In this document: piece after piece, positions 1 through 64,000 of the stretch
How positions within the stretch are numbered: position 1 is the stretch's first letter
Layout: each line of letters starts with the position of its first letter
Assembly: GCA_017609985.1 (NCBI GenBank)
Contig: JAFCCW010000002.1
Coordinates: 590 to 64,589, forward strand
Direction: 5' to 3'
DNA length: 64,000 nucleotides
Source: Candidatus Iainarchaeum sp.
Lineage (GTDB): Archaea; Iainarchaeota; Iainarchaeia; Iainarchaeales; JAFCCW01
Made by a program: the position numbers and the translations under genes
The notes under the pieces: generated by a model
The model's input: only the letters and a program-made list of their open reading frames with translations
The model's database searches: none
What the model was told of the DNA's origin: nothing

Positions 1-423
1 GTGCACGCCAAGGTAAACGCGTGAAATCATTACCCCCAAAACAAGCAGTCCAAGAGCAATTGTTTTTCTCTTTCCCCTAAAAAAAGAAAAAGCTGCTCCA
101 GCCATTGTAGCGTGTCCGCTTGGAAAAGAATAATTACTCAAGTACTCTCCAATTAACAAATCAACATTTTTAAATGAAGGGCGTGGTCTTGCAATTCCTA
201 TTTTCAATGCCCCAGTTAGTGCAGAGGCAAAAACAATCAGTCCTGCAAGAAAGAAAGACCTGTTTTCTTCTCCCTTCCAGTAAAGCCAGGCAACCACAAA
301 AAACCAAAACAATGGGTTTCCAAGAAAAGTAATTGCAAGCATTAAAATTGTTAAAAAATCATTTTGCAATCCTGACACTAGACTTATCGCTGCTTCATCC
401 AGTGCGAGAATTGTTTCAATCAT
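1..423 (-). CDS. PAP2-family membrane phosphatase (type-2 phosphatidic acid phosphatase / undecaprenyl-diphosphatase-like); C-terminus cut by the window edge
   Basis: Absent from the ORF track because it runs off the edge. My minus-strand translation from ATG at 423 reads MIETILALDEAAISLVSGLQNDFLTILMLAITFLGNPLFWFFVVAWLYWKGEENRSFFLAGLIVFASALTGALKIGIARPRPSFKNVDLLIGEYLSNYSFPSGHATMAGAAFSFFRGKRKTIALGLLVLGVMISRVYLGVH. It carries the three PAP2 motifs (KxxxxxxRP, PSGH, SRxxxxxH). The start lies 2 nt after the stop of ORF 426..872. Confidence 0.7.
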   Translation of the reverse strand, partial: MIETILALDEAAISLVSGLQNDFLTILMLAITFLGNPLFWFFVVAWLYWKGEENRSFFLAGLIVFASALTGALKIGIARPRPSFKNVDLLIGEYLSNYSFPSGHATMAGAAFSFFRGKRKTIALGLLVLGVMISRVYLGVH

Positions 424-425
424 TT

Positions 426-872
426 CTATGCCTTTTTCTTTTTAAGTCGCTTCATTCCTGGAACATCAATGTCAGAATAGTCAAACGGAAGCTTGCATTG
501 TTTTAATGCTTTTCTTGTAGCATAAGTTTTGCAAAACTGCGCTAGCTCTTTTTTCTCGTTTTTCTGAAGCTTTTCCAAATCAGTTATTTCATTGACTATT
601 GAAGAGATTTTTCTGCTGTTAACTGCTTTCAGCGCGCTTGCAATATCCTTCTCACTCTTTCCAATGTCTTCAAGCTCTTCTTGAAGCGCAAGGTCAAGTT
701 TTTCTAAGGAAACTTCTTTTCTCAGGTTTTCTTCAACCTTTCCATCAAGTGAAGTGGCAAGGCTTGCAAGAAACTCCATTATTGTTCGAGGCTGCATTCC
801 CTCAACTACTGTGAGTTTTTTTATAGATTTCCAGTCCCCATAGTTTGCAACAAATTGTATTGAATTTTCCAT
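426..872 (-). CDS. hypothetical protein (148 aa, K/E-rich, probably helical)
   Basis: Intact ORF packed against the downstream PAP2 gene. No motif recognised. Confidence 0.55.
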   Translation of the reverse strand: MENSIQFVANYGDWKSIKKLTVVEGMQPRTIMEFLASLATSLDGKVEENLRKEVSLEKLDLALQEELEDIGKSEKDIASALKAVNSRKISSIVNEITDLEKLQKNEKKELAQFCKTYATRKALKQCKLPFDYSDIDVPGMKRLKKKKA

Positions 873-960
873 GCAATCAACTCCTTTTATTCCTGCAAAT
901 ATAACAAGTTTCAGATATTTATTGGTTTTGAATCAGAGCAAGAAACCAATTTTAAAAAAA

Positions 961-1032
961 GCCTTCGGTGGGATTTGAACCCACGACCCCCTGCTTACAA
1001 GGCAAGTGCTCTGGCCACTGAGCTACGAAGGC
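961..1032 (-). tRNA. tRNA-Thr (anticodon UGU)
   Basis: Reverse complement folds by hand as gccttcg-ta-gctc-agtggcca-gagc-a-cttgc-CTTGTAA-gcagg-gggtc-gtggg-ttcaaat-cccac-cgaaggc. It has a 7-bp acceptor stem, a GG D-loop and a TTCAAAT T-loop. No CCA is encoded. Confidence 0.9.
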
Positions 1033-1168
1033 AGTCTTTCTTGTCAGACCGTGTTATGGTTTAACAAAATTTGTCTGCTAAACATTTAAAACCTATTCTT
1101 AAGCAAAGGATAATGATTTAAAGTTTCAAAAACACTTCTTTTATGTGAACTCGGAAAGGAGACTGTGA

Positions 1169-1816
1169 ATGGATTCTATTTTCCTTGATTGTCTTAACCT
1201 CAATTGCAGTAAATGTTGTTCTCTATACTATATTACAATTCTTCCAAGCGAGGCAAGAAATATCGCTGAATTTCTTTCTGTTTCATTTAAACAATTTATC
1301 AAAAAACACACTAGCCTATATCTGCAACTTTTTAAAGTAGAAAAAAGAAACTCCCGCCTCACAGTCTCAAGCCAGTTTCTTCCAAAAAGAATTGCTGACT
1401 CTTTCGAAGACAAATTTGGGACTCTTTCTGAAAAATTTCTTTTCCTTCCTTCCATTGCCTTAAAAAGAGAGGGAAAAGACTGTTGTTTTTTGGAGCAAGG
1501 AAAATGCAGAATTTATCAGGCAAGACCTGCTCCCTGCTCTCTTTTCCCTTTTGTTTCGCTCAAAAAAGACGAGGTTCTTGAATTCCGGAAAATTTATCCT
1601 TTCTGCAAGGCTCTTGAAAAAGGAAAATTGTATTCCAACAAAAGCAAAAGCTATCAATGGAGGGTTGAAAAAAATTTCAATAAAATAGAAAAGCAGGGAT
1701 TCAAGAATGTCTGGAATCACTTGCCTGAAAAAGGAATATCCTGCTTTGAAGACAAGCTAATTTGCAAAATTTCAAAACAGGATTTTGTTGACTCTATTTC
1801 TCCGTTCTATGAGTGA
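1169..1816 (+). CDS. YkgJ/UPF0153-type cysteine-cluster (CxxCxxCC) putative Fe-S/zinc protein
   Basis: N-terminal CLNLNCSKCC and a later CCFLEQGKCRIYQARPAPCSLFPF match the CxxCxxCC family pattern. A GGAAAGGAG Shine-Dalgarno-like sequence lies 7 nt upstream of the ATG. Confidence 0.6.
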   Translation: MDSIFLDCLNLNCSKCCSLYYITILPSEARNIAEFLSVSFKQFIKKHTSLYLQLFKVEKRNSRLTVSSQFLPKRIADSFEDKFGTLSEKFLFLPSIALKREGKDCCFLEQGKCRIYQARPAPCSLFPFVSLKKDEVLEFRKIYPFCKALEKGKLYSNKSKSYQWRVEKNFNKIEKQGFKNVWNHLPEKGISCFEDKLICKISKQDFVDSISPFYE

Positions 1817-1844
1817 GTGCCAACTCAGGGAATGAATGCCAAAT

Positions 1845-2552
1845 CTATGAATATATATCGAACAGGTAGTTGAGTTCAAGAATTTTTTCCGCGTGCACAA
1901 ACTGTTGCAGTGGGTCTGATGTGACAAAAAAGTTTCCTTTAATTCTTTTAATATACTCGCTCATCAAACTGTCAAATTCTTTTTTTACCCCTGCTTCTTC
2001 AATTTGGTTTTCTTCCAAAAACTCTTGTTCTAGAAAATCTTCGCCAAGCACATCTGCTTGCTTAATTACTTCAAGTTCTTCTCCTGCAATCTCAGCAATA
2101 GTTTCACTTATTTCAATATCCTGTTCAATTGAGACTCTTGCTTCATAGCTTAGCTGTGCAAGATATGTCTGAAAAATGTTTGCTCCAACCTGTTTTTCAA
2201 ATCCTTGTCTAGCCTCTTCTTCTGTTTTAGCAAGCATTACTTCATTGAAGTATCTTGTTTCTTTTTCAATAACCCAGTCCATGTCGCTCTCGACACTTTT
2301 TGCAAGCTTTGTTAAAGCGCTTGCTGTCAACGGAGTTGCTGTTTCAGAAGGACTCACTATTTTTACAGTGTCTTGTTTTACGAGAATTGTTTCATCGTGA
2401 ATCAAGGAAGAAGAATCCTTTATTTTTTGCATGCAGTCTTCACACCCTGTCGGAGTGGAAGTGAAAAAAACTATTGTTCCTGCAATCAGCACGAGCACTG
2501 CAAGAACAACAATTCCAATAACCTGTTCTTTTTCAAAATTCAATTTATTCAT
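1845..2552 (-). CDS. hypothetical single-pass membrane protein with an acidic C-terminal region
   Basis: The track ORF 1845..2651 overlaps the upstream gene. The internal ATG at 2552 (MNKLNFEKEQVIGIVVLAVLVLIAGTIVFF, one TM helix) gives an 8-nt overlap with the stop of 2545..3114, which is typical operon coupling. Confidence 0.55.
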   Translation of the reverse strand: MNKLNFEKEQVIGIVVLAVLVLIAGTIVFFTSTPTGCEDCMQKIKDSSSLIHDETILVKQDTVKIVSPSETATPLTASALTKLAKSVESDMDWVIEKETRYFNEVMLAKTEEEARQGFEKQVGANIFQTYLAQLSYEARVSIEQDIEISETIAEIAGEELEVIKQADVLGEDFLEQEFLEENQIEEAGVKKEFDSLMSEYIKRIKGNFFVTSDPLQQFVHAEKILELNYLFDIYS

Positions 2553-3114
2553 TTTCTTCACCCAAGAAAAGTTTTTCTTTAATTTCTTCAATGTTTGCTC
2601 TTGTGTCAGAGCACCCGTCTCTAATGAGAAGAGCTGCTTGCGGGAAAACATCAGTTCCCTTTAGGTTGTCAAAAGCAAGTTGTGCTTCATTGTAACAACA
2701 GACTCCAAGAACTGCTTTTGGTTTGTATTTTCCAATCAGCTTGATTAACATGCTTCCGCCTGGCACAACAAATGTTTTTTTTACACCAGCTTCATTTGCT
2801 AAATCAATAATTTCTGAAATCTGGCACTTGCCGCATTTCTTGCACTCAAGCCCTTCTTCTCCAAGCTCTGCTTTGCATTCTTTGCTGTGCCGAAGGCAAT
2901 GGGGGAGAAAAAGAATTCGCTCCTCTTTTGGAACTCGCTTGTAGCCTGATTCAAAAAGCTTGTTTCTGAATTCAATGTGAGTAAAATTAATCCACTGGTT
3001 TCTTAATCCGAGCTTTTTTGCAACAATTTCTGTTGCATCAGCAACATCAAGATGTGCTCCAGTATCAATCAAATCAGAAATGCTTTCCTTAATTCTTTCA
3101 GAAATTGAAATCAT
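2545..3114 (-). CDS. DUF116-family protein
   Basis: ILFLPHCLRHSKECKAELGEEGLECKKCGKCQI, then VVPGGSM and LGVCCYNE, match the pattern I remember for DUF116 (LPHCL...C..CG.C...GG). Confidence 0.6.
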   Translation of the reverse strand: MISISERIKESISDLIDTGAHLDVADATEIVAKKLGLRNQWINFTHIEFRNKLFESGYKRVPKEERILFLPHCLRHSKECKAELGEEGLECKKCGKCQISEIIDLANEAGVKKTFVVPGGSMLIKLIGKYKPKAVLGVCCYNEAQLAFDNLKGTDVFPQAALLIRDGCSDTRANIEEIKEKLFLGEENE

Positions 3115-3193
3115 TTAAATCAATAGATTTCAATACAAAGATGATTAAAAAACAATTGTTTTGCTCTTAAATAATTTTAATTTTCAAAAAAAG

Positions 3194-3284
3194 AAACCCG
3201 TTAGGGGGGATACAGGGAGGAGGTCTGATAAAAAACCCTAGTGTTGGGAAACCCTTTCCGGGATATAGATACCTCCTTTGTATC
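3194..3284. ncRNA. candidate small structured RNA (GC-rich island in an AT-rich 458-nt divergent intergenic region); strand and identity unknown
   Basis: GATACAGGGAGGAGGT (3209-3224) pairs with ACCTCCTTTGTATC (3271-3284). Three AAACCC-N(3-7)-GGG mini-hairpins lie inside or next to this stem. CTGA and GATA elements sit next to the stem. Confidence 0.25.
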
Positions 3285-3572
3285 TTGTTTTAGATTGGTT
3301 TTTTTACAATCATCTGATAGCACTACTGTATTGAAGTTAATAATTTTTAGCAGTTGGAAAATCAAACCAATACTTGCTTTCAGTTAAGGGAACTGAATTA
3401 TTTTGCAGTTTTTTTCAAGAAACAGCCCTTTAAAAGCCTTTCTTATGCAATTTTTATTATACGAAAAGGATTTGATAAACTCTATTTTTTCTTAATTGAA
3501 AATTTGTCCTTCGGGAAATAGCGTTTTGCCTTTTTGCAAAAGTCTTTTTAGAGACAAAAAGGAGTTGAAAAA

Positions 3573-4676
3573 TTGAAATTTGAAGAATTTAACATTAGCG
3601 ATAACATAAAACAGGCAATTAAAGAAAAAGGATTTGAAAACCCTTCCGAGGTTCAAGAGGAAGTAATTCCTGTTGCACTCAAAGGAAAAGACCTTGTCGG
3701 AAAGTCAAAGACTGGAACAGGGAAAACAGCAGCATTTGCAATACCCCTCATTGAAAAAATAAAACAGGGCAAGGCATTTTCTGCACTGATTGTAACTCCA
3801 ACAAGAGAGCTTGCAATTCAGGTCAAAAAAGAAATTGACTCTCTTTTGATATACACGAATTTGAAAGCAGTTACTGTTTTTGGAGGCGAAAGCGTTTCAA
3901 AACAAGCATCACTGCTTATGGCAAAGCCAGAGATTGTGGTTGGCACACCTGGAAGAATCCTTGACTTTATTTCTCGCAGAAAACTTGATTTTTCAAGAGC
4001 TGAATTCTTGGTTCTTGACGAAGCAGACAGAATGTTTGACATGGGTTTCAGGGACGACATTGAAAAAATAATCTCTAACTTTCCAAACCAGAGACAGACA
4101 ATGCTTTTTTCAGCAACAATGCCTTTGGAAATTGAAAGGCTCATTGACCGTTATCTGAAAAAAGACAAGGTTTTCTTTAATCTAAGCGAAGACAAGCTTT
4201 CTGTTGATGAAGTAGAACAATACTATGTCAGGGTTGACAAAAATGAGAAGATTTCTGCTCTTGAAGATGTAATCAACTGGGAAAAGGATTCAAAAACACT
4301 TGTTTTTTGCAGAACAAAGCGAACAGTTGATTGGCTTGAAAGACAGCTTTCAAGACGCGGAATAAAGGTTTTGCCATTGCATGGAGACAAAAGACAAAAT
4401 GCAAGAAATGCAATATTGCACAAATTCAAAACAGGCAGAATCCCAGTAATGATTGCAACAGACATTGTTGCAAGAGGAATCCACATAGATGACATAGACA
4501 ATGTAGTCAATTTTGACATGCCTGATGAACCAGAAACATATGTTCACAGAATTGGCAGGACTGCAAGACAGGGAAAAGAAGGGCTGGCAATAACCTTCTG
4601 CACCAATGCAATGGATATCCAAAACATTGAAAAAATAGGAGAAAAAATAAACACAACAATTTCAGAGCTTTCATAG
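3573..4676 (+). CDS. DEAD-box ATP-dependent RNA helicase
   Basis: All core motifs are present: Q-motif region, AKTGTGKTAAF-like SKTGTGKTAAF, PTRELA, VLDEADRM, SAT, and HRIGRTARQG. TTG start with GGAG 8 nt upstream. Confidence 0.95.
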   Translation: MKFEEFNISDNIKQAIKEKGFENPSEVQEEVIPVALKGKDLVGKSKTGTGKTAAFAIPLIEKIKQGKAFSALIVTPTRELAIQVKKEIDSLLIYTNLKAVTVFGGESVSKQASLLMAKPEIVVGTPGRILDFISRRKLDFSRAEFLVLDEADRMFDMGFRDDIEKIISNFPNQRQTMLFSATMPLEIERLIDRYLKKDKVFFNLSEDKLSVDEVEQYYVRVDKNEKISALEDVINWEKDSKTLVFCRTKRTVDWLERQLSRRGIKVLPLHGDKRQNARNAILHKFKTGRIPVMIATDIVARGIHIDDIDNVVNFDMPDEPETYVHRIGRTARQGKEGLAITFCTNAMDIQNIEKIGEKINTTISELS

Positions 4677-4729
4677 GCTTTGAAATTTATTAATTTTCTT
4701 ATTTTCTTTTACTGTAGTTTATTGCAAAA

Positions 4730-4924
4730 TTAGCTCATTTTAAGAGCGCTATTAAACAGGTCAGCTAACTCTTCGCATTCTGTCTGCCCTTCATGCTCTG
4801 CTACAACTCTTGTTAATTGCAATCCATCATAGTATCCTATCAGACTGCAGTGAAATTCTTCTCCGCCAAGCATTCCATTGAATTCGTCTCTTGTCTTGCA
4901 GTATCCGCTACTGTAACCAAGCAC
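4730..4924 (-). CDS. hypothetical small protein (64 aa from a GTG start; the frame is open back to 4981)
   Basis: The protein-like composition (GYCKTRDEFNGMLGGEEFHCSLIGYYDGLQLTRVVAEHEGQTECEELADLFNSALKMS) is better than that of the overlapping plus-strand frames. No family recognised and the start is uncertain. Confidence 0.3.
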   Translation of the reverse strand: MLGYSSGYCKTRDEFNGMLGGEEFHCSLIGYYDGLQLTRVVAEHEGQTECEELADLFNSALKMS

Positions 4925-5090
4925 GGTTTCAATTTCAGTTCCGCTTCCAAAAAACTCGCTGTAAGAAGTTGCAATCTTTGCTCACTCGCATTTTACGAGT
5001 GCATCATTCCATGCAAAAGACGATGCTTGTGAAGCATTTGCTTGTCTTGTTGATTCTTGTTGGTGCAAGGAAGGTCCTGACAGGATTTTT

Positions 5091-5327
5091 ATGGAGTCTC
5101 CGGGAGACCTGTTTCTTGGTACTGCAGAGCAAACAAGGGCCTGGGCAAGCTCTGCATTAATTGCAAAAAGCTTTTCTGATCAGTCATTTGTTCCAGGAGA
5201 AATAACAAAAGTTGTAAAACTGAATACTATTTTCTACAATGCTTTTGTTGAAGACGAAGAAGGAAACGAAACTGTTTACACAGTTGCTATTGACGGAACA
5301 ATCCTAAAAACAGTTTGCGGAGTTTAA
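5091..5327 (+). CDS. hypothetical small protein (78 aa)
   Basis: ATG ORF ending YNAFVEDEEGNETVYTVAIDGTILKTVCGV. The same frame is open upstream to 4965 (Cys-rich CEAFACLVDSCWCKEG) but has no canonical start codon there. Confidence 0.35.
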   Translation: MESPGDLFLGTAEQTRAWASSALIAKSFSDQSFVPGEITKVVKLNTIFYNAFVEDEEGNETVYTVAIDGTILKTVCGV

Positions 5328-5336
5328 GAAAAAAAA

Positions 5337-5411
5337 TGCCCCGGGCGGGATTCGAACCCGCGTCACAGCCTTGAGAGGGCTGGATGCTTGGCCGGGCTAC
5401 ACTACCGGGGC
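5337..5411 (-). tRNA. tRNA-Glu (anticodon CUC)
   Basis: Reverse complement: gccccgg-ta-gtgt-agcccggccaa-gcat-c-cagcc-CTCTCAA-ggctg-tgacg-cgggt-tcgaatc-ccgcccggggc-a. The cloverleaf was folded by hand. Confidence 0.88.
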
Positions 5412-5566
5412 GGTTTGATAAAATCCAATTTAAGCTTTGCTTGAATGAATTGTTAAATAGATTTACTTGAAGAAAGGTTTAAAAAAAAGCCTCAGAACTC
5501 ATAATCCAAATCATTGCCCCTGAAAGGAACTCAGTTCTCAGCCCGATCTTCATCAGCTTTTGTGTA

Positions 5567-6229
5567 TTGTGTTGTGTTTTCCTTTTAATAATAATTAGTT
5601 ATCCTTCTTGTGTGAAAAAGCCTAGAAAACCAGAACAGAAACAGGGCACAAGAGCAGATGCAAGATTGCCCAGGGTCAGGTTTTACACAAGACAGCACAC
5701 TGGCAATCCATTCAGAAGATATGAACAAGATCTTGGAATAAATGTTAATTCTTTTCGAGGCAAAACTGTGCTTGATGTTGCTTCAGGTTATTCAAATTTT
5801 GCAAAAGAATGCAGGGCAAGGGGCATAAACTGTTTTGCAATGGATTTGCCAAATGTTCTTTCAAGAATAAACAAACGCTTTGAAGACAATAATGGAAAAA
5901 AGTTTGCAGTCGCGGGCAAGGCACAAGAAATGCCCTTCAAAAGCAATTCCGTGGACTTGATTGTTTCAAGACGAGGTCTGTTTCATGTTCCTAACCTGTT
6001 CAGTATTCAGTACTGTGTAAAAGAAGCATTAAGGGTTTTGAAACCAGGGGGCGAACTTAGATTTGACCCTCCTCTTGGCATTTTAACAGAAAGCAAAGTA
6101 CGCAAAGAATTCGAAAACTGGCTTGAAAGAAACAATTTTCAAATTGAAAAGCATTATGAACGAGAGTTTCCTTACTTAGTAATTCGAAAAACAGGAAACT
6201 TTGAAAAATTGAATCAAGAGCTGAGGTAA
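5567..6229 (+). CDS. class I SAM-dependent methyltransferase
   Basis: Motif I VLDVASGYSNFA plus LKPGGELRF, typical of the Methyltransf_11 type. The start is uncertain: TTG at 5567 or GTG at 5612, with no upstream ATG. Confidence 0.75.
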   Translation: MCCVFLLIIISYPSCVKKPRKPEQKQGTRADARLPRVRFYTRQHTGNPFRRYEQDLGINVNSFRGKTVLDVASGYSNFAKECRARGINCFAMDLPNVLSRINKRFEDNNGKKFAVAGKAQEMPFKSNSVDLIVSRRGLFHVPNLFSIQYCVKEALRVLKPGGELRFDPPLGILTESKVRKEFENWLERNNFQIEKHYEREFPYLVIRKTGNFEKLNQELR

Positions 6230-6249
6230 TCATGTTAGTTATTGGTTAA

Positions 6250-7305
6250 TCAGATTAATCCTTTTGCCTTCAAAAGCTCTGCATTCAAAACAGCTGCTCC
6301 GGCAGCTCCTCTAACTGTGTTGTGTCCGAGAACAATGAACTTGTAGTCAAGCACAGGGCATTCTCTTACTCTGCCAACCACGCTTCCCATTCCTCTCTCA
6401 AGGTCCCGATCCATTCTCGGCTGTGGTCTGTCATCCTCGTCCATTACAATGATTGGCTGTGAAGGGGAGCTCGGCAAATTCAGTTCCTTTAATGGATTAA
6501 ATTTCTTCATTGCATTCTTCACATCCTCTAGTGAACCTTTTTTATCCAATTCAATATTAAGCGTTTCAAGGTGACCGTCTTTTACGTTCACTCTATTGCA
6601 TTGAGCACTTATTGCAATTTCCGTGTCCTTAAATTCCTGCCCGTTCCATTCGCCAAAAAGCTTTAACGGTTCTTCTTCAACCTTTCCTTCTTCTCCGCCA
6701 ATGAATGGAACAACATTGTCAATTATGTTCAAAGAAGCCACGCCGGGATAACCAGCTCCTGACAATGCTTGCATGCTTGTCAGGAAAATCTTGTTAATTC
6801 CAAATTCCTGGTGCAGTGGAGCAAGAGCTAAAACAAACTGAATAGTTGTGCAGTTAGGATTTGTAACAATAAATCCTTCCCAGTCTCTGTTCTTTTTCTG
6901 CACTTTGACAGAGTCAAGATGCTGAGCATTAACTTCTGGAATCAGCAAGGGAACATCTTTCTCCATGCGATGGTTTTTGGAGTTGCTGACAACAGCAAAA
7001 CCTGCTTTTGCAAATTCTTTTTCGATTGGTTCAGCTACTCCTGAGTCCAGCGCGCCGAAAGCTATTTTTCCATCAATATTTTCTGCATTGCATTCAACAA
7101 TCTTCATTTCCCTTGCATAGTCTGGAATTGAGTCAGAAACAATCCATCTTCCCCCAACAGCTTCCTCGTATGTCTTTTCCGCACTCCGCTCACTTGCTCC
7201 AAGTGCAGTGACTTCAAACCAGGGGTGGTTGTCAAGCAACTGGATAAAGCGCTGGCCAACCATTCCGGTTGCTCCAAGAACACAAACAGGAATTTTTTTA
7301 GTCAT
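6250..7305 (-). CDS. asd: aspartate-semialdehyde dehydrogenase
   Basis: N-terminal [12 protein letters not shown] Rossmann motif, active-site NPNCTTIQ, and [12 protein letters not shown]. Archaeal-type length of 351 aa. Confidence 0.9.
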
Positions 7306-7436
7306 TTTTATCTTAAAAACAATGATACGAATATTATTAAAAAACTAACTAAAAATTACGAAAAACAGATTAACAACAAGGAAAAGACTTTGTTTCCTTT
7401 AACTAAAATATTTTTCTCACTAAAAAAAGTAAAATA

Positions 7437-7542
7437 TGCCACGGGGGAGATTTGAACTCCCAACCTCTTGATTATGAGTTTCGCTCCACACAACAAAGTG
7501 TTATAGTGGTCAAGCGCTCTAACCAGGCTGAGCTACCGTGGC
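7437..7542 (-). tRNA. tRNA with CAU anticodon (elongator Met or Ile2) carrying a ~31-nt intron at a non-canonical position
   Basis: Reverse complement: gccacgg-ta-gctc-agcctggtt-agagc-g-cttga-[ccactataacactttgttgtgtggagcgaaa]-CTCATAA-tcaag-aggtt-gggag-ttcaaat-ctccc-ccgtggc. The insert lies 5' of the anticodon loop (31/32 or 32/33), not at 37/38. The anticodon stem lacks the three G-C pairs of an initiator. Confidence 0.8.
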
Positions 7543-7603
7543 ACTACTCATTTGGTTATAGCTCAAGAATTTGTCCTGTTAAATCTTTAAAAGCTTGTTC
7601 TTT

Positions 7604-8341
7604 TCAAAAAATGCTCATTATGTTCTTTATGTCTTTCAGGTCATCGTCTTCGGCAATGGATGTCTCTGCGGCAAGCCTGCTCTTAACCTCAATCTTCCTG
7701 TTATGTAGAATTATTCTGTCTGCATAGCCTATGAACAGCCCTGTTTCAAGTACGCCGGGAATATGTTTTGCCTGATAATCCAAATCGTCAAGCGAGTAAA
7801 TCTTGTCCACTTCAACGTCCACAATATAGTGCCCTGTTTCTGTCTGGTATAGCTGGCTTGACTTCTTTCCTTTCTTTCTAATCCTTGCTTTTCCAAGCGC
7901 TTCCAGCTGGTCAACTGTTTTCTTGAATCCAAACTTTGCTATTTCAAAGGGAACCCTTCCCGACAAAAACTTCACATAGTTTTTTTCTTTTGCAACAATA
8001 ATCAATTCCTCTGCGCTCTGTGCAATCATCTTGTCCCTCACAAGCGAGGAGGAATCTCTCTTAACATAGTTAAATCCAGAGTCCACCAAATCAGCAAACT
8101 CTATTGCAAGGTCTATATCTGCATCATCAATTTTTGCGCTTGGAATTTTGAGGTCTGAAAGCAGTGCAGCAATTTCCATAGATGTGGGCACAACTTTTAT
8201 TGATAACCCAGCTTCCTCCACATCAACAGCCAGCTTTTTTAGAATTTTTTCCGACAGCTCGCTTGAGCCAAAAGCAACAACATCTTTTTTGCTTATATAC
8301 TTCTCTACAAGCACATCAACTACTGTGTCATCCCACTTCAT
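7604..8341 (-). CDS. ribose-5-phosphate isomerase A-like protein (divergent)
   Basis: The layout is colinear with RpiA: VVPTS, a DxADxVD-like EFADLVD, a K(GGG)-like VKRDSSSLVRDKMIA, TETGHYIVD, and IPGVLETGLF. Several conserved positions are substituted; see the finding. Confidence 0.65.
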   Translation of the reverse strand: MKWDDTVVDVLVEKYISKKDVVAFGSSELSEKILKKLAVDVEEAGLSIKVVPTSMEIAALLSDLKIPSAKIDDADIDLAIEFADLVDSGFNYVKRDSSSLVRDKMIAQSAEELIIVAKEKNYVKFLSGRVPFEIAKFGFKKTVDQLEALGKARIRKKGKKSSQLYQTETGHYIVDVEVDKIYSLDDLDYQAKHIPGVLETGLFIGYADRIILHNRKIEVKSRLAAETSIAEDDDLKDIKNIMSIF

Positions 8342-8402
8342 TCAAATCAATTATATTACTGCTTTTGAATATCTTTTATTGTTTCAGCAGATAATTCCAT
8401 AA

Positions 8403-8474
8403 AGCCCAAGGGGGGAGTCGAACCCCCGACCTCGTCCTTACCAAGGACGTGCTCTACCACTGAGCCACTTGGGC
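8403..8474 (-). tRNA. tRNA-Thr (anticodon GGU)
   Basis: Reverse complement: gcccaag-tg-gctc-agtggt-agagc-a-cgtcc-TTGGTAA-ggacg-aggtc-ggggg-ttcgact-ccccc-cttgggc-t. Confidence 0.9.
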
Positions 8475-8529
8475 GTTAAAACAATTTCATTCAAAAAAAG
8501 CTTTTAAGGGAATAGTTTTTCTCGGAACT

Positions 8530-9756
8530 TTATTGCTTAAGAAACTCACTCAATTTTTTTAAAGAAACACTCTTCTGCTTCCCAGTTTTTAAGTCCTTCA
8601 CAGTAATTTCTTTTTTCTTCAGTTCGTCTTCGCCAAGTATTCCCACAAGCTGGATTCCCTTTCTGTCAGCATAGGCAATGTTTTTGCTTATTCCTCTTCC
8701 AATCAAATCAGTTTCAACATTAATTCCTTTGCTTCTCAGTTCTTCAGCAATCCCAATTGCTTCTTTGCCTGCCTTGTCACCCAAAGGGATAATAAAAATC
8801 TTCAAACTGCTTTCAAGCTTTTTTCCTTGAAGTACATCCACCAGCCGGTCAACCCCAAAAGAAATTCCAATAGCTGGAGTTGCTTGCCCGCCATAAGCTT
8901 CAATCAATTTATCATATCTTCCGCCTCCGCCAATGCTTGGGCCGTTCTCTGAAGCAATCTCAAAAACAGTTCCAGTGTAGTACTCTAACCCTCTTGCAAG
9001 TGTCAAGTCAAGCTCAACAAATTTATTCAGCTTCTGTTCTTTCAACAGTGAAAAAAGCTCTTCAATTTCTTCTGCTCCTCTGCAGTTTGACAGGCATGAT
9101 GCATTATTTTTCTTCACTGTTTGCATGAATTCAATCGGAATTTTTTCCTTCTTTAATTCTTCTTCAACTCCTTCCCACCCAATCTTGTCCAGCTTGTCAA
9201 TTGCCCTGAAAGCATTCTTTACCTTGTCTTTTTTTACTCCACTTTCAAGAGCAATGTCTTCCAGCAGCTTTCTGTTGTTAACCCTTATCTTAAATTCAAT
9301 TCCAAGTTCCTGCAGGATTCTCACAGAAATTGCGAGCAGTTCAAATTCTGCTTCAATTCCACTTACTCCAAACACATCAATATCCGCCTGAGTGAATTCT
9401 CTGTATCTCTGCTTCTGCGGTCTGTCATATCTGTACACGCGTCCAATTTGGTATCTCTTAAACGGTCTTCCTAACTGCTGGTTTTCTGCAACAACTCGCG
9501 CAGTCGGCACAGTCAAGTCAAACCTTAAACCAAGCTCTCTGCCAGACTTGTCCTTAAAATAGTATATTTCGTCCTTGATTGCTTCTCCTCCGCTTCCCTT
9601 CTTTGCAAGCAGTTTGAATTCCTCTACTGCCGGAGTCTGCAGGGGAACAAAGCCATATGCCTTGAACCATTTCTCACAAACCTGTTCCACCCAGCGCTTT
9701 AGCTCTGCTTTTTCTGGGAGAAAATCCCTCATTCCGCGAACCGTACTGTACTTCAT
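8530..9756 (-). CDS. hisS: histidine--tRNA ligase
   Basis: RGMRDFLP at the N-terminus, class II motif 2 YRYDRPQKQRYREFTQ, and motif 3 GGGRYD. GGTGAT lies upstream of the ATG. Confidence 0.95.
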   Translation of the reverse strand: MKYSTVRGMRDFLPEKAELKRWVEQVCEKWFKAYGFVPLQTPAVEEFKLLAKKGSGGEAIKDEIYYFKDKSGRELGLRFDLTVPTARVVAENQQLGRPFKRYQIGRVYRYDRPQKQRYREFTQADIDVFGVSGIEAEFELLAISVRILQELGIEFKIRVNNRKLLEDIALESGVKKDKVKNAFRAIDKLDKIGWEGVEEELKKEKIPIEFMQTVKKNNASCLSNCRGAEEIEELFSLLKEQKLNKFVELDLTLARGLEYYTGTVFEIASENGPSIGGGGRYDKLIEAYGGQATPAIGISFGVDRLVDVLQGKKLESSLKIFIIPLGDKAGKEAIGIAEELRSKGINVETDLIGRGISKNIAYADRKGIQLVGILGEDELKKKEITVKDLKTGKQKSVSLKKLSEFLKQ

Positions 9757-9767
9757 TCTATCACCAA

Positions 9768-9838
9768 TACTGTGGAGCGGGCTTGAACCGCTATTCTTCC
9801 CTTCACAGGAGAAGCGTCTGACATTGACTTACCACAGT
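9768..9838 (-). tRNA. tRNA-His-like cloverleaf (anticodon GUG) 11 nt upstream of hisS; an atypical or pseudo tRNA, or a leader mimic
   Basis: Reverse complement: (t)actgtgg-ta-agtc-aatgtca-gacg-c-ttctc-CTGTGAA-gggaa-gaat-agcgg-ttcaagc-ccgct-ccacagt-a. The T-arm and anticodon arm are good. The acceptor stem extends to 8 bp through U-1:A73. The D-stem has only 3 pairs and the D-loop lacks G18G19. Confidence 0.45.
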
Positions 9839-9873
9839 AAATAGAAGGGAAAATGGAATAAAAGGATTTGTTT

Positions 9874-9990
9874 TTAGCAATCTCTTTTATTTTTGATTCC
9901 TTGTTCAATAAAAAGAGCAATTTCTCTAGGCGTATAATAGCCATGAAGTGATTCCCCTTCTGTATTCTTGTTTATATTCAATTTATTCAA
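9874..9990 (-). CDS. candidate small ORF (38 aa)
   Basis: A strong GGAGGTG Shine-Dalgarno sequence (9996-10002, minus strand) lies 5 nt before a TTG start. Translation: MNKLNINKNTEGESLHGYYTPREIALFIEQGIKNKRDC. It is too short for the ORF track and has no homology evidence. Confidence 0.25.
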   Translation of the reverse strand: MNKLNINKNTEGESLHGYYTPREIALFIEQGIKNKRDC

Positions 9991-10143
9991 TTTAACACCT
10001 CCGTGTTTTCTCTATTTTTATTTCTATTTTTGAAATTTTCAGAATTAGTCAGGCAAAGCAATTCATCAATACTGTGGATGAAGGCATTCACCATTGTTTA
10101 ACTGAAAAATATCTGTTTTTTTGCTGCCTTTTTGGAAGCGAGT

Positions 10144-10211
10144 CCCCTGCAGGGGGCGAGTGCGGGCAAAATCTTCGATTTTGCTGCACCACAAAATCCC
10201 GCGGATTTTGT
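10144..10211. repeat. cluster of three short palindromes/hairpins directly downstream of tRNA-His
   Basis: CCCCTGCAGGGG (10144-10155). GCAAAATC-ttc-GATTTTGC (10166-10184). ACAAAATCC-cgc-GGATTTTGT (10191-10211). The last two share the core AAAATC/GATTTT. Confidence 0.5.
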
Positions 10212-10232
10212 TCGTGCTCCGAAAAAGGCAAA

Positions 10233-10347
10233 GGCCGGCGCCGGGAATCGGACCCGGCTCCCAGGATAACTGCAACGCTTTCTTTTCTGTGAACTCTTTG
10301 AAAAAGTTCCCACAGTCCTGGATCTTAACCACTAGACCACGCCAGCC
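10233..10347 (-). tRNA. tRNA-His (anticodon GUG) with encoded G-1, C73 and a canonical 37/38 intron (~42 nt, 10268-10309)
   Basis: Reverse complement: g-gctggcg-tg-gtct-agtggtta-agat-c-cagga-CTGTGG[intron]A-tcctg-ggag-ccggg-tccgatt-cccgg-cgccggc-c. G-1 opposite C73 is the HisRS identity hallmark. Confidence 0.85.
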
Positions 10348-10555
10348 ATTTATGTACTTATATGTATAGCTTTTGTTTAAATTCCATTCTCCTAAAAAAT
10401 TGTATTTATTTGTATATTTATAAGAAGCAGTATTGCTTTTATTCGTCTTCTGTTTCTTCTTCGCCACAACCGCCACATCCTGGACAGCCGTGAAGTAACT
10501 CACCTATCATAACATAATCTATGGACTGGTTTGTTTAAATACTTTGCCTTGGGGG

Positions 10556-10717
10556 CTACAGAAGCCTGTGAATAGGCTTTTTTGTCTTTTTGTGCTTTGC
10601 TTGAAATCCAGGTCCTGTTTTTCGTCTTATTTCCTGACCTTCAATAACTTTATAGTCTCGCGGCCTAACTTTTCTTGCTGGAGCTCCGCCAACTTTTTTT
10701 CTTCGAACTTGAGACAT
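10556..10717 (-). CDS. candidate small basic protein (53 aa)
   Basis: ATG ORF below the track cutoff: MSQVRRKKVGGAPARKVRPRDYKVIEGQEIRRKTGPGFQAKHKKTKKPIHRLL. It is very basic, with a composition like a ribosomal or nucleic-acid-binding protein. Family not recognised. Confidence 0.4.
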   Translation of the reverse strand: MSQVRRKKVGGAPARKVRPRDYKVIEGQEIRRKTGPGFQAKHKKTKKPIHRLL

Positions 10718-10802
10718 TGTTAAATTAGGTTTTTATCATTTAAATTCCTTTCTCAATGCAAAGAATTAATAAATCAAAAAAACCAGTTAATAGCGTGATT
10801 TA

Positions 10803-11240
10803 ATGCCTGCAAGACCTCGTCCTTCATATAGAAGACCAAGGGAAAACATTCCCGCAAAGCTTTTAGGCGAACGTGTAAAAATGGGTTTGCCTGGAATTGC
10901 AAAAGGCATTGCTACAGGCAGTGTTCCGCAAGGCAGGTATGGTCAGAGAGGCAAAAGAAAACCAACTGGCCCTTCAATAGGTATTGGGGATTATGTTCGT
11001 GCACTCTTTGACTGGGATCATATGCGAAGAAAGCGAGAGCAGTGGAGATTTGAACAACAACAGGCAAGAAGGCAGCAGCAAGCGCAAGCTCAACAACAAC
11101 AAGCAACCCAGATAGGCATGGATATGATGCAACCAAACAAGCCTTCAACTGATTCTGGAATGCAGGGTGCGGCAAGACGGGCATCAGCAAGAGAAAAACA
11201 AGGGCGAGGGCGATATGTAAGGGGAAGGCCAGTGCAGTGA
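10803..11240 (+). CDS. hypothetical basic protein with a Gln-rich low-complexity core
   Basis: 145-aa ORF, R/K-rich at both ends, with QQQARRQQQAQAQQQQATQ in the middle. Visibly higher GC than its surroundings. Confidence 0.5.
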   Translation: MPARPRPSYRRPRENIPAKLLGERVKMGLPGIAKGIATGSVPQGRYGQRGKRKPTGPSIGIGDYVRALFDWDHMRRKREQWRFEQQQARRQQQAQAQQQQATQIGMDMMQPNKPSTDSGMQGAARRASAREKQGRGRYVRGRPVQ

Positions 11241-11267
11241 TTTTACTTATTTAATAGGGTGATTTTT

Positions 11268-11483
11268 ATGGGTTTGATGGATTCAATTTTTGGAATCAAG
11301 TCAGAGAAGGCAAAATCAAAAATTGTCTTGGCTGCAAGGCGAATAGAGGGAAAAATGCACTTGTTTGAAATTTCTCGAGACCGAGCTGGACAAGGCAATG
11401 CAGTAATCAAGCACAGAATCAAAAGAACAGGAGAACAATATTATAAAGAAATTTCCAGTAAAAAAATTAACAGCAAAAACTAG
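11268..11483 (+). CDS. hypothetical small protein
   Basis: The track ORF starts at GTG 11259. I prefer ATG 11268 (MGLMDSIFG...) because GGGTGA lies 5 nt upstream. Confidence 0.45.
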   Translation: MGLMDSIFGIKSEKAKSKIVLAARRIEGKMHLFEISRDRAGQGNAVIKHRIKRTGEQYYKEISSKKINSKN

Positions 11484-12142
11484 TCAATCATTTTTTCAAC
11501 TTTTTCTGAAATTTCTCTCTTTGCAAGAACAAGAATTTTATCTTTTTCATCAATTAATGTTTCTTTAGAGGGAATAACAAGATTTCCCTGATGATACAGT
11601 GCAACAATCGCAGAGCCAGTTGGAAGTTCAATTTCGCCTATTTTTTTTCCTAATATTTTGCTTTTTTTCTTTATTGCGATTTCCATTATTTCTGCTTCGC
11701 CTCTTGAAATAAACGCAAGGTCTAGCACGCCAGGTTTTGTAATCAATTCTTCAATATAGCCGGCGGCTGCTGCCTCTGGATGAATTACAATATCTATTCC
11801 CAGCTTTTTCAAAACCTTTTCATCATACTCTATTCTTGAAATTCTCGCAGCAACCTGTTTTGCTCCAAGCTCTTTAGCTAGCAGGCTCACAACCATGTTT
11901 GTTTCATCCTGTCCTGTGAGCGCGACGACTGCATCAGCTTCTTTAATGTTTGCTTTTTCAAGCACTGCTGGATCGGTTCCGTCCCCAACTGTTGCAACAA
12001 TATCAAGATCTCTCGCAATTCTCCTGCACTTTTCCTCTGCTCTGTCCACTATCACAACATCGTGTTCTTCTTCAAGCAAAAGCTGTGAAAGATAGTAACC
12101 CAGGTTTCCGGCTCCAATAATTACAATATACATTTTTTTCAC
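11480..12142 (-). CDS. trkA: Trk/Ktr potassium uptake system, NAD-binding regulatory subunit
   Basis: IIGAGNLGYYL...VVIVD Rossmann (TrkA-N) domain followed by a TrkA-C-like domain. Located directly downstream of trkH. Confidence 0.9.
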   Translation of the reverse strand: MKKMYIVIIGAGNLGYYLSQLLLEEEHDVVIVDRAEEKCRRIARDLDIVATVGDGTDPAVLEKANIKEADAVVALTGQDETNMVVSLLAKELGAKQVAARISRIEYDEKVLKKLGIDIVIHPEAAAAGYIEELITKPGVLDLAFISRGEAEIMEIAIKKKSKILGKKIGEIELPTGSAIVALYHQGNLVIPSKETLIDEKDKILVLAKREISEKVEKMID

Positions 12143-12171
12143 CTTTGACTAATATAATATTTTCCAAATAT

Positions 12172-13638
12172 TTAACGCTTTCCCCTTAGAGAAAGCAATA
12201 ATCCTAATGAGGTAAGAACAGGAATTATTTCAAGGCGTCCAATCCACATATTAAATATAAGCATTATTTCGATTCCCAAAGGCATTCCAGCCTGTGATAT
12301 TCCATTTCCAATTCCAACATTGCTCTGTGCACTTGTAACTTCAAGAAGTGCGTTTCCAATATCATATCCATAAGCTGTAACCACAAGCGTGCCCACAAAA
12401 ATAAACACAGCATACAAGAGAATAAATTGTTGAACCTGCTTTACTGTTTCTTTTCCAATTTCTTGCTCTTCAAATCTTCTGGAAAAAAAGCTGTTTTCCG
12501 GAAGAATTGCTGATTTAATTCTCCAAATTACTGACTTTCCAAATATAAGAAAACGAGAAAGTTTTATTCCTCCAGCAGTGCTTCCTGCACTTCCTCCAAT
12601 AAACATTGCTGCGAGAAAAACAAGTTTTATGAAATCATCCCATAAAAAAACCTGTGATTCGCTTGCAAGTGAAAATCCGCCACCAGTCAAAGAAGAAACC
12701 ATGTGAAAAAAAGCAGCTTTTAATCCAATAAAATTCGAGCCATAAAAATGCAAAAATTTTGGAGCAACTAAAAGTGCGCCAAGAACAGCAATAAACACAA
12801 GTGCTTTTACTTCAGCATTTTTAAACAAAACATCAGTTCTTCTTTTCTTCAAAACAGCATAATGGATTGAAAAAGAAATCGCTCCAAAAAACATCAATAA
12901 AATAAGAACCCAGTCAATCGCTGGATTGTGCCCTGCTGTCAGTCCAGTCAGTGAAAGATCCATTCCAGTAGTGCTGAGTGCAGACATTGAATAATTGACT
13001 GCAGAGAACAGGTTCATTCCTGCTGCAAAAAGTAATCCTATGCCAAGCAAGGTCAATCCAATGTAAATTCCCCAAATTTCTTTAACTGTATTCTTAATGT
13101 TTGGTTTAATATGTTCCTGATTTCCCTCTGCACTAATCCATTTAGTTGTCTTTGAATAATTGCGCAGGATGCCGGTTAGAGCCATCACAACAATTCCAAT
13201 CCCCCCAATCCATGAAATGAAAGAGCGCCAGAACAAGAGAGAGGCAGGAGCAGAATTAATTACTGGTTGCAGTACAGTAAGCCCTGTTGTAGTAATTGCA
13301 GAAACTGATTCAAAAAAAGCATCAATAAATGGAATTCCCAGAATTAGCGTAAACGGAATTGCAGCAATAGCTGGATAGAGAAGCCAGACAAGTGAAGCAG
13401 TAAGAAAAGTATGTTTGAAATCAGTTTTTGTTTCTGTGTAAAAAATTTTGGTGAGTGCAAACCCTCCAACAAATGCAATTATTCCCGCTAGCGCATAAAA
13501 AGCCATGTTTTTCAATGGCTCAAAAAACAAGAGAACTGTTATTATTGGAACAAGAAAACTTGCAGCAGAATATTTTATGATAAACCCAGTGTCTCTTAAA
13601 GCAACCTTTAAGTCGTCCATTCCAAGAGGTATTAGCAT
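12172..13638 (-). CDS. trkH: Trk/Ktr potassium transporter membrane subunit
   Basis: Polytopic 488-aa protein with four pore-loop glycine motifs (ITTTGLT, LSTTGMD, SLTGGGFS, SNVGIGNG). Confidence 0.9.
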   Translation of the reverse strand: MLIPLGMDDLKVALRDTGFIIKYSAASFLVPIITVLLFFEPLKNMAFYALAGIIAFVGGFALTKIFYTETKTDFKHTFLTASLVWLLYPAIAAIPFTLILGIPFIDAFFESVSAITTTGLTVLQPVINSAPASLLFWRSFISWIGGIGIVVMALTGILRNYSKTTKWISAEGNQEHIKPNIKNTVKEIWGIYIGLTLLGIGLLFAAGMNLFSAVNYSMSALSTTGMDLSLTGLTAGHNPAIDWVLILLMFFGAISFSIHYAVLKKRRTDVLFKNAEVKALVFIAVLGALLVAPKFLHFYGSNFIGLKAAFFHMVSSLTGGGFSLASESQVFLWDDFIKLVFLAAMFIGGSAGSTAGGIKLSRFLIFGKSVIWRIKSAILPENSFFSRRFEEQEIGKETVKQVQQFILLYAVFIFVGTLVVTAYGYDIGNALLEVTSAQSNVGIGNGISQAGMPLGIEIMLIFNMWIGRLEIIPVLTSLGLLLSLRGKR

Positions 13639-13641
13639 GCT

Positions 13642-14205
13642 TTACAGGAAGTCAAAACTGCTTAATAAATGTTTTACACGCACGCCAAGTCTCACAAGTT
13701 TTTCGTAAACACTTTTTCCAACTGCAGGATCAAGGACTGGAGCAAGCATTAGAGTGAATGCAAGACCGCTTGCAAGATGAGTGAGAGTAAACGGAATTTG
13801 TCCAAAAAAAGCAACTTCGAAAGGCATTCCAAAAGCATAACTGCTAAGCACAGGGCCGGTTAAGAAATCAAAAACAAGAATTCCAACAATACTGCTTTTT
13901 GCATAAACTGCAAGGCCAATTTCTTTTCTATGTCTAACATACAAATGAAACATCAGGGTTACGAGAGAATAAGCAAGTGCTGTTCCATAAGTCCAGATTC
14001 CAATTCCTGAAGTAAGAAAATCAAAAGAAAACACTGCAATGAAAACAAATATTGTTGAATGCCACCATTTGCCTGTGCGAGCAAACGGCAGAGCAAAACC
14101 AATTAGCGGGTCATTGTTTGGAAACAAGCGAAGAAATCTGTACACATTACAGAAAAGCAGACTTGCGAGATACTTCAAAGCGATTTTTGGTTTCATGTTG
14201 TTCAC
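13642..14205 (-). CDS. hypothetical polytopic membrane protein
   Basis: Five to six hydrophobic helices. Its stop lies 3 nt from the trkH start. A weak resemblance to ECF-S/DUF6580-type proteins (LFPNNDPLIGFALPFA) is not secure. Confidence 0.6.
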   Translation of the reverse strand: MNNMKPKIALKYLASLLFCNVYRFLRLFPNNDPLIGFALPFARTGKWWHSTIFVFIAVFSFDFLTSGIGIWTYGTALAYSLVTLMFHLYVRHRKEIGLAVYAKSSIVGILVFDFLTGPVLSSYAFGMPFEVAFFGQIPFTLTHLASGLAFTLMLAPVLDPAVGKSVYEKLVRLGVRVKHLLSSFDFL

Positions 14206-14260
14206 ACTATTTCTAATTTAATAGATTATTTAATTGTTATGGTGCTAGTTTGTTGCCTTT

Positions 14261-14845
14261 TTACTCCAGTCCAATCTGCTCCTTTATTCTTTTTATTGAA
14301 TCAATAGAGAGGTTAAAAAACTCGTCTAGGGGCAGCCCTGTTAATTCAACCTCTTTAACAAATTCTCTGTTGCAGTTGGCTGCAAATTTCCGGTCCTTGA
14401 ATTTTTTCTTAAGCCCTTTAACCTTCATGTCAGAAATATTTTTTCCTCTCATTAAGGAGTATGCGTAAATTATTCCTGTCAGGGTTTCAGAAGCGATAAG
14501 GCAGTGTTGAATCTTTGAAGATCTCTTCTTGTCTTTCAGTTGCGGGATTTCATCATAGCCGTAGCCGTGGGATTGCACGTTTTCTATAAATTCTTCGTCA
14601 AATCCTTTCTCTTTCAGTATTTTTTCGGCTTCAATGCAGTGCCTGCTCCAGTCTTCTTTTGTCAATGACCAGTCGACATCGTGCAGCAAGCCCAGCAACC
14701 CCCAATACTCTGCATCCTCACCAAGCCTTTCAGCAAGAGTCTGCATAATAGCTTCTGTTTCCAGGTAATGATTCATGTCTGAGTCAAGTTGTGGCATACT
14801 TTTAAGCAAATCAATTGCTTCTTCCCTTGTTATCGGTAAACTCAT
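14261..14845 (-). CDS. HD-domain metal-dependent phosphohydrolase
   Basis: LLGLLHDVDW supplies the HD motif, and further His residues (QSHGYGYDE) occur at the spacing expected for the HD/HDIG superfamily. Confidence 0.8.
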   Translation of the reverse strand: MSLPITREEAIDLLKSMPQLDSDMNHYLETEAIMQTLAERLGEDAEYWGLLGLLHDVDWSLTKEDWSRHCIEAEKILKEKGFDEEFIENVQSHGYGYDEIPQLKDKKRSSKIQHCLIASETLTGIIYAYSLMRGKNISDMKVKGLKKKFKDRKFAANCNREFVKEVELTGLPLDEFFNLSIDSIKRIKEQIGLE

Positions 14846-14926
14846 GTTTTCAACCCAAGTGTAGAGAGGAGGATTCTAACCCCGTAGGCACTAAGCCACC
14901 AGGCCCTGAATCTAATTACTTTTTGA

Positions 14927-15010
14927 TGCACGGGGGCGGATTCGAACCGCCGAACGCACTAAGCGACAGCCCCCTGAAGGCTGCAGGTTTGACCACTTCC
15001 CTACTCGTGC
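14927..15010 (-). tRNA. tRNA-Leu (anticodon CAG), type II with a long variable arm
   Basis: Reverse complement: gcacgag-ta-gggaagtggtcaaacct-g-cagcc-TTCAGGG-ggctg-tcgcttagtgcgttc-ggcgg-ttcgaat-ccgcc-cccgtgc-a. There is one A-C mismatch in the acceptor stem. Confidence 0.85.
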
Positions 15011-15112
15011 AAGATATTTTTCAGAGTTTTAAGTCTTTCTGGATTTTTTGGTAGATAATTATCGAAAAGAAGAGTTTTTAAACTTTTGATTTGTGACTTA
15101 GGGATAGAAAAA

Positions 15113-15619
15113 TCATGTTGCAGACATATTCCATTTTTGTAATAATGATTTAGTGTTTTGCAAAAATTCTTTATTTTTGCTTGTTATGGCAATCTTATAA
15201 TCATAATTTCCTTTTCTGAAGGTTCTTGGCAAGGAACCGTCCCCCAGAATAAGTCCGGATAAATAAGCGAGGTTACAATCAATTTGGTTTGGAATTTTTG
15301 TAACATCTCCTGTGGTGCTTGAGACATACTCTGCTTTTGAAAAAAATAGTATTTATCTCATTCTCAAACCCCCTAAAGTTCTTAAGGAATCAACTGCTAT
15401 AATAGGTATTGAAGCCCTTCCAAGCACTCAATCTTTAATAGAATTCGGATTCAATTTGTAAGGGATTGCTTTTGCCCTAGCTTGTTTCCATTTTGTTCCA
15501 TGACTCTTTTTTAAATCAGTTCTAATTTTACAGATTTCTTTTATGAGTTCTTTCGCCTTCTCATTTTTTATGTCTGGTTTATCACAGAATTTTGGAAGAA
15601 TAGCATAATTCTGAGACAT
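15113..15619 (-). pseudogene. decayed LAGLIDADG-family homing endonuclease gene (two in-frame stops, C-terminally truncated)
   Basis: A single reading frame of 169 codons is interrupted by TGA (15430-15428) and TAA (15355-15353). The last segment reads ...IPNQIDCNLAYLSGLILGDGSLPRTFRKGNYDYKIAITSKNKEFLQNTKSLLQKW, i.e. a LAGLIDADG motif (15230-15271). That segment has no start codon, and only ~45 aa follow the motif. The first 63 codons are track ORF 15428..15619. Confidence 0.55.
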
Positions 15620-15795
15620 CTTCTTATGTTGTTGTCTTCTTCAGGAACGTGTAATTTCATTAAATTAATCATTTGATACTATTTGTTTTTCGCACTTTAA
15701 ATTTACTTTGAGACCGTGGGTTTCCGGTGAATTAATAAAATGTGTTTGACCGCTCCCGCATCCCCGCGTTAAATTAATCTATCCGATGAAAAGCT

Positions 15796-16200
15796 TTAAA
15801 GAGGCTTTCTTTTTACTTTTTTCTTCTTTGTCCCAAAAACTCTTCTTCCTCTTCCCGCTCTGGTTCCTGTTTTTGCGTGACCGTATTCAACCTGTGTCCA
15901 GCCTCTTGCTTTTGCTTCTTCAACTGCTCGCTTAATTATCCATGTAACAACAAGAGGGCCTTTGTTTTTGATAACATTTGTTTTGTTGTGTTCTGCATCT
16001 CCGAATTTGTCAACAACTCTCACACTTCTGCTTTCGGAAATGCTGTTAAGCCAGCATTTGGCTGGGCCTGTTTGAAATATAACTGCTTTTGCAACAACTT
16101 CATCGTCTTTTTCTGCAGTCAGGATAATATCGCTTTCATCGTGAGCAATCACTATATTAAAGTCTCTGAATTTTTCCCTCTTGACTTTCTCTTCACTCAT
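15796..16200 (-). CDS. hypothetical protein with a basic C-terminal tail (134 aa)
   Basis: The track ORF 15796..16242 runs into tRNA-Arg. The ATG at 16200 (MSEEKVKREKF...) lies 1 nt after the tRNA discriminator base. Confidence 0.6.
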   Translation of the reverse strand: MSEEKVKREKFRDFNIVIAHDESDIILTAEKDDEVVAKAVIFQTGPAKCWLNSISESRSVRVVDKFGDAEHNKTNVIKNKGPLVVTWIIKRAVEEAKARGWTQVEYGHAKTGTRAGRGRRVFGTKKKKVKRKPL

Positions 16201-16201
16201 A

Positions 16202-16275
16202 TGTCTCCGCCGGGATTTGAACCCGAGTCTAAGGCTCCGCAAGCCTCAATGCTATCCAGACTACACCACGGAGAC
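16202..16275 (-). tRNA. tRNA-Arg (anticodon GCG)
   Basis: Reverse complement: gtctccg-tg-gtgt-agtctggata-gcat-t-gaggc-TTGCGGA-gcctt-agact-cggg-ttcaaat-cccg-gcggagac-a. Confidence 0.88.
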
Positions 16276-16317
16276 GCGGTCTGCTTACATTAACTGTTAA
16301 AGAATAAGTACTGGCAA

Positions 16318-17280
16318 CTATTTTATTGCTTTCTCAAGAACCAGGCCGTAGGCAATTCCAAGAGGTGTTGCAATCAGTCCCTTGTATAATGCAAACAATC
16401 CGACAACAGAAAGTGTCTGGATTAACCAGAGCCATTCAAGCATTATTCCAAAAAGTGGAAACTGACTCTTTACTGCATTTTGAATATCAATTTTGTTGCC
16501 TGAAGCAGAATTCATTCTTTCATCAATTTGCTGTTTTACTAGTTCGCTGTATGCTGGGCTATCAATTTGTTTTTCTATTTCAGTAATTGCTGCTACAAAC
16601 AACTGCACGTCAGTATCCTGTTTGTCTTTAATATTTTTAAAGAGTGGATTGTTTACAACAGTGTTAAGAGTCTGTTTTTGGTTTTCAACAAGCAGGTCTG
16701 CTATTGTGTTGCTCAGGTTTCCTGTGTTACTTCCCTGACTCAAAGCCATGTCAAAAATCTGCTCCTGAAACTTTTCTGCATTTGCTTCATTGTTTGGCAG
16801 AGTAAACAAGAGCATTGCAATAAACAATCCCGCAGTAACAATTCCCAAACCTTTTCTTGAAGCACTGGAAAGAGTTCTTAACCAAATCCATTTTTTTAGT
16901 TCCATTCTTTTAATGAATGAAATTTCTATCACTGCAACAAAAGAAACAATGTAGAGAATGCACGCAATTAAATAATTTGATAAATTTGGAAAAAACAAGA
17001 GAGCAAGAATCATTCCAATTGCGCTTCCTCCAACTGCGATGACTGTTAATTCTTTTTGCTCAATCTTTTTTGAGAGTACTGAGGCAAGTGCGTGAGGCAA
17101 GGGCAAAAGAATCGCAAACCCTAAAAAGTATTCTGAAAACAAGACAGAGGCAATTAATCCGAGGTCAAAGCCTGACAAAAGTTCCAGGGTCATGCCAGAC
17201 GCTGAAAGGAGAAAACCTTGGGCAAAAACAAGCGCAAAGAAAATAAGTCCTGCAAAGCCGAGTTTTGCTGTTCTGTCCAT
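16318..17280 (-). CDS. hypothetical polytopic membrane protein (320 aa)
   Basis: Several TM helices at both ends flank a polar central loop. No motif recognised. Confidence 0.65.
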   Translation of the reverse strand: MDRTAKLGFAGLIFFALVFAQGFLLSASGMTLELLSGFDLGLIASVLFSEYFLGFAILLPLPHALASVLSKKIEQKELTVIAVGGSAIGMILALLFFPNLSNYLIACILYIVSFVAVIEISFIKRMELKKWIWLRTLSSASRKGLGIVTAGLFIAMLLFTLPNNEANAEKFQEQIFDMALSQGSNTGNLSNTIADLLVENQKQTLNTVVNNPLFKNIKDKQDTDVQLFVAAITEIEKQIDSPAYSELVKQQIDERMNSASGNKIDIQNAVKSQFPLFGIMLEWLWLIQTLSVVGLFALYKGLIATPLGIAYGLVLEKAIK

Positions 17281-17293
17281 TCCATTATGATGT

Positions 17294-18208
17294 TTAAACC
17301 AGTATTTTAACGTTTCCGTCTTGTACTAAAACACTTGTTTCTGTTTGCGAAACAAACATGCCTTCTTCTTCTTTAAGAATAGGGTATGCTCTGAAAATAT
17401 TTGCTCTTAACAAGTCTCTCATTGCAAGCTTGTGTTGGAAATCGCTTAGCTTAAATTTTTCAATAATCCATCTTTCAGCAAAAGGAAGTGTTTTGTATTC
17501 TTTAAGCGCAAATTCTAGAATCTTTCTTGCATGAATGTTTCTAACTGCCTTTGGTTCTTCAATCGAAAAAATCTCGCTTATTCCACTCTCTCGCACAAAT
17601 CCCTTTCCATCGGTTGCGAAGGGTTCTATTGCAAAAACCATTCCATCTTCGATTTCTCTCGAATCTTTGTTTGGAATATTTGGAATTGTTGGGGGTGTGT
17701 GAGTCAGGTAGGGTGCTAGGCCGTGTCCGCTCAGATTTTGAACTGGGTTAAATCCTCTGCCCCTGATTGTTTTTTCAATTTCTTCACCAATCTTTCCTAT
17801 TTCCGTCCCTGGCTTGATTACTGAAAGTGCATTTTCAAGAGCAAGCTCTGATGTTTCAACAAGTTTTGCCTGAGAATTATCTGGATTAACAGTAAAAGCA
17901 CAGTCTCCCACAAAACCGTCAACATGAGCGCCAAGGTCTACTTTCAGAACCTGGTTTTTTTCGAAAACCATTTCATCGTTTGATGCTGGAGTGCGGTGAG
18001 CTGCTTCTTCGTTAACTGAAAGATTCACTGGAAAAGCAGGTTTTGAGACTACTCCTTCTTCTTTTCCTAGCTTTTCAATATATTGCTCTATTTCATTGGC
18101 TATATCGAGCATTTTTTTGCCTGGGACTGCTATTTTTCTTGCTTTTTCTCTTGCTTTTCGCAGTATTTTGCCTGCTTTCACATATTTTTCAGCATCTTTT
18201 TTGTTCAA
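17294..18208 (-). CDS. map: methionine aminopeptidase, type 2 (archaeal/eukaryotic type)
   Basis: The metal-ligand context DLGAHVDGFVGDCAFT, SGHGLAPYLTH, FAIEPFAT and the insertion domain are typical of MetAP2. Confidence 0.9.
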   Translation of the reverse strand: MNKKDAEKYVKAGKILRKAREKARKIAVPGKKMLDIANEIEQYIEKLGKEEGVVSKPAFPVNLSVNEEAAHRTPASNDEMVFEKNQVLKVDLGAHVDGFVGDCAFTVNPDNSQAKLVETSELALENALSVIKPGTEIGKIGEEIEKTIRGRGFNPVQNLSGHGLAPYLTHTPPTIPNIPNKDSREIEDGMVFAIEPFATDGKGFVRESGISEIFSIEEPKAVRNIHARKILEFALKEYKTLPFAERWIIEKFKLSDFQHKLAMRDLLRANIFRAYPILKEEEGMFVSQTETSVLVQDGNVKILV

Positions 18209-18258
18209 ATAAAAAACCTCTTATTTAGATTTTGCTATAAAAAACCTTAAAAACTTCT

Positions 18259-20661
18259 CTAGCTGAAAGAGCCGAGTGTTTTTTGCTTTCCCCCGTGAAT
18301 CAGGTCTTCTGCATCATATCCTAATTCTCGCATTATGTGCTTTACTGCGGGAATTACCTGATTTTCAATATAGTATTTTGGGTCGTAGTCTCCTTGTTCA
18401 ACATATTCTGCGAGCTCTGCTCTTTCAGAAATAGTTTTTCCCTTTTTTGTGATAATGTAGCTAATGATTGAGCCAACACCTAAGTCTTTGCCTTTTGCAA
18501 CAGCTTTTTTTGCAGCAGAAACATGGGGGCCGATGCTTTCATATTTTGCAAGTGATTTTTTAATCTGTGTCATTATCGTAAGCTCGCTGTTGTCTGCTTT
18601 TCCCTCTTGCAGTCTGGAGATAACTTCTCTTGCAATTTTTACTGCTTTTTTTGTATCGCCATCTCTAAGAACTGCTTCAAGAACCTGCCTCTGTGTTTCT
18701 CTTGCAATTTTTGCCCAGTCCCTTCTGACATATTCAAAGCCGACAATTTTCATCCTGTTGTTTTTTCCCATTAATGCATATCTTTTCTTTGCAGCTGTTT
18801 CGTCAACCTTTTTTGTTACAAAAATTCCTCTTGAGAAAAATCCTTCAAGTTCAAGATTCATTACTCCTGGGAGTTCTGAATTAATTTCCTTGACAAAGCT
18901 CTTGACGTCTTTCTCTGTTTTTTCTTTTGGAATTTTTAAAAATGCTGAGTCTGTGTCCCCATAAATCCATTCAAAGCCTGCTTCCTCTGCTCGTTTTCCA
19001 ACCTGCTGAACATACTGTCTGCTCCAGGCAGTGATTGCTGCTCCACAGTCTCTTGAATACCATCTGCTTCTTGCATATCCCAGATATCCATAGAATGAAT
19101 TCATCAGTATCTTGAAACTCATCTGCCTTGCATTCAGCATTTTGTATTCTTTGTTTTTCTTGTCCATTGTCTTTAATTTTTTCTTTATCTTCATTCTCTT
19201 TGTGTAAAGCTCTTTTAGAATGCTTGTGAAGAAACCTTCTTGTTGAGTGCAGAAACAATGTCCTTCTGGAGAAATGTTTTTCTTGCAGGACTCGTGTTCG
19301 CATTTAAAAGTCTCCGGGGATATATTGTGGGAAATAATTATTGTTGGATATAGGGATGAAAAATCAAGCACTGCAATGTTTTCGTGCAGTCCTCTTTTTG
19401 GTTCTTTTACAAAACCTCCCTTGATTCTCTGCATCATTCTTTGCTTGACTTCAAATTCTCTTGGCTTGTTTGGAAAAAGCAGTCCTTCAGCAGAACTTTT
19501 TTTAAGCAAAAGCTGTTCAATTAGAATTGAAGCAGATGCTCTGCTGGTGTCGTAAAGAGTCATTCTAACTGTTCTTGAAAGTTCTGACATCAATGGCAGG
19601 TAAAGTTCTCCAATTCTTCTCGTGGAATCAGAGTCTTCAAGATTGTATTTTGCAAGTCTGTCAATCCCTTTTCCTTCCCCTGACTTCCAGATTTCGTAAC
19701 TGTCCTCTGCTGAAAGCTTTTCTTTTTCTTCTCCAAGAAGAGCTGCACAAACACTTTCAAGATCCATTCTGACAAGGTCTGCTGCGCCAAGTTTTCTGAG
19801 GGTAAGAAGCATTTTGAAAACATCCAGGTGCTGAACTCCTTTGAGTCTTGCTGCTTCTCCCCTTCCTGACTTCTTGAAAGCAGGCTTACTTTTGTCAGAA
19901 GAAAGGAAGAGTTCAACTCCTGCTCGTTCAGCTCGCTCTTTTAAGTAAGGGAAATCAAAACTGTCTCCATTGTAGCTTGCAATAATCTCTGGCTTTTCTT
20001 GGTTGATTGTTTCAACAAGCTTTTCAATAAGTTCTTTTTCGCTTTTCACAACTTTTATTTTTTCCTTCAATCCTTTCTTTGTTGAAAAAACAAAGTCTTT
20101 TTTTCCAGAATAAGCTGCAGTGATTATCGGGTCTTTTGTTGCGTCAGAAAATCTGCCGGGGGCAAGAGTCTCAAGATCAAAAGCACCTATTGAAAGATTT
20201 TCTTTGCCACCCTCAATTCTTTTAATTGAAACAAGTTCTTTTCCATCGCATTCAAATTCAACGTCTCCCATTGGCTCAATATCCTTGTCAATGATGTAGC
20301 GCTTTGCAAAAGGAATATCATACTCGCGTCTCTCCACAACATAGCTTTCTTCTTTCAGCAAGTCTCTTGCTTCTGAAAGATCTTTGGTGGAATTAAAGAA
20401 AAGCCTCAGAGCTTTTTCTTCTCCAAATTCAGCTCGCTCTGTTTTGATAATTTCTGCTTTGTCTGGTGTCTTGGTTTTATTCAGGGCTTTTTCTGCTTCT
20501 TCAAAACCATCAATAATTATGTAGAAGTAAGGCTTGAATTTTCCATCTCTTAACTCAATTATTCCGTTTTCTGTGCTGACAAAAATTTGTATCTCTGAGC
20601 TGTTTGACTTGGTTTTGTAGCTCACGTCAAGCAATGTTCCTCTGCCTTTAGCTGAAGCCAT
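18259..20661 (-). CDS. polB: family B DNA polymerase
   Basis: Exo motif FDLET. Pol motifs DFSSLYPTIII (A), KILMNSFYGYLGY (B) and IYGDTDSAF (C). The 800-aa ORF is contiguous with no intein-sized insertion. Confidence 0.95.
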   Translation of the reverse strand: MASAKGRGTLLDVSYKTKSNSSEIQIFVSTENGIIELRDGKFKPYFYIIIDGFEEAEKALNKTKTPDKAEIIKTERAEFGEEKALRLFFNSTKDLSEARDLLKEESYVVERREYDIPFAKRYIIDKDIEPMGDVEFECDGKELVSIKRIEGGKENLSIGAFDLETLAPGRFSDATKDPIITAAYSGKKDFVFSTKKGLKEKIKVVKSEKELIEKLVETINQEKPEIIASYNGDSFDFPYLKERAERAGVELFLSSDKSKPAFKKSGRGEAARLKGVQHLDVFKMLLTLRKLGAADLVRMDLESVCAALLGEEKEKLSAEDSYEIWKSGEGKGIDRLAKYNLEDSDSTRRIGELYLPLMSELSRTVRMTLYDTSRASASILIEQLLLKKSSAEGLLFPNKPREFEVKQRMMQRIKGGFVKEPKRGLHENIAVLDFSSLYPTIIISHNISPETFKCEHESCKKNISPEGHCFCTQQEGFFTSILKELYTKRMKIKKKLKTMDKKNKEYKMLNARQMSFKILMNSFYGYLGYARSRWYSRDCGAAITAWSRQYVQQVGKRAEEAGFEWIYGDTDSAFLKIPKEKTEKDVKSFVKEINSELPGVMNLELEGFFSRGIFVTKKVDETAAKKRYALMGKNNRMKIVGFEYVRRDWAKIARETQRQVLEAVLRDGDTKKAVKIAREVISRLQEGKADNSELTIMTQIKKSLAKYESIGPHVSAAKKAVAKGKDLGVGSIISYIITKKGKTISERAELAEYVEQGDYDPKYYIENQVIPAVKHIMRELGYDAEDLIHGGKQKTLGSFS

Positions 20662-20718
20662 ACAATAGATTTTTAAGTATCAATGTTATTTTAATACTGT
20701 TTTGTCTTAGGTGTACAA

Positions 20719-21159
20719 ATGGGTAAAAAAAAAGCTCCTTCTAAGGGCGCAGTTGTCGGAAACATTCAACATGATCTAAAGTCACTTAACAGTTCTGTTT
20801 TAGTTCTTTCCCAAAAAATGAAATACGTTGTCAGAAACGAAAAGATTTTGGGAAGAAACCTAATGGTTTTAAACAAGAAAATGAAAGAATTCAGGGAACA
20901 AATTCAGTCAGGAAGCCTTGGTTCCAGTCAGGTTAATCAAGAAGATGCTCTTGAAGCAATTGCTGAAACTCTCTCCGAACTCGAGGAGAGTGTGGGGGAG
21001 ATGCGTCTTGAGCTTGCGGAAATAAAAGAAAAATCTGCTTCTGCAGAGGAACTCAAAGAACTCAAGTTTGTTATTGACTCAATCAACCCTCTTGAATACG
21101 TTACCCTTGATCAAGTAAAGGAATTGATTGGAGCAAAAACAAAGTCAAAGAAAAAATAA
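20719..21159 (+). CDS. hypothetical coiled-coil protein
   Basis: 146-aa ORF, K/E/L-rich with heptad-like composition. No motif recognised. Confidence 0.55.
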   Translation: MGKKKAPSKGAVVGNIQHDLKSLNSSVLVLSQKMKYVVRNEKILGRNLMVLNKKMKEFREQIQSGSLGSSQVNQEDALEAIAETLSELEESVGEMRLELAEIKEKSASAEELKELKFVIDSINPLEYVTLDQVKELIGAKTKSKKK

Positions 21160-21207
21160 CCAAAGAAAAACAGGCAATGAAAAAATTTTCTATTTCTTTT
21201 GCTTTCA

Positions 21208-22701
21208 TTAAATTTCTTTTGAAAGGCTTGGTCTTATTTTCACGCGATAACTTTTTCTGCCCCTAAGTTTTACTCCTGCATCTCTTTTTCCAACAATAGT
21301 GATTGAAGCAGTTGAGTTTTTCACAAGCTCTTCTGAAATATCTTCTTCTTTTTCGCTTGCAAGAATCATTCCCACTCCATATTCTGCAAGCTCCAGAATT
21401 CCCGAAATTATTTCTTTTTCAAGGATTGAGTTTGCTTCTGCTGAAACAAATCTTTCACAGTCAGGCAGGACAAACACGCTTCTTAAAGTATCAGTCTTTC
21501 CCTGTGTCTTAAAGAAAGCAATCATTTCCTTGATGACTGAGTTTATTATAAAAAGCTTTGCTCTTTCATCATTGCCCCCCACTCTAATTATTCCTGCTCG
21601 CCCAAGGCCTCTTATTCCACTTTTGGAAATAGCCTGAATATCATTTTCTCCACTGAAAAGATTTGGATAATGCAGTAAAACAAGTCGTAATAATCTGTTG
21701 CTTCTGTTCTTTTGGAATTCATTCCACTCGCCTTCTTCTTTTATTTTTTCAACTTCTTTTATTAGACAATCAATTGAATCACATTCTTTTCCGTCTCCAA
21801 TTTCTGAAATCTTTTTTGCTGAAACTCCGTCTCCTGCTCCAAAACCTTCAATCAATCCAGCTATGTTAAAGTTCTTGAGATTAACCTTCAGCTGTTGTGG
21901 AACCACAAACTCTTTTATTGGAAAACCAATTGGAACAATTTCAATCTTTGAATCCTGCAGTTCCTGCAATTTGTCTGTTGGTTCTCGCAGTCCTGCAAAA
22001 TACTGGTCATTATCAATGATTGCTGTAGCAACACTTGAAAGCAGGCAACTTTCAATCATTATTCTTATTATGTGAGCTCTTTCCTCGCTTGTTCCTCCTG
22101 AAATAATTGTTCCCGCAAACAAGGAAAGAGGTTCTTTTATGGTATTTTTTTCTTTTGAAAGTCCAAGAATAACTTCTCCAAAGCTTTTGCTTTTAACTTC
22201 TGAAACACTTGGTTCGTATGCTGTTGAAATAGTTGGAATAATCAATGGCTGTGAAAAGAAAAGTCCTTTTGCAGCAGAATCAGAGTTCTCTATTTCATCA
22301 AGTTCCAAATTGTATGCTTTTGAAACATCCTTAATCATTTTTGAAGAAGCCTTTACTTTTTTAACAAGCAGGTCTGCTTCTACTTCAAACTCTGATTCAT
22401 CTCCTGAAACATAGCTTGGCTTTGATCCAAGAAGCAAAAACTTGTTTGTTTTTTCCTTGTCGTGTCTTGAGAGTACAATAATTTCCTTTGGAAGAGTTTC
22501 AACAAATTCTTCTACATCTCCCTGTGCATAAAATACTCTGTACACTTCAATCATAGAACCTGCAAGTTTTCCCTTTTTCATTTCGTCAATAGATACAAGA
22601 AGCATGGACGAAGGGCTGTAATAAATTCTTAAATCATAATTCTGGAACTTGCCGTTGAAAATTTCTTTCCAAGGCCCTTCATTCACTTTGAGTTTTTTCA
22701 T
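21208..22701 (-). CDS. hypothetical protein with a HerA/DUF87-like layout but a degenerate Walker A
   Basis: I prefer ATG 22701 (MKKLKVNEG), which has GGGAGA 5 nt upstream, over GTG 22713. TIISGGTSEERAHIIRIMIE...TAIIDNDQYF and VFVLPDCERF sit where HerA-type ATPases carry GxTGSGKS...iiDphGEY and the Walker B motif. Confidence 0.6.
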   Translation of the reverse strand: MKKLKVNEGPWKEIFNGKFQNYDLRIYYSPSSMLLVSIDEMKKGKLAGSMIEVYRVFYAQGDVEEFVETLPKEIIVLSRHDKEKTNKFLLLGSKPSYVSGDESEFEVEADLLVKKVKASSKMIKDVSKAYNLELDEIENSDSAAKGLFFSQPLIIPTISTAYEPSVSEVKSKSFGEVILGLSKEKNTIKEPLSLFAGTIISGGTSEERAHIIRIMIESCLLSSVATAIIDNDQYFAGLREPTDKLQELQDSKIEIVPIGFPIKEFVVPQQLKVNLKNFNIAGLIEGFGAGDGVSAKKISEIGDGKECDSIDCLIKEVEKIKEEGEWNEFQKNRSNRLLRLVLLHYPNLFSGENDIQAISKSGIRGLGRAGIIRVGGNDERAKLFIINSVIKEMIAFFKTQGKTDTLRSVFVLPDCERFVSAEANSILEKEIISGILELAEYGVGMILASEKEEDISEELVKNSTASITIVGKRDAGVKLRGRKSYRVKIRPSLSKEI

Positions 22702-22793
22702 GCAATCTCCCACTCCAAAAATGTAACCAAATGTTTATATACTCTATAAATATAAATATTGCATAATAAAAGCTTTAACACTGGTTTTGTTTT

Positions 22794-23306
22794 ATGGTGA
22801 ACAAGGAAATAGTTGAGCAGACAATAAAGAAAATGAAGGACTCAGGAATAGATGACTCTGCAATAAAGCAAACTCTTCGAGACGTGGGTTTAAGCGAACA
22901 AGAAATAGAAGCTTATCTTCCTTCACAGCCAACTGAATCTGAATCTAAGCCAGCTCCGAACCCGGAACATGAGGCAATTGCTGAAAAAACAGCTGAAAAA
23001 GTAAATCAATATATCTCTCAGCAAACAGAGGAACATGCTTTAAGAGAGCAAACTTCTAAATCTGATTTGGATAATCACTCAAACAAGATTGACGAGCTTC
23101 ATGAAAAAGTTCAGGGAGTAAGCGAAAAAATTGAATCGATTTCCACAGAGTCTTCTGCAAAAACACTCGAAGCAATAAGAGAATTAAACAAGCGGGTTTC
23201 TTCTCTCGAATCACAGATTTCAGAAATAAAAAGCATTTCAAATGCAACAAAATCTTTAATGGAGAAAGTTCTTGAAACAGACAGAAAAGTTCTTTCAAAG
23301 CTTTAA
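22794..23306 (+). CDS. hypothetical coiled-coil protein
   Basis: 170-aa ORF, S/E/K-rich and helical. Convergent with the end of the giant-gene locus. Confidence 0.55.
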   Translation: MVNKEIVEQTIKKMKDSGIDDSAIKQTLRDVGLSEQEIEAYLPSQPTESESKPAPNPEHEAIAEKTAEKVNQYISQQTEEHALREQTSKSDLDNHSNKIDELHEKVQGVSEKIESISTESSAKTLEAIRELNKRVSSLESQISEIKSISNATKSLMEKVLETDRKVLSKL

Positions 23307-23308
23307 TC

Positions 23309-23316
23309 TTTTTTTT
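23309..23316 (+). terminator. oligo-T run (T8) 2 nt after the stop of 22794..23306; candidate archaeal terminator
   Basis: taa-tc-TTTTTTTT read directly from the sequence. Archaeal RNAP terminates at oligo-T tracts. Confidence 0.3.
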
Positions 23317-23370
23317 CAATATTTTCCATATTTTCAATAACTAACATTTAATTCTATTTAAAGTTTAATT

Positions 23371-23712
23371 CTACTTAAAAAACTTGAAGAATCCTTCAAT
23401 AACATTCTTGCTTCCCTGTCCGATTCTTCCCCAAATTCCCTTGGAGGAATAAACATAGCCTTGGTCAAACCCGCCTCTGGCTTCATCGCCTGCTTTCTTT
23501 CCAATTTCTCTGGCCCAGTCATCTGCAACAGATGGGTCAACTTCTGGCTCTGCTTTCTCTAGTTCTTCCATGCTTCCTTCCAAAAGCTTTGCTCTTGCAG
23601 TGAATACAATAGTCATTATTCCAAGAACGAAAAGAATTAATGCAGCGTCAGTTGCCCCAATCACAAATAGGAACAATGACAAACCCCAGAGATAAAAAAG
23701 AGCTGAAGCCAT
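23371..23712 (-). CDS. small membrane protein (2 TM plus a soluble charged tail); last gene of the giant-gene locus
   Basis: The ATG at 23712 overlaps the upstream TGA by 1 nt (TGATG). The sequence begins MASALFYLWGLSLFLFVIGATDAALILFVLGIMTIVF. Confidence 0.6.
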   Translation of the reverse strand: MASALFYLWGLSLFLFVIGATDAALILFVLGIMTIVFTARAKLLEGSMEELEKAEPEVDPSVADDWAREIGKKAGDEARGGFDQGYVYSSKGIWGRIGQGSKNVIEGFFKFFK

Positions 23713-24017
23713 CACATTCCCCCAAGCAAGCCTCCGTAAGGATCTGGGGGATATAATTCTGGTTGCTGTGGTTTTTGTCCAGCGCCGAGGAAAAGCGCAA
23801 GAATTATTAAGCCAAACATAATCACTGGCCAGTAGTCTGCAACTGAGATTTTTCCAATATAGAGTGCAATCAAAGCAACAATCATTATAATCAGTGTTCC
23901 AAAGTCTCTGCTTGTAAGAATCATTACTGCAACAATTCCAAACACAATCCAGTTTTGGTCAAACTGGAAAGCAATCATCATCATTAAAATTCCAGTTATG
24001 AGAGAAAATGTATCCAT
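23712..24017 (-). CDS. small polytopic membrane protein (101 aa, ~4 TM, P/G-rich C-terminus)
   Basis: Hydrophobic ORF in the same operon-like string. No family recognised. Confidence 0.6.
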   Translation of the reverse strand: MDTFSLITGILMMMIAFQFDQNWIVFGIVAVMILTSRDFGTLIIMIVALIALYIGKISVADYWPVIMFGLIILALFLGAGQKPQQPELYPPDPYGGLLGGM

Positions 24018-24030
24018 TAAATCACCAAAT

Positions 24031-24267
24031 CTAGTCCTTGTAAATGCTTATCTTGTCAATAAGCTCTTTTCCAAAAGTTGCAAACAAAAATAATACTGCT
24101 GGAATCCAAACAAGCTCTGGATACTGAAAAAATGTTAAGTAAACAACAATCACTGAAAACAGGATTGCGAGCTTTGCCGAACCAAGCTTTGATTTTGCCC
24201 AGGAATAAATCCACACAAGATAGACAAGAGACAAAACAGTCATTATGTTTTCAATCATGTTAGACAT
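24031..24267 (-). CDS. small polytopic membrane protein (~78 aa, 3 TM)
   Basis: The track ORF starts at TTG 24279. I prefer ATG 24267 (MSNMIENIMTVLSLVYLVWIY). Confidence 0.55.
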   Translation of the reverse strand: MSNMIENIMTVLSLVYLVWIYSWAKSKLGSAKLAILFSVIVVYLTFFQYPELVWIPAVLFLFATFGKELIDKISIYKD

Positions 24268-24308
24268 GTTATCAACCAATAATCTATTCTTCTAACTGGT
24301 TTAAATGC

Positions 24309-24626
24309 TTAGTGCCCTCCAGCAAGCCTGAATGTTCCCCAAATAATTACTGAAAGGAATTGCATTCCTAAGAGTATGTAAAGAATGTACATTGGAGCAA
24401 ACAGGTAAACCCATTTGAACACAAGGAAATAAATAAGCACTGCGGAAACAATTATTGAAACTACTCCGTTTCCAATATAACTTCTCACAGTCATAAAAAT
24501 CGTAAAAATAAGAATAAGCCTGAACACGATGTTTGCTGGGGGAAAAACAAGCATTATTACTGGCACAGCAATGGCTATCAGCAAGAACACTCCGAGAATA
24601 ATCAGAATAAATCCTCTATCATTCAT
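24309..24626 (-). CDS. small polytopic membrane protein (105 aa, 4 TM)
   Basis: The ATG lies 5 nt after the upstream stop. The protein is almost entirely hydrophobic. Confidence 0.6.
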   Translation of the reverse strand: MNDRGFILIILGVFLLIAIAVPVIMLVFPPANIVFRLILIFTIFMTVRSYIGNGVVSIIVSAVLIYFLVFKWVYLFAPMYILYILLGMQFLSVIIWGTFRLAGGH

Positions 24627-24631
24627 TTTTC

Positions 24632-25048
24632 TCAGCCCCCTGGCCCCCTTCTCATTATCTGCGATTGCTTCATTCTTCTTGCAACATCCGCACCACTGTT
24701 AACTGGAGACTTCCATCTTGGAGAGTCGCCCCCACCTGGTTTTCCATGGATAATCTCTTCCGGTCCTTGTCCCCCCTGCGGCTGTCCGCTTGGCATAACA
24801 AAGAAGAAATCTATTAACACTCCGCTGACTCCAAACAATAGCAATAGGTATAATACAAACAAGCCCCCAAAAAATGCCCAAAATTCAAACAATATAAACC
24901 AGCCGACTCCAGCCATTGCAACAACTGCCATTGGACTTGTGCCCAGGTGATTTTTCATAAAAGAAGCAATTGTCAGAAAAGCAAAAATCTTTATTACTAT
25001 ATTTGCGTCTGCGAGGAGTTCTCCAATAAACAAAAGTGAGTAAATCAT
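24632..25048 (-). CDS. small polytopic membrane protein (~138 aa, 3-4 TM, G/P-rich basic tail)
   Basis: The ATG at 25048 lies 4 nt after the TGA of the 2329-aa gene; the track's TTG at 25060 would overlap that gene. The tail reads PSGQPQGGQGPEEIIHGKPGGGDSPRW. Confidence 0.6.
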   Translation of the reverse strand: MIYSLLFIGELLADANIVIKIFAFLTIASFMKNHLGTSPMAVVAMAGVGWFILFEFWAFFGGLFVLYLLLLFGVSGVLIDFFFVMPSGQPQGGQGPEEIIHGKPGGGDSPRWKSPVNSGADVARRMKQSQIMRRGPGG

Positions 25049-25052
25049 AGCT

Positions 25053-28000
25053 TCACCCAATACAGGTTTCTCCGCCTAAAAGCCCTTCTTCAAAAGCTTC
25101 AATGCTTGTGTTGTTTCCCTCTGCACTATACAGTGTTTCTGGATTCCACCAGAAAACAGTTCTTGTTCCAGAATTTGTAAGGCAAACCCGCTCTTCTTTC
25201 ACAAGACTGAAAACTCGGCTAATAGAATCAATGCTTGAACTCTTGCTGTTGTGAGCCATTCCACTAATTCCCTCTAATTCAATTGCTGGTGCTGCTGGCT
25301 CATCAGCTGTAATGAAAAGAGTTGAGTCACTCAAAGATTTAAGAGAATAATTTTTTCCAACAGGAGTAAAGAAAACTGTTTTAAGGAACACATTTCCTTC
25401 TTTCTCAGCATTGGCCCAGTCAAGAGCATAAGCTGTTTGCCAGTTTTGAAGCTGGTCTTCTGCTGTTGCTGCTCTGTCAGGAGTAAGGCTAAACACAGCA
25501 GAAGATGGCATTCCGCTGAAATCAAAGCAAAGCCCTGCCCCACTCCAAAAATTCATCATAGTTCCCTTGCTTTGTGGAACTCCTGCTTCAACAAGCTGAT
25601 AGAATGCAGAGAACGCTTGTTCTGTTTTTTCTCCTGAAATTTTTAACAAAACTGGAGTTGCCTTGTTTGGAGAAAACTTGATTCTTGGCGTGTCTGTTGA
25701 TGCACCGCCAGTTACTTCAAGAAGTTTTCCTCTTGAAGAAACCACTGAATTCATTGAAGAAATATCCTCTTCCAGGCTTGTTTCAACACTGAAAACAGGA
25801 TTGCTTCCTTGAATTTCTTCTGTTTCCACTAAGTCGTTAAGTGAAGCAATCTTGATTGGTTTTCCATCACCCTCATAATTTATTCCATAACCCTGTCTTC
25901 CGTTTCCTGATTCAACACCAACTCTTCCGTTGAATGGCAGATAATAAAACGGAGAATTGAATTCTGGGTTCCCAATCTTGTGCAATGCAATTTTTACATC
26001 AGCGTTTGGACTCCCTCCACTAACAAGCTGCCAATCTTCTCCAAACTCCCCTTCAATCGAAACCCGGTAAATTCCTGCACCAGGCAATGTTTTTCCCTGC
26101 CCTCCAAGTAATCCAAAACTAAGTCTTCCTTCACTGAAAAACTTGTCTATTGAATTTCCTGAAAAAAAGTCTGGTGTTCCAAGAAGCATATTGTCTTTGT
26201 AATAACTTGCAAAGTCTTGCTGGAAATCCATTGAATAACCATCTTTCATCAAAGCAGCATTAAATTTAAGCAGGCTTTCCAATGCTTCAATGTCTGGTAT
26301 TTCAGAAGTCCATTCAATTATTCCCGTGCTTCTTCTTTCCGCATCCTCTATAAAGTAAGCAATAGCTGGTCTTCCATCAATAAGCTTAGTTGAAAAAGGC
26401 ATCCAGCATTCTTCATCCTCCACAAATGGAGTAAGCACTGGTGTTGTAAACGGACTTGCACTATCAACTCCCTGAGCAGAAGCAATACTTATTCTCATAA
26501 CATAAAAGCTATTAATTTCAGGAATGCTTGGAAGAGAACAGCTTCCTGTTTTAGAGCTTCCATTAGCAATTGCTGAAACAACTGTACTGCATTTTTTCTG
26601 AGCAGAACTTAAATTAATGCCGTCAGGAGAACTGATTATTTCTGCTGTAACAGTCGCTGTTGCTGTTTCGCCTGACTTATTTTCAACTTCAAAGTTTACC
26701 TGTAGGTCTTGTCCAATAAAACCATGGCTTGCATTTTTCAGCCCGACTTTTCCTGGAGAAACATTTCTCTCCAAGTCATCTTCTGCATCTTCAAATTCCT
26801 GCCTTTGCGCGCTTCTAGGGCTTGCAGGACATTCAAGAGCAGTTGAATTTCTCTCAAGCCATTCATGCAGTGCATTAAGTCTGTAAGAAAGCATTATGCT
26901 AAACTGTGTCGCATCACAGTAAACAAAGTCTCCGTCTTCTGTTTCTTCACAAGAGCTTACTCCAATTCCGTTTCCGCCCCAGTTCCAATTATAGTTTACT
27001 TTTGGAAGAGCATTGCTTCCAGTAATTCCTACTGCTGTGTCTGAAACACATTTCTCTGCTCTCAGATAGCTGGGTGGGAGCTGAAACTCGTTTTGCTTTG
27101 TCACAAATTTCATGTGAATCTTTTCAGTATGCTGTTTTACTTCCTTGTCAGGCACGTTCATTTGCCCAAAATCGTTGTTGAGCAGATAACCGCCTGGAAT
27201 AACAGTAGGATCATCGTGGAAGTGTCTGTTTGCAGTAATTGTCATCACAGAATAGGAAGCTGCTTCCTCTTCAATTCCAGTATTCATAAAACTGATTATT
27301 GCTGTCTGATAATCCCATTTTCCAAAAACTGATGGCTGATAGTCTGTGCCGTTGTCCCAACCCCATTTAGCATTAATCTTGTTAATTCCTGTTTGAATGC
27401 TTTCAGCATCTTCAATCAAGTTAATTACTGTTGCCTGCATTGGCTCTGAATGGCGCTGGTCACAGGGGTCGTCTCCAAAACCAAACAAGCTAAGTAATAC
27501 CATGATTGCGCCGGCTATAATTCCAACAGGTCCCGCGATAAGAGCAGTCATTGTCTGATAGCCAAGTCCTGCCGCCATAATTTTTGAAGTAAAGTCTTCT
27601 CCGCTTCTGTTTGACATAGTCTGCCACTGGCAAACACTTGCATTAACCTGAACTTCTTCTGAAAGACCAGTGTTCTTTAGCATAACCTGTGATTCGCTTC
27701 CCTCTCCAATTAATTCAATCGGGCCATATCTGTCAAGCGAGAAAAACTTGCTTGCCACTGGCTCTACAATAACATCAACTGTTCCAATTTTTGCCCATCC
27801 TGTTCCTGGAGCTCTTGCGTGGACCGTGATTCCATATATTCCCGGAATGTGAAGTCTTTGCACTAGCACTTCTCTGCTTTGCTGTGTTAAAGTGAAATCT
27901 TTTGGAAGCAGGTTTACTCCTCCCTCGGTTCCGCCTGCACAATCTTTGTCGTCCTTGCAAAGTTTTATTGTTACTGGAATTGGACCACAGTCGCTTGTGT

Positions 28001-31000
28001 CAATTGAAAACTGGGTTGTTGTTCCTGCTGAAGAAATTGTTGGCATTTTCAGAGACTGGGTTGAGTCTTCTTCTGCAAGATAAACTGCTGCGTCTTCAAA
28101 GCTTACACAATTCTGCAATGAAACAACCTGAATATTTCCGTGAATTGCTTCCGGAGTGCTTGCTACTTCTCCAGTTCCTGCTCCAGACTTTAAGATTCCC
28201 GCAATCTTTACATCAAACTCTAAATTGGAAGTCTGTGCAGAAGAATGGGGTGTGACAGTCAATATTCCTTCAAGAGTTTCTCCGTAAGGAACTGATTCAA
28301 TCATTTGAGAATAAACAGGGCCAAGAGTTTGCTCTGCAGTAATTCCATCGTGAAGTGTGAGAGTTGCAGAAGCTGTTCTATCGCTTCCATCAGCCCACTC
28401 AATTTTTGCCTTTAATCCATCCAAGTCAATTTCTGTTCCATCAACAATGCAATGATTTGTAATCTGGAATCTGATTTGCTTGCTTCCGCTTAACAGGGAA
28501 TCATTCCAATTTGGCACACTGTTTCCAACAATTTCAAGGCATTCCTCGTCAGGCAAGCCACCAAGTGAAACATGCAGATTTATCGGAATTACAACATCCC
28601 AGGTTAGTCCAAGAGAATCACTTGCAAGTGACAGAACAGCAGTCCCATTCGAGGAAACATTCTCTGAGAGAAGCCTTGCCATATCCTCGTTAAGGATTGT
28701 TTTTAGCACAATTGTTTCTGTTTCACCTGCAGAAAGTGAAAGTCCCTCAAAAGAGTTAGTCCAGCCATTCATTCTTGGCAAGTCAAGAAACTCAGTCATT
28801 TCTCCACCAAAAGAAATTCCCTCAATTCTTAACCCAATGTCTGACTTGCTTGTAATTGAAATCTCATTGTCTTCCTCTGTTCTTGTAAGAGTGTTAAGGG
28901 AAGAAAAAATTTGCTCTGGATTAATTTCTATAAGATTCATATCAACAGCAATAGCAAGAGTTCCTCTGCCGTAATCTTTTTTCTTTGCTTCAAAGATAAA
29001 CACGCTTCCCGGAGACGAGCTTGGAAGTGAAAAGACAGCTTCTCCAAATTCGTCAGTTTCTGTCTCTGCTAACCGCTGTGAATTCCTGTAAGCATCAATT
29101 TTTGTTACTGAAACACTTGCTCCATCAACATATTCTTCGTCTTCGTTCTGCACAATAATTTTCAAATCAGTTTCAGTAAAAGCAGAAATACTTTTCGGCT
29201 CTGCTGAAATCTGGAGCAGGTTTTGGGAAGAAACCTCAAACCCTATTGCTTTTTTGAAAACCTCTGTGCTGTCAGCAATAAGGCTTAGCACAAGGTCTGA
29301 ATTCTTTAATTCAACTGGTTCAAAAAGAACTACTCCAGTGAAGCTCTTTTTCTTTTCAAAGCCTCCAACTTCAATATCCTCTACTTCAAATTCATTAATT
29401 TGGATTTCACTTTCTAATCCATCAGCATCAACAAGTTTCATCTTCTCCATTCTTAGAACATCGCCCTGCTCTCCTCCAATTCCCTTGTTTGAAATCCTGA
29501 ACTCAAAATCATTGTATCTTGTGTCTGAATTATTGAAAACAGAAAAAGAAATATTGTAGTCAGAGTTAACCATCAAAGAATAGGGTGAAGAAAGATATAG
29601 TTCTTCATCAAAACCATAAACACGTTCTCCAGAATAACAAAAATTGTTTTCATTGCATTCCTGTGCACTTCCCTCGCTTAATTCAAGATTAATTGTTTCA
29701 GCATAAAGTTCTCCCTTCTCGGGGGAAGAACGAAGCATTCCAATTACTGGGTCTTCCGGCATTCTGTAAAATAATTCTTCTTTTTCGCCCCATGCTCTGT
29801 AATGCACTGGGAAAAGAGAGTTTCTTGCAACATCCTGTTTTACTTTTACATCTATTTCAATATCAAAAGTTTTTTCTTCAATGTCATCTCCTTCAATCAC
29901 GATGTTAACCCATTTTCCAGCATCTCTCTCATCAACAAGATTTTTTACATCAATGCTCCAGCTGTTCGGTGCATTAAAGCTGACTCCCTTTACTACTGAA
30001 GATGACCCTGCTCTTACTCCTCGAATATACAAGAGATCGTCAAAATAAGCTGTCTCGTTTCCTGTTCTAAAATGCATTCCTGCACTCTCAACTCCTGAAT
30101 TTTTTGGAATTTTTAAGAAAAACCTGAGAGTTGTTTCCTTGTCAGCTTGAAGATGCTCTGTCTCAACTCCATTTTGGAAAGCTCCAATAAATTCTATTAC
30201 TGGATAGTCTCCCTCAATGATTGGTTCAAGAATTGCCTCAACTTTTAGTGTGTCACCACCCAAAAGCAAGAGTTTTGGAGACACATAGTCCATAAACTGG
30301 CTGTTGCTTACCACAAGATAGACATCTCTATCTGCCTTTAATTCAAAAGACTCAATTCCTTCCGGAGTCATCGGAATTTCTCTTAACAGTTCTCCGTCTG
30401 TTGCAATAATGCTGAGCAGACAGTCAGGTACATAAATCCCTTGCTGGTTCAGGGCGTGAACTTCAACAAGCGTGTTTCCAATCACAAGCAATATCTCAAA
30501 ACTGTTTTCCTCAATCTCCAAATCAACCTGCCTTGCGCTCTCCCTGTTTTCTCCGCTGACTCTTCCCTTTATTGCTTTTCCATAATAGCTTCCAGCTCCA
30601 ACATTCTCAAAGCTTGCGATTCCCTCTGAATCAGTTACAACATAGTCTCCTGAAGAAAAATGAACAAGAGAATCATTCTCTGCATTCATTAAGTAAACAC
30701 GAGCATTCTCTACGCTCAACCCTTCTTCGTCAAACACTGCAAACTGCACAGTAGTTGAAGTGCTTGGAGTTGCTTCCACTAGAAGTATCTGGATTTCTTC
30801 CTCTAAACTGAGAACCTCAATTTCCTGAGTAATATAACCATCCATTGAAACAGAAACAAACAGGTTCTGGTCCTCTTGAACAGCAGTCAAAGCAATAACT
30901 GCTTTTCCTTCTCCGTCAGTAAAAGTCTGTCCTGCTTCCTGTCCTCCGGAAAGTAGCACAATTCTTGAATTTGCAAGACCCTCTCCACTTTCTGAATCAA

Positions 31001-32042
31001 TAACTGTAAACGAAAGCTGTTGCTCGGCTTCTGAAACCACAGCAGTAATTCTTTTGTCCTTGCCTGCAGAAACAGTTATTTCTGTTCGCCCATCAGAACT
31101 GTATTCTGCTCCCTCGTCTGAAATAATCACGTCATAAATTCCTGGTTCAAGATTTCTGAAAACAGCCTGGGAACTATAACCTGAACTTTCCGAAATAACC
31201 AGACCTCCAAATCCATTCCATAACTCTACGTTAAAGGTTACTCCATATACTGCTTCCCCACTTTCGTCAACAATGTCAACAGTCAAAGAAGTTTTTTCTT
31301 CGTCTTCTTTTGGAGAAAGATTGATTATTTTGGACGAAGAATCAATAACAAAGCTCTCTGTTTTGAATCCCTTTGCACTAACTTCTGCTGAAAGAATCTC
31401 ACAGTTTATTGGGGGGAGAACAGTTAGTTCTCCGTTCATGGTAGAGTTAGTGTTTGGTGATGGGAAAACAACTGGATTGTCAATGCAGGTAAAATCAGCA
31501 TTAATTTCTTTTCCAGTCAGCGTGTTTCCTCCTGGAGACCGGAAATAAAGAGTTCTTGTTTTTGGAGTTACAATCAATTTTTTAAGGGAAATAACAATTG
31601 TTTCATTGCCCAGGATATCATATCCCTTTGAAAAAGCACTGTACTTCTCGCCCTCAACGATTAGTTCAGGAAGAGACAATTCAAGAAAGCTTTCAGGCAG
31701 AATTCCTTCAATTATTGTGCCTCCTTGTGCATCAGTTAACACTGTTCCCTCTACTCCATTAAGGGAATAGCTTATTTCAACATCTCTTAACTTTACTCCT
31801 GTTTCTGTTTCCAAAGAAATATTTGCAGAAAAACCAGCCTGCGTTGGAGCTGGAAGTGACAAGAAGATAATTATCAATAACAATAACAAAACAGCTGAAA
31901 ATAGGATAAAAGATGGAACAAATCTGTCAATCGGGTCAATGACCTTGTAAACAGGAATTGCTTCATTAATCTTGTCCAGTAACCCGTAGTACTTGTCTTC
32001 AAGAGACAGGTAAAGGTCTTTAATGTTTTCCAAAAAATTCAT
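25053..32042 (-). CDS. giant membrane-anchored surface protein, paralog GP2329
   Basis: Uninterrupted 2329-codon ORF in AT-rich DNA. N-terminus: LYLSLEDKYYGLLDKINEAIPVYKVIDPIDRFVPSFILF plus a TM helix. Many beta-sandwich repeats follow (e.g. FAVFDEEGLSVENARVYLMNAEND...TDSEGIASFENVGAGSYYGKA). The central hydrophobic segment is AGLGYQTMTALIAGPVGIIAGAIMVLLSLFGF. The C-terminal module has VYCDATQFSIML and SPFYYLPFNGRVGVESGNGRQGYGINY. Confidence 0.9.
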   Translation of the reverse strand: MNFLENIKDLYLSLEDKYYGLLDKINEAIPVYKVIDPIDRFVPSFILFSAVLLLLLIIIFLSLPAPTQAGFSANISLETETGVKLRDVEISYSLNGVEGTVLTDAQGGTIIEGILPESFLELSLPELIVEGEKYSAFSKGYDILGNETIVISLKKLIVTPKTRTLYFRSPGGNTLTGKEINADFTCIDNPVVFPSPNTNSTMNGELTVLPPINCEILSAEVSAKGFKTESFVIDSSSKIINLSPKEDEEKTSLTVDIVDESGEAVYGVTFNVELWNGFGGLVISESSGYSSQAVFRNLEPGIYDVIISDEGAEYSSDGRTEITVSAGKDKRITAVVSEAEQQLSFTVIDSESGEGLANSRIVLLSGGQEAGQTFTDGEGKAVIALTAVQEDQNLFVSVSMDGYITQEIEVLSLEEEIQILLVEATPSTSTTVQFAVFDEEGLSVENARVYLMNAENDSLVHFSSGDYVVTDSEGIASFENVGAGSYYGKAIKGRVSGENRESARQVDLEIEENSFEILLVIGNTLVEVHALNQQGIYVPDCLLSIIATDGELLREIPMTPEGIESFELKADRDVYLVVSNSQFMDYVSPKLLLLGGDTLKVEAILEPIIEGDYPVIEFIGAFQNGVETEHLQADKETTLRFFLKIPKNSGVESAGMHFRTGNETAYFDDLLYIRGVRAGSSSVVKGVSFNAPNSWSIDVKNLVDERDAGKWVNIVIEGDDIEEKTFDIEIDVKVKQDVARNSLFPVHYRAWGEKEELFYRMPEDPVIGMLRSSPEKGELYAETINLELSEGSAQECNENNFCYSGERVYGFDEELYLSSPYSLMVNSDYNISFSVFNNSDTRYNDFEFRISNKGIGGEQGDVLRMEKMKLVDADGLESEIQINEFEVEDIEVGGFEKKKSFTGVVLFEPVELKNSDLVLSLIADSTEVFKKAIGFEVSSQNLLQISAEPKSISAFTETDLKIIVQNEDEEYVDGASVSVTKIDAYRNSQRLAETETDEFGEAVFSLPSSSPGSVFIFEAKKKDYGRGTLAIAVDMNLIEINPEQIFSSLNTLTRTEEDNEISITSKSDIGLRIEGISFGGEMTEFLDLPRMNGWTNSFEGLSLSAGETETIVLKTILNEDMARLLSENVSSNGTAVLSLASDSLGLTWDVVIPINLHVSLGGLPDEECLEIVGNSVPNWNDSLLSGSKQIRFQITNHCIVDGTEIDLDGLKAKIEWADGSDRTASATLTLHDGITAEQTLGPVYSQMIESVPYGETLEGILTVTPHSSAQTSNLEFDVKIAGILKSGAGTGEVASTPEAIHGNIQVVSLQNCVSFEDAAVYLAEEDSTQSLKMPTISSAGTTTQFSIDTSDCGPIPVTIKLCKDDKDCAGGTEGGVNLLPKDFTLTQQSREVLVQRLHIPGIYGITVHARAPGTGWAKIGTVDVIVEPVASKFFSLDRYGPIELIGEGSESQVMLKNTGLSEEVQVNASVCQWQTMSNRSGEDFTSKIMAAGLGYQTMTALIAGPVGIIAGAIMVLLSLFGFGDDPCDQRHSEPMQATVINLIEDAESIQTGINKINAKWGWDNGTDYQPSVFGKWDYQTAIISFMNTGIEEEAASYSVMTITANRHFHDDPTVIPGGYLLNNDFGQMNVPDKEVKQHTEKIHMKFVTKQNEFQLPPSYLRAEKCVSDTAVGITGSNALPKVNYNWNWGGNGIGVSSCEETEDGDFVYCDATQFSIMLSYRLNALHEWLERNSTALECPASPRSAQRQEFEDAEDDLERNVSPGKVGLKNASHGFIGQDLQVNFEVENKSGETATATVTAEIISSPDGINLSSAQKKCSTVVSAIANGSSKTGSCSLPSIPEINSFYVMRISIASAQGVDSASPFTTPVLTPFVEDEECWMPFSTKLIDGRPAIAYFIEDAERRSTGIIEWTSEIPDIEALESLLKFNAALMKDGYSMDFQQDFASYYKDNMLLGTPDFFSGNSIDKFFSEGRLSFGLLGGQGKTLPGAGIYRVSIEGEFGEDWQLVSGGSPNADVKIALHKIGNPEFNSPFYYLPFNGRVGVESGNGRQGYGINYEGDGKPIKIASLNDLVETEEIQGSNPVFSVETSLEEDISSMNSVVSSRGKLLEVTGGASTDTPRIKFSPNKATPVLLKISGEKTEQAFSAFYQLVEAGVPQSKGTMMNFWSGAGLCFDFSGMPSSAVFSLTPDRAATAEDQLQNWQTAYALDWANAEKEGNVFLKTVFFTPVGKNYSLKSLSDSTLFITADEPAAPAIELEGISGMAHNSKSSSIDSISRVFSLVKEERVCLTNSGTRTVFWWNPETLYSAEGNNTSIEAFEEGLLGGETCIG

Positions 32043-32087
32043 TTTCTCGCCTAAACTATTAGGCTTTCTTATTTAAATAACTTAAGC

Positions 32088-35000
32088 CTATTTTCCAGTG
32101 ATGCAGTTGTTTAGAGCATTGTCTACATTGTCTTGCATTGATTCAAGAACTGGCTTTGGATTCCAAAAGAACATTGAGTGCATGCTGTTGTCATAACCGC
32201 TTACACAAACTTTTCCTTGTTTGACAAGTTCTAGAATGCGCTCGACATTTATTTCGTCTCCACCAGCATAATTGAAGGCTTGTCCTCTGACACCGTTCAA
32301 TAGGATGTTTTCTCCAACTGTTTCATCAGTAATCAGTGTCATTGAATCGCTTCCAGCAATTCTCTTCATTGAAGAGCTTTTTCCCTGTGGAGTAAACACA
32401 ACGCTTTCAACATAAATATTTCCGCTTCTCACTGGATTGCACCATTCAAGACCGAATGAAACAAGTGATGTTCCGCCAATCAAAGCACATTCTGCATCAA
32501 TTGCGTGCATGTCGTATCTGTCATCAAATGCATCAACTATTGGCTGGTCAAAGAAGTCTCTGCACTGTACTCCAACACCAGACCAAGGTAACAAGCCTCT
32601 TGAAGAGCCAGTCTGTGGTTCTCCTCCAACATCAATTGAATAAAATCCAAAAGCATCCTCTGCTTTTTCATGTTGAACATTCATCATCACTGGAGTTGCA
32701 TAGCTTGGACTCAGAGTCAACCTTGTTTCTGCAGCGCTTGTGTCAGTGATTAATCTTCTCACATCAAGCACAATTCCTCTCTTTTCATTGTTGAGCTTTG
32801 TGAAACTGTCTTCAAATCCTCCAAGCAGTTTTCCTGCAGCTGGATTGCTTCCAATAATTTCGCTTGTAATAACTCTCTGCATTGGATCACTGTTAATCTC
32901 AATTGGCTCTTGTGCTTCCTGCACATAATTAATTCCATATCTCTGCCTTCCATTATCTGAATCAATTCCAATTCTTCCATTGAATGGCAGATAATAAAAT
33001 GGAGAGTCTGGTTTTGGAGCCTTTTTTCTGAACAGGTTAACTGTTATCTTAGCCTGCATTTCCCCTCCGTTGAAGAGCTTCCAGTCGCTTACTCCCTCGT
33101 CAAATTCTATTTCAATTTTTGCCTCATAAACTCCTGCTTCTGCATAAGCTCCCTGGTTCACAAGAGGATAACTAAAAGAAAATCTGTTCTCTGAATCAAA
33201 GTATTTTCCAATTCCTTCTTCACCATCAGTATACCATGTTGGGGTGCCAAAGAATGAATTATTTATGCTGAACTCGTGGAAATCATGCCTTAAATCATCA
33301 GAATAACCATCTCTGACAAGCAATGCACTAAAACCATTTGCATAGGATAAGACCTGCTCTCTTGTTCCTGAAGGGAATGATACTCCTTCGTGCTCGCTTG
33401 CTTCTACAAAGTCCTGCAATCTGCTTAGCTTAAATGGCTCGCATTGAGTAATTCCGCTTGAACTAAAGTTTAGGTTGAGTGAAATTGAGTTATTCTCTGC
33501 CTCGTTGTCCTCACAATGCTCTTCGCTTGTGCAAGTTGACAAATTTGGAGTTGCTCTAGCGTTCAACACAAAATTTTCTGAGCCAGTTCCCTGTCTTTCC
33601 AGAACACATTCAACAGTCTTTGACTGTTTTGAAACTCTTTCAGCTGTTCCAGTGCAAGAATCAACAATGTTTCCGCTTGAGTTCTTGAGCTCCATTATGT
33701 ATCCAACATCAACCGAGCCCTGAATATTTGTTCCAATCGAAAGCACTGCCTTGACATTCTGTCCGTCCTTGCTCCAGGACATTCTAGTAATTCCAATATC
33801 CAGTTCGCTTTCGTGCAAGTCTTGGCTTTCCGAACTAAATTGTGCTCCAAGGCTTGGGCAGTAAAGTGAAGAACCATACTGATCAAGGAAATCCTTTACT
33901 TTCTTGAGTTTCTTCATTAAAGAAATACTGAACTGTGTTGCATCGCAATAAACATGGTCTTTGTTAAGCTCGTCGCATGCATCCTCTGGAATCTCTGACC
34001 AGTCCCATGCAAACACAATTTTTGGAGCAGCATCCTCTCCCGTGTTTCCAACAAGCTCTCCAAGCTGGCAGTTAATTCTTTCAACTGCTGGGCAAGGGAA
34101 CGTGTCCGGACCACATTCCTGTGCATGATATGAATTAAACTGGAGATTGAATTTTTCCTTGAAATCCTCTGTTTTGTCCTCGTCAATTGCAAGCTCTTTT
34201 GGAAGAGTTTTTCCATAACTTCTCTTGTAATCAAGTCTCTCTCCCGCTACTTTGAAAATTCTGAACAAAGGCTTTGAAGGATTGTCTTGAGTAATTCCTG
34301 TTTCGTTAATGAATGCAATTTCTCGGCTTCTCTCTTTCAGGCTCATATCTCCGCTTGCTTCCCCCCCAATTTGAATTCCAACATAGTTTTCCTTTGCTGC
34401 GCTAACAGAATACTGTTCGAGGTCTCGAACAGAGATATCCTCGTCTTCAACACTCTCCAAACCAGACTCTTTCAAAACAATCATTTCCTCGATTGAAAGA
34501 TCAGCTGCTTCAACAGGCCTTTCCATTGCAATAACTCCTTGTTTGCTGTAAGCATCAGTTGCATGATAGAGAACACCCCACAGTCCCCAAGTCCAAGGGT
34601 CTGGCTCGCCAAGGATAGTTGAACCCAATCCCATGAAAGCTCCGCCAAGTCCGCCGAGCAATCCTCCGCCGCTGCCTCCTCCGAGAATGCTGCCAGAGTC
34701 TCCTCCTCCGAAGAAGTTGAGATACGCTGTTGTTGGAATTTCGCCAAGAGCTTTTGCCTGAAGTGTGTTAACACATTTTTTTGTTGTATAATCACATTTT
34801 CCTGATTCACAATTATCATGATTGGCACAGGGTTCTCCAATTTTGGATTTTTCTTTTTCCAAAGGATTAGGCAATCCAACACCCGAGCTTGGTGCAACTT
34901 CTGCTCCTGCAACCGGTGTTCCTTCCATTCCAAGAAGTATGTTTTGAACTTCGTTTTCAAGATTGTTTATAAGTGTAAGTTGAGTTCCTTGAAGTTGTGC

Positions 35001-38000
35001 ATAGTCTGCTTTGTTTCTGTTCCAGGACTTGCTTTCTTGGTCAATAAAATATCTTAGATTTCTTGTTCCGCCAACAGTAACTGTAACAATATTGTCTGAT
35101 TGTCCAAGTGAATCAACTGAGAGCGTGGGGCTGCTATTGCCCATACTTGCCCTTGCTTGTGGAATCGCCTGATTAAATGCCTTGCTGAGATTTTCTGCAG
35201 TTACATTTTTTACATTTCCAAAACTAGCCTTTGTCACATTCGCTTGTCCTTGTCCATCATCTTTGTCGCCTAACCAGCCTAACAATGCCCAGATTAGCCC
35301 TCTTTGGAATCCGTCTTTTAGTGCGTCTGACCAGCTTCTTGTGTCTATTGTGACTCCTGTTACTCCCTTTGAATAGCATCTGTTGTGTAACTCTGCTACA
35401 TCATAACCGTTTTCTCCGTTGTCTTGTGGGAACACATCGTACTCATACTTGCTTAGTTCAATGCAGGAATCGCTTGGAGTAACAACTCTTACCATATCAA
35501 TTAACTGCATTTTCTTCTGGTCCTGTCCCTTGGCTCTGACATATATTGGGTATTGGCCTGGCATGTCTTCTGCTGTAACAGTTATTTTTTCGCTTCCGCT
35601 TCCTTCAAGTGAAAATTCTGTTTCGCTAAGTGTCAAATCTGATTCTATTTCAAAGCTTGTTGTTCCACCGCACTCGTGTGTTTCAATCTCAAACTCTCCT
35701 GTCTCGCCTTGTTTGATTTCAATTATATCATCTGATACAGAGATGCATTCTCTCAGGTTGACTGCTGAAATTTCAAACTCTAGTTCTGTTGAAAGTTTCT
35801 GCATTTCTCCTCCTGTTGGATTGCTTGCTTGGAATATTATCTTTCCGTTTGCTAGCCCGTTAACCTGTGGGTCTGGAGTGAAAGTTAACACTGAGCCCTT
35901 GCTGTCTTCTGCTTCAAACACTGGTTCAAATACACGATAGTATCCTGGTCTTAATTCTTTTGTTAGCTCACCCATCTTTAATCCAATTCTTCCAAGATGA
36001 TTGCTTTCCCATTCAATCTTTGCTTCAAGATTGTGGAGGGGGATTGGCTGGCCTCCAATAGTGCAGTTGTTTTGCACATCGAACGAGAGCTGAACAGGGT
36101 TTCCTTCAGTCATTGCTCTCCAGCTTGATTTTGTAACTTCAAGGCAGGCTGGGTCATCAACACTTCCTCCAATGTTCACGGAAACTTTAACTGGCACTTC
36201 GTATAACCATGTGTTGTCTCTTGTTCCAACCTCAATTAATAGCTTTCCTTCAACTGTCTTTCCTTCAAGTTGTCTTGAAGCAAATTCGCTTGTGTAAATT
36301 CTTGCAAGAAGTTCTCTTTTTTCTTCTTCTTCAATGTTTCCCCCAGTGTATGTATTAATCCAGTCATTTGCCTGAGACAAGTCAATTAGCTCATCAAAGT
36401 CGCCTTGGAATTCAAGGCTGTAAATTGTCAAATCATATGGTACAAGGTTTTCAATTGAGAACAGTTTTTCATCAACTTTTTTGGTTGTGACATTAACTGA
36501 GAAACCAATTGTATCTGGCTCTATTGAAATTATTTCGTCTGAAACAACAAGTTCGTATCTAAGCACTTTGTAGCCTGCTTTTTCAACTACTATGTAGAGT
36601 TTTTCTCCAGGTTGTTGTGCTGGCACGCTTAACACTGCTTTGCCCATTGAATTGCTTCTCTTTTCTGCAATTCTGTCTCCAAACCTGTCTTCAATGGATA
36701 CAAGCGCGTCTGCTATTTCTATTCCCTTTCCTTTTTCCTTGACTGTGACAGTTATCTCTTTTTCAATTCCTGCAACAAGTTTTTCTGGTTTTACTTCTAT
36801 TTCAAACTCTTTGCCTGCAACTGTGTTAATCAAAATTGTCTTGGAGTAAACAACCTGCAAATCACTCTTTGCCTGAATTGTGAGTGCCGAGCTTGCTTCT
36901 TCCTGTGGGATAAACTTGAATCTTCCGGAGAAAGAAGTTTTTGGTTCAAAATCCCCTATTTCAATCCAGCTACTTTCATATCCTGCCACGTTTCCGGAAA
37001 CAGGGTCTGCTTCTGCTTTTGTCACTGAATAGTTTCCTAAAAGTATTTTTTCTTCTGGATTTTCAAGCTTCAACAGTGCGTTTGGGTAACCATAAACTGG
37101 CAAATCACTGTTGTTAAGCACTGTGAATCTTAACTCATATCTTCTGAAAATTTCTGCTTCATATGAATCTGTAATTGAAGAAACAAGGTCTTCATCCAAG
37201 TCAATAATGCTTAGAGCATAGCAGAACTTGTCATCGCACACTTCTTTTATTCCAATTTCTAAATATTTTATGTTAGTGTTTGCATAGAGTGAATGTTTTG
37301 CTGAAGTCATCTCTGCTTCTCCAAGCTCGTTGTCAACTGGTGCTCGCTCCCAGATGTTTCCGTTTTTTATAGCCCAGCTTCTGTAATGTAACTCGAGCTT
37401 GTCGTTGATTGAAGCTGTTTTTCTGACTGTGAATTCTGCTTCAACCTGTGTTACTCCGCTTGTAATTGAGTCTCCTGTTAACTCTACATTAATCCATTTA
37501 GCTGAACCCTCGGTCACGTGCTCTATGTCTTGAGAATAATTATTTGGAGGGTTGAACGAGGTGCTTTTTACAATAATCTTGCTTCCTGGCACATTAACTT
37601 TTGTCAGGAAGAATTGTTCTCGCTCCATTGCATTCTTGCTTCCTGCTCTTACATGGAATCCAAGTCCAGTGTAATTGTCTCCAGAGCCTGTTTCAGGAAC
37701 CTGCAATTCAAACTTTGCAATATATTCTTCGTCTGGAGCAACAACTGTTACATTGTTTCCTTGCTTGTCAACTATTCCCACGAGTTTTAGCTCTGGTTTT
37801 CCAGAAATAATTCTTGGAATCATTTTTACATAAATTTCCTGAGTAGTGTTTGGAAGCACATCATATTCTTTTGAAGTAAAAGTTGCATAGCCATCTTTTC
37901 TTACAACAAAGTAAATACTCTTGTCTGCTTTTGAAGTGTATTCTTTGACACTGTTGCCGTCAGTAGTTGTTGTTCCAATTCTTTCCCCGCTGTCTGCATT

Positions 38001-39635
38001 GTAGAAAGTTACTGTTGTTACTCCAATTGGTTCTTTTGCACTATCTCTTGCGATAATCTTTATTGTTCCATCAGGAATAATCAGTGTTACTGTCAAAAGC
38101 TGCGGGTCATCTGACTTAGCAATGAACTTGATTGGGTCGCTCCAGTTAGAGTAGCTTCCCTTGAAAGCGAATGCCTTGTAGTCTCCGTTTTCAACTCCTC
38201 TGAATCTTGCTATTCCGTTGAGGTCAGTTGTTTTTGGAATCATTCCAAGAATAACAAATTCGTCTTCGTCGTAGAGATTAACTGTTGCATTCTTGACTGG
38301 CTCTCCGTCCTCGTCAATTACCAGCACGTTAAGGTCTGCTCCGCATAATCCTGGAGCAAATCTTGTCAGATAAATTGTGTAAATTGTTCCCCCTATGTCA
38401 AGCCCTGTTCTTGTGTTCATGCAGTAGTCTTCGTGGTCAGCACTAATCCAGAACGGCCCCTCTTCTGTCAGTGAAAATTCAACATATCCGTTTGAGTCAG
38501 TGAAAGCTGGTGCTTCTACTGCTTCGTCGTCTTTTCTCAGAATAATCATTGCATTGTCTATTTCGTCACTGCTAGTGCTGTCTCTTACTTTTATTTTTAC
38601 TTTTCCAAGAATTGTTTCGCTGACAACAACTTCCACAAGCTCTTCTGTTCCTGCTTCCAGAATAATTGTTCCTGATTCTGCAGAAGAATAACTATTGGAA
38701 GAGCCAACATTAATCGTGTAGTATCCTGCGTCAACGTTACTGAAGAGAACTATTCCTGTTGAAGTATCCTTTGTTCTGTAGGTTGCTCCAGAGTCTGCGA
38801 GGGAGAGAGTAACGTAAACATGCTCGTCAAGGAATTCCTGTCTGTCTGCATCAGTAAAAATCTTTACTCTGATGCTTCCTGTTTCTGCATCTGGATCCTC
38901 GCTTTTAAGATAGAGGGTAATCCTGTTTGAACCAGAGTTAAGTCTTCCGCCTTCTCTTAATTCATATCTGTCTGTCTGTGACCAAAGCTGTGTAATTTTG
39001 AGTCCCTGGCATTCGCTTGAAACCCTGACACTGAATCCGCCGGAAACAGGATTACTTACTGTTGGTGCAATAGTATTTGAAGAGTAAGTGCAGGCAAGCA
39101 CTATATTAACTGGGTCATTTACTGGGCTTCCGTACTCGTCAACAAAGTTAACTGTAACATCGTCATATTCGACTGGTTCAAGAGATTCTTCCAGAACTGC
39201 CGTGAATTCATAGTCTGCGCGGTCAATAATAAAACTGTCTGAAAAGTCTTCGTAACCATCTTTTTCAATGCTTATGCTTACGCTGTCTCCAACTTTTGCA
39301 TCTATGCCGTCAGTTATTGCATCAAGTCCTTTTGCAAGAACTGTCTTTTCTTCGCCTTCGCCAATAACATAGCTTACGCGTGTATTTGGCAAAGCATCTT
39401 TGTTCTCGTCTTCAACCGCAACCGTGAAAACAGCTGCTTGTTGAAAAATAAATGGAAGCACGAGGAAAAATATTCCAAGAATTATTAAAATAAAAAGCAG
39501 GATAAACAGGATAAAAGATGGAAAAACACGGTCTATTGGGTCAATTACTTTGTAAATCGGGATATATTGGTCAATCTTGTCAAGAAACTGATAATATCTG
39601 TCTTCAAGACTGTGATAAATGTCCTCAAGGCTCAT
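32088..39635 (-). CDS. giant membrane-anchored surface protein, paralog GP2515
   Basis: 2515-codon ORF. N-terminus: MSLEDIYHSLEDRYYQFLDKIDQYIPIYKVIDPIDRVFPSFILF plus a TM helix. Carboxypeptidase-regulatory-like repeats follow (LNVLVIDEDGEPVKNATVNLYDEDE...NGDYKAFAFKGSY). The central Gly-rich segment is GGGDSGSILGGGSGGGLLGGLGGAFMGLG. The C-terminal module has VYCDATQFSISL and SPFYYLPFNGRIGIDSDNGRQRYGINY. Confidence 0.9.
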   Translation of the reverse strand: MSLEDIYHSLEDRYYQFLDKIDQYIPIYKVIDPIDRVFPSFILFILLFILIILGIFFLVLPFIFQQAAVFTVAVEDENKDALPNTRVSYVIGEGEEKTVLAKGLDAITDGIDAKVGDSVSISIEKDGYEDFSDSFIIDRADYEFTAVLEESLEPVEYDDVTVNFVDEYGSPVNDPVNIVLACTYSSNTIAPTVSNPVSGGFSVRVSSECQGLKITQLWSQTDRYELREGGRLNSGSNRITLYLKSEDPDAETGSIRVKIFTDADRQEFLDEHVYVTLSLADSGATYRTKDTSTGIVLFSNVDAGYYTINVGSSNSYSSAESGTIILEAGTEELVEVVVSETILGKVKIKVRDSTSSDEIDNAMIILRKDDEAVEAPAFTDSNGYVEFSLTEEGPFWISADHEDYCMNTRTGLDIGGTIYTIYLTRFAPGLCGADLNVLVIDEDGEPVKNATVNLYDEDEFVILGMIPKTTDLNGIARFRGVENGDYKAFAFKGSYSNWSDPIKFIAKSDDPQLLTVTLIIPDGTIKIIARDSAKEPIGVTTVTFYNADSGERIGTTTTDGNSVKEYTSKADKSIYFVVRKDGYATFTSKEYDVLPNTTQEIYVKMIPRIISGKPELKLVGIVDKQGNNVTVVAPDEEYIAKFELQVPETGSGDNYTGLGFHVRAGSKNAMEREQFFLTKVNVPGSKIIVKSTSFNPPNNYSQDIEHVTEGSAKWINVELTGDSITSGVTQVEAEFTVRKTASINDKLELHYRSWAIKNGNIWERAPVDNELGEAEMTSAKHSLYANTNIKYLEIGIKEVCDDKFCYALSIIDLDEDLVSSITDSYEAEIFRRYELRFTVLNNSDLPVYGYPNALLKLENPEEKILLGNYSVTKAEADPVSGNVAGYESSWIEIGDFEPKTSFSGRFKFIPQEEASSALTIQAKSDLQVVYSKTILINTVAGKEFEIEVKPEKLVAGIEKEITVTVKEKGKGIEIADALVSIEDRFGDRIAEKRSNSMGKAVLSVPAQQPGEKLYIVVEKAGYKVLRYELVVSDEIISIEPDTIGFSVNVTTKKVDEKLFSIENLVPYDLTIYSLEFQGDFDELIDLSQANDWINTYTGGNIEEEEKRELLARIYTSEFASRQLEGKTVEGKLLIEVGTRDNTWLYEVPVKVSVNIGGSVDDPACLEVTKSSWRAMTEGNPVQLSFDVQNNCTIGGQPIPLHNLEAKIEWESNHLGRIGLKMGELTKELRPGYYRVFEPVFEAEDSKGSVLTFTPDPQVNGLANGKIIFQASNPTGGEMQKLSTELEFEISAVNLRECISVSDDIIEIKQGETGEFEIETHECGGTTSFEIESDLTLSETEFSLEGSGSEKITVTAEDMPGQYPIYVRAKGQDQKKMQLIDMVRVVTPSDSCIELSKYEYDVFPQDNGENGYDVAELHNRCYSKGVTGVTIDTRSWSDALKDGFQRGLIWALLGWLGDKDDGQGQANVTKASFGNVKNVTAENLSKAFNQAIPQARASMGNSSPTLSVDSLGQSDNIVTVTVGGTRNLRYFIDQESKSWNRNKADYAQLQGTQLTLINNLENEVQNILLGMEGTPVAGAEVAPSSGVGLPNPLEKEKSKIGEPCANHDNCESGKCDYTTKKCVNTLQAKALGEIPTTAYLNFFGGGDSGSILGGGSGGGLLGGLGGAFMGLGSTILGEPDPWTWGLWGVLYHATDAYSKQGVIAMERPVEAADLSIEEMIVLKESGLESVEDEDISVRDLEQYSVSAAKENYVGIQIGGEASGDMSLKERSREIAFINETGITQDNPSKPLFRIFKVAGERLDYKRSYGKTLPKELAIDEDKTEDFKEKFNLQFNSYHAQECGPDTFPCPAVERINCQLGELVGNTGEDAAPKIVFAWDWSEIPEDACDELNKDHVYCDATQFSISLMKKLKKVKDFLDQYGSSLYCPSLGAQFSSESQDLHESELDIGITRMSWSKDGQNVKAVLSIGTNIQGSVDVGYIMELKNSSGNIVDSCTGTAERVSKQSKTVECVLERQGTGSENFVLNARATPNLSTCTSEEHCEDNEAENNSISLNLNFSSSGITQCEPFKLSRLQDFVEASEHEGVSFPSGTREQVLSYANGFSALLVRDGYSDDLRHDFHEFSINNSFFGTPTWYTDGEEGIGKYFDSENRFSFSYPLVNQGAYAEAGVYEAKIEIEFDEGVSDWKLFNGGEMQAKITVNLFRKKAPKPDSPFYYLPFNGRIGIDSDNGRQRYGINYVQEAQEPIEINSDPMQRVITSEIIGSNPAAGKLLGGFEDSFTKLNNEKRGIVLDVRRLITDTSAAETRLTLSPSYATPVMMNVQHEKAEDAFGFYSIDVGGEPQTGSSRGLLPWSGVGVQCRDFFDQPIVDAFDDRYDMHAIDAECALIGGTSLVSFGLEWCNPVRSGNIYVESVVFTPQGKSSSMKRIAGSDSMTLITDETVGENILLNGVRGQAFNYAGGDEINVERILELVKQGKVCVSGYDNSMHSMFFWNPKPVLESMQDNVDNALNNCITGK

Positions 39636-39744
39636 GCAACCACTTCTAATTAATTAATGAATTTCTAAATTTAGCTATATGTTTATGTTTTCTTTTATAT
39701 TAATACTTTTCCCTTTAATAATGTTTCTCAGGCGATTTAGGGGT

Positions 39745-40200
39745 TTAAGCAAGAAGGAGTCCCTGAGCATAGTCTGCTATGAAAGGGCTTATGACTGAAA
39801 GAAGTATTGCTATTGTCATCAGCAAAATTTCTTTTTTGAAAGAGCTTGCAAGATTTCCCTCTCCTTTCAGGTCCTTTAATGCTTTTATTCCGAGCAATGT
39901 TCCTGCATATGCTGCAACAAAAAATTGTGCTGCAAAAATCAATGAAAAAATATTTTGCGAAACAAGAATTCTTTGAGATAGTCCAACTGAAAGCAAAAGC
40001 AATGGAGTTAAAAATCCAAAGAAAAGCACTGCAAAAATAAATACTCCGAGTGTTGCAATAATCGAATCAGAAACACTGGTCATTGAAATGAAGCTGGTTT
40101 CCAGTCCGAGAAAATAGGATACAGCCAACCCCATTATGTAGAATCCTGCTGAGAGCAGCATTACTGCTTTTACTTCTCCTATTTTATTATTTTCTGTCAT
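39745..40200 (-). CDS. small polytopic membrane protein (151 aa, ~4 TM) between two giant genes
   Basis: Hydrophobic ORF co-oriented with the giant genes. No family recognised. Confidence 0.6.
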   Translation of the reverse strand: MTENNKIGEVKAVMLLSAGFYIMGLAVSYFLGLETSFISMTSVSDSIIATLGVFIFAVLFFGFLTPLLLLSVGLSQRILVSQNIFSLIFAAQFFVAAYAGTLLGIKALKDLKGEGNLASSFKKEILLMTIAILLSVISPFIADYAQGLLLA

Positions 40201-40316
40201 GATAACACGCTGAGAAGAATCATTTATATTTTACTTATGTTTTGGAGGTGAATTTATTGATTAATTTTAGTTTATTGATTGTTTTATTTTTTACTGACTT
40301 TGACTTATCTTGTTTT

Positions 40317-43300
40317 TCATTCTTCTTCTTTTTTTGGTTCGACTTCTTCTGCTAACTCTTCAGCTGTTTTTCCAATGTTTTCAAAATCAAGGTTTTCTCT
40401 TGCCCAAACAAGACTTATTCTTGAAGATGATGTGTCCTTTATGCACACTCTTCTGTCCTTTACCATATCCAAGTAGGTTTTTATTGACTGGTATTTTGTT
40501 GAATCCTTTATCTTCAAGCTTGTGTCTCCTTTTCTATAACCTGGAGTGAACTCTTTTGGTACTGGCATCTTGCCCATCTGCCTTGCAGTAATGTTTGACT
40601 TTCCCTGCGTGCAGTAAACTGAAAGCAAATACTCTTTGTTGTATGGAAGCAGTGCAACTGTGTTGTAGGTTTGTATTCCTTCAATTTCTTTTACAAATCC
40701 ATAATGGCTTTCTCCAATTTCTTCACAAATGTTTGCTGCTTCTTTTTGTGAAACAAGCTTATCAGTGATTGTGTCACTTGCTGACTTCCATTCAAATAAG
40801 TGTGCTGAACCATAACTTGGCTCTTTTGATGCAGCATCCAAAATTTCGTAAAGCAGTCCCTCGCTTCCAGTTTCTTCTTCTCCGTATCTGTCAGCTATTT
40901 CTAGCTTGAGTGCAACTGGATAAGATGGATTGTAAGTAATCTGTTTGCTTTCAACATGGAATATCATGCCTGAATTAGCATTTGCATAGTCTTTGTTGAC
41001 TTCTCCTAGATAGTTTGCAAGAGCTCCTGTTCCTTTGAATACAGCTTGTTTTTCTGCTTCTGAAGAGTAATTCAATAGCATTTCACTTATGTCTGCTTCT
41101 GAGCTTACAGCAACACCATATCCTTGTCTTGTGCCGTCTGCTAAACCAAGCTTTCCGTCAAAAGGCATCTTGAAGAAGATGTTCTTTGCATAAGCTGAAT
41201 CAATTTCTGAAAGAGCCTGCTCTCTTGAAAGATTAATTTCTATCTCTCTGTTTTCCCAGTTGTAGTTTACCTTAACTGAGTATTTTCCTGCTGAGTGCTT
41301 TCCAGTATTTTTCTCATCAACACTGAAATCCCAGTTTGTGACTCCGCCAACAAGCAATCTTTCTGCAAATCCAGTGCTGTCAAAGTCTGACTTGAAGTCT
41401 TCACTGAAACCGTCTTCCATCAAATAAGATTCAAATGAGATATCCTGATAGTAAACTTTTTCAAGCTCTCCTGTGTCAAGTCCCTGCCTGTTCTTTCCGT
41501 TCTTGAGAATAATCTCTATTTCCCCATCAGTCATTTCTTCTTTTTCTCTTATTCCGTTCACAAACCTGATGTTCTTGAGCAGGGTGTTCATGAATTCTCC
41601 GGTTGCAGTAATCTTGGTTGAACCATTCTTTTCAAGCAATCCATCAATATAGCATGTTTCAATATCTGTTTCACAGCTTCCAATGCTTTTGTCTGCTTTG
41701 ATTCTCTTCATTGCTGATTCTAACTGGTTGTGGAAGTTCTTCCATTCTCCGTAAGCCATTACATAGCCGATTCCTTCAACTTCCTTTGCACCCATTTTGT
41801 AGAGCTTTGGTTCGCTGTTATAAAATTTCTCAGTATCTGAATTCTTTTCAACAACTGCAACAATATTCTTTGCTTTTCCTCTTTCCTCTAGCTTGCCAAA
41901 CACTTGTGACATCTGAGTAATTATTGTTTTTATGTCTGAGCTTCCCTCGGGAATATCAATAATTTCTGCAAGACTCTTTGCAGTCTCATAGTCTTCAATA
42001 TTGAGTTTTTCTCCCTCCAGCACTCCGCTCTCGCTTTCAAAGAACACCAGAGTCTTGTTGTTCTTGTTGTCAAATATCTCAAACTGTTCCTTTGCCCATC
42101 TGTAAATATTCTCTGTGTTTTTGTAATCATCAAGGCAGCTGTCTTCGCTTTCATCTCCTTTTTCACATAATGCTCTCTTCAGCATCTTTGCGTGCTCTGT
42201 GTCTTTTATAACTGAGTCAATCTTTTCAATATAGGTTTTGATTGAGTCAACTTTTTTGTCAAGTGTCAGGGTAAACTGTGCTGCATCACAAAAGTTCGTT
42301 GCTCCTTCTTCTTCAATAAATCCTTCTTTTGGTTCATCACAAGCACTTTTTATAATATTGGATGAATCCCAGTCAAATAATAGTCTGTCAAAGCCATATT
42401 CATTGAATGCTCCTGTTCCAGTTTTTCCTCCTTCTCCGCAGTCAAAGGAAGCTGTTCCAATGCTTGTTTGAATTTGTCTCTGGCAGTCTCTCCACATTTT
42501 GTTAATCTGCTCGTCAGTGAATCCCTCGTTTGCAGCTTCCTGTGAAAACACGTCTTTTTCAAGATTCTTCTCAACACATTCTGCAATTAAGTCTCTTTCC
42601 TTCTGTGAATAGTATGGCTCGTCTTCACAGGTTTTCAAAAAGTCTGCATCAACCTGTGTCAAGTCAATTCCCTCGTTTAACACCCAAACTTTTACTGGAA
42701 TATTAACGCGTTGTGTTCCAACATTGTGTGTTGCTCTTGTGAGGTCTGATGACAGTCTTGTTTCAATTCTTGCACACATCATTGTCATGCTACTTCTGTC
42801 AATAGTCAGCTTTACATTGTGTCCATTGTCAATAACTGAAAATCCTAACATTACTCCACTTTTTTCATGAGTCCAGGTTACTGGTCTCAGGTTTGCAAGC
42901 TTGTCTAATGCTCCACAGAAATTTGGTGAAATTTTCATAACCTTGTTTGGGGTTGGAATAAACTCGTAGTCTCCGATTTCAAATTCTGTGTCTGGCACAA
43001 AACCCCATTTGTCTTCTTCTCCAAAGCCTTTTGCCATCCAGTACTCTACAACATTCAGTGCTCCTGTGTCAATGCAGTCCTGGAATTGAGTAATTGCTGG
43101 ATTGCCCCCTTCATATGGTTCAAGATATGGTCCTGCAAGGAACAAGTCCTCTATAACCACAGGAATATTTGTTGTGTTCTTTTGCTTGAAAGAATCATAA
43201 TAATTTACTTTTGCTGTTCCTCTTGCCTGAACTCTAAAATAAGCTTCTTGTGCATAAGCTCTTAGCTGTCCAATCTGAGTAAATGTTTTTCCCTTAAGCT

Positions 43301-46300
43301 GTAATGCTGCTCTTTCCCTGTAATCAATGTTTGGCTTTATTTCAAGTTCTACAACCTGCACTATTCCTCCGCCTGGAGCTGCCTGCCTGCTTTCTCCAGC
43401 AAACCATATTTGGTCAACAAGCTTACAGGTTCCCTCTGCATCGTATTTTGCCGGAACAGACGCATTTAAACTGCTTCTCTCCTTTAATACGGCTTGCTTT
43501 TCTGCCTCGCTTGTTAATTCTCCATAATTCTTTCCAAATAGTTTTTGAGCAATTCCATCCAGTTCTCCTCCGCCGGCTGCATTAGCTGTTGTTTCCCTCT
43601 GAGGTTCTGGCAAGTCTGGCAGTCCTGGGCAGTCAATTGAAAGAGTTTGAGCATTATCCTGCAAGTGCACTCCAGTGTCATAACAGTAGTTGTAAACCTT
43701 GACTCTTAATGGTCTTCCAATTATGTCTGTTAATTTTAATTTGCTTGGAGGCACAATCTTTATGCAGTCCTTGTCCATAAAGCCCTGAGTTGTAATCATC
43801 ACATTTATTTCTCTGACTTTTTTGTGCTTTTCCTCGCTTCCTGCAAGTCTTGCTTTTACTTCTACAGAAAACCTGCCCATTCTGTATCCTGGGATAAGAG
43901 TGATGTTTTCTCCATCGCCAGAGGCAAGTTCTATTTCTTCTTTGTCTGAGTTAAGATAAGGTCCTGTTTCAAGCTTTATTTCAACATCTTTTCCGCAATC
44001 GTTTTCAATGCTTATCATCTGCTGGCCGTACTGCCATTGATTGTAGTAAGAGCTGTCAAATTGGTTTAAAAATCCTGGCCCCATACTGTATGCTGGATTT
44101 GGATAACTTCCATAAGCCATTCCTGACTGATAAGCTGTTGTTCCAGTAGAACTTCCTCCAAAAGGATAAGGTGTTGTCCAGCCATAAGCATTGCTTGTTG
44201 ACCCAGTCATGTTTCTTGGGTCCTGGTTTGCAAGCAACAGAGTATCCTCGCTTAATTTGTCTGAAAATCCAGCCCAAGGGCTTGAATTAGTGTAATAATT
44301 TGATGCTCCGTAGCTTCCACCATAAACATTTGGATTATATCCCAGCTGTGAATACATTCCATAGCCTGTGCTGATTGGTGCTGCAACAAGCTGAATTGGT
44401 TCAGTCATTTTAAACTTCAGGCACTGAGTTAAGTCATTAACTGAAACACTTGCATTAATTTGTCCTGTTAATTCTTCGTTTCCGTTGTCAGTTATATTAA
44501 CTGCTTTAAACACGATGTTCGGGTTTGATTCTCCTGACTCAATATCTTCTTCCGGGTCAAAAGTGAATGTAAATTCTACTTCTCTTCCTGCTTCAATAAA
44601 TTCTGTGAGCGGTCTGGAAGTTTCAGTTATCTTTGTTGAACTTATTCCAAGCTCTGAAGAAGCAACACTGAATTCTCCCAACAGGTTTTCTTCTCCGCTT
44701 TTTTCAATAGCAATTTCAATATTTCTCAAAGGCGTGTTCACTCCGTTTACCTTGCAGTTGTTTCTCAGAGTTGATGTCAAAACCTTTTTCTGTGTGTCTG
44801 TTTCAATGCTCCATTCAAATGGTTCAAACTCAATACAGTTTGGTTCGTCAACTTCTCCGCCCAGCCCGATTCTGACGCTTACCGGCAGTGTAACAATCCA
44901 GTCTTTTTTGAAAACAGGGTTTGTAAGAGTAATCTCAATTACTCCTTCAAGAGTTGTTGTTTCTTCAACAAGCAATCCCTGCCTTGTAAGCGAAACAACT
45001 AATCCCAGGATTTTTTCTTCTGATTCCTCTCCTTCAATTTCTGCGCCCTCAACAGGGTCAAGGTCAATTGTCTGTCCCCTGTAATCTTCTGCCCAGTTAA
45101 ATTCTACTAATCCTTCAAAGTTCTCACTAATTTCAATTTCCTTTATAGTGAAAGGAATTGTTGAAAGATTCTCTGCAAGAATAGGTGTTTCTTTGCTTAA
45201 CACACTGTTAGTATTCAATAACACTGAAAGAAGCGGGGGTGTAAGCAAAACCACGTTCTCCTCGATATTTATCTCAACGCCAGCTGTTGCATAGTCTGAT
45301 TTTTCTGCAATAATTCTGACTACGTCGCCTGAATTCGGAGCCTCTAATTCATAACTATAAACTCCCTCTGAGCTGGTGATTCCCCCGCCAATTCTTTCAC
45401 TGTTCACATACACTGAAACAGTTGCGTTTCCAAGGTCTTCTTCCTCGCTTGAAACATGCACAAGAATTGTGTTGTCAATAAATGGAACAATAATTTTTGG
45501 CAGAATGTCTATTGACATGGTTTTTGGAGCAGGCACATCAACATAGATTTTTTTCTCAAAAACAGTGCTTCCTTCACTGCTTTGAATTTCTACTGAAAGT
45601 TCCTGCATTCCAGCTGTTTTTGTTTTGAACAAGATATTTCCTGAAACAGTTGAACCATTTGCAATAGTGCTTATTCCTGTTTCAAGTTCGTATCCTGAAG
45701 CATTTCCTGAAATTACTTTCCCGCTTGCATCCAGGATACTGTAGTCTTCGAGCTCAAGGCTGTTTGAAGTACTGGAAATCTTTATTTTTGAATTTGTAAA
45801 CACGCTGGAGGAAATGCTTGAAAAATCAAAGTATAGTCTATAGCTCTTGTCAAGTTTTGCATTGTAAGAAGAAATAACTGAAGTAAGTTCTCCAGTGGAC
45901 GTGTCCTGTATTTTGAATTCCTTGCAAAAGCTTGCAGTACAGGAAGAAATTCCTCCAACAGCATAACTCTCTCTTAACAGCTGAGCATAAAATCCCTGCT
46001 TTGTTGCAACTGAGCCAGCAGAACCAAGCTCTGAATCTTGCGGGCTTCTTGCATACTTTGCATTTGAATAAACCCAAGCTCTTCTTCCGATTTTAAGAGT
46101 GCCTGAAATTTCTGCTCCAGCATTAACCTGGAACAAAACATCAATTTCATAATCTCCTGGTTCTGGATTGTTCCATAAAACTTCTGCCCATTTTGCAGAA
46201 CCAGATGTCAGATTCTGTCTGTCCTGAGAATATCCTCCTGGTGGAGAATAACTTGTCCCCCGTGCAGTTGACTTTGCGCTTGAATAAACCTTGTAAATAA

Positions 46301-48308
46301 ACAATCCATCATTTTCCATGATATTTGTTTTTTCAAAACCTGTTTCTCCTGCAACAATCAATGCTCCTGCTTGTTCTGCATCAATACCCTGTGGGATTGA
46401 AAGAATATATTTTCCAGTATAAAGCTGTCCTTCAACAAGTGAAGACCCGCTCTGCACTCTCTCGTCTCCGAAAAACATTCCAAGAGGTTTTAATTCAAGC
46501 TTTGCAGTTGGTTGGGAGAGAACAACATCAAACACCCGAGTTTCTCCCTCTTTTGTTGACATTGAAGGGGTATTGTAAGCTGCATAACTGCTTTCATCTA
46601 TTCTGAAGAAAACTACTTCATCTTCTCTAACTTTAATAATTGCTTTTCCTTCACTGTCTGCTATAGCGCTTGAAAGAACAGCTCCGGTTACTGCATCTAT
46701 CTTCTCTACTTTTGTTCCAGGAACAGTTTCTCCTGTTTCATTCTTTACATTTACTTCTGCTGTTCCGCTTCCAATGCTTAGCGTTATTTTCAGGCTTGAA
46801 ATTTTTGAAGCAATAATTGTTTCCTGTTCTGAAACACTCGGAGGAAAACTTGACTTTTTTGCTTCAACATAAACTCGCAAGCCCTCTTCAAGAGTATACT
46901 CTGCCTTGCCATCAGAACCAGTTGCTTTTGAATCATCAATTACGGTGTGGTCATCAGCATCCTTCAAGACAAGCATTGCTCCCTGAATTGGCAAGCCCTC
47001 TAAGTCAACAACTTCTATTTCGAGGAAGCCAGTGTTTGAAATATCCTCTGTTGAAATAAAAACCTGAACAGTGCTGCTTCCAGTCAGGGTAGTTGATGTT
47101 CTTGCAGTTATATATCCTGATTTTTCAACACTGATATTGTAAACTGCATTTGAAGGCAAATCAAAAGAAGCCTCTCCGCTTGAATCGCTGTACTTTGGTC
47201 CTGCAATCTTGTAAGACTGCTCGTTCCTGATTTCAATCATTGCAGACTGCACTGCACTTTTTGTGTCTGCATCAATAATCTTTACTGTGAGCTTTGAGCT
47301 TGTAGTGCTCTCCATTACTGCATCAAAGCTTGCAACAGAATCCTTTGAAATCTGTTTAGAGGTTGTAGTAAGAGGCTTGTAAGTTCCCTCGCTGTCGGAT
47401 GCAACAAGATAGTAGCTTCCAACATCAATGTCAAGGAATTCAACTGTTCCGCTTGTATTAGAGTATTTTTCTCTTGCCTTAAAACCGTCAGAAGAATAAA
47501 TTTGCACAAGAATATTTGAAAGAGGGTCTCCGTCAGCATTCTTTACTGAAACATAAGCGCTTCCCTTGTCCACTGTTCTTGGCTCAAGCAAAACTTCCGG
47601 CGCAGTTCCTGAAAGAGAAATTCTGCCATACACGACTGTATAATTATCTCCCACTATGTCAACAACAAGCTCTCCGCAGTCTGAAGGAATATTGTCAATT
47701 CTTATTTCTCCGCCGACAACCTGCTTTTGTTCAAAAAACTCAGAGTTTGAAGTACAGTCAAAGTTTGCAAAAAGACTGTCTGAAAGAAGCTGCTGTGTTT
47801 CAGAATTTTTGAACTTAATTGTTTTTGAAACTAAAGTAATTTTTGGGTCAAGCCTTATTTTTTTGGAAAACTCAGCATAGTCTTCCGGAATTGTAAAAGT
47901 TTCAGTTGCATCCTCGTAATCTGTTGGAGCAGTAATGTTTAGCGTAATTTCCTGCCCAATAGGGGCATTAAATTTTGCCTGTCCGTCTGAAACAGAAACA
48001 GTAGTCGGTGCATTGTCTGCCCAGCGATATGAAATATCAAAGCTATTGTTAATGCTGTTTCCAGACTGGCTGTCTGCAAACGAAAGAACAACACTTGACT
48101 GGCCTCCAAACAGGTTCATTCCGCCTGCAAGGAAAAAGATTCCAAAAAGCAACAGCAAAACAACAAGAACAAAGACTGGGAATGAGGGGATATTGCTGGC
48201 TTCTATTGCATCGACAAGCCCGTAAACAGGCACTCCTTTTTCATCAAGCCAATCAAGAAATCCATAGTACTTGTCTTCAAGGCTATAGTAAATGTCCTTC
48301 AGTCCCAT
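40317..48308 (-). CDS. giant membrane-anchored surface protein, paralog GP2663
   Basis: 2663-codon ORF. N-terminus: MGLKDIYYSLEDKYYGFLDWLDEKGVPVYGLVDAIEASNIPSFPVF plus a TM helix. Beta-sandwich repeats follow. The central segment is a G/S/Y-rich low-complexity region. The C-terminal module has NFCDAAQFTLTL and FFKMPFDGKLGLADGTRQGYGVAV. Confidence 0.9.
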   Translation of the reverse strand: MGLKDIYYSLEDKYYGFLDWLDEKGVPVYGLVDAIEASNIPSFPVFVLVVLLLLFGIFFLAGGMNLFGGQSSVVLSFADSQSGNSINNSFDISYRWADNAPTTVSVSDGQAKFNAPIGQEITLNITAPTDYEDATETFTIPEDYAEFSKKIRLDPKITLVSKTIKFKNSETQQLLSDSLFANFDCTSNSEFFEQKQVVGGEIRIDNIPSDCGELVVDIVGDNYTVVYGRISLSGTAPEVLLEPRTVDKGSAYVSVKNADGDPLSNILVQIYSSDGFKAREKYSNTSGTVEFLDIDVGSYYLVASDSEGTYKPLTTTSKQISKDSVASFDAVMESTTSSKLTVKIIDADTKSAVQSAMIEIRNEQSYKIAGPKYSDSSGEASFDLPSNAVYNISVEKSGYITARTSTTLTGSSTVQVFISTEDISNTGFLEIEVVDLEGLPIQGAMLVLKDADDHTVIDDSKATGSDGKAEYTLEEGLRVYVEAKKSSFPPSVSEQETIIASKISSLKITLSIGSGTAEVNVKNETGETVPGTKVEKIDAVTGAVLSSAIADSEGKAIIKVREDEVVFFRIDESSYAAYNTPSMSTKEGETRVFDVVLSQPTAKLELKPLGMFFGDERVQSGSSLVEGQLYTGKYILSIPQGIDAEQAGALIVAGETGFEKTNIMENDGLFIYKVYSSAKSTARGTSYSPPGGYSQDRQNLTSGSAKWAEVLWNNPEPGDYEIDVLFQVNAGAEISGTLKIGRRAWVYSNAKYARSPQDSELGSAGSVATKQGFYAQLLRESYAVGGISSCTASFCKEFKIQDTSTGELTSVISSYNAKLDKSYRLYFDFSSISSSVFTNSKIKISSTSNSLELEDYSILDASGKVISGNASGYELETGISTIANGSTVSGNILFKTKTAGMQELSVEIQSSEGSTVFEKKIYVDVPAPKTMSIDILPKIIVPFIDNTILVHVSSEEEDLGNATVSVYVNSERIGGGITSSEGVYSYELEAPNSGDVVRIIAEKSDYATAGVEINIEENVVLLTPPLLSVLLNTNSVLSKETPILAENLSTIPFTIKEIEISENFEGLVEFNWAEDYRGQTIDLDPVEGAEIEGEESEEKILGLVVSLTRQGLLVEETTTLEGVIEITLTNPVFKKDWIVTLPVSVRIGLGGEVDEPNCIEFEPFEWSIETDTQKKVLTSTLRNNCKVNGVNTPLRNIEIAIEKSGEENLLGEFSVASSELGISSTKITETSRPLTEFIEAGREVEFTFTFDPEEDIESGESNPNIVFKAVNITDNGNEELTGQINASVSVNDLTQCLKFKMTEPIQLVAAPISTGYGMYSQLGYNPNVYGGSYGASNYYTNSSPWAGFSDKLSEDTLLLANQDPRNMTGSTSNAYGWTTPYPFGGSSTGTTAYQSGMAYGSYPNPAYSMGPGFLNQFDSSYYNQWQYGQQMISIENDCGKDVEIKLETGPYLNSDKEEIELASGDGENITLIPGYRMGRFSVEVKARLAGSEEKHKKVREINVMITTQGFMDKDCIKIVPPSKLKLTDIIGRPLRVKVYNYCYDTGVHLQDNAQTLSIDCPGLPDLPEPQRETTANAAGGGELDGIAQKLFGKNYGELTSEAEKQAVLKERSSLNASVPAKYDAEGTCKLVDQIWFAGESRQAAPGGGIVQVVELEIKPNIDYRERAALQLKGKTFTQIGQLRAYAQEAYFRVQARGTAKVNYYDSFKQKNTTNIPVVIEDLFLAGPYLEPYEGGNPAITQFQDCIDTGALNVVEYWMAKGFGEEDKWGFVPDTEFEIGDYEFIPTPNKVMKISPNFCGALDKLANLRPVTWTHEKSGVMLGFSVIDNGHNVKLTIDRSSMTMMCARIETRLSSDLTRATHNVGTQRVNIPVKVWVLNEGIDLTQVDADFLKTCEDEPYYSQKERDLIAECVEKNLEKDVFSQEAANEGFTDEQINKMWRDCQRQIQTSIGTASFDCGEGGKTGTGAFNEYGFDRLLFDWDSSNIIKSACDEPKEGFIEEEGATNFCDAAQFTLTLDKKVDSIKTYIEKIDSVIKDTEHAKMLKRALCEKGDESEDSCLDDYKNTENIYRWAKEQFEIFDNKNNKTLVFFESESGVLEGEKLNIEDYETAKSLAEIIDIPEGSSDIKTIITQMSQVFGKLEERGKAKNIVAVVEKNSDTEKFYNSEPKLYKMGAKEVEGIGYVMAYGEWKNFHNQLESAMKRIKADKSIGSCETDIETCYIDGLLEKNGSTKITATGEFMNTLLKNIRFVNGIREKEEMTDGEIEIILKNGKNRQGLDTGELEKVYYQDISFESYLMEDGFSEDFKSDFDSTGFAERLLVGGVTNWDFSVDEKNTGKHSAGKYSVKVNYNWENREIEINLSREQALSEIDSAYAKNIFFKMPFDGKLGLADGTRQGYGVAVSSEADISEMLLNYSSEAEKQAVFKGTGALANYLGEVNKDYANANSGMIFHVESKQITYNPSYPVALKLEIADRYGEEETGSEGLLYEILDAASKEPSYGSAHLFEWKSASDTITDKLVSQKEAANICEEIGESHYGFVKEIEGIQTYNTVALLPYNKEYLLSVYCTQGKSNITARQMGKMPVPKEFTPGYRKGDTSLKIKDSTKYQSIKTYLDMVKDRRVCIKDTSSSRISLVWARENLDFENIGKTAEELAEEVEPKKEEE

Positions 48309-48471
48309 GCAAACTACCTAAGCGCGCTTATTGCTTTATTCCTGCAATTAATTTATTCACTTTATAACTCAATAATATTATCCTTTCTGGATATATTAAT
48401 CTATCCTTTCAGATTGCTTCTTTGCTAATTCACTTATTCTAAAAGTGCATTCCTATATAAATGCTTTTTGT

Positions 48472-50271
48472 TTAAGCTGGTGCGGGAACACAAGCCCCTG
48501 TTCCAGTCGGGCCGCCCATGAGTCCGCCTGCTGCACTGCTGTCGTATGAAATGCAATGCCAGTCTTTGTCATTGAAACTGCATGGGATCAAGTGCCTTGC
48601 AGGATCAAACTCTTCAAGACCACAGTAGTCTGCTTTTTTTGCAGGGCTAGTGTTTGTCTGACTGTACTGTGCAGTGAATGGAGTAAAGCTTTCATCCCTA
48701 ATTTCTATTCTGTAAAAGTAATCATGCGAATTGTCAACCATATATTCTTCATCTGTTTCCTTGAATGTAAAAACAAGCCTTATGCTGTCTATTCCTGCAC
48801 AATACTCCCATCTCTCGTCTGAGTTGAGTGTAGAGTTCGAACAGCTGTCTGCGGGAATTCCACTGCAGTTCTCTGCTCCAGCACAAACAACATTGCTTCC
48901 GTCAAAAGAGTATCCTATAAATCTTGTGTCTGCTCCTGTGAGTCCTGCAATCCAATCCATTGGGCACTGGTCTGAAGAGGACAGGTTTTGGTTTGCTCTG
49001 AAAGAGCTGGTGAGCGGGGCAGGAGCTGTTGACGGAGCAGAACCGCTTGGAACAATCTTTATTTTCTTTGATTTCTCAGCTTTTGTTTCCACAATAATCT
49101 GGTCAATATTGCAATCCAGAACACCTGGCGATATGTTTGCTGGGACCAGCCCCTCGCTTGTTCCTGCTCCAATAAATGGGTTTCCAGTTCCAGGCGTATT
49201 GTTTGCAATAAAGCACAATCTTCTTTTGACAATGTCCTTTAGCTTGTCCTGCATTGTAGTCAGGTTTCTTGGGTTGTACTGCTCTGGCGCTGGAGTGCAT
49301 ACACCATAATCTGAATCAAGCCTTGAAGTAAAAGAGTCTCCTGCTCCGCATAATTCCACGTTGTCAATTCTGTCAGGGGAATCGCTTCGCGAACAGCTCT
49401 TTGCGCCAACATCAGTTGCTGGCGGGGTATAAGGATTTGTTCTTGGATTGCAGTATCCTGCATCACAGTAACCAAGTTTCATCATCTCCAGTTCATTGTG
49501 GAGTCGTGGAGAGAAAAATCCATAATCGTTTCCTGGAAATTTTGCAAAAGAATGAACTTCAGCAAGTGCTTTGAAGATTCTTACTGGAACATAAATCTTG
49601 AATTTTCTTCTCGGCAGAATAATTTCCTTAATCATGTTGCCATTGTTTAGATTAGTTATTTCAATTGCGGGGAGCTTATCATAGGTTTCCTCTTCTATTT
49701 GCGTCAAATCAAGCGTTATGTAGAAAGCTCCGCTTGGGCAGTTGTATGGGTCTCCGTTCTCGCATTCTATTACTTCGATGAAGTCATCGTTTTCTATATT
49801 CTGTTTGAACACATCCTCTAGTCCATCAATCATTTCTTCTTTCCTGTTTCCCCAGTCAACAGTCTTTATCTGGTAGGTGCCGCACTTTCCATAGTATGCT
49901 GGCATGTCCGAGTACAGAGCTATCAGCCAGGTGACCGTAAAATTTGCAAAATTCCTTGCATTTGAACCAAACTTCTCTGTCTGAAAATCATGCACAAGCG
50001 TGTCCCAGTCCTTCCCCCTCATGTTAAGCTCTGTTGGAGACGAGCCAAAGAAATCCGCAATCCTGTATCTAAGCAGGTAATTAAATGTCTGGAAAGTGTC
50101 TGCTCTCTTCATGTCAGAAATAGCTTTTATTTCCGACTTGCATTCAATTGACCTAATAACCTCGTAAGCTGTTCTCTCACTAGCAGTCATCTGCTGAACA
50201 AGCAGAGCGGACAAGGCAATGAGAATAAATGCCACAAGTGCAGTGAACATATTAAAAGCGCGCTCATCCAT
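48472..50271 (-). CDS. Cys-rich extracytoplasmic protein with an N-terminal hydrophobic anchor or pilin-like signal (599 aa)
   Basis: MDERAFNMFTALVAFILIALSALLVQQM, followed by a polar region with more than 25 Cys. Embedded between two giant genes on the same strand. No family recognised. Confidence 0.7.
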   Translation of the reverse strand: MDERAFNMFTALVAFILIALSALLVQQMTASERTAYEVIRSIECKSEIKAISDMKRADTFQTFNYLLRYRIADFFGSSPTELNMRGKDWDTLVHDFQTEKFGSNARNFANFTVTWLIALYSDMPAYYGKCGTYQIKTVDWGNRKEEMIDGLEDVFKQNIENDDFIEVIECENGDPYNCPSGAFYITLDLTQIEEETYDKLPAIEITNLNNGNMIKEIILPRRKFKIYVPVRIFKALAEVHSFAKFPGNDYGFFSPRLHNELEMMKLGYCDAGYCNPRTNPYTPPATDVGAKSCSRSDSPDRIDNVELCGAGDSFTSRLDSDYGVCTPAPEQYNPRNLTTMQDKLKDIVKRRLCFIANNTPGTGNPFIGAGTSEGLVPANISPGVLDCNIDQIIVETKAEKSKKIKIVPSGSAPSTAPAPLTSSFRANQNLSSSDQCPMDWIAGLTGADTRFIGYSFDGSNVVCAGAENCSGIPADSCSNSTLNSDERWEYCAGIDSIRLVFTFKETDEEYMVDNSHDYFYRIEIRDESFTPFTAQYSQTNTSPAKKADYCGLEEFDPARHLIPCSFNDKDWHCISYDSSAAGGLMGGPTGTGACVPAPA

Positions 50272-50330
50272 TCACACTAATATAATTAAAGTAGTATAAA
50301 AAAGAATTTGTTTCAGATTGTTATCTTCTA

Positions 50331-53300
50331 TTAACTAAGAGAGCTTCGTATTGCTGAAACATTTTTTACCCAGCTCTCGTATCCTGCTGTTGAATCACAG
50401 CAATAGCAATGTCCTCCTGCTTTTGCACAGCAGAAATAGTTTAGGTTGCAGCTTGAAGTAATGCTTGGAGCGACCATTTTTGCAACAGTGTCCTGTGGCG
50501 GACTGTGATTAACATATTGTTCCTTTAATTTTTGAAAATAAACCTTTATGCAGTCTTCTGCAGAATCAAATTTTGCAAATCTGGTTCTTGAAGGACACGT
50601 GCCTGCTGTCTCAGCATACTTTGAAACACCATCATAACCTAATCCGAATAAGTTATTGCAGTTAACTGCAAGAGAGCTTGTTCCACTTGCAGATTCTTGC
50701 ACAGCTGTTGCCACTCCATGCCCTGGATCAATGCCATATTGAACACCATACTTCCAGAACAGTTCCCCAGTATTATTGAATTTTGAACCAAAGTTTCTAT
50801 TTACATAGGACACTACTTTGCTTTGCTGAGAAGTAATTTTCAAGAAAGAAACATTTTTCCAGTCAGAAGAGCCAGGATCTTCTCCTCCAGCATTCTGCTG
50901 TCCAGTCCCATTATTCACTGGACTTTTTTTTTTTAAAAATTCTTCAATTCCGTTTGCTAGTCCCTTTGCAACCTTGCTTGTTGAACTGCTTGAAACAAGC
51001 TTGTCTGCTTGCACTCCATATTCTCCTATTTCAATAAGAGTCACAGGTGCGTTGGTGTTACTGATTATTGCAAGATTGTCATAATTGCTGTAATCTTCTG
51101 GTTTGCATCCTTTGTTTTTGTAACTTGTTGAATTAGCAAGACTGGACATTACTAACCTACACAATTCCCTGTCTGGCTCTGGATTGTCTGAAGCATCTTT
51201 TCCAACAATTCCAAGCAAGGCATCAGAGCAGGCTCCTGAACAGGCATCTGAATGAATTGAAACAATCAGAGTGCAGTTTTGTTCATTAATTCTTTTAACT
51301 CTTGAAGTCAATCCGTCTCCAGTGGGTCCTGTCCTAGTCATCCAAGTTCCAATTCCCCTGCTTTGCAGTTCTGCTTCCAGTGCCTTTGCATTTGCAAGAT
51401 TTACTTCTGGCTCTCTCTGCCCTGCTCTTGACCCATCACCATGTCCTGCGTCAATGCAGACAAGAAAGTCTCCAGTAACTTGTGTTCCTGAACTTGTTGG
51501 CCCAATACACTGCTTTGGTCTGCAGTATTCAGCATGCTTTCCTGAAAGCTTTACTTCCAGACTGCTTAATACCACTCCGCTGCTTCTTGGCTCATTATTT
51601 TTTCCTGTTGAGCCAGAAGGAGCACTGCTAGTGGAATGAATAACCTGTCCATTGCCATAGTACATCATTACATGTCCATAACCGCTTGTTCCAGTTGAAA
51701 TAATGTCTCCTGGCTGAAGCTCTTCCTTTGAAATGCTTACTGCATAACCTGCGCCAATAAGCGTGTCACAAACTTCTCTTCCATTTCCTGTCTTTCCACT
51801 CCATCCATATTTGCTTATTACTGAGCCCACAAAAGTTGCACAGGTAAGACCAGGGTTATTGCAGTTTTCAGGAGTTAGCCAGACTGGTGTTGGTCCTTCT
51901 GGTTTGTATTTGCATCCAAGATATTGTTCAGCATACTCTACTATTCCAGAACAGTTTCCGCCGCTGGTTCCAGACAAACCTGGAGAATTTTCATTTTTAG
52001 GCTCTCCCTCTCTCAATCCAGACGGCAAAGCACTTGTCTTGTAAGCCTCTATGTCTACTTTGAAGTTTTTCCAGGTCTTGTAAGTATCATACATTTCTCT
52101 CCCGTCTGCTTGTCCTTCTGCAAGCTCTGCCAGCTTTTCAAGAGCACACTTCTCATCGTTATTGCATTCTTTCATGAAACCAGATAACACATTTGCAAGA
52201 TCCTCTATTGCTGTTGGAAAGTCAGCTTCCTCATATGACTTGACTCCAAACATTCCTGCTACAAGCAGTGCCTCTTCCATCTCATGCTTGTAAGCAGCTT
52301 CTGCAAGAGGTCCCTGTATTTCTGGATTTGTGTAAATTGAAATTCTCTCAGGATTCTTTACCTTTTTCGCATTCTCTGGGTCTGCCGGGTTTAGAGAGCC
52401 AAAGATTGCGTGAATTCCATGTTGTAAAAATTCTCCAGAGCAATCAGTGTCCAGCCTTACAGCTGGCTCGTTCTCTTTTTCAATTTCCTTGTTCATTGCC
52501 TCAAACTGTTCTTTTTCCTTGACCTCTGTCATATCAACATGCTTTGCATAATTCTTTGAAACAACAAACTTGTAGGTGTGGTATTTCTGCAATTCAATTC
52601 CTTCTATTCCATTGAACATTACAAGTCCTTCCTCATTTGCAGGATTTGCACTGTCTTCCTTTAACCACCAATTGTATGCTCCGTAACCAGCTGCATTTGA
52701 AAGAGCTCCGCAGATAAGCCCCTTGCCAAGTTCCTTGAAGAAAGTCCTGCTAAAGAAAGTCTTGAAATAAGTCTTCAATCCCTTCCATCTTCCCGTCTTT
52801 GGAATCTCTGCTTTTTCAAGAATTTCCTGTCCAAACTGCTCTCCTACTTCTCGTGAGACAAGTTTTCCTAACACATCAGTATTATTTCGAACAGCTTTCT
52901 TCATTGAATTCTTTGCCGCGGTTTGAGCATCATCTGCAGCAATATGGTATTTTGGGAATTGTTTATCAACAATTCTTCCTTGTGGTCCTTCAGTAACCTG
53001 CAAGGTAATTGACTCCCCTGTTTCCTTTATCTGAGCTGATAGCCTTTCATGAAGATCTCCTTGTAACTCTCTTCTAATTCTTTCTTTGAAGTTGCTTGGA
53101 ATCTGTGCTCTTTGTGCAGGTGTCAAGCCAGCATCAAACTCGTCAGCCATCCTGTTTGACAAATCTTTAGATGCAGTATCTGCAAGCGCATCTTTTAAGT
53201 CCTCAATTGTGCCCGAAATCTCATCCAGCGTGGTTCCATAATTGCTTGACATTGGATAACTTGAGCCTGTAATCCCATCAACATTCGCAAGCGCATCAAG

Positions 53301-64000: not shown

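Follow-up and report, generated by a model that had tools for sequence, protein, structure and literature searches.

A gene for a histidyl-tRNA synthetase (HisRS) that is directly preceded by a sequence with the shape of a tRNA-His raises the question of how this sequence came to its place, and of what it does there. The locus lies in Candidatus Iainarchaeum sp., within a stretch of 64,000 nucleotides referred to here as the window, in which hisS occupies positions 8530-9756 of the minus strand and encodes a HisRS of 408 residues whose N-terminus aligns with those of its relatives. An earlier note on this DNA had left two answers side by side, i.e., that the element is a mimic of tRNA-His through which HisRS regulates its own messenger, or that it is a second, degenerate tRNA gene that shares a transcript with hisS and is then cut from it. 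The second answer fits the anatomy of the locus best, and the first one fared poorly.

Structure of the tRNA-His-like element

The element is a cloverleaf of the tRNA-His(GUG) type located at 9768-9839 on the minus strand; positions +1 to 73 correspond to 9838-9768, which amounts to 71 nt, and U-1 corresponds to 9839. ARAGORN and the Rfam model RF00005 accept as a tRNA the cloverleaf that had been folded by hand in the earlier note, and folding of the RNA by itself also gives the cloverleaf at the energy minimum (-28.2 kcal/mol, z = -2.8). In the acceptor stem, ACUGUGG/CCACAGU, all seven pairs are Watson-Crick, and U-1 (9839) faces A73 (9768), lengthening the helix to 8 bp; this U-1:A73 pair is found instead of an encoded G-1:C73 pair. 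The anticodon GTG (9806-9804) is placed in the 7-nt loop CUGUGAA, the variable loop has 4 nt, as in canonical tRNA-His genes, and the T arm, AGCGG-UUCAAGC-CCGCU, shows five of five pairs in its stem and a canonical T loop (9787-9781). The D arm consists of three pairs and an A10/G25 mismatch, and its loop, AAUGUCA (9825-9819), lacks G18G19. Among the other invariant positions, U8, A14, A21, U33, G53:C61, T54-Psi55-C56 and A58 are kept, together with A15:U48. The earlier description of the anticodon loop, the T arm, the 8-bp acceptor, the 3-bp D stem and the missing G18G19 was therefore accurate in all its details, as was the distance of 11 nt (9767-9757) between A73 and the ATG of hisS (9756-9754). 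The G+C content of the element is 51%, well above that of the surrounding spacer, versus 55-69% for most other tRNAs of the window; an intron-containing tRNA-Met of the window likewise has 51%. D stem aside, the paired stems and the many retained invariants would be as compatible with a tRNA that is young or still under selection as with a mere processing signal.

ARAGORN reports a tRNA-His(GTG) at 9767-9839 (minus strand), whose acceptor helix it extends to 8 bp by pairing U-1 with A73. The Rfam model aligns end to end with 9768-9838, covering model positions 1-71 in full, with a score of 48.3 bits (the gathering score is 29; E = 5.5e-9 in a search of 1.2 kb); the fast default gathering pass over the whole window missed the element, presumably through its speed filters. 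With the same model, the remaining tRNAs of the window obtain 43.6 to 72.8 bits and the canonical tRNA-His of related genomes 49.8, 57.3 and 58.3 bits, so that the element falls within 1.5 bits of the lowest of these genuine tRNA-His genes. When the ARAGORN thresholds were scanned, both His loci of the window survived only to 105% of the default values, the other tRNAs persisted to 110-125%, and false positives went no further than 90%. The element is thus a tRNA-type sequence far beyond what chance would give, and since its score lies so close to the 49.8-58.3 bits of the relatives, the general Rfam model does not separate it from a genuine tRNA-His. The comparison of the two His loci proposed in the earlier note led to the same point: the element obtained 48.3 bits and the canonical gene 40.1, its intron being counted as an insert, and no clear separation emerged.

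This canonical tRNA-His(GUG), which had been called bona fide, is real; it is located at 10233-10347 on the minus strand and was recognised by Rfam and by ARAGORN, which in intron mode places it at 10232-10347, with an encoded G-1 (10347), C73 and an intron of 42 nt (approx. 10267-10309). This intron is absent from the tRNA-His of the relatives. Its T loop is UCCGAUU, with a C at position 55, where U55 is universal.

Gene order in related genomes and loss of the his operon

The HisRS of the window is closest to proteins from uncultivated DPANN archaea, assigned, where named, to Diapherotrites, Iainarchaeum or Micrarchaeota. Only three relatives exceed 60% identity, namely P0003 (99%), P0001 (85%) and P0002 (82%). 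The gene order found in the relatives is tRNA-His, his genes, hisS, tRNA-Thr and rpiA, and genes for histidine biosynthesis precede hisS in six of the seven related DPANN loci. In the relatives with 82-85% identity, hisG ends 5-33 nt before hisS and no tRNA-like sequence lies between them. In those with 58-60% identity, hisS overlaps the upstream gene by 4 nt (L010, L011 and L012) or starts 33 nt after hisG (L014); in this group a tRNA-Thr(GGU) comes after hisS, and rpiA is located further downstream, with other genes in between in L011, L014 and L016. In L011 and L012 the his block is immediately preceded by a canonical tRNA-His with G-1:C73, and TrkH and TrkA are found further upstream in L012 and L016. 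In L016 a gene for an Asp/Glu racemase replaces the his genes, and the tRNA-His is again located upstream. In the three loci whose fetched DNA includes tRNA-His, it is of the G-1:C73 type only, and this pair is encoded in all four canonical tRNA-His genes examined, that of the window included.

The order in the window is M24 peptidase, TrkH, TrkA, tRNA-His, hisS, tRNA-Thr and rpiA; the his genes are missing, and only approx. 475 nt separate tRNA-His from hisS. The canonical tRNA-His of the window is orthologous to the one found ahead of the his block in the relatives. Given that the flanking genes are the same and that no his genes remain among them, the tRNA-His-like element sits in the scar of the his operon, whose loss is lineage-specific; this evolutionary context had been overlooked in the earlier note. 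The rest of the approx. 475-nt stretch (9840-10232, minus strand) includes a GC-rich structured segment (10125-10230) and an open reading frame of 38 codons with a Shine-Dalgarno (SD) sequence (9874-9990). No significant similarity was detected between the 475-nt stretch and the his genes or spacers of the relatives, nor with other parts of the window; blastn and tblastx of 9757-10240 against the his genes of the relatives gave marginal matches only, the best of them with E = 0.003 over 66 nt. The 38-codon frame, whose SD is strong, was considered as a relic of the N-terminus of HisG, given a likeness by eye to the HisG of L001; this was discarded, as BLASTP, Pfam and NCBIfam returned nothing.

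Conservation of an equivalent structure ahead of hisS, which had been put forward as a check, is not observed: neither a tRNA nor a tRNA-like sequence was found directly upstream of hisS in any of the seven related loci, using ARAGORN with introns and Rfam with E up to 0.01. Where the window has its 11-nt spacer, the relatives carry GGAGUGAU, and the similarity of the hisS leader to theirs ends at approx. -18, at the junction with the element.

The element was found only in the window and in one near-identical assembly, L004 (the same as L019, GCA_017607905.1), which makes two copies in all. This 99% relative is essentially the same strain, differing by two substitutions and one indel in approx. 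2.9 kb, a scaffold gap aside. Exact-protein look-ups with HisRS, TrkA and RpiA for further copies of the species retrieved only this same contig. The indel falls in the element: U30 in the anticodon stem (window position 9810) is deleted, which leaves a 5-bp stem and a 6-nt loop and spares the acceptor and T arms. As a consequence, ARAGORN labels the L004 copy 'tRNA-???' and its Rfam score drops to 41.6 bits; the deletion could be an assembly error.

Searches for the origin of the element

No homologue of the element was found by blastn in the phage and plasmid collections, and patterns built on the D arm plus anticodon loop, on the three loops, or on the 3' half gave no match in IMG/VR. A pattern search of 185,579 species genomes of GTDB returned chance matches only, the two in Ruminococcus being coding DNA and not tRNA; likewise, the three matches in JGI metagenomes are chance hairpins. 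These searches, which give no sign of a family, of a viral or plasmid source, or of a multicopy element, depend on exact matches to the loops or on identities of at least 65-70%, and could thus miss diverged relatives. A recent duplication of a tRNA of the window was rejected, since the element is 51% identical to the canonical tRNA-His and 52-69% identical to the others, which is no higher than the level found between unrelated tRNAs.

The 3' end of the element takes part in a 16-nt direct repeat, TCCACAGTATTGRTGA, that extends over 7 nt of the hisS leader. The proximal copy, TCCACAGTATTGGTGA (9761-9776, minus strand), comprises the last base of the T stem, the 3' acceptor strand, A73 and these 7 nt, and the distal copy, TCCACAGTATTGATGA, lies 302 nt upstream (10063-10078, minus strand). 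A 15/16 repeat occurred in 10 of 300 composition-matched Markov simulations (approx. 3%, p ~0.03). This direct repeat is possibly a scar of recombination or an att-like scar. A reading of it as the trace of a second tRNA-like copy was set aside, as there is no similarity past the repeat (p = 0.95), and a C/D-box sRNA at 10044-10097 (Rfam sR5) was also dismissed, with 14.9 bits, a non-significant E of 1.3 and a degenerate C box. Within the 302-nt interval, neither an integrase, nor a transposase, nor terminal inverted repeats were found. The locus shares with tRNA pseudogenes and att duplications a tRNA copy of low G+C content, confined to a single lineage, with a repeat of its 3' end nearby; it departs from att sites in that there is no integrase or element body and in that the partial repeat is located 5' of the tRNA and not downstream, at a distance of 302 nt. 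The lack of an integrase ORF in so short an interval, the position of the partial copy and the conserved synteny of the flanks all speak against the att site of an integrative element.

The hisS transcription unit

Between A73 and the AUG of hisS there is a spacer of 11 nt, UUGGUGAUAGA (9757-9767, minus strand), in which the SD-like motif GGUGAU was identified (9765-9760). An oligo-T terminator was sought in this spacer and none was found; oligo-T follows most of the tRNA genes of the window. From the presence of an SD only, and no oligo-T, in so short a spacer, we infer that the element and hisS form a single transcription unit, which would end at a run of seven T (8493-8499, minus strand), a likely terminator 30 nt past the hisS stop codon. 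The 11 nt are too short for a promoter; therefore, the promoter of hisS must lie inside or upstream of the element. Many genes of the window seem to lack a leader, a BRE/TATA-like AAAGC-TTAA motif being placed approx. 25-39 nt before the start, and hisS has kept its SD, as it has in the relatives in which hisS is internal or last in an operon. An SD among so many leaderless-looking genes indicates that the hisS mRNA has a leader of at least approx. 10 nt.

A promoter-like box, AATCCTTTTATTCC (9855-9868, minus strand), has its 5' edge at -30 from position +1 of the element and is a weak candidate for a promoter of its own. Scored with a matrix trained on the sequences that precede the window's own genes, this box upstream of the element, AATCCTTTTATT, reaches 4.5, at approx. 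the 99.3rd percentile, and boxes at the same position and with similar scores precede tRNA-Thr(UGU) and tRNA-Thr(GGU). The box at -30 is weak evidence because boxes of this type are common in A/T-rich spacer DNA, in a genome of 40% G+C. Boxes with higher scores are found approx. 190-200 nt upstream (10030-10039), before the 38-codon frame with its strong SD. The fold showed a pairing of leader and trailer that would hide the SD; its strength does not rise above that of shuffled sequences, and it was dropped.

Proposed role of the element and alternative explanations

From these results, it is proposed, with modest confidence, that the element is a genuine, non-canonical gene of the tRNA-His(GUG) type, restricted to this species-level lineage, that is co-transcribed with hisS, processed off the transcript, and a poor tRNA. 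In this proposal, the DNA holding the tRNA-His-like gene would have replaced the his operon between the ancestral tRNA-His and hisS. A shared transcript would start at the promoter at approx. -30 of the element, further upstream, or at both, and the enzymes that process tRNA ends would recognise the intact minihelix of acceptor stem and T arm. RNase P, tRNase Z and the CCA enzyme all read these two arms, which are flawless here. tRNase Z would cut after A73, and RNase P at +1 or -1, and the cleavage would free a hisS mRNA that starts 5'-UUGGUGAUAGAAUG..., with an 11-nt leader bearing the SD. The element would thus behave as a t-element that in addition supplies hisS, stranded by the loss of its operon, with a promoter and a 5' end. 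The excised RNA is probably a poor or non-functional tRNA, because it lacks G-1, C73 and G18G19 and because an indel is tolerated in the sister strain. The best reading of the gene itself is that it is degenerate or foreign in nature. The SD-only spacer without oligo-T, the intact acceptor and T arms and the box at -30 all agree with the cleaved, co-transcribed gene of the earlier note.

It could be argued instead that the element is a working second isodecoder of tRNA-His, with an 8-bp acceptor closed by U-1:A73, and that its adjacency to hisS is a by-product of rearrangement. Its Rfam score lies inside the range of genuine tRNA-His genes (40.1 bits in the window, 49.8-58.3 in the relatives), every stem other than the D stem is perfect, the variable loop has the canonical 4 nt, and the U-1:A73 pair could make RNase P retain the -1 nucleotide; moreover, the canonical gene is itself odd, and an isodecoder may offset its C55 and its 42-nt intron, unseen in the relatives. 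The HisRS of Nanoarchaeum equitans (N. equitans), another DPANN archaeon, depends chiefly on the 5'-phosphate that the -1 nucleotide carries, and tolerates the changes of G-1 to A (approx. 2-fold) and of C73 to A (approx. 1.5-fold) (PMC10100707), a tolerance that favours this reading. Nevertheless, G-1 and C73 are missing here and present in all four canonical genes of the clade; among the HisRS enzymes assayed, deletion of G-1 carries a 24- to 740-fold penalty (PMC10100707; PMC3064791), which weighs against the isodecoder. The motif-2 loop of HisRS, RPQKQRYR, is the same in the window and in the relatives with 82-85% identity, and retains the Q and the R of canonical systems, which in E. coli HisRS contact C73 and G-1 (PMC10100707), and relatives with this loop show only a G-1:C73 tRNA-His in the fetched DNA. 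Adding to this the missing G18G19, the A10/G25 mismatch, the low G+C, the absence of the element from seven of seven relatives (of which the three with tRNA-His in the fetched DNA show only G-1:C73) and the 6-nt anticodon loop of the sister strain, we regard an isodecoder as unlikely, although worth keeping in mind.

At the other extreme, the element would be an inert relic, i.e., a tRNA pseudogene or a fragment of a mobile element caught in a rearrangement, with read-through or a chance promoter driving hisS and the direct repeat as an insertion scar. Its confinement to one lineage, the lack of a homologue in the collections searched, the indel in the sister strain, the 15/16 repeat that includes its 3' end (p ~0.03 by simulation) and the fact that it duplicates no tRNA of the window (51-69% identity) are all consistent with such a relic. 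However, three of its four stems are still intact and its G+C content is well above that of the nearby spacer, and the 302-nt interval holds no integrase, transposase or terminal inverted repeat; furthermore, whatever its origin, the element is unavoidably within the hisS transcription unit, so that at least a passive part in the formation of the hisS 5' end is likely. A wholly inert relic is for these reasons quite improbable. Less credit still is given to the mimic of the earlier note, in which free HisRS binds the tRNA-His-shaped structure in the hisS leader and represses translation or alters processing, uncharged tRNA-His being the competitor. A cognate pairing, with a GUG anticodon beside hisS, speaks for it, as do the position of SD and AUG, which at the DNA level lie within 11 nt of the structure, and the fact that hisS has here lost an operon context that might have tied it to the supply of histidine; an innovation restricted to one lineage is also possible, and yeast HisRS, which binds a mimic of the GUG anticodon in its own mRNA and represses its own translation (PMC6542539), offers a precedent of self-regulation. 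Yet the structure is kept in none of the seven relatives upstream of hisS, its sole natural variant, in L004, disrupts the 7-nt anticodon loop, and, anticodon apart, the main determinants of HisRS at the acceptor end, G-1 and C73, are missing (PMC10100707; PMC3064791). A tRNase Z cut after A73 would part the structure from the mRNA, and the pairing of leader and trailer over the SD does not surpass that of shuffled sequences. The coincidence of cognate partners also carries less weight than it seems to, since the synteny of tRNA-His, the his operon and hisS is ancestral in the clade, which gives the clustering of His-related genes an ancestral cause. The mimic is hence very unlikely.

Comparison with known systems

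The element is of a known kind, that of lineage-specific non-canonical tRNA genes or tRNA-like processing elements fused to an mRNA. Both RNase P and tRNase Z cleave the tRNA-like elements of Haloferax volcanii (PMC4946936), and t-elements set the ends of mRNAs in plant mitochondria (PMC1920247). As in these t-elements, and in the tRNA punctuation of mitochondria, a cloverleaf or minihelix abuts an mRNA encoded on the same strand, and the same anatomy is found here, with seven of seven acceptor pairs, five of five T-stem pairs, a canonical T loop, 11 nt to the ATG and no terminator. It differs from them in being a nearly complete tRNA, with the cognate anticodon, placed upstream of a gene for an aminoacyl-tRNA synthetase (aaRS) in a DPANN archaeon, and in that its cleavage is a prediction.

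The operator of thrS in E. coli, which mimics the anticodon arm of tRNA-Thr and is bound by ThrRS, is the classic operator of an aaRS gene. There too a cognate tRNA-like structure is located immediately 5' of the ribosome-binding site of the synthetase gene; however, the thrS operator reproduces what ThrRS reads in its tRNA and has been kept in related species, whereas the element of the window lacks G-1 and C73, is not conserved, and is a full cloverleaf that is likely excised. T-box riboswitches, which control aaRS genes in bacteria, hisS among them, also couple the expression of a synthetase to its cognate tRNA through the leader RNA, but they bind the tRNA by means of a specifier codon and the T-box/antiterminator and bear no resemblance to a tRNA. 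A T-box was looked for over 9400-10600, and Rfam gave no match with E up to 10; no T-boxes are known from archaea. The transcript of yeast HTS1 comes from the same enzyme family and also has a GUG anticodon-like loop (Levi and Arava 2019, PMC6542539), but in that case the hairpin is inside the mRNA and binding was shown by experiment, while in the window there is a whole tRNA-type gene upstream, recognised from sequence. Finally, tRNA-His without an encoded G-1 is found in α proteobacteria (the A73/U72 type) and in some protists, and shares with the element the GUG anticodon and A73. In the clades that lack G-1, this is the sole tRNA-His and HisRS has co-evolved with it (PMC3064791); the window, by contrast, also has a canonical G-1:C73 gene, and the motif-2 loop of its HisRS is unchanged.

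Implications

The meaning of the locus depends on which of these readings is true. A decaying pseudogene would be of local interest only. It is highly improbable that, after the loss of the his operon, this lineage recruited a tRNA-His-shaped leader bound by HisRS, with competition by uncharged tRNA-His setting the level of the enzyme; this would be the first case of autoregulation of an archaeal aaRS through a tRNA mimic, observed at, or close to, the point where it arose. The locus offers a substrate for asking if any archaeal aaRS regulates itself in this manner, and, as a natural U-1:A73 variant beside a canonical gene, a probe of how far the HisRS and the RNase P of DPANN archaea depend on G-1:C73. 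Its setting, a presumed rescue of hisS in a reduced DPANN genome once the his operon was gone, is of interest. If the preferred reading of a co-transcribed and excised tRNA-type gene is true, the maturation of mRNAs punctuated by tRNAs, known from organelles and Haloferax, would extend to DPANN archaea, and the locus would be an example of gene rescue in the course of genome reduction, in which a hisS stranded by the loss of its operon regained a promoter and a defined 5' end.

The canonical tRNA-His gene and its flanking sequence

Two features of the canonical tRNA-His gene (10233-10347, minus strand) set it apart from its orthologues. One of them is the T loop, which reads UCCGAUU and thus carries a C at the position where U/Psi55 is universally conserved; the T loops of tRNA-His in the relatives are UUCAAUU, UUCGACU and UUCGAGU. 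Given this C55, a defect in the elbow contact between the D-loop and the T-loop would be present in both tRNA-His-type genes of the window, that is, in the canonical gene as well as in the tRNA-like element next to hisS. The substitution and the resulting elbow defect of the canonical gene could be a genuine change or an assembly error. The second feature is an intron of 42 nt, which is missing from the orthologues of three relatives (L011, L012 and L016).

Directly 3' of this gene, a GC-rich multibranch structure was predicted at 10125-10230 (minus strand), where a 14-bp closing stem (GCCUUUUUC.GGAGC / GCUUC.CAAAAAGGC) surrounds three hairpins, with an MFE of -48.1 kcal/mol and a z-score of -3.2. 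No match to this structure was found in Rfam or among viral contigs, and it is absent from the relatives, in which only 70-95 nt separate tRNA-His from the next gene. This segment may represent a small RNA of no recognised family, or else a fragment of a mobile element.

Closer to hisS, a direct repeat with 15 of 16 positions identical (TCCACAGTATTGRTGA) was detected. One copy, at 9761-9776, runs from the 3' end of the tRNA-like element into the hisS Shine-Dalgarno (SD) sequence, and the other lies 302 nt upstream, at 10063-10078; a repeat of this quality was produced in approximately 3% of the simulations. A segment that overlaps the distal copy (10044-10097, minus strand) weakly matches the Rfam model of sR5, a C/D-box sRNA of archaea (14.9 bits, E = 1.3). 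UGAUGA and CUGA boxes are found there, the C box being degenerate (AUGGUGA), and the match is probably not significant. Between the two copies lies an ORF of 38 codons (MNKLNINKNTEGESLHGYYTPREIALFIEQGIKNKRDC; 9874-9990, minus strand), with a strong SD sequence (GGAGGUG) before its start and promoter-like boxes at 10030-10039. A search for protein families gave no match for this ORF, and its resemblance to the N-terminus of HisG was rejected as it had no statistical support. Four giant tandem ORFs of 2329, 2515, 2663 and 3374 aa occupy 25053-60455, all of them on the minus strand.

The tRNA genes at 5411, 10346 and 15010 (minus strand) are preceded by a promoter-like motif, AAAG(N)C-T(T/A)(A/T)A. 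For tRNA-Glu, tRNA-Leu and the canonical tRNA-His, the 5' edge of this motif is placed at a fixed distance from the mature 5' end (-27/-28), a spacing that is not common to the other tRNAs of the window and that recalls the strict promoter placement of the leaderless tRNAs of Nanoarchaeum; the motif also occurs 24-39 nt ahead of many ORF starts in the window.

Gene order and loss of the his genes

Comparison of positions 7400-12200 with the loci of relatives whose HisRS is 58-60% identical (L010, L011, L012, L014 and L016) revealed a gene order that recurs within this group of DPANN archaea: tRNA-His, the histidine-biosynthesis (his) genes, hisS, tRNA-Thr(GGU) and rpiA, with tRNA-His observed in L011, L012 and L016. 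In three loci the first 4 nt of hisS lie within the his gene that precedes it. In L001, the locus with a HisRS 85% identical to that of the window, hisG appears as two ORFs, of 131 and 93 aa, that overlap each other (950-1595). Such a split suggests a frameshift, which would be either a sequencing error or a sign that the his genes of this lineage are decaying. The his genes are absent from the window and from L016, where an Asp/Glu racemase gene is found in their place. Their absence from both suggests that the his genes were lost independently at least twice in this DPANN group.

Follow-up and report, generated by a model that had tools for sequence, protein, structure and literature searches.

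In Gram-positive bacteria, the aSec system exports giant serine-rich adhesins by means of SecA2 and SecY2 together with the small membrane proteins Asp4 and Asp5. Giant surface proteins, which are thought to mediate envelope or host contact, take up several percent of the tiny genomes of DPANN archaea. In the 64,000-nucleotide stretch of the Candidatus Iainarchaeum genome analysed here (the window), five small genes, which we call A to E, follow an array of such giant genes. The locus resembles aSec loci by functional analogy, in that very small membrane proteins are encoded beside the gene for a surface protein of several thousand residues, and in that this surface protein has an unusually long conserved N-terminal region. 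It differs in that the host is an archaeon, the cluster encodes no SecY2 or SecA2 paralogue, A–E show no SecE/SecG-like similarity, and an N-terminal helix seems to keep the giant proteins anchored. Like the small subunits of protein-conducting machines such as the flagellar/T3SS gate FliP-FliQ-FliR, TatA/TatB and Tim17/22/23, the locus combines several tiny polytopic proteins, some of them paralogous, in tight operons, and A–E might likewise be expected to form a pseudo-symmetric heteromer. However, no homology to these proteins was detected, an export ATPase, TatC or other core component does not accompany A–E, and their triplicated module has three helices and its own basic-x-x-L-G-x-G loop motif. 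Finally, as in the T4SS-like Ced/Ted systems, which pair small CedA1/VirB2-type proteins of two helices with an ATPase of the VirB4/HerA clade, small hydrophobic proteins are found near a HerA-clade protein (P501, below). Yet P501 lacks Walker A and B motifs, its listed Foldseek matches are to HerA rather than VirB4, the model of A has three helices and no pilin match, and the genes do not lie in one operon.

The giant genes form a co-directional array on the reverse strand. The most upstream giant, GP3374 (50331–60455), is paralogous to the others over its N-terminal ~1000 residues. Next comes P599 (48472–50271, reverse strand), an N-terminally anchored protein of 599 residues that has no Pfam match and occupies a conserved position upstream of GP2663; Blast finds its relatives upstream of a GP2663-like gene in 10 metagenome loci. 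The giant paralogue GP2663 (40317–48308, reverse) is followed by F151 (39745–40200, reverse), a membrane protein of four to five helices, and then by another giant paralogue, GP2515 (32088–39635, reverse). The last giant, GP2329 (25053–32042, reverse), is an N-terminally anchored surface protein with CarboxypepD_reg and Ig-like domains, and its gene lies directly upstream of A. The 40-kb array P599–GP2663–F151–GP2515–GP2329–A–E is conserved and recurs in metagenome contigs.

All five small genes are on the reverse strand as well, and hydrophobic helices dominate their products, as they do F151. A (24632–25048, 138 residues) has three helices, then a G/P/Q-rich tail that is disordered and a basic helix at the C-terminus; B (24309–24626, 105 residues) has four helices; and C (24031–24267, 78 residues) has three. 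D (23712–24017, 101 residues) has about four helices and a G/P/Y-rich tail, while E (23371–23712, 113 residues) consists of an N-terminal two-helix hairpin and a charged tail of ~70 residues that ends in an amphipathic helix of the FFKFFK type. In the window, 4 nt separate the TGA of GP2329, itself embedded in a GGGTGA Shine-Dalgarno-like string, from the ATG of A. The gap is 5 nt between A and B, 41 nt between B and C (29 nt if C starts at the TTG at 24279) and 13 nt between C and D, and the ATG of E overlaps the stop of D by 1 nt in the string TGATG. The same six proteins, A–E and F151, are already recorded, nameless, as called genes in the NCBI/JGI collections, with the same start positions for A–E, and no RNA gene overlaps the region. 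ORF coordinates and public gene calls thus bear out the five ORFs and junctions described in an initial annotation of this DNA, and the G/P-rich tails that it pointed out are present in A and D. Its range of two to four helices per protein also stands, but its total of ~17–20 is slightly too high: family-averaged hydropathy gives 3, 4, 3, about 4 and 2 helices for A to E, or about 16 altogether.

The order A–E is kept in 52–56 species-level genomes of the Iainarchaeota, a group of ultra-small DPANN archaea. B, the best conserved of the five, directly follows A in 55 related loci, C is conserved in 54 loci and D follows C in 52. E directly follows D in all 53 loci where an iterated HMM search found it; Blast with E gives 7 loci, and a word-indexed protein search returned E alone. 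For A, an exhaustive HMMER search (E ≤ 1e-3) yielded 81 cluster representatives, all of 76–195 residues; the pattern used for a genome scan was built on an 11-sequence alignment of A, the 57-sequence alignment being too diverse. The lengths of A–E are conserved across loci and each family has its own invariant residues. In A, for example, G73 and D80 are invariant and D14, K20 and F83 nearly so, and the charged residues among these (D14, K20 and D80) are sited at helix ends. Median dN/dS is 0.16 for A, 0.16 for B, 0.15 for C, 0.17 for D and 0.22 for E, with values of 0.05–0.2 at dS of about 0.4–2.5. A–E are genuine conserved coding genes under purifying selection, in contrast to the scenario, raised in the initial annotation, of ORFs that are not conserved as coding in related genomes.

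Comparison of the families with one another revealed that A, B and C are paralogous versions of a single three-helix module, which we define here. In hhalign, A aligns to B with a probability of 97.9% (E 5.9e-13, residues 7–79 of A on 23–95 of B) and to C with a probability of 93.7% (E 1.9e-7), whereas reversed controls between different families reach at most 8%. HMM searches agree: the A HMM matches B at 6.8e-8 and C at 3e-6, and the B HMM matches C at 7e-6. The three proteins share a core of ~70 residues consisting of a helix, a [KR]-x-x-L-G-x-G loop and two further helices, to which B adds one N-terminal helix and of which C is the minimal version. Each genome carries three copies of the module behind the giant array, successively A, B and C. 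Neither D nor E is related to this set; hhalign of D against the other families gives at most 40%, over no more than 24 columns. AlphaFold models A with a mean pLDDT of 83.9 (at least 91 in blocks over residues 1–80) and places helices at residues 2–35, 39–55, 57–84 and 119–133, joined by short loops and without a coiled coil. The cytoplasmic tails of A and E are conserved.

The initial annotation had described five translationally coupled genes and took the coupling to imply stoichiometric co-production. When the junctions are compared between genomes, tight spacing is seen only at A-B, C-D and D-E (medians of 5, 13 and 4 nt). B and C lie a median of 81 nt apart, and the interval usually contains a TATA-like box; in the window, TTTAAA at 24300–24305 (reverse strand), a consensus match some 35 nt ahead of the C start codon ATG, is a candidate promoter of C-D-E. 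TATA-like boxes at positions -22 to -55 precede C in 35 of 55 loci and A in 33 of 56, compared with 4/56 for B, 14/53 for D and 8/54 for E. Shine-Dalgarno-like sites occur inside each unit, for instance upstream of B in 45 of 56 loci. The B|C interval is also where insertions and an inversion breakpoint are found: in a single case (locus L022), A-B stays with the giant gene while C-D-E moves as a block with three further genes, CC170, P501 and P146. Because promoter-like boxes precede both A and C in most genomes, the genes are organized as two compact units, A–B and C–D–E, rather than as one coupled string, and they need not be co-produced with the giants in stoichiometric amounts. Transcripts are predicted to begin about 10 nt ahead of A and of C.

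Like the initial annotation, which recognised no family, we found no significant match for A–E in profile searches of Pfam, NCBIfam and the PDB, which used alignments of 48–57 sequences, and Foldseek of the A model against the PDB gave nothing better than E 2.6. These sensitive searches likewise did not bring out the known transporter or respiratory subunits that would have spoken against its proposal, and a search of the literature on Iainarchaeota and DPANN giant genes found nothing on A–E. Individual candidates were considered and rejected. For SecE/SecG (Sec61gamma/Sec61beta, or Asp4/Asp5 of aSec), the best PDB profiles were non-significant matches to SecG (E 3.1 for A, 0.72 for E), and no SecY or SecA domain occurs in the scanned ORFs of the cluster or its flanks. 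TatA/B/E, with its single TM helix and an amphipathic helix, is disfavored by the two to four helices of each protein, with no PF02416-type Pfam match and no TatC-like ORF nearby. For YidC/Oxa1/DUF106, including EMC3 and Get1, whose three-helix core bears a cytoplasmic coiled-coil hairpin, the A model lacks the hairpin and there are no matches in Pfam or by Foldseek against the PDB. The SMR family of paired small multidrug transporters (PF00893; about 110 residues, 4 TM and a conserved TM1 glutamate) is matched by none of 56 B and 57 A members even at E ≤ 1, and the A model has no EmrE-like Foldseek match. For the small Mrp/Mnh subunits, only C hits MNHE, and below threshold (E 0.2, 11.9 bits against a cutoff of 27), and the cluster encodes no large antiporter subunit. 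A T4SS/Ced identity does not fit a P501 that is catalytically dead and HerA-like, or an A protein that, with three helices and no PDB neighbour, is not pilin-like. A match of D to the NACHO/TMEM35A chaperone (9h9e; E 0.012, domain E-value 0.07) rests on a purely hydrophobic alignment, and scattered matches of a few members to TgpA_N, Wzy_C, NMN_transporter and FA_desaturase were taken as compositional. A predicted archaeal secretion system comprises a MoxR AAA+ ATPase and a vWA protein with arCOG01314/DUF4350 neighbours (Makarova et al., 2015; PMC5898192); none of its domains occurs in the scanned ORFs.

Beyond E lie three genes whose link to A–E is uncertain: CC170 (22794–23306, forward strand), a divergently oriented coiled-coil protein with only coiled-coil-type noise in Pfam; P501 (21208–22713, reverse strand; 497 residues in the public gene call); and P146 (20719–21159, forward strand), a coiled-coil protein whose N-terminus carries a very conserved motif, NSSIL.ISQKMKYLVRNEKILGRNL. 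All three are commonly kept on the E side (CC170 in about 39 of 41 loci, P501 in about 39 of 41, P146 in 32 of 37). P501 matches PDB profiles of HerA-like YjgR (6.5e-4) and HerA (4d2i, 1.6e-3), and 11 of 41 family members match PF01935; a genome scan with the single P501 sequence gave nothing. For its AlphaFold model (pLDDT 85.8), the top Foldseek hits are HerA chains (E 7e-13 to 1e-9, probability 1.0), and the first 50 include HerA from HerA-NurA complexes and from anti-phage complexes. P501 thus shares the fold of the hexameric HerA/DUF87 translocases and a weak profile similarity to them. However, GK[ST] and hhhhDE motifs are absent from all 41 members, and NurA, Sir2 and other known partners of HerA are not adjacent. 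Since the catalytic motifs are missing throughout the family, P501 is a HerA-fold pseudo-enzyme (pseudo-ATPase) and not a functional HerA.

How closely are A–E tied to the giant proteins? In all 50 informative loci an orthologue of GP2329 precedes A, with a median gap of about 56 nt that shrinks to 11 nt or less, or to an overlap, in 12 loci; toxin-antitoxin cassettes in some cases lie in between. The initial annotation had proposed a co-occurrence check against the N-terminal motif of the giants. That motif is missing from roughly one in three of the giants adjacent to A. Elsewhere, motif-bearing giants are followed by secreted proteins of 550–800 residues, without A–E, and one 1.19-Mb contig carries both the canonical array and a second motif-bearing giant locus that lacks A–E. 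The idea of a link between giants and small membrane proteins is strengthened by F151, which HMM iteration places in 29 loci, always just upstream of a GP2515-like N-terminus and a median of 60 nt behind the preceding giant gene. Taken by the initial annotation as a sixth similar protein, F151 is indeed polytopic and conserved, but it is not a homologue of A–E (hhalign probability below 2%) and forms a separate conserved family. Background synteny is also high in this region (P146-PolB in 29 of 30 loci, PolB-M24 in 20 of 26), and because unrelated housekeeping genes are syntenic too, synteny alone is weak evidence. In a mirror-tree analysis after regression on PolB distances, r is 0.4–0.5 among A, B, P501 and the C-terminus of the giant, with D and E excepted; this signal is inseparable from residual phylogeny.

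On these observations, A–E are genuine small integral membrane proteins specific to the Iainarchaeota. We propose that A-B are expressed after the final giant gene, whereas C-D-E use a promoter of their own. The A/B/C module would place its basic-x-x-L-G-x-G loop in the cytoplasm, between helix 1 and helices 2 and 3, with D (about four helices) and E (a two-helix hairpin with a cytoplasmic tail) as unrelated additions. On the likeliest reading, the five proteins would assemble into one hetero-oligomeric membrane complex of about 16 helices around a pseudo-symmetric A/B/C core; tight packing and Shine-Dalgarno-like sites within the units are typical of subunits made together. This complex would act on the N-terminally anchored giants of the upstream genes, either as a platform on which their membrane anchors dock or assemble or as an accessory factor in their insertion or export, and F151 may act similarly behind another giant gene. 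We infer both the single complex and its service to the upstream giants, and hold the combination only tentatively, at somewhat less than an even chance. The invariable presence of a giant upstream of A, its close approach to A in 12 loci, the retention of A-B beside the giant in the L022 inversion, the recurrence of the whole array and the position of F151 make a plausible case for the giant link. Type-II signal anchors are in principle manageable by the ordinary Sec/SRP pathway, and this alternative, like the motif-bearing giants without A–E, the TATA-like boxes that A and C usually have to themselves and the cassettes between giant and A, speaks against such a link. The more specific proposal, that A–E, perhaps with F151, are a dedicated archaeal machine built on a triplicated module that inserts, exports or anchors giant envelope proteins, is possible but doubtful.

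Other explanations can be set against the same evidence. It is unlikely, in our view, that A–E are instead a housekeeping membrane complex or a small transporter or channel for ions, lipids or glycans, left beside the giants by a frozen ancestral order. The very high background synteny, which extends to PolB, M24 peptidase and coiled-coil genes, fits this explanation, as do the separate promoter-like boxes before A and C, the insertions tolerated ahead of A, after the giant gene, and in the B-C interval, and the motif-bearing giants without adjacent A–E; the charges conserved at helix ends would be in keeping with a small transporter too. On the other hand, A–E resemble no transporter family in Pfam, NCBIfam or the PDB, the start of A abuts or overlaps the giant stop in 12 loci, F151, another small membrane protein, sits within the giant array itself, and the A family is confined to the lineage that has this array. 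A broader apparatus, in which A–E, or at least C-D-E, form the membrane part of an assembly with CC170, P146 and P501, seems improbable. It might be a membrane-docked scaffold ring that serves, for instance, the architecture of the envelope or of division, or else an FtsK/HerA-type translocation device that has degenerated, and it would explain why these neighbours so often follow E and moved with C-D-E in the L022 inversion; the HerA fold normally builds hexameric rings, and the conserved cytoplasmic tails of A and E could dock soluble partners. Yet P501, whose 41 family members all lack both Walker motifs, cannot power translocation, the genes alternate in strand and share no operon with C-D-E, the one inversion is anecdotal, and PolB next door is equally syntenic.

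We consider it very unlikely that A–E are subunits of a known machine, diverged too extremely for these searches to catch, such as a Sec accessory, Tat, YidC/Oxa1, Mrp, SMR or a T4SS/Ced pilin-like protein. DPANN proteins evolve fast and small hydrophobic proteins give little signal, but the only hints are the non-significant SecG, MnhE and TgpA_N matches, the family profiles and the confident model of A matched nothing, and SecY2/SecA2, TatC, MnhA/D and an active VirB4 are not encoded nearby. That the ORFs are no more than chance products of AT-rich intergenic sequence has a negligible probability: small size and hydrophobic bias are all that favor it, and conservation in more than 50 genomes, dN/dS, conserved lengths and invariant residues refute it.

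This analysis defines six families of small membrane proteins (the A/B/C paralogues, D, E and F151) that are phylum-wide, encoded at a single locus, accompany the giant array and have no known counterpart. A–E and F151 are thus candidates for the missing machinery that inserts, exports or holds the giant proteins in a single membrane. If they are unrelated to the giants, A–E would still be a conserved, lineage-defining membrane complex. If the dedicated-machine reading is true, they would represent a new kind of accessory complex for protein biogenesis or anchoring, with no relative among Sec, Tat, YidC, T4SS or sortase systems.

Five small minus-strand genes, here A to E, directly follow the giant surface-protein gene GP2329 (25053-32042, minus strand; 2329 aa). 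A (25048..24632, 138 aa) begins 4 nt after the giant, B (24626..24309, 105 aa) 5 nt after A, C (24267..24031, 78 aa) 41 nt after B, or 29 nt when counted from an alternative TTG, D (24017..23712, 101 aa) 13 nt after C, and E (23712..23371, 113 aa) overlaps D by 1 nt in a TGATG string, exactly as in the initial annotation. The Shine-Dalgarno-like GGGTGA in front of A contains the stop codon of GP2329, and GGTGA or GGGGG strings lie upstream of B, D, and E. No RNA genes were found overlapping the region. Hydrophobic helices predominate in all five proteins, and family-averaged hydropathy gives three in A, four in B, three in C, about four in D, and two in E. The two to four helices per protein proposed initially stand; the total of about 16 is slightly lower than the proposed 17-20.

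An exhaustive HMMER search with A returned 81 cluster representatives, 49 of them at E<=1e-10, all 76-195 aa long and aligned across the helical core. G73 and D80 never vary, and D14, K20, and F83 hardly do. A pattern scan, taking one genome per species, yielded 56 loci; the named genomes are all Candidatus Iainarchaeum/Diapherotrites, and the remainder are archaeal MAGs. When the window proteins were compared with six-frame ORFs of these loci by Blast and HMM, A, B, C, and D were each detected in 52-56 loci, the fast-diverging E was found in 53 after HMM iteration, and the order A-B-C-D-E had no exception among the loci compared. Median pairwise dN/dS is 0.16, 0.16, 0.15, 0.17, and 0.22 for A to E, and 0.05-0.15 for the closest pairs. 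Independent gene calls in one other genome give a giant of 2454 aa followed by proteins of 138, 106, 84, 109, and 127 aa. Given this conservation, the low dN/dS, and the matching gene calls, A-E are genuine proteins under purifying selection, contrary to the concern that the frames might not be conserved as coding.

To which family do these proteins belong? Pfam and NCBIfam gave no match for A-E of the window, Pfam searches with all members of families A, B, and E gave no consistent match, and alignments of all five gave nothing significant in a profile search of all PDB sequences. NACHO was considered as a relative of D and rejected, since its alignment (E 0.012) was hydrophobic only. AlphaFold2, given a 57-sequence alignment of A, produced a confident model (mean pLDDT 83.9; 10-residue blocks >=91 over residues 1-80) with helices at 2-35, 39-55, 57-84, and 119-133, whose best Foldseek match in the PDB had an E value of 2.6. 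The initial failure to recognise a family is thus borne out, and these searches identify none of the five as a subunit of a transporter or respiratory complex already known. By every comparison made, the families are new.

Profile-profile comparison did relate three of them to one another. A matched B with a probability of 97.9% (E 5.9e-13, 73 columns, A7-79/B23-95) and C with 93.7% (E 1.9e-7, 65 columns), against at most 8% for reversed sequences of different families. Plain HMM searches gave E values of 6.8e-8 (B) and 3.1e-6 (C) with the A model and of 1.6e-6 (A) and 6.8e-6 (C) with the B model. A, B, and C are thus paralogues; D and E showed no relationship to them or to each other in the profile-profile comparison. 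In the core common to A, B, and C, one helix leads through a basic-x-x-L-G-x-G loop (KNHLGTS in A, VRSYIGNG in B, AKSKLGSA in C) into a second and a third. B carries one additional helix at its N-terminus, and A ends in a G/P/Q-rich disordered tail, which varies in length, and a basic helix at the C-terminus. The positive-inside rule suggests a cytoplasmic location for the LGxG loop and for the A and E tails.

Across genomes the median gaps are 5 nt (A to B), 81 nt (B to C), 13 nt (C to D), and 4 nt (D to E). The B-C gap holds insertions of 233-4554 nt in five loci and an inversion breakpoint in L022. TATA-like boxes 22-55 nt upstream are frequent before A (33/56 loci) and C (35/55) and rarer before B (4/56), D (14/53), and E (8/54); a box of the aaaGAATTTATT type is common to many C upstream regions, and in the window TTTAAA lies upstream of C at 24305-24300 (minus strand). 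Shine-Dalgarno-like strings are commonest before B (45/56), D (38/53), C (35/55), and E (33/54). Because of the gap medians, the interruptions between B and C, and the distribution of TATA-like boxes, A-E form two compact units, A-B and C-D-E; the tight coupling first ascribed to all five holds within each unit but not across B-C. In L024 the units lie 4.5 kb apart, with a 1405-aa secreted protein between them (L024:9008-13225).

In the window, A-E close a 37-kb co-directional array of GP3374, P599, GP2663, F151, GP2515, and GP2329. The giants are paralogues with an N-terminal anchor and Ig-like and CarboxypepD_reg domains. GP2329 and GP3374 also have a strongly hydrophobic internal segment far from the anchor (residues ~1497-1524 and ~2167-2186); if it spans the membrane, part of the protein returns to the cytoplasm. 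In 10 metagenome loci, P599 (48472-50271, minus strand), an N-terminally anchored protein of 599 aa with no Pfam domain, is kept just ahead of the GP2663-like gene, while P704 (60710-62824, plus strand), with a signal peptide and many cysteines, had no relatives in the fetched loci. Scanning metagenomes for the N-terminal motif of the giants gave 75 loci, and sufficiently long contigs carry P599-like, GP2663-like, F151, GP2515-like, and GP2329-like genes, A-E, and the neighbours CC170 and P501. F151 (39745-40200, minus strand; 151 aa), like A-E an already called and nameless gene in the NCBI/JGI collections, was initially taken for a similar sixth protein. It is small, polytopic, and conserved, but has no homology to A-E and forms a family of its own, present in 29 loci, invariably between GP2663-like and GP2515-like genes and following the GP2663-like gene at a median distance of 60 nt. 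Small polytopic membrane proteins behind giant genes are thus a feature that recurs and is conserved in the array.

All 50 informative loci have a giant gene upstream of A, at a median of ~56 nt and at <=11 nt or overlapping in 12. The gap can also contain apparently toxin-antitoxin-like cassettes of up to 2.4 kb. By eye these resemble PIN-, HEPN/MNT-, RelE-, and Fic-type systems; they lie between giant and A in L026, L033, L047, and L052, and between two giants in L006, L008, L010, and L030. The junctions of the giant-gene array are tolerated insertion sites.

Beyond E, the order CC170, P501, P146, PolB, M24 peptidase is syntenic in most loci. CC170 (22794-23306, plus strand), divergent and kept opposite E in most loci, has a conserved ~45-aa N-terminal domain (T.K.M..SGID...I..TL.DIGL) joined by a low-complexity linker to a coiled coil. 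P146 (20719-21159, plus strand; 146 aa), also coiled-coil and with no specific family match found, carries a ELKYVIDSINPLEF box in its C-terminal part and, in the N-terminal part, a motif (D.xALNSSILxISQKMKYLVRNEKILGRNLxVLNKK) that is unusually conserved. The HerA-fold protein P501 (21208-22713, minus strand) lacks Walker A and Walker B in all 41 family members examined, and NurA, Sir2, and other known HerA partners were absent nearby. Its family, like that of A, has sharp limits (34 proteins at E<1e-99), with few named relatives, labelled archaeon or Diapherotrites; P501 is a conserved pseudo-ATPase restricted to Iainarchaeota. Elsewhere in the window, Rfam places a probably intron-containing tRNA of 106 nt at 7437-7542 (minus strand), missed by ARAGORN, and ARAGORN a tRNA-His at 9767-9839 (minus strand), absent from the Rfam gathering search list.

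We tentatively propose that A-E form one membrane complex acting on the N-terminally anchored giants. A pseudo-symmetric A/B/C core would assemble with D and E into a heteromeric complex, the A and E tails would be free to meet soluble partners on the cytoplasmic side, and the whole would either give the giants a platform for anchoring or assembly or assist their insertion or export as an accessory factor. The five could instead be a housekeeping complex unrelated to the giants and held in place by frozen gene order, which we consider somewhat unlikely. Even unrelated neighbours keep their order (P146-PolB in 29/30 loci, PolB-M24 in 20/26), so synteny alone is weak evidence for a link with the giants. 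Of the giants directly upstream of A, only about half to two-thirds have the extended N-terminal motif. The giant next to A is missing its IPVY..DPID part and has a shorter pre-anchor segment in about a third of genomes (L007, L009, L010, L012, L013, L015, L022, L024, L025, L028, L033, L041, and L054), and therefore the motif is not obligatory for a giant in this position. Complete motif-bearing ORFs in the metagenome loci are all large (52/52; 591-2916 aa), but many sit elsewhere, followed by secreted proteins of 550-800 aa and without A-E. A second type of locus (L065, L116, L117, L120, L129, L133) encodes a 1475-1754-aa protein with N-terminal LEDKWY..IPVYK.IDPID and, in place of A-E, conserved secreted proteins of ~555 and 790-870 aa; the 1.19-Mb contig Ga0209514_10000002 has both a canonical array (L076) and such a locus (L065). 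If A-E serve the giants, a single copy would be shared among them, rather than each giant gene having its own partner.

It is improbable, in our view, that A-E supply the membrane portion of some larger assembly that includes P501 and the coiled-coil proteins, an arrangement suggested by the L022 inversion, which moved C-D-E-CC170-P501-P146 as a single block. Least probable is that they are subunits of a known machine diverged past recognition. The nearest functional analogies are accessory Sec, in which small Asp4/5 proteins are encoded beside giant adhesins whose N-terminal regions are long, and protein-conducting gates with small subunits that are paralogues of one another (FliPQR, TatA/B, and the Tim17 family). 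A-E matched none of these, nor YidC/Oxa1, SMR, Mrp, or T4SS/Ced. The predicted archaeal MoxR-vWA-DUF4350 system (PMC5898192) has a different gene set.

The initial observation is confirmed, and to it are added conservation across the phylum, the paralogy of A, B, and C, and an operon structure of two units, with F151 as a conserved family apart. The initial interpretation is partly supported; a role of A-E as a base, channel, or insertase for the giants is what we infer. While not startling for DPANN dark matter, A-E are a clearly delimited candidate for the machinery that lies behind the giant surface proteins of archaea.

Follow-up and report, generated by a model that had tools for sequence, protein, structure and literature searches.

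The window analysed here, a 64,000-nt stretch of a Candidatus Iainarchaeum contig, is filled for roughly half of its length (~ 33 kb) by a single family of giant surface protein genes, all on the minus strand: GP2329 (2329 aa, 25053..32042) and its paralogs GP2515 (2515 aa, 32088..39635), GP2663 (2663 aa, 40317..48308; identical to the public protein P0005) and GP3374 (3374 aa, 50331..60455; identical to P0121). Members of the family consist of an N-terminal module, a transmembrane (TM) helix, a stalk built from CarboxypepD_reg/Ig-like domains and a distal region that varies; GP2329 ends in a conserved C-terminal region, and GP3374 carries NlpC/P60, Amidase_3 and Glucosaminidase domains (i.e. 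peptidoglycan hydrolases) at its C terminus. PF13620 and related Pfam domains are present in all four proteins, whose ectodomains are Ig-like or CarboxypepD_reg, and domain searches of the four giants identified their bodies as Ig-like stalks and found no beta-barrel translocator. In public databases, members of the family are annotated as 'carboxypeptidase regulatory-like domain-containing protein'.

In minus-strand translation, all four giant ORFs begin with the motif Y-x3-E-D-K-Y-Y-x2-L-D ... P-V-Y-K-V-I-D-P-I-D ... P-S-F, directly followed in each case by a hydrophobic stretch of ~ 20 residues (Kyte-Doolittle 19-residue maxima of 3.05–3.61). An HMM of this module, run against every ORF of 50 aa or more in the six reading frames of the window, matched the four giants only (E 9e-18 to 2e-26), and the translations reproduce exactly the strings from which an initial annotation of this DNA had concluded that the four N-termini share a motif and a hydrophobic helix. 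In GP2515, the module comprises residues 1–41 (MSLEDIYHSLEDRYYQFLDKIDQYIPIYKVIDPIDRVFPSF; 39513..39635, minus strand; HMM E 2.1e-26) and precedes a putative signal-anchor helix at approximately residues 42–66 (39438..39512, minus strand; Kyte-Doolittle maximum 3.61). The corresponding minus-strand features are residues 1–45 (31908..32042; E 3.6e-26) and ~ 46–63 (31854..31907; maximum 3.22) in GP2329, and residues 1–43 (48180..48308; a 'GVP...IPSFP' variant; E 1.3e-25) and ~ 44–62 (48123..48179; maximum 3.05) in GP2663. The module of GP3374 (60309..60455, minus strand; E 9.4e-18) is the most divergent of the four, with helix 1 conserved and GIPADSYNSFLEEKGIPAFP in place of helix 2; judging from the DNA around it, its start is uncertain, with the GTG at 60455 and the TTG codons 6–9 nt downstream as candidates, and its hydrophobic helix lies at approximately residues 50–69 (60249..60308, minus strand; maximum 3.07). 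Two of the modules also have the DNA 15-mer GTACTTGTCTTCAAG in common, which encodes LEDKY; this had been noticed before, but it is located at 31989–32003 and 48267–48281 and not, as then given, at 31991–32005 and 48274–48288.

The four giants are full-length paralogs (22–30% identity, with homology over more than 1000 aa), and body homology joins all 104 long family members examined into one BLAST component. Therefore, the motif is an inherited hallmark of the family and not a tag on unrelated proteins, the four window giants appearing, from their sequences, to carry it as old paralogs. Related proteins of 800–1680 aa from the same loci share the C-terminal domain of the giants and start with short, basic, cleavable-looking Sec signal peptides, and the module carriers form an N-terminal class distinct from these.

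Word-index homology searches with the motif gave few short fragments, because hydrophobic words swamp the candidate list, and an exhaustive profile search of 1.84 billion cluster representatives was used instead. The profile, built from 8 sequences including the four window N-termini, matched 1041 protein clusters at E ≤ 1e-3, of which 586 reach E ≤ 1e-10. GP2663 and GP3374 are recovered as P0005 and P0121 (E 6e-23 and 1e-17) partly by construction, and it is the hundreds of other proteins scoring equally well (the 586 clusters) that, at the level of sequence similarity, provide independent support for the motif. Among the best 146 of the 1041 clusters, the motif starts at median residue 11 and 93 proteins are at least 1000 aa long; among the 150 of 1041 clusters listed, it is nearly always N-terminal and mostly located on proteins of 1000–3400 aa. 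Its occurrence almost only at the start of very large proteins agrees with the initial annotation. A genome scan yielded 57 loci, often with 2–3 motif genes in tandem and nearly all from Candidatus Iainarchaeum/Diapherotrites (DPANN), the complete AR10 genome included; this taxonomic range is defined by one strict peptide pattern ([VI]YKVIDPI, with an alignment of 8 close sequences), which divergent variants elsewhere could escape. The giant family and its module were thus recovered almost only from Iainarchaeota in the genome scan, and the wider range across archaea and CPR considered in the initial annotation did not materialise. The viral contigs searched contained no relatives, and neither the motif nor the family is described in the literature searched.

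A known family for the module was not found in Pfam, NCBIfam or PDB sequences, where the profile search returned noise only, and Foldseek gave no match in the PDB for the 70-residue model; a match to a known signal or anchor family, which would have spoken against the initial annotation, was found neither in Pfam nor in NCBIfam. More specifically, when the first 120 aa of each giant were compared with Pfam-A by hmmscan (E ≤ 10), no match to ESPR (PF13018) was obtained. ESPR precedes the canonical, cleavable signal peptides of type V secretion proteins, a context that is absent here, considering the archaeal genome context, the Ig-like bodies and the TM-length core. YSIRK (PF04650) and KxYKxGKxW (TIGR03715) likewise had no match in Pfam/NCBIfam at E ≤ 10. 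In role, the module resembles such extensions by analogy and is not homologous to them. ESPR is a conserved, phylogenetically restricted extension, the hydrophobic part alone being sufficient for targeting (PMC8151025), which parallels the module-free orthologs described below. Like ESPR, the module is a phylogenetically restricted, conserved extension ahead of the hydrophobic core of an export signal, and only some surface or secreted proteins of very large size carry it; unlike ESPR, which is bacterial, ~ 25 residues long and part of the cleaved signal peptide of outer-membrane autotransporters, it is archaeal, ~ 45 residues long, acidic, predicted to form two helices and followed by a helix of TM length. 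YSIRK-G/S and KxYKxGKxW are conserved motifs in the N-regions of export signals that mark large surface adhesins, and YSIRK directs where on the cell secretion takes place. The module is, similarly, a conserved N-region motif that marks a class of large surface proteins, whereas those motifs are short, basic and located inside cleaved bacterial signal peptides, and the giants do not have the LPXTG cell-wall sorting context. Tandem giant surface protein genes in a small genome are also known from Apilactobacillus kunkeei, in which the consecutive genes Giant1-5 encode surface proteins of 3000–8000 aa and take up a sizeable share of the small genome (PMC12863079). Unlike the Iainarchaeota giants, however, Giant1-5 have ordinary Sec/SPI signal peptides, unrelated domains and no conserved cytoplasmic module.

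AlphaFold2 (with a 41-sequence alignment) predicts the GP2515 N terminus with a pLDDT of 93.7 as an amphipathic helix (helix 1, residues 3–24), a short helix (helix 2, residues 28–37) and a transmembrane helix (residues 40–69), in that order. Helix 1 is indeed amphipathic, its hydrophobic moment being 0.37–0.48 compared to 0.20 for shuffled sequence, and the hydrophobic core consists of 19–20 uninterrupted apolar positions without charge (108 members). The conserved block of ~ 40–45 residues before a single N-terminal hydrophobic helix, as proposed earlier, is thereby upheld: the motif is real, previously undescribed and highly conserved, and probably represents a cytoplasmic segment of two (predicted) helices ahead of a membrane anchor. 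The accompanying claim that the pattern is not Sec, Tat or class III was only partly correct. The four N-regions contain no twin-arginine (RR) and the family profile has no RR column, the [KR][GA] junction of class III signals is absent (an invariant P-S-F follows the 45-residue leader instead), and an n-region of ~ 45 aa whose net charge has a median of − 2, followed by an h-region of 19–20 residues, is not that of a canonical cleavable Sec signal. 'Not Sec' is nevertheless too strong, because a 20-residue core after a cytoplasmic N-region looks like a signal-anchor that is inserted via SRP/Sec. The single N-proximal hydrophobic helix of TM length (Kyte-Doolittle, AlphaFold2, 108 members) is that of a type II (N-in) signal-anchor protein, in which one N-terminal helix of ~ 20 residues separates a cytoplasmic N-tail from a large extracytoplasmic C-terminal part. 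With respect to charge, K/R residues are more frequent on the N-flank of the helix than on the C-flank (1.97 vs 1.18), but the whole N-region is nevertheless net acidic (the median of − 2), contrary to what the positive-inside rule favours. As a general principle, a folded N-domain disfavours translocation of the N-tail. The type II signal-anchor is, however, a generic topology class, which leaves the invariant residues and the lineage restriction of the module unexplained.

Alternatively, the module and the hydrophobic core could together constitute an extended signal peptide of ~ 70 residues that is removed by signal peptidase, with the extension tuning targeting or slowing down the translocation of long, slowly folding passengers, a role that has been suggested for ESPR in type V secretion. 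The core is followed, 20–28 residues past P-S-F, by a Gly/Pro/small-residue-rich stretch and, within ~ 10 residues, by the first Ig-like strand, which resembles the boundary between an h-region and a c-region, and ESPR offers a precedent, being a conserved 25-residue extension that occurs only on some large secreted proteins (PMC8151025). A core as long as a transmembrane helix argues against cleavage, as do the canonical and much shorter signal peptides of the neighbouring proteins. Moreover, GP2515 and GP2663 have no second hydrophobic segment (Kyte-Doolittle) that could hold them on the cell. Cleavage is therefore considered unlikely, although it deserves to be taken seriously, and the hydrophobic helix would rather be retained as an anchor.

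The degree of conservation bears on whether the N terminus has any special role at all. Among 91 long members, the 35-residue core has a mean pairwise identity of 63%, with Y1, E5, Y9, D13, P20, D29 and P33 invariant and S34 and F35 at 98–99%, compared to a median identity of 24.6% for the body regions, and the module is thus the best-conserved part of the giants. The DNA of the four modules has a mean column identity of only 67% with many synonymous differences, which means that the similarity is maintained at the protein level; the same figures rule out gene conversion among the paralogs as the source of the N-terminal likeness. It could be argued that the N terminus is common by descent, as the four giants and the 104 long members are homologous beyond the module, and that it is kept only by generic constraints of membrane insertion, the more so as orthologs can lose the module while keeping a simple tail and TM helix. 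Such constraints, however, do not require invariant Y, E, D and P residues at fixed positions, nor would they readily account for a module that stays 63% identical while the remainder drifts to ~ 25%, or for a defined fold predicted at very high confidence (AlphaFold2), which makes plain paralogy an improbable explanation.

A dedicated partner encoded next door was suggested in the initial annotation, in which the module serves as a recognition tag for insertion, sorting or anchoring by the co-encoded small membrane proteins, i.e. the five encoded directly after GP2329 (23371–25060) and/or the 4-TM protein encoded between giants (39745–40200). The start of the first of the five genes overlaps the GP2329 stop by 8 nt, the arrangement of GP2329 with the five genes is kept in all seven genomes with a visible array end (the window, L004, L017 and L060–L063), and the 4-TM protein is again encoded between giants in L003, L004, L027, L031 and L035. 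However, the GP2329 orthologs of L061 and L063 have no module, retaining a simple tail and TM helix, and that of L060 has half of it, while the five small membrane genes are intact directly downstream in all three. Moreover, most motif genes are located elsewhere (e.g. in L038/L012-type loci) without small membrane genes within 10 kb, and many have neighbours such as the genes for a Hel308-type helicase or a Yip1-domain protein. Since the whole neighbourhood is syntenic, including PolB, methionine aminopeptidase, TrkAH and HisRS, adjacency alone carries little weight. The module and the small membrane genes are therefore not linked in the way that was proposed, and a tag for these neighbours, for which the data offer no support, is very unlikely.

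Among the neighbouring proteins, sequence searches of Pfam, NCBIfam and PDB yielded no significant match for p599, tm151, the five small TM proteins, p501 and p704. Of these, p501 alone could be assigned from its structure, which is HerA-like. A role for p501 as a dedicated motor was set aside, as it has no canonical Walker A, a gene on the opposite strand lies between it and the array, and the housekeeping genes in the block are equally syntenic. The 599-aa protein (p599) inside the array has a genuine class III-type N terminus (KG|FNLFSALVA in homologs). A long class III (prepilin-like) leader on the giants themselves, cut off at P-S-F on the cytoplasmic face by a prepilin-type peptidase so that the giants assemble via their hydrophobic N-termini into a pilus-like fibre, would fit the conserved junction, which coincides with the cytoplasmic end of the hydrophobic helix as in archaeal class III signals, and the presence of p599, but is hardly credible given the invariant P-S-F without [KR][GA] cleavage motif, a structured leader of ~ 45 residues unlike those of archaeal class III signals, and a window in which neither a prepilin peptidase nor an assembly ATPase was seen and the HerA-fold neighbour is without canonical Walker A.

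Following these results, the motif is best explained, somewhat in preference to everything else taken together, as a structured extension of a signal-anchor on its cytoplasmic side, which is specific to this lineage and distinguishes one class of giant surface proteins tethered to the membrane. An amphipathic helix of ~ 22 residues (core IYYSLEDKYYxxLDKI), a second helix (VYKVIDPIDK) and the P-S-F junction would be followed by the ~ 20-residue hydrophobic helix, which is probably inserted by the general SRP/Sec pathway. The two helices ahead of it, a small folded domain of acidic character, would remain in the cytoplasm, set the N-in/C-out orientation and hold the giant ectodomain on the membrane of its own cell. 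Considering that the positional orthologs of L061 and L063 are module-free, anchoring as such does not need the module. We infer that the invariant aromatic, acidic and proline residues act as a common handle for all paralogs, which may serve self- or hetero-association of the anchors, or bind a factor common to them, whose gene need not lie in the vicinity.

An attached life on other cells is assumed for DPANN archaea, although little is known of how their contact surfaces are built. The complete genome of the relative AR10 measures only ~ 1.24 Mb in all. As a practical consequence, the module HMM provides a search key for the giants, even in fragmented metagenomes, and the module would offer a concrete handle for studying the insertion and organisation of archaeal proteins longer than 2000 residues. 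It also gives the 'marked' signal sequences of giant adhesins in bacteria a counterpart in archaea. A far more speculative extension, which is considered a long shot, is that the module is a cytoplasmic docking tag that brings several of the giant Ig-stalk proteins together at one membrane site, including the one that has three peptidoglycan hydrolases at its tip. Joined by the pilin-like 599-aa protein, the conserved small membrane proteins and the HerA-fold protein, which has no canonical P-loop, they would form a new archaeal surface organelle that attaches to and breaches bacterial hosts or prey. If this docking tag of an attack or attachment apparatus were true, the module would open a route into the cell biology of the interaction between Iainarchaeota and their hosts.

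The four giant surface proteins are encoded on the reverse strand by very long ORFs (GP2329, 25053-32042; GP2515, 32088-39635; GP2663, 40317-48308; GP3374, 50331-60455, the latter with an uncertain start codon). Translation of their 5' ends yields the N-terminal peptides listed in the initial annotation, and each motif is directly followed by a strongly hydrophobic segment (Kyte-Doolittle maxima of 3.05-3.61). Among all window ORFs of at least 50 aa, in all frames, an HMM of the family N-terminus matched only these four (E 9e-18 to 2e-26). The 15-mer described as common at the DNA level does exist and encodes LEDKY, but its true sites are 31989-32003 and 48267-48281. Save for small coordinate slips and the GP3374 start codon, the motif observation is confirmed. 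The mean column identity of the module DNA is only 67%, with many synonymous differences, which means that the likeness is kept at the protein level; recent gene conversion is out as its source on the same grounds.

Across 91 long members of the family, mean pairwise identity over the 35-residue core (Y...PSF) is 63%, with Y1, E5, Y9, D13, P20, D29 and P33 invariant and Y22, S34 and F35 present in 97-99%. AlphaFold2 predicts residues 1-70 of GP2515 with a mean pLDDT of 93.7 (41-sequence alignment), with helices at 3-24, 28-37 and 40-69, the first of which is amphipathic (hydrophobic moment 0.37-0.48, versus 0.20 +/- 0.10 for shuffles). The 19-20 positions behind P-S-F are nearly all apolar and never charged, and are followed by a Gly-, Pro- and small-residue-rich stretch of ~8 residues and then by the first beta-strand of the ectodomain. 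The N-region is acidic overall (median net charge -2), while K/R number 1.97 in the 15 residues before the helix versus 1.18 in the 15 after. The module is a strongly conserved and confidently predicted two-helix segment, N-terminal to a helix of transmembrane (TM) length, and the rest of the proteins that carry it is typical extracytoplasmic material. A hydropathy scan found one additional hydrophobic segment deep in the supposed ectodomain of GP2329 (residues 1497-1525; 27468-27554, reverse strand) and one in GP3374 (residues 2166-2187; 53895-53960, reverse strand), and none in GP2515 or GP2663; these could be a second membrane pass or buried core.

The motif is more widespread than is visible from the window alone. 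When 1.84 billion representative proteins were searched exhaustively with a profile, 1041 clusters matched at E<=1e-3, 586 of them also at E<=1e-10. Among the 150 matches listed, the motif starts at a median of residue 11 and lies more than 30 residues from the annotated start in only 8 proteins, while 93 are at least 1000 aa long (maximum 3374 aa); short matches, where traceable, come from very short or error-rich contigs. Scanning one genome per GTDB species for [VI]YKVIDPI yielded 57 loci, with the complete genome of archaeon GW2011_AR10 (AR10) among their sources; nearly all of the loci bear the label Candidatus Iainarchaeum, Diapherotrites or unclassified archaeon. Two loci labelled 'Chloroflexi' (L007) and 'Thaumarchaeota' (L026) are probably mis-binned, since they have neighbour gene families (many and few, respectively) in common with Iainarchaeota loci. 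In 13 of the 57 loci, two or three large module-bearing ORFs stand in tandem. Relatives are annotated as 'hypothetical protein' or 'carboxypeptidase regulatory-like domain-containing protein [Candidatus Diapherotrites]'. No match to the N-terminal 120 residues was found in Pfam-A or NCBIfam, even at E<=10, nor anything for the module among PDB sequences or by Foldseek against the PDB; IMG/VR viral contigs held no relative, and no account of the motif was found in the literature.

The giants are paralogs over most of their length (22-30% identity across 800-1460 residues), and all 104 long module-bearing proteins examined form a single BLAST component, linked mainly via the stalk of CarboxypepD_reg/Ig-like domains that makes up the first ~1000 residues. 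Each of the two AR10 giants has its own counterpart in the window (one GP2515, the other GP2329); such clear cross-genome orthology implies that the duplication is old. The module was kept conserved while the bodies drifted to ~25% identity, and 'mere paralogy' is a less likely explanation of the shared N-terminus.

The module is missing or reduced in some orthologs. At the GP2329 position in other Iainarchaeota, L061 (140-7483) and L063 (100-7434) encode the giant that GP2329 matches best (912 and 991 summed bits), with a short tail and TM helix only, while the ortholog in L060 (43-7407) has helix 1 only, MALIDIYYSLEDWLYDRGIDP, plus the TM helix. The module was therefore gained or lost within the phylum, and its loss in some orthologs shows that it supplements the anchor and does not itself constitute it. 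In L062 (4258-5807), an IS605 OrfB/TnpB gene is immediately preceded by a 59-aa ORF that is the remnant of a module (HMM E 2.6e-17), and the pair is inserted between giant and small membrane genes, as if a transposon had disrupted a giant gene.

The initial annotation had proposed the co-encoded small membrane proteins as candidates for the module's partner. The array runs GP3374, p599 (599 aa; 48472-50271, reverse strand), GP2663, tm151 (four TM helices; 39745-40200), GP2515, GP2329, five small membrane ORFs (23371-25060, reverse strand; 82-142 aa, in each of which simple hydropathy scanning shows 2-3 hydrophobic segments), a coiled-coil gene on the opposite strand, and p501 (501 aa; 21208-22713, reverse strand). 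The start of the first small membrane ORF overlaps the GP2329 stop by 8 nt. In AR10, L017 and L060-L063, clear homologs of four of the five occur in unchanged order, and none of the five matched the family libraries. In AR10, L017 and four further contigs, one from Candidatus Iainarchaeum andersonii, the last giant is followed by this set of small membrane genes, the coiled-coil gene and p501. The flanking housekeeping genes for PolB, methionine aminopeptidase, TrkAH and HisRS are equally syntenic, and adjacency alone therefore says little. The small membrane genes persist in L061 and L063, where the GP2329 ortholog lacks the module. In the opposite case, another common type of locus (L007, L009, L012, L038, L040, L046, L048 and others) encodes a single module-bearing protein of ~1800 aa beside a Hel308-type helicase, a nucleotidyl transferase and a Yip1-domain protein, with none of the array's small proteins present. 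The proposed partnership is thus not supported.

Several neighbouring features deserve mention. p599 has no Pfam match; its homologs (L025, L027, L001) begin with KG|FNLFSALVA, typical of a class III (prepilin-like) signal, which in the window reads RA|FNMFTALVA; this puts a large pilin-like protein within the array. p501, conserved beside the array in seven Iainarchaeota genomes, has no significant Pfam match itself, although some homologs match DUF87; by Foldseek, its AlphaFold2 model (pLDDT 85.8) resembles HerA hexameric translocases (E about 1e-12, TM-score about 0.45), and the family alignment has no canonical Walker A (consensus TIVxGGxxxDRxH). A 106-nt tRNA (7437-7542, reverse strand), found by Rfam and missed by ARAGORN, has a length that suggests the intron-containing archaeal type. 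The ~1.6 kb between tRNA-His and the TrkA gene (9840-11480) hold dubious overlapping ORFs only and no Rfam match at E<=0.01.

We infer that module and helix form an uncleaved N-in signal-anchor. The helix would be inserted via the general SRP/Sec route. The folded extension, in the cytoplasm, would set the orientation, keep the ectodomain tethered and give all paralogs one common surface; through it the anchors may cluster or oligomerise, or bind a shared factor whose gene lies elsewhere. In the main rival reading, the whole ~70-residue unit would be a cleaved, extended signal peptide, which the small/Gly/Pro-rich stretch behind the hydrophobic core would allow; class III-like cleavage on the cytoplasmic side is less likely.

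Further proteins of 800-1680 aa, encoded in the same loci (L039 9539-14194; L043 8861-13909; L053 8618-13276; L010 16412-19144; others), carry the giants' C-terminal domain of ~400 residues (GP2329 residues 1917-2306) and start with ordinary short basic Sec-type signal peptides. These organisms therefore use canonical signal peptides as well, and the module with its long helix is a separate N-terminal class that fits tethered rather than released proteins, the distal domain being deployed in tethered and probably secreted forms. At the C terminus of GP3374, residues 2869-3315 (50511-51851, reverse strand) hold NlpC/P60, Amidase_3 and Glucosaminidase in a row, i.e. peptidoglycan hydrolases; as archaea have no murein of their own, this points to bacterial cell walls as their target. 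The trio agrees with proposals of 'vampiristic' DPANN archaea, put forward for Woesearchaeota (PMC9723730).

ESPR, YSIRK and KxYKxGKxW are comparable to the module in role, being conserved export-signal add-ons that mark classes of very large surface proteins, but Pfam-A and NCBIfam place the module in none of these families. Unlike them, it is archaeal, acidic, ~45 residues long, structured and joined to a TM-length helix. For ESPR, the hydrophobic part alone is usually enough for export (PMC8151025), and the orthologs without module match this in pointing to an accessory role. The module is an undescribed domain, so far almost only in Iainarchaeota, whose role is plausible but unproven. It provides a clean, useful new hallmark for a large 'dark' family of DPANN proteins, and there is some chance that it leads to a new surface-assembly system.

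Follow-up and report, generated by a model that had tools for sequence, protein, structure and literature searches.

The locus examined here raises the question of why a giant archaeal surface protein should end in three hydrolase domains of the kind that cut bacterial murein, and what these domains might act upon. The protein, G4, is encoded within the window (the whole stretch of 64,000 nucleotides that we analysed) and consists of the following parts:

50331-60455, minus strand: G4, which opens a surface-protein operon; a giant open reading frame of 3374 codons that starts with GTG.
60240-60305, minus strand: TM1, an N-terminal signal-anchor (aa 51–72; Kyte-Doolittle 3.07), likewise present in the paralogues G1–G3.
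53958-60239, minus strand: presumed ectodomain (aa 73–2166), large and acidic, from Pfam matches and net charge.
53874-53957, minus strand: H2, a hydrophobic segment (aa 2167–2194) preceded by RKK, with conserved Cys, Gly and Trp, and followed by a conserved 'DC..P'.
52731-53873, minus strand: region between H2 and H3 (aa 2195–2575), with the conserved 'DC..P' and a short hydrophobic stretch (aa 2197–2210) at its start.
52662-52730, minus strand: H3, a glycine-rich hydrophobic segment (aa 2576–2598, LGKGLICGALSNAAGYGAYNWWL) preceded by a K/R-rich stretch.
51969-52607, minus strand: conserved, mostly helical domain (aa 2617–2829) directly N-terminal to the hydrolases.
51945-52040, minus strand: junction (aa 2806–2837), a low-complexity Gly/Ser/Pro linker and the start of the cassette.
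51486-51968, minus strand: NlpC/P60 cysteine endopeptidase domain (aa 2830–2990), from Pfam, alignment with CwlO, AlphaFold2 and Foldseek.
50943-51461, minus strand: Amidase_3 zinc N-acetylmuramoyl-L-alanine amidase domain (aa 2999–3171), from Pfam, PDB alignments, AlphaFold2 and Foldseek.
50334-50858, minus strand: GH73 glucosaminidase domain (aa ~3200–3374), from Pfam, the match to 8yxk and a subfamily alignment.

Ahead of TM1 lies a conserved 50-aa tail with the motif EEKYYGL, and the N-terminal ~1050 aa of G4 are common to G1–G3. Within the ectodomain, Pfam places CarboxypepD_reg or prealbumin-like β-sandwich domains at aa ~339–411 and 944–1008; an acidic low-complexity linker occupies aa 1814–1900, and the net charge is -50 over aa 73–1050 and -37 over aa 1051–1785. 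Cysteine makes up 3–5% of residues across the three cassette domains (4.0% overall) versus 0.2% over the N-terminal ~1,000 residues of the ectodomain.

The three hydrolase domains proposed in the first-pass annotation (a papain-fold domain of the NlpC/P60 or CHAP type, an Amidase_3-like domain and a glucosaminidase-like domain) were recovered in that order by Pfam (PF00877, PF01520 and PF01832), each above its gathering cut-off and with its catalytic residues kept. Every motif that it quoted is present and lines up with an active-site position in an enzyme of known structure, the interval of 50331-51960 that it gave for the hydrolases agrees with the 50334-51968 placed here, and the membrane tether that it claimed is borne out by the N-terminal anchor.

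The NlpC/P60 match is the weakest of the three (aa 2869–2943; 27.5 bits against a cut-off of 23, E = 3.2e-6). This family is recognised by a catalytic Cys and His with His, Asn or Gln as the third polar residue, and in G4 we found Cys2872 (LTCATFV) and His2928 (GHVMMYYG) at the Cys and His positions of CwlO, both invariant across 12 related domains in the subfamily alignment, with His2940 (VIHS) at the expected place of the third triad residue. When modelled alone with AlphaFold2, the domain adopts a papain-like α+β fold (mean pLDDT 85.9, pTM 0.85) for which the best Foldseek matches in the PDB are all peptidoglycan endopeptidases (MepS, Acd24020, LytE and CwlO); NlpC/P60 peptidoglycan endopeptidases fill at least the top 40 places, and the single-domain targets have target-normalised TM-scores of 0.6–0.79.

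The Amidase_3 match covers nearly the whole profile (aa 2999–3171, model positions 1–173 of 174; 71 bits against a cut-off of 27, E = 1.6e-19), and His3005, Glu3015, His3068 and Glu3142 take the positions of the zinc-binding residues and the catalytic Glu in CwlV (1jwq) and in 4rn7, which upholds the His/Glu/His zinc triad read earlier from the motifs. An AlphaFold2 model of aa 2617–3374 was confident for this domain only (pLDDT blocks mostly 90 or more), as MAFFT aligned the multi-domain matches poorly, and Foldseek gave TM-scores of 0.85 to 4rn7 and 0.83 to 1jwq. In the GH73 part of the model, where a lysozyme-like fold is expected, the pLDDT was mostly below 50 and the input alignment shallow and poorly anchored. 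The glucosaminidase assignment is carried instead by the profile match (aa 3232–3315, model positions 3–86 of 123 only; 39.5 bits against 30.2, E = 1.1e-9), a match to 8yxk at E = 1.2e-7, and the alignment of Glu3254 (AVQESASG, an E-S/T motif) with the catalytic Glu of 8yxk, 6fxo and 5wqw; this residue is kept in 14 related domains in the subfamily alignment, and the domain ends in a Cys-rich C-terminal tail (FCC...CYCCD). Judged by these alignments, all three cassette domains appear catalytically competent. The earlier description of a complete murein-degrading kit holds for the three catalytic domains but is otherwise loose, as a Pfam scan of the whole protein found no wall-binding domain (LysM, SH3b, PG_binding or SPOR) and no lytic transglycosylase, with no match to SLT at E-values up to 0.1.

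Giants of 2,700–2,920 aa from related genomes (P0003, P0026, P0057, P0083 and P0132) align end to end with G4, which is ~450–680 aa longer; in the case of P0003, G4 aa 3–2802 pair with aa 19–2769 at 32% identity. P0026 (2904 aa) is a full-length positional counterpart of G4 with an SLT domain at aa 2746–2875, and the homology of G4 to P0003 and to the SLT-bearing P0026 ends at the Gly/Ser/Pro junction. The helical domain before this point is common to all family members regardless of the hydrolases that follow it, and shorter proteins and fragments sharing it carry GH73 with Amidase_2, or M23 with GH73. The lytic end is thus a swappable cassette, and all of the lytic ends found in G4 relatives are murein enzymes. 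The relatives have an 'FES' motif in this upstream domain, which we considered as a sign of a second, degenerate SLT-like domain; G4 lacks the motif and the idea was dropped. A word-indexed protein search with the cassette, the upstream region and the family alignment returned one weak Amidase_3 match and otherwise nothing, its index being unsuited to so divergent a family; no cassette relatives were found in a scan of GTDB genomes, and a metagenome scan gave no match to the upstream domain and, for the NlpC/P60 subfamily, generic homologues at 28–36% identity with none closer to G4.

In the first-pass annotation, the breaching of a bacterial wall was seen as unusual for DPANN-like archaea, but giants with a murein lytic transglycosylase have already been published (PMC8204110, PMC9723730) and G4 is a full-length homologue of an SLT-bearing giant. 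Castelle et al. 2021 (PMC8204110) described the 'fam00969' giants of up to 3,000 aa in Woesearchaeota and Pacearchaeota, which were read as evidence for bacterial hosts there and by Vigneron 2022 (PMC9723730), and we infer from the description in the former paper, rather than from its sequences, that P0026 belongs to this family. The genome AR20 (Castelle 2015) is also cited for murein-transglycosylase giants. These giants share with G4 the N-terminal anchor, a region of CarboxypepD_reg-type β-sandwiches, the conserved C-terminal module, the operon order and a proposed action on bacterial walls. Unlike the SLT-bearing giant, G4 is without SLT and has ~545 aa with three other catalytic domains at its C-terminus; what is new here, on the sequence evidence, is this triple end where P0026 has a single SLT.

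According to Strock et al. 2025 (PMC12352652), peptidoglycan hydrolases are also prominent in Nanoarchaeota, and the killing of bacteria by archaeal ones has been demonstrated; the examples given include Woldo (M23 with PG_binding_1), Danwoldo (GH73 with PG_binding_1) and the LysM+SLT and LysM+Amidase_3 proteins of Woesearchaeales. Like G4, these are archaeal proteins with bacterial-type murein domains, domain shuffling and a proposed or demonstrated action on bacteria, but they are small and secreted with one catalytic domain plus wall-binding domains, whereas G4 is giant and anchored with three catalytic domains. The survey defined a modular hydrolase by at least one catalytic domain and at least one cell-wall-binding Pfam domain, and as Pfam found three of the former and none of the latter in G4, it falls outside this definition and would not have been counted.

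Several peptidoglycan-cutting domains in one membrane-tethered polypeptide are likewise seen in the Gram-positive conjugation hydrolases PrgK of pCF10 (LytM+SLT+CHAP), TraG of pIP501 (SLT+CHAP) and CwlT of ICEBs1 (muramidase+NlpC/P60), which open a local hole in the producer's own wall for a cell-to-cell machine. A parallel with such a machine is offered by the type IV filament ATPase gene that adjoins the giant in the loci of G4 relatives, although the conjugation proteins are far smaller than G4 and have no sequence relationship with it outside the catalytic domains. Bacterial autolysins and phage endolysins, such as Atl of S. aureus (amidase+GH73) and the LysK-type endolysins (CHAP+amidase+SH3b), resemble G4 in combining endopeptidase, amidase and glucosaminidase domains that are swapped modularly, but they have wall-binding domains, are 250–1,300 aa long and are encoded by bacteria or their phages. 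The SPEARE proteins of Nanohaloarchaeota are giant DPANN surface proteins with adhesion and degradative domains that are thought to mediate host contact; they differ in their domains (protease and restriction endonuclease) and in having archaeal hosts. Predatory Omnitrophota have giants with domains that point to attachment and cell-wall degradation (West-Roberts et al. 2023, bioRxiv 10.1101/2023.11.21.568195), and like G4 these are very large, membrane-associated, mostly extracellular and from ultra-small cells. They are, however, bacterial proteins of 10–85 thousand aa with many TM helices and SecA-like domains.

The position of the cassette relative to the membrane bears on any function. 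The first-pass annotation had put it at the distal end of a fibre, and this is not established, as the hydrophobic segments H2 and H3, both conserved across the family, lie just upstream and the cassette may therefore sit close to the membrane. The side on which it sits depends on the topology of H2 and H3. Apart from its start, the region between them is poorly conserved (the consensus is almost all 'x') and has a net charge of 0 between strongly acidic flanks, and it may be a cytoplasmic loop; several homologues have DNDGDG/CDGxDND repeats after H3 that resemble calcium-binding sites. The K/R-rich stretch before H3, the acidic repeats after it and the net-neutral region before it fit a topology in which H2 crosses from outside to inside and H3 from inside to outside, leaving the cassette outside the cell. 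Under this topology the RKK cluster before H2 conflicts with the positive-inside rule, and if just one of the two segments spans the membrane then the cassette would be cytoplasmic. We infer an extracellular location on balance.

The following genes lie downstream of G4:

48472-50271, minus strand: p599, conserved as the partner of the giant; a TM helix at its N-terminus, no recognised domain.
40317-48308, minus strand: G3, a second giant (2663 aa) with Pfam CarboxypepD_reg, the counterpart of the second giant in the related loci L003 and L004.
39745-40200, minus strand: p151, a small protein with several TM segments whose place behind the second giant is conserved.
32088-39635, minus strand: G2, a paralogous giant (2515 aa) without a hydrolase domain.
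25053-32042, minus strand: G1, a paralogous giant (2329 aa) without a hydrolase domain.

The gene order G4 / p599 / G3 / p151 matches that of L003 and L004 (giant, ~580 aa, second giant, ~155 aa). p599 had no Pfam or NCBIfam match; its counterparts next to the giant encode 582 aa in L004 (31% identity) and 563 aa in L003 (29%). G3 shares 33% and 30% identity over ~1750 aa with the second giants of L003 and L004. In the relatives' loci the giants have as neighbours an ATPase of the archaellum (FlaI-like) or type IV filament kind and a gene of the exosortase/archaeosortase family, in one case with a weak 'pacearchaeosortase' match; no such ATPase or sortase gene is present upstream of G4 in 60.5–64 kb, and neither type IV secretion components nor an rRNA gene were seen in the window. 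The archaeal setting read earlier from the neighbouring genes stands: the family-B DNA polymerase is closest to archaeal MAGs (38% identity to an Undinarchaeota MAG and 47%, over a partial match, to one labelled Methanobacteriaceae), and the window also encodes an M24 methionine aminopeptidase and a tRNA probably with an intron. The organism that encodes G4 is a small DPANN-type archaeon, probably related to Woesearchaeota or Pacearchaeota, and is placed through a weak DNA polymerase resemblance to archaeal MAGs (38–47%).

Our preferred explanation, to which we give a probability of roughly 0.6, is that G4 presents the cassette on the cell exterior, where it locally digests the wall of any bacterium that the archaeon touches. 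The signal-anchor would hold G4 in the membrane, and the acidic β-sandwich ectodomain of ~2,100 aa would probably serve as a stalk or adhesin, followed by the family-conserved C-terminal module (two hydrophobic segments and the helical domain) and then the variable lytic cassette. By analogy with bacterial members of these families, the cassette would cleave peptidoglycan at three points (stem peptide, MurNAc-L-Ala bond and glycan strand), and local digestion could make an opening for attachment, cell-to-cell connection or nutrient release; the predation, parasitism or DNA uptake suggested in the first-pass annotation are more speculative. Differences amongst the family's cassettes would fit tuning to different wall types and recall the variation seen in phage endolysins and weaponised hydrolases. 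In favour of this reading we also count the cysteine-rich cassette and the ATPase and sortase-type genes beside the relatives' giants.

Action on bacterial walls has already been proposed for the SLT-bearing giants (PMC8204110, PMC9723730). The DPANN archaea in cultivation all live on other archaea, and the case for bacterial hosts of the very abundant Woesearchaeota and Pacearchaeota rests largely on these proteins. G4 adds support to the idea that such archaea attach to or attack bacteria and is a second line of evidence for it, as lytic ends that vary but are always of the murein type, together with three intact active sites in G4, are hard to explain unless peptidoglycan is the substrate. 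The cassette is a compact fragment of ~570 aa suited to expression and testing, its natural variants lend themselves to comparison with the wall types of bacteria, and its enzymes may be of interest as antibacterials.

An alternative that we consider unlikely, though it has evidence in its favour, is that the cassette is a weapon or feeding tool, kept on the surface or released, that involves neither symbiosis nor a stable bacterial host and serves either to kill bacterial competitors or to draw amino acids and amino sugars from the peptidoglycan of dead bacteria. The patchy distribution of the bacteria-killing archaeal hydrolases has been read as an arms race (PMC12352652), cassette swapping fits weapon-like turnover, and Pacearchaeota have been suggested to obtain amino acids from the peptidoglycan of dead bacteria (PMC11537232). 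In G4, however, the enzymes are fused to an anchored protein of 3,374 aa rather than to a small secreted one, which favours action by contact; the operon encodes other giant adhesin-like proteins, and G4 showed no sign of a protease site or of a mechanism for release.

A more speculative extension of local wall digestion, which we regard as doubtful, makes the C-terminal module a cross-domain penetration device likened to phage tape-measure or tail-tip proteins, in which the Gly-rich segments would enter the bacterial membrane once the wall is opened and act as an anchor or channel. If so, the hydrolase set would determine which bacteria a lineage can parasitise, and the locus would be a host-range determinant of DPANN archaea living on bacteria.

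It is improbable that the cassette targets something other than bacterial murein, whether a methanogen host's pseudomurein, a different polymer of archaeal envelopes or the cell's own envelope. NlpC/P60 and amidase folds are able to evolve new specificities, and the Methanobacteriaceae label on the contig with the closest partial DNA polymerase match could hint at a co-occurring pseudomurein-walled methanogen. PMC11291902 also gives all demonstrated DPANN hosts as archaea. Against this, all three domains have murein-type catalytic residues and bona fide murein hydrolases as their best matches, the SLT of P0026 is a murein enzyme too, and the Pfam scan found no pseudomurein-binding repeat in G4. 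Pseudomurein, moreover, has β-1,3 glycan links and no MurNAc-L-Ala bond, and the Pei-type enzymes are another family.

It is more improbable still that the cassette domains are no longer enzymes and serve as peptidoglycan-binding adhesion modules. Non-catalytic NlpC/P60 proteins do exist (RipD is amongst our Foldseek matches) and Pfam found no separate binding domain, but G4 keeps the Cys/His/His triad, the zinc His/Glu/His with its catalytic Glu, and the Glu of GH73, all of them conserved in archaeal subfamilies.

Finally, although the hydrolase domains are typically bacterial and the tetranucleotide and codon-usage correlation with the window is slightly lower at 50331-52050 (0.85 versus 0.89–0.95 in the rest of the gene), we reject a misassembly of bacterial or phage DNA onto an archaeal gene, as no join was seen, the frame is open across the junction, GC content at the hydrolase end is 0.42 (0.41–0.44 elsewhere in G4) and, like codon usage, close to that of the remaining gene and window, the next gene downstream is the giant's conserved partner, p599, and an identical 3374-aa protein is present in a public representative library. 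For the NlpC/P60 and GH73 domains, the nearest relatives, some of which start with the same upstream motif, also lie in archaeal neighbourhoods with Pelota and RFC (and PheRS-beta and TrmB in the case of the GH73 relative), and Alba neighbours the nearest relative that spans NlpC/P60-like and Amidase_3 domains.

The first-pass annotation had placed three murein-hydrolase domains, an endopeptidase, an amidase and a glucosaminidase in that order, at the C-terminus of the giant protein G4, and this was borne out by Pfam, NCBIfam and PDB matches, by the catalytic residues and by two predicted folds. The observation holds up, well beyond what chance would give, and the features concerned are as follows (scores from scanning the entire protein with Pfam):

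50331..60455, minus strand: G4 open reading frame (10,125 nt, GTG start, 3374 aa), with the hydrolase cassette at its 3' end
G4 aa 2869–2943: NLPC_P60, 27.5 bits (cut-off 23)
G4 aa 2999–3171: Amidase_3, 71 bits (cut-off 27), essentially the full model
G4 aa 3232–3315: Glucosaminidase/GH73, 39.5 bits (cut-off 30.2), model positions 3–86 of 123

These calls agree with those from NCBIfam and with matches among PDB sequences, which include CwlD, 4rn7 and CwlV for the amidase, CwlO for the NlpC/P60 domain and, for the glucosaminidase, 8yxk, a phage wall hydrolase of the GH73 type. Residue alignments placed all of the NlpC/P60 catalytic residues (Cys2872, His2928 and His2940), the amidase zinc ligands (His3005, Glu3015 and His3068) and catalytic Glu3142, and the GH73 catalytic residue Glu3254. 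In the AlphaFold2 model of the Amidase_3 domain most blocks reach a pLDDT of ≥90, and the TM-score to 4rn7 is 0.85; the NlpC/P60 domain was modelled with a mean pLDDT of 85.9 and has best PDB matches that are all peptidoglycan endopeptidases; the model of the GH73 part was of low confidence. We note that the GH73 end of G4 (window 50334–50480, aa ~3325–3374) carries an unusual Cys-rich tail, NYFCCAKAGGHCYCCDSTAGYESW, which is kept in the related archaeal GH73 domains P0008, P0012, P0013 and P0036 and may be a metal or disulfide cluster particular to this GH73 subfamily.

G4 is the only one of four tandem paralogues to carry hydrolase domains (G4, 3374 aa; G3, 2663 aa; G2, 2515 aa; G1, 2329 aa), and the locus is arranged with five small multi-TM ORFs downstream of G1:

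23371–60455, minus strand: surface-protein locus of four tandem paralogous giants, the conserved partner genes p599 and p151, and small ORFs
23371–25060: the five small multi-TM ORFs

Searched exhaustively with phmmer against 1.84 billion representative proteins, the C-terminal 1,200 residues of G4 retrieved an identical 3374-aa entry and giants of 2,692–2,920 aa. In BLASTP alignments, G4 residues 3–2802 are collinear with residues 19–2769 of the closest full-length relative, P0003, at 32% identity, as they are with P0057, P0026, P0132 and P0083, and the family fits the description that Castelle et al. gave of such giants. The contigs of P0026 and P0003 also share with the window the gene order of a giant, a ~570-aa protein, a second giant and a ~160-aa membrane protein (G4, p599, G3 and p151 in the window, with partner identities of 29–33%). 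Directly upstream of the giants, these contigs (L003/L004 1–10000) encode an ATPase of the archaellum type (FlaI-like), a T2SSF-like protein of ~780 aa, a series of small proteins that are possible pilins, and an exosortase/archaeosortase-family protein of 193 aa that weakly matches 'pacearchaeosortase'; this suggests that the relatives' giants are linked to a sortase and a type IV filament system. Upstream of G4, window 60.5–64 kb has none of these genes, and window 60710–63981 is unlike the upstream regions of the relatives' giants. The ORFs located there beside the G4 start, of 704 aa (plus strand, signal-like N-terminus), 197 aa (plus) and 202 aa (minus), had no Pfam or NCBIfam match.

A Gly/Ser/Pro-rich linker (aa 2806–2837) marks the point, aa ~2802, where G4 and the other giants cease to be homologous. 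Beyond it, P0026 (2904 aa) has ~190 residues including a C-terminal Pfam SLT lytic transglycosylase domain and G4 has ~570 residues with three different catalytic domains. The region of G4 aa ~2430–2810 recurs in shorter proteins or fragments with other ends:

P0005: GH73+Amidase_2
P0016: M23+GH73

Differing ends on a common upstream region indicate that in the giant family the scaffold is constant and the lytic end can be swapped. What is new here is a triple catalytic cassette where a relative has a single SLT domain, showing that cassettes are swapped across the giant family. P0057 and P0132 seem to be without any hydrolase end. The last third of the P0003 tail (aa 2770–2920; L004 ~18300–18760) resembles the P0026 SLT domain, with no Pfam SLT match and with the 'ES' catalytic motif apparently replaced, and judged from its sequence this hydrolase may be degenerate.

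All four paralogues begin with a conserved tail of ~50 aa, followed by a strongly hydrophobic anchor (G4 aa 51–72) and by ~1,000 aa of acidic CarboxypepD_reg / prealbumin-type beta-sandwiches. G4 is then split in two halves, and its BLAST alignments to P0026 and P0083 break, at the following feature:

54756–55016 (G4 aa 1814–1900): acidic Glu-rich low-complexity linker of 87 aa

G4 and its full-length relatives run on through an acidic linker to a module with two family-conserved hydrophobic segments, H2 (aa 2167–2194) and the glycine-rich H3 (aa 2576–2598). The stretch between them is poorly conserved and net-neutral where every other long segment of G4 is strongly acidic, the residues preceding H3 are Lys/Arg-rich, and in several relatives H3 is directly followed by DNDGDG/CDGxDND repeats resembling extracellular calcium-binding sites. 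In the topology we prefer, the N-terminus would lie inside and the large ectodomain outside, H2 would cross inward to a cytoplasmic loop, and H3 would cross outward again, which would place the cassette, and the helical domain ahead of it, outside; the RKK cluster in front of H2 is at odds with this. The cassette had been assigned to the distal end of a fibre, and under the preferred topology it would still be outside the cell but near a membrane rather than at a free tip. Alternatively, H2 and H3 might insert into the membrane of a target cell.

Under either reading of H2 and H3, the most economical function would be to digest a bacterial wall locally upon contact. By family roles in bacteria, the stem peptide would be the target of the NlpC/P60 endopeptidase, the link between peptide and MurNAc that of the amidase, and the glycan that of the glucosaminidase. 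The earlier suggestion that the cassette serves to breach a bacterial wall is reasonable but not new in kind, as it has already been published: Castelle et al. took such giants to signal an episymbiotic life on bacteria for some of these archaea (PMC8204110), Vigneron et al. (2022) argued likewise for 'vampiristic' Woesearchaeota (PMC9723730), and Strock et al. (2025) reported peptidoglycan hydrolases in ~5% of archaeal genomes, prominently in Nanoarchaeota, two of which were shown to kill a bacterium (PMC12352652). A role as a weapon or in scavenging without symbiosis is also plausible. It is unlikely that the substrate is something other than murein, such as pseudomurein, given that the catalytic machinery of the cassette is of the murein type, that G4 has no pseudomurein-binding repeat and that its relative P0026 bears an SLT domain; it is likewise unlikely that the domains are dead and serve binding alone, because the active sites are conserved.

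The closest relatives of the single G4 domains are archaeal too. P0007 (CHAP/NlpC-like + Amidase_3) has an Alba gene nearby, and the genes for P0004 (NlpC/P60, 48% identity to the G4 domain) and P0008 (GH73, 43% identity) are flanked by Pelota and RFC; P0008 has PheRS-beta and TrmB as further neighbours. Both P0004 and P0008 are members of a second archaeal family, made up of polytopic membrane proteins, in which the ends are likewise swapped at one conserved locus (Pelota, one gene, the hydrolase protein, three ~320-aa genes, RFC):

P0004, P0010: NlpC/P60 end
P0008, P0013: GH73 end; also P0015, by homology to P0008/P0011 and without a Pfam match
P0009: both NlpC/P60 and GH73

Proteins of this second family are 740–1060 aa long with 3–6 TM helices (L006 2578–5760; L007 8001–10379; L008 3322–5700). 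These relatives indicate that the G4 hydrolase domains are long-standing in the archaeal lineage and reflect no recent bacterial insertion or assembly join, with which GC content and codon usage agree, and misassembly is a very unlikely source of the G4 hydrolase end.

The window itself is cellular and archaeal, containing genes for a family-B DNA polymerase, an M24 methionine aminopeptidase, HisRS and Trk transport, and seven tRNAs, and the archaeal surroundings claimed for G4 are upheld by the first two of these and by one of the tRNAs:

7437–7542, minus strand: tRNA of 106 nt (Rfam, 57 bits; absent from ARAGORN output)

Detection by Rfam alone makes this tRNA probably intron-bearing, and tRNA introns are common in archaea. 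Among GTDB species representatives, the closest to the DNA polymerase is an Undinarchaeota MAG at 38% identity and we found no closer genome, so that the G4 protein family is the main ground for placing the organism in the DPANN, with the Woesearchaeota/Pacearchaeota kind. A 9.9-kb contig from a MAG labelled Methanobacteriaceae archaeon (PWMT01000167.1) carries a DNA polymerase fragment 47% identical to the last 214 residues of the window polymerase and a DEAD-box helicase 43% identical to that of the window. This contig could be DPANN sequence binned in error, or it could hint at a co-occurring methanogen with a pseudomurein wall.
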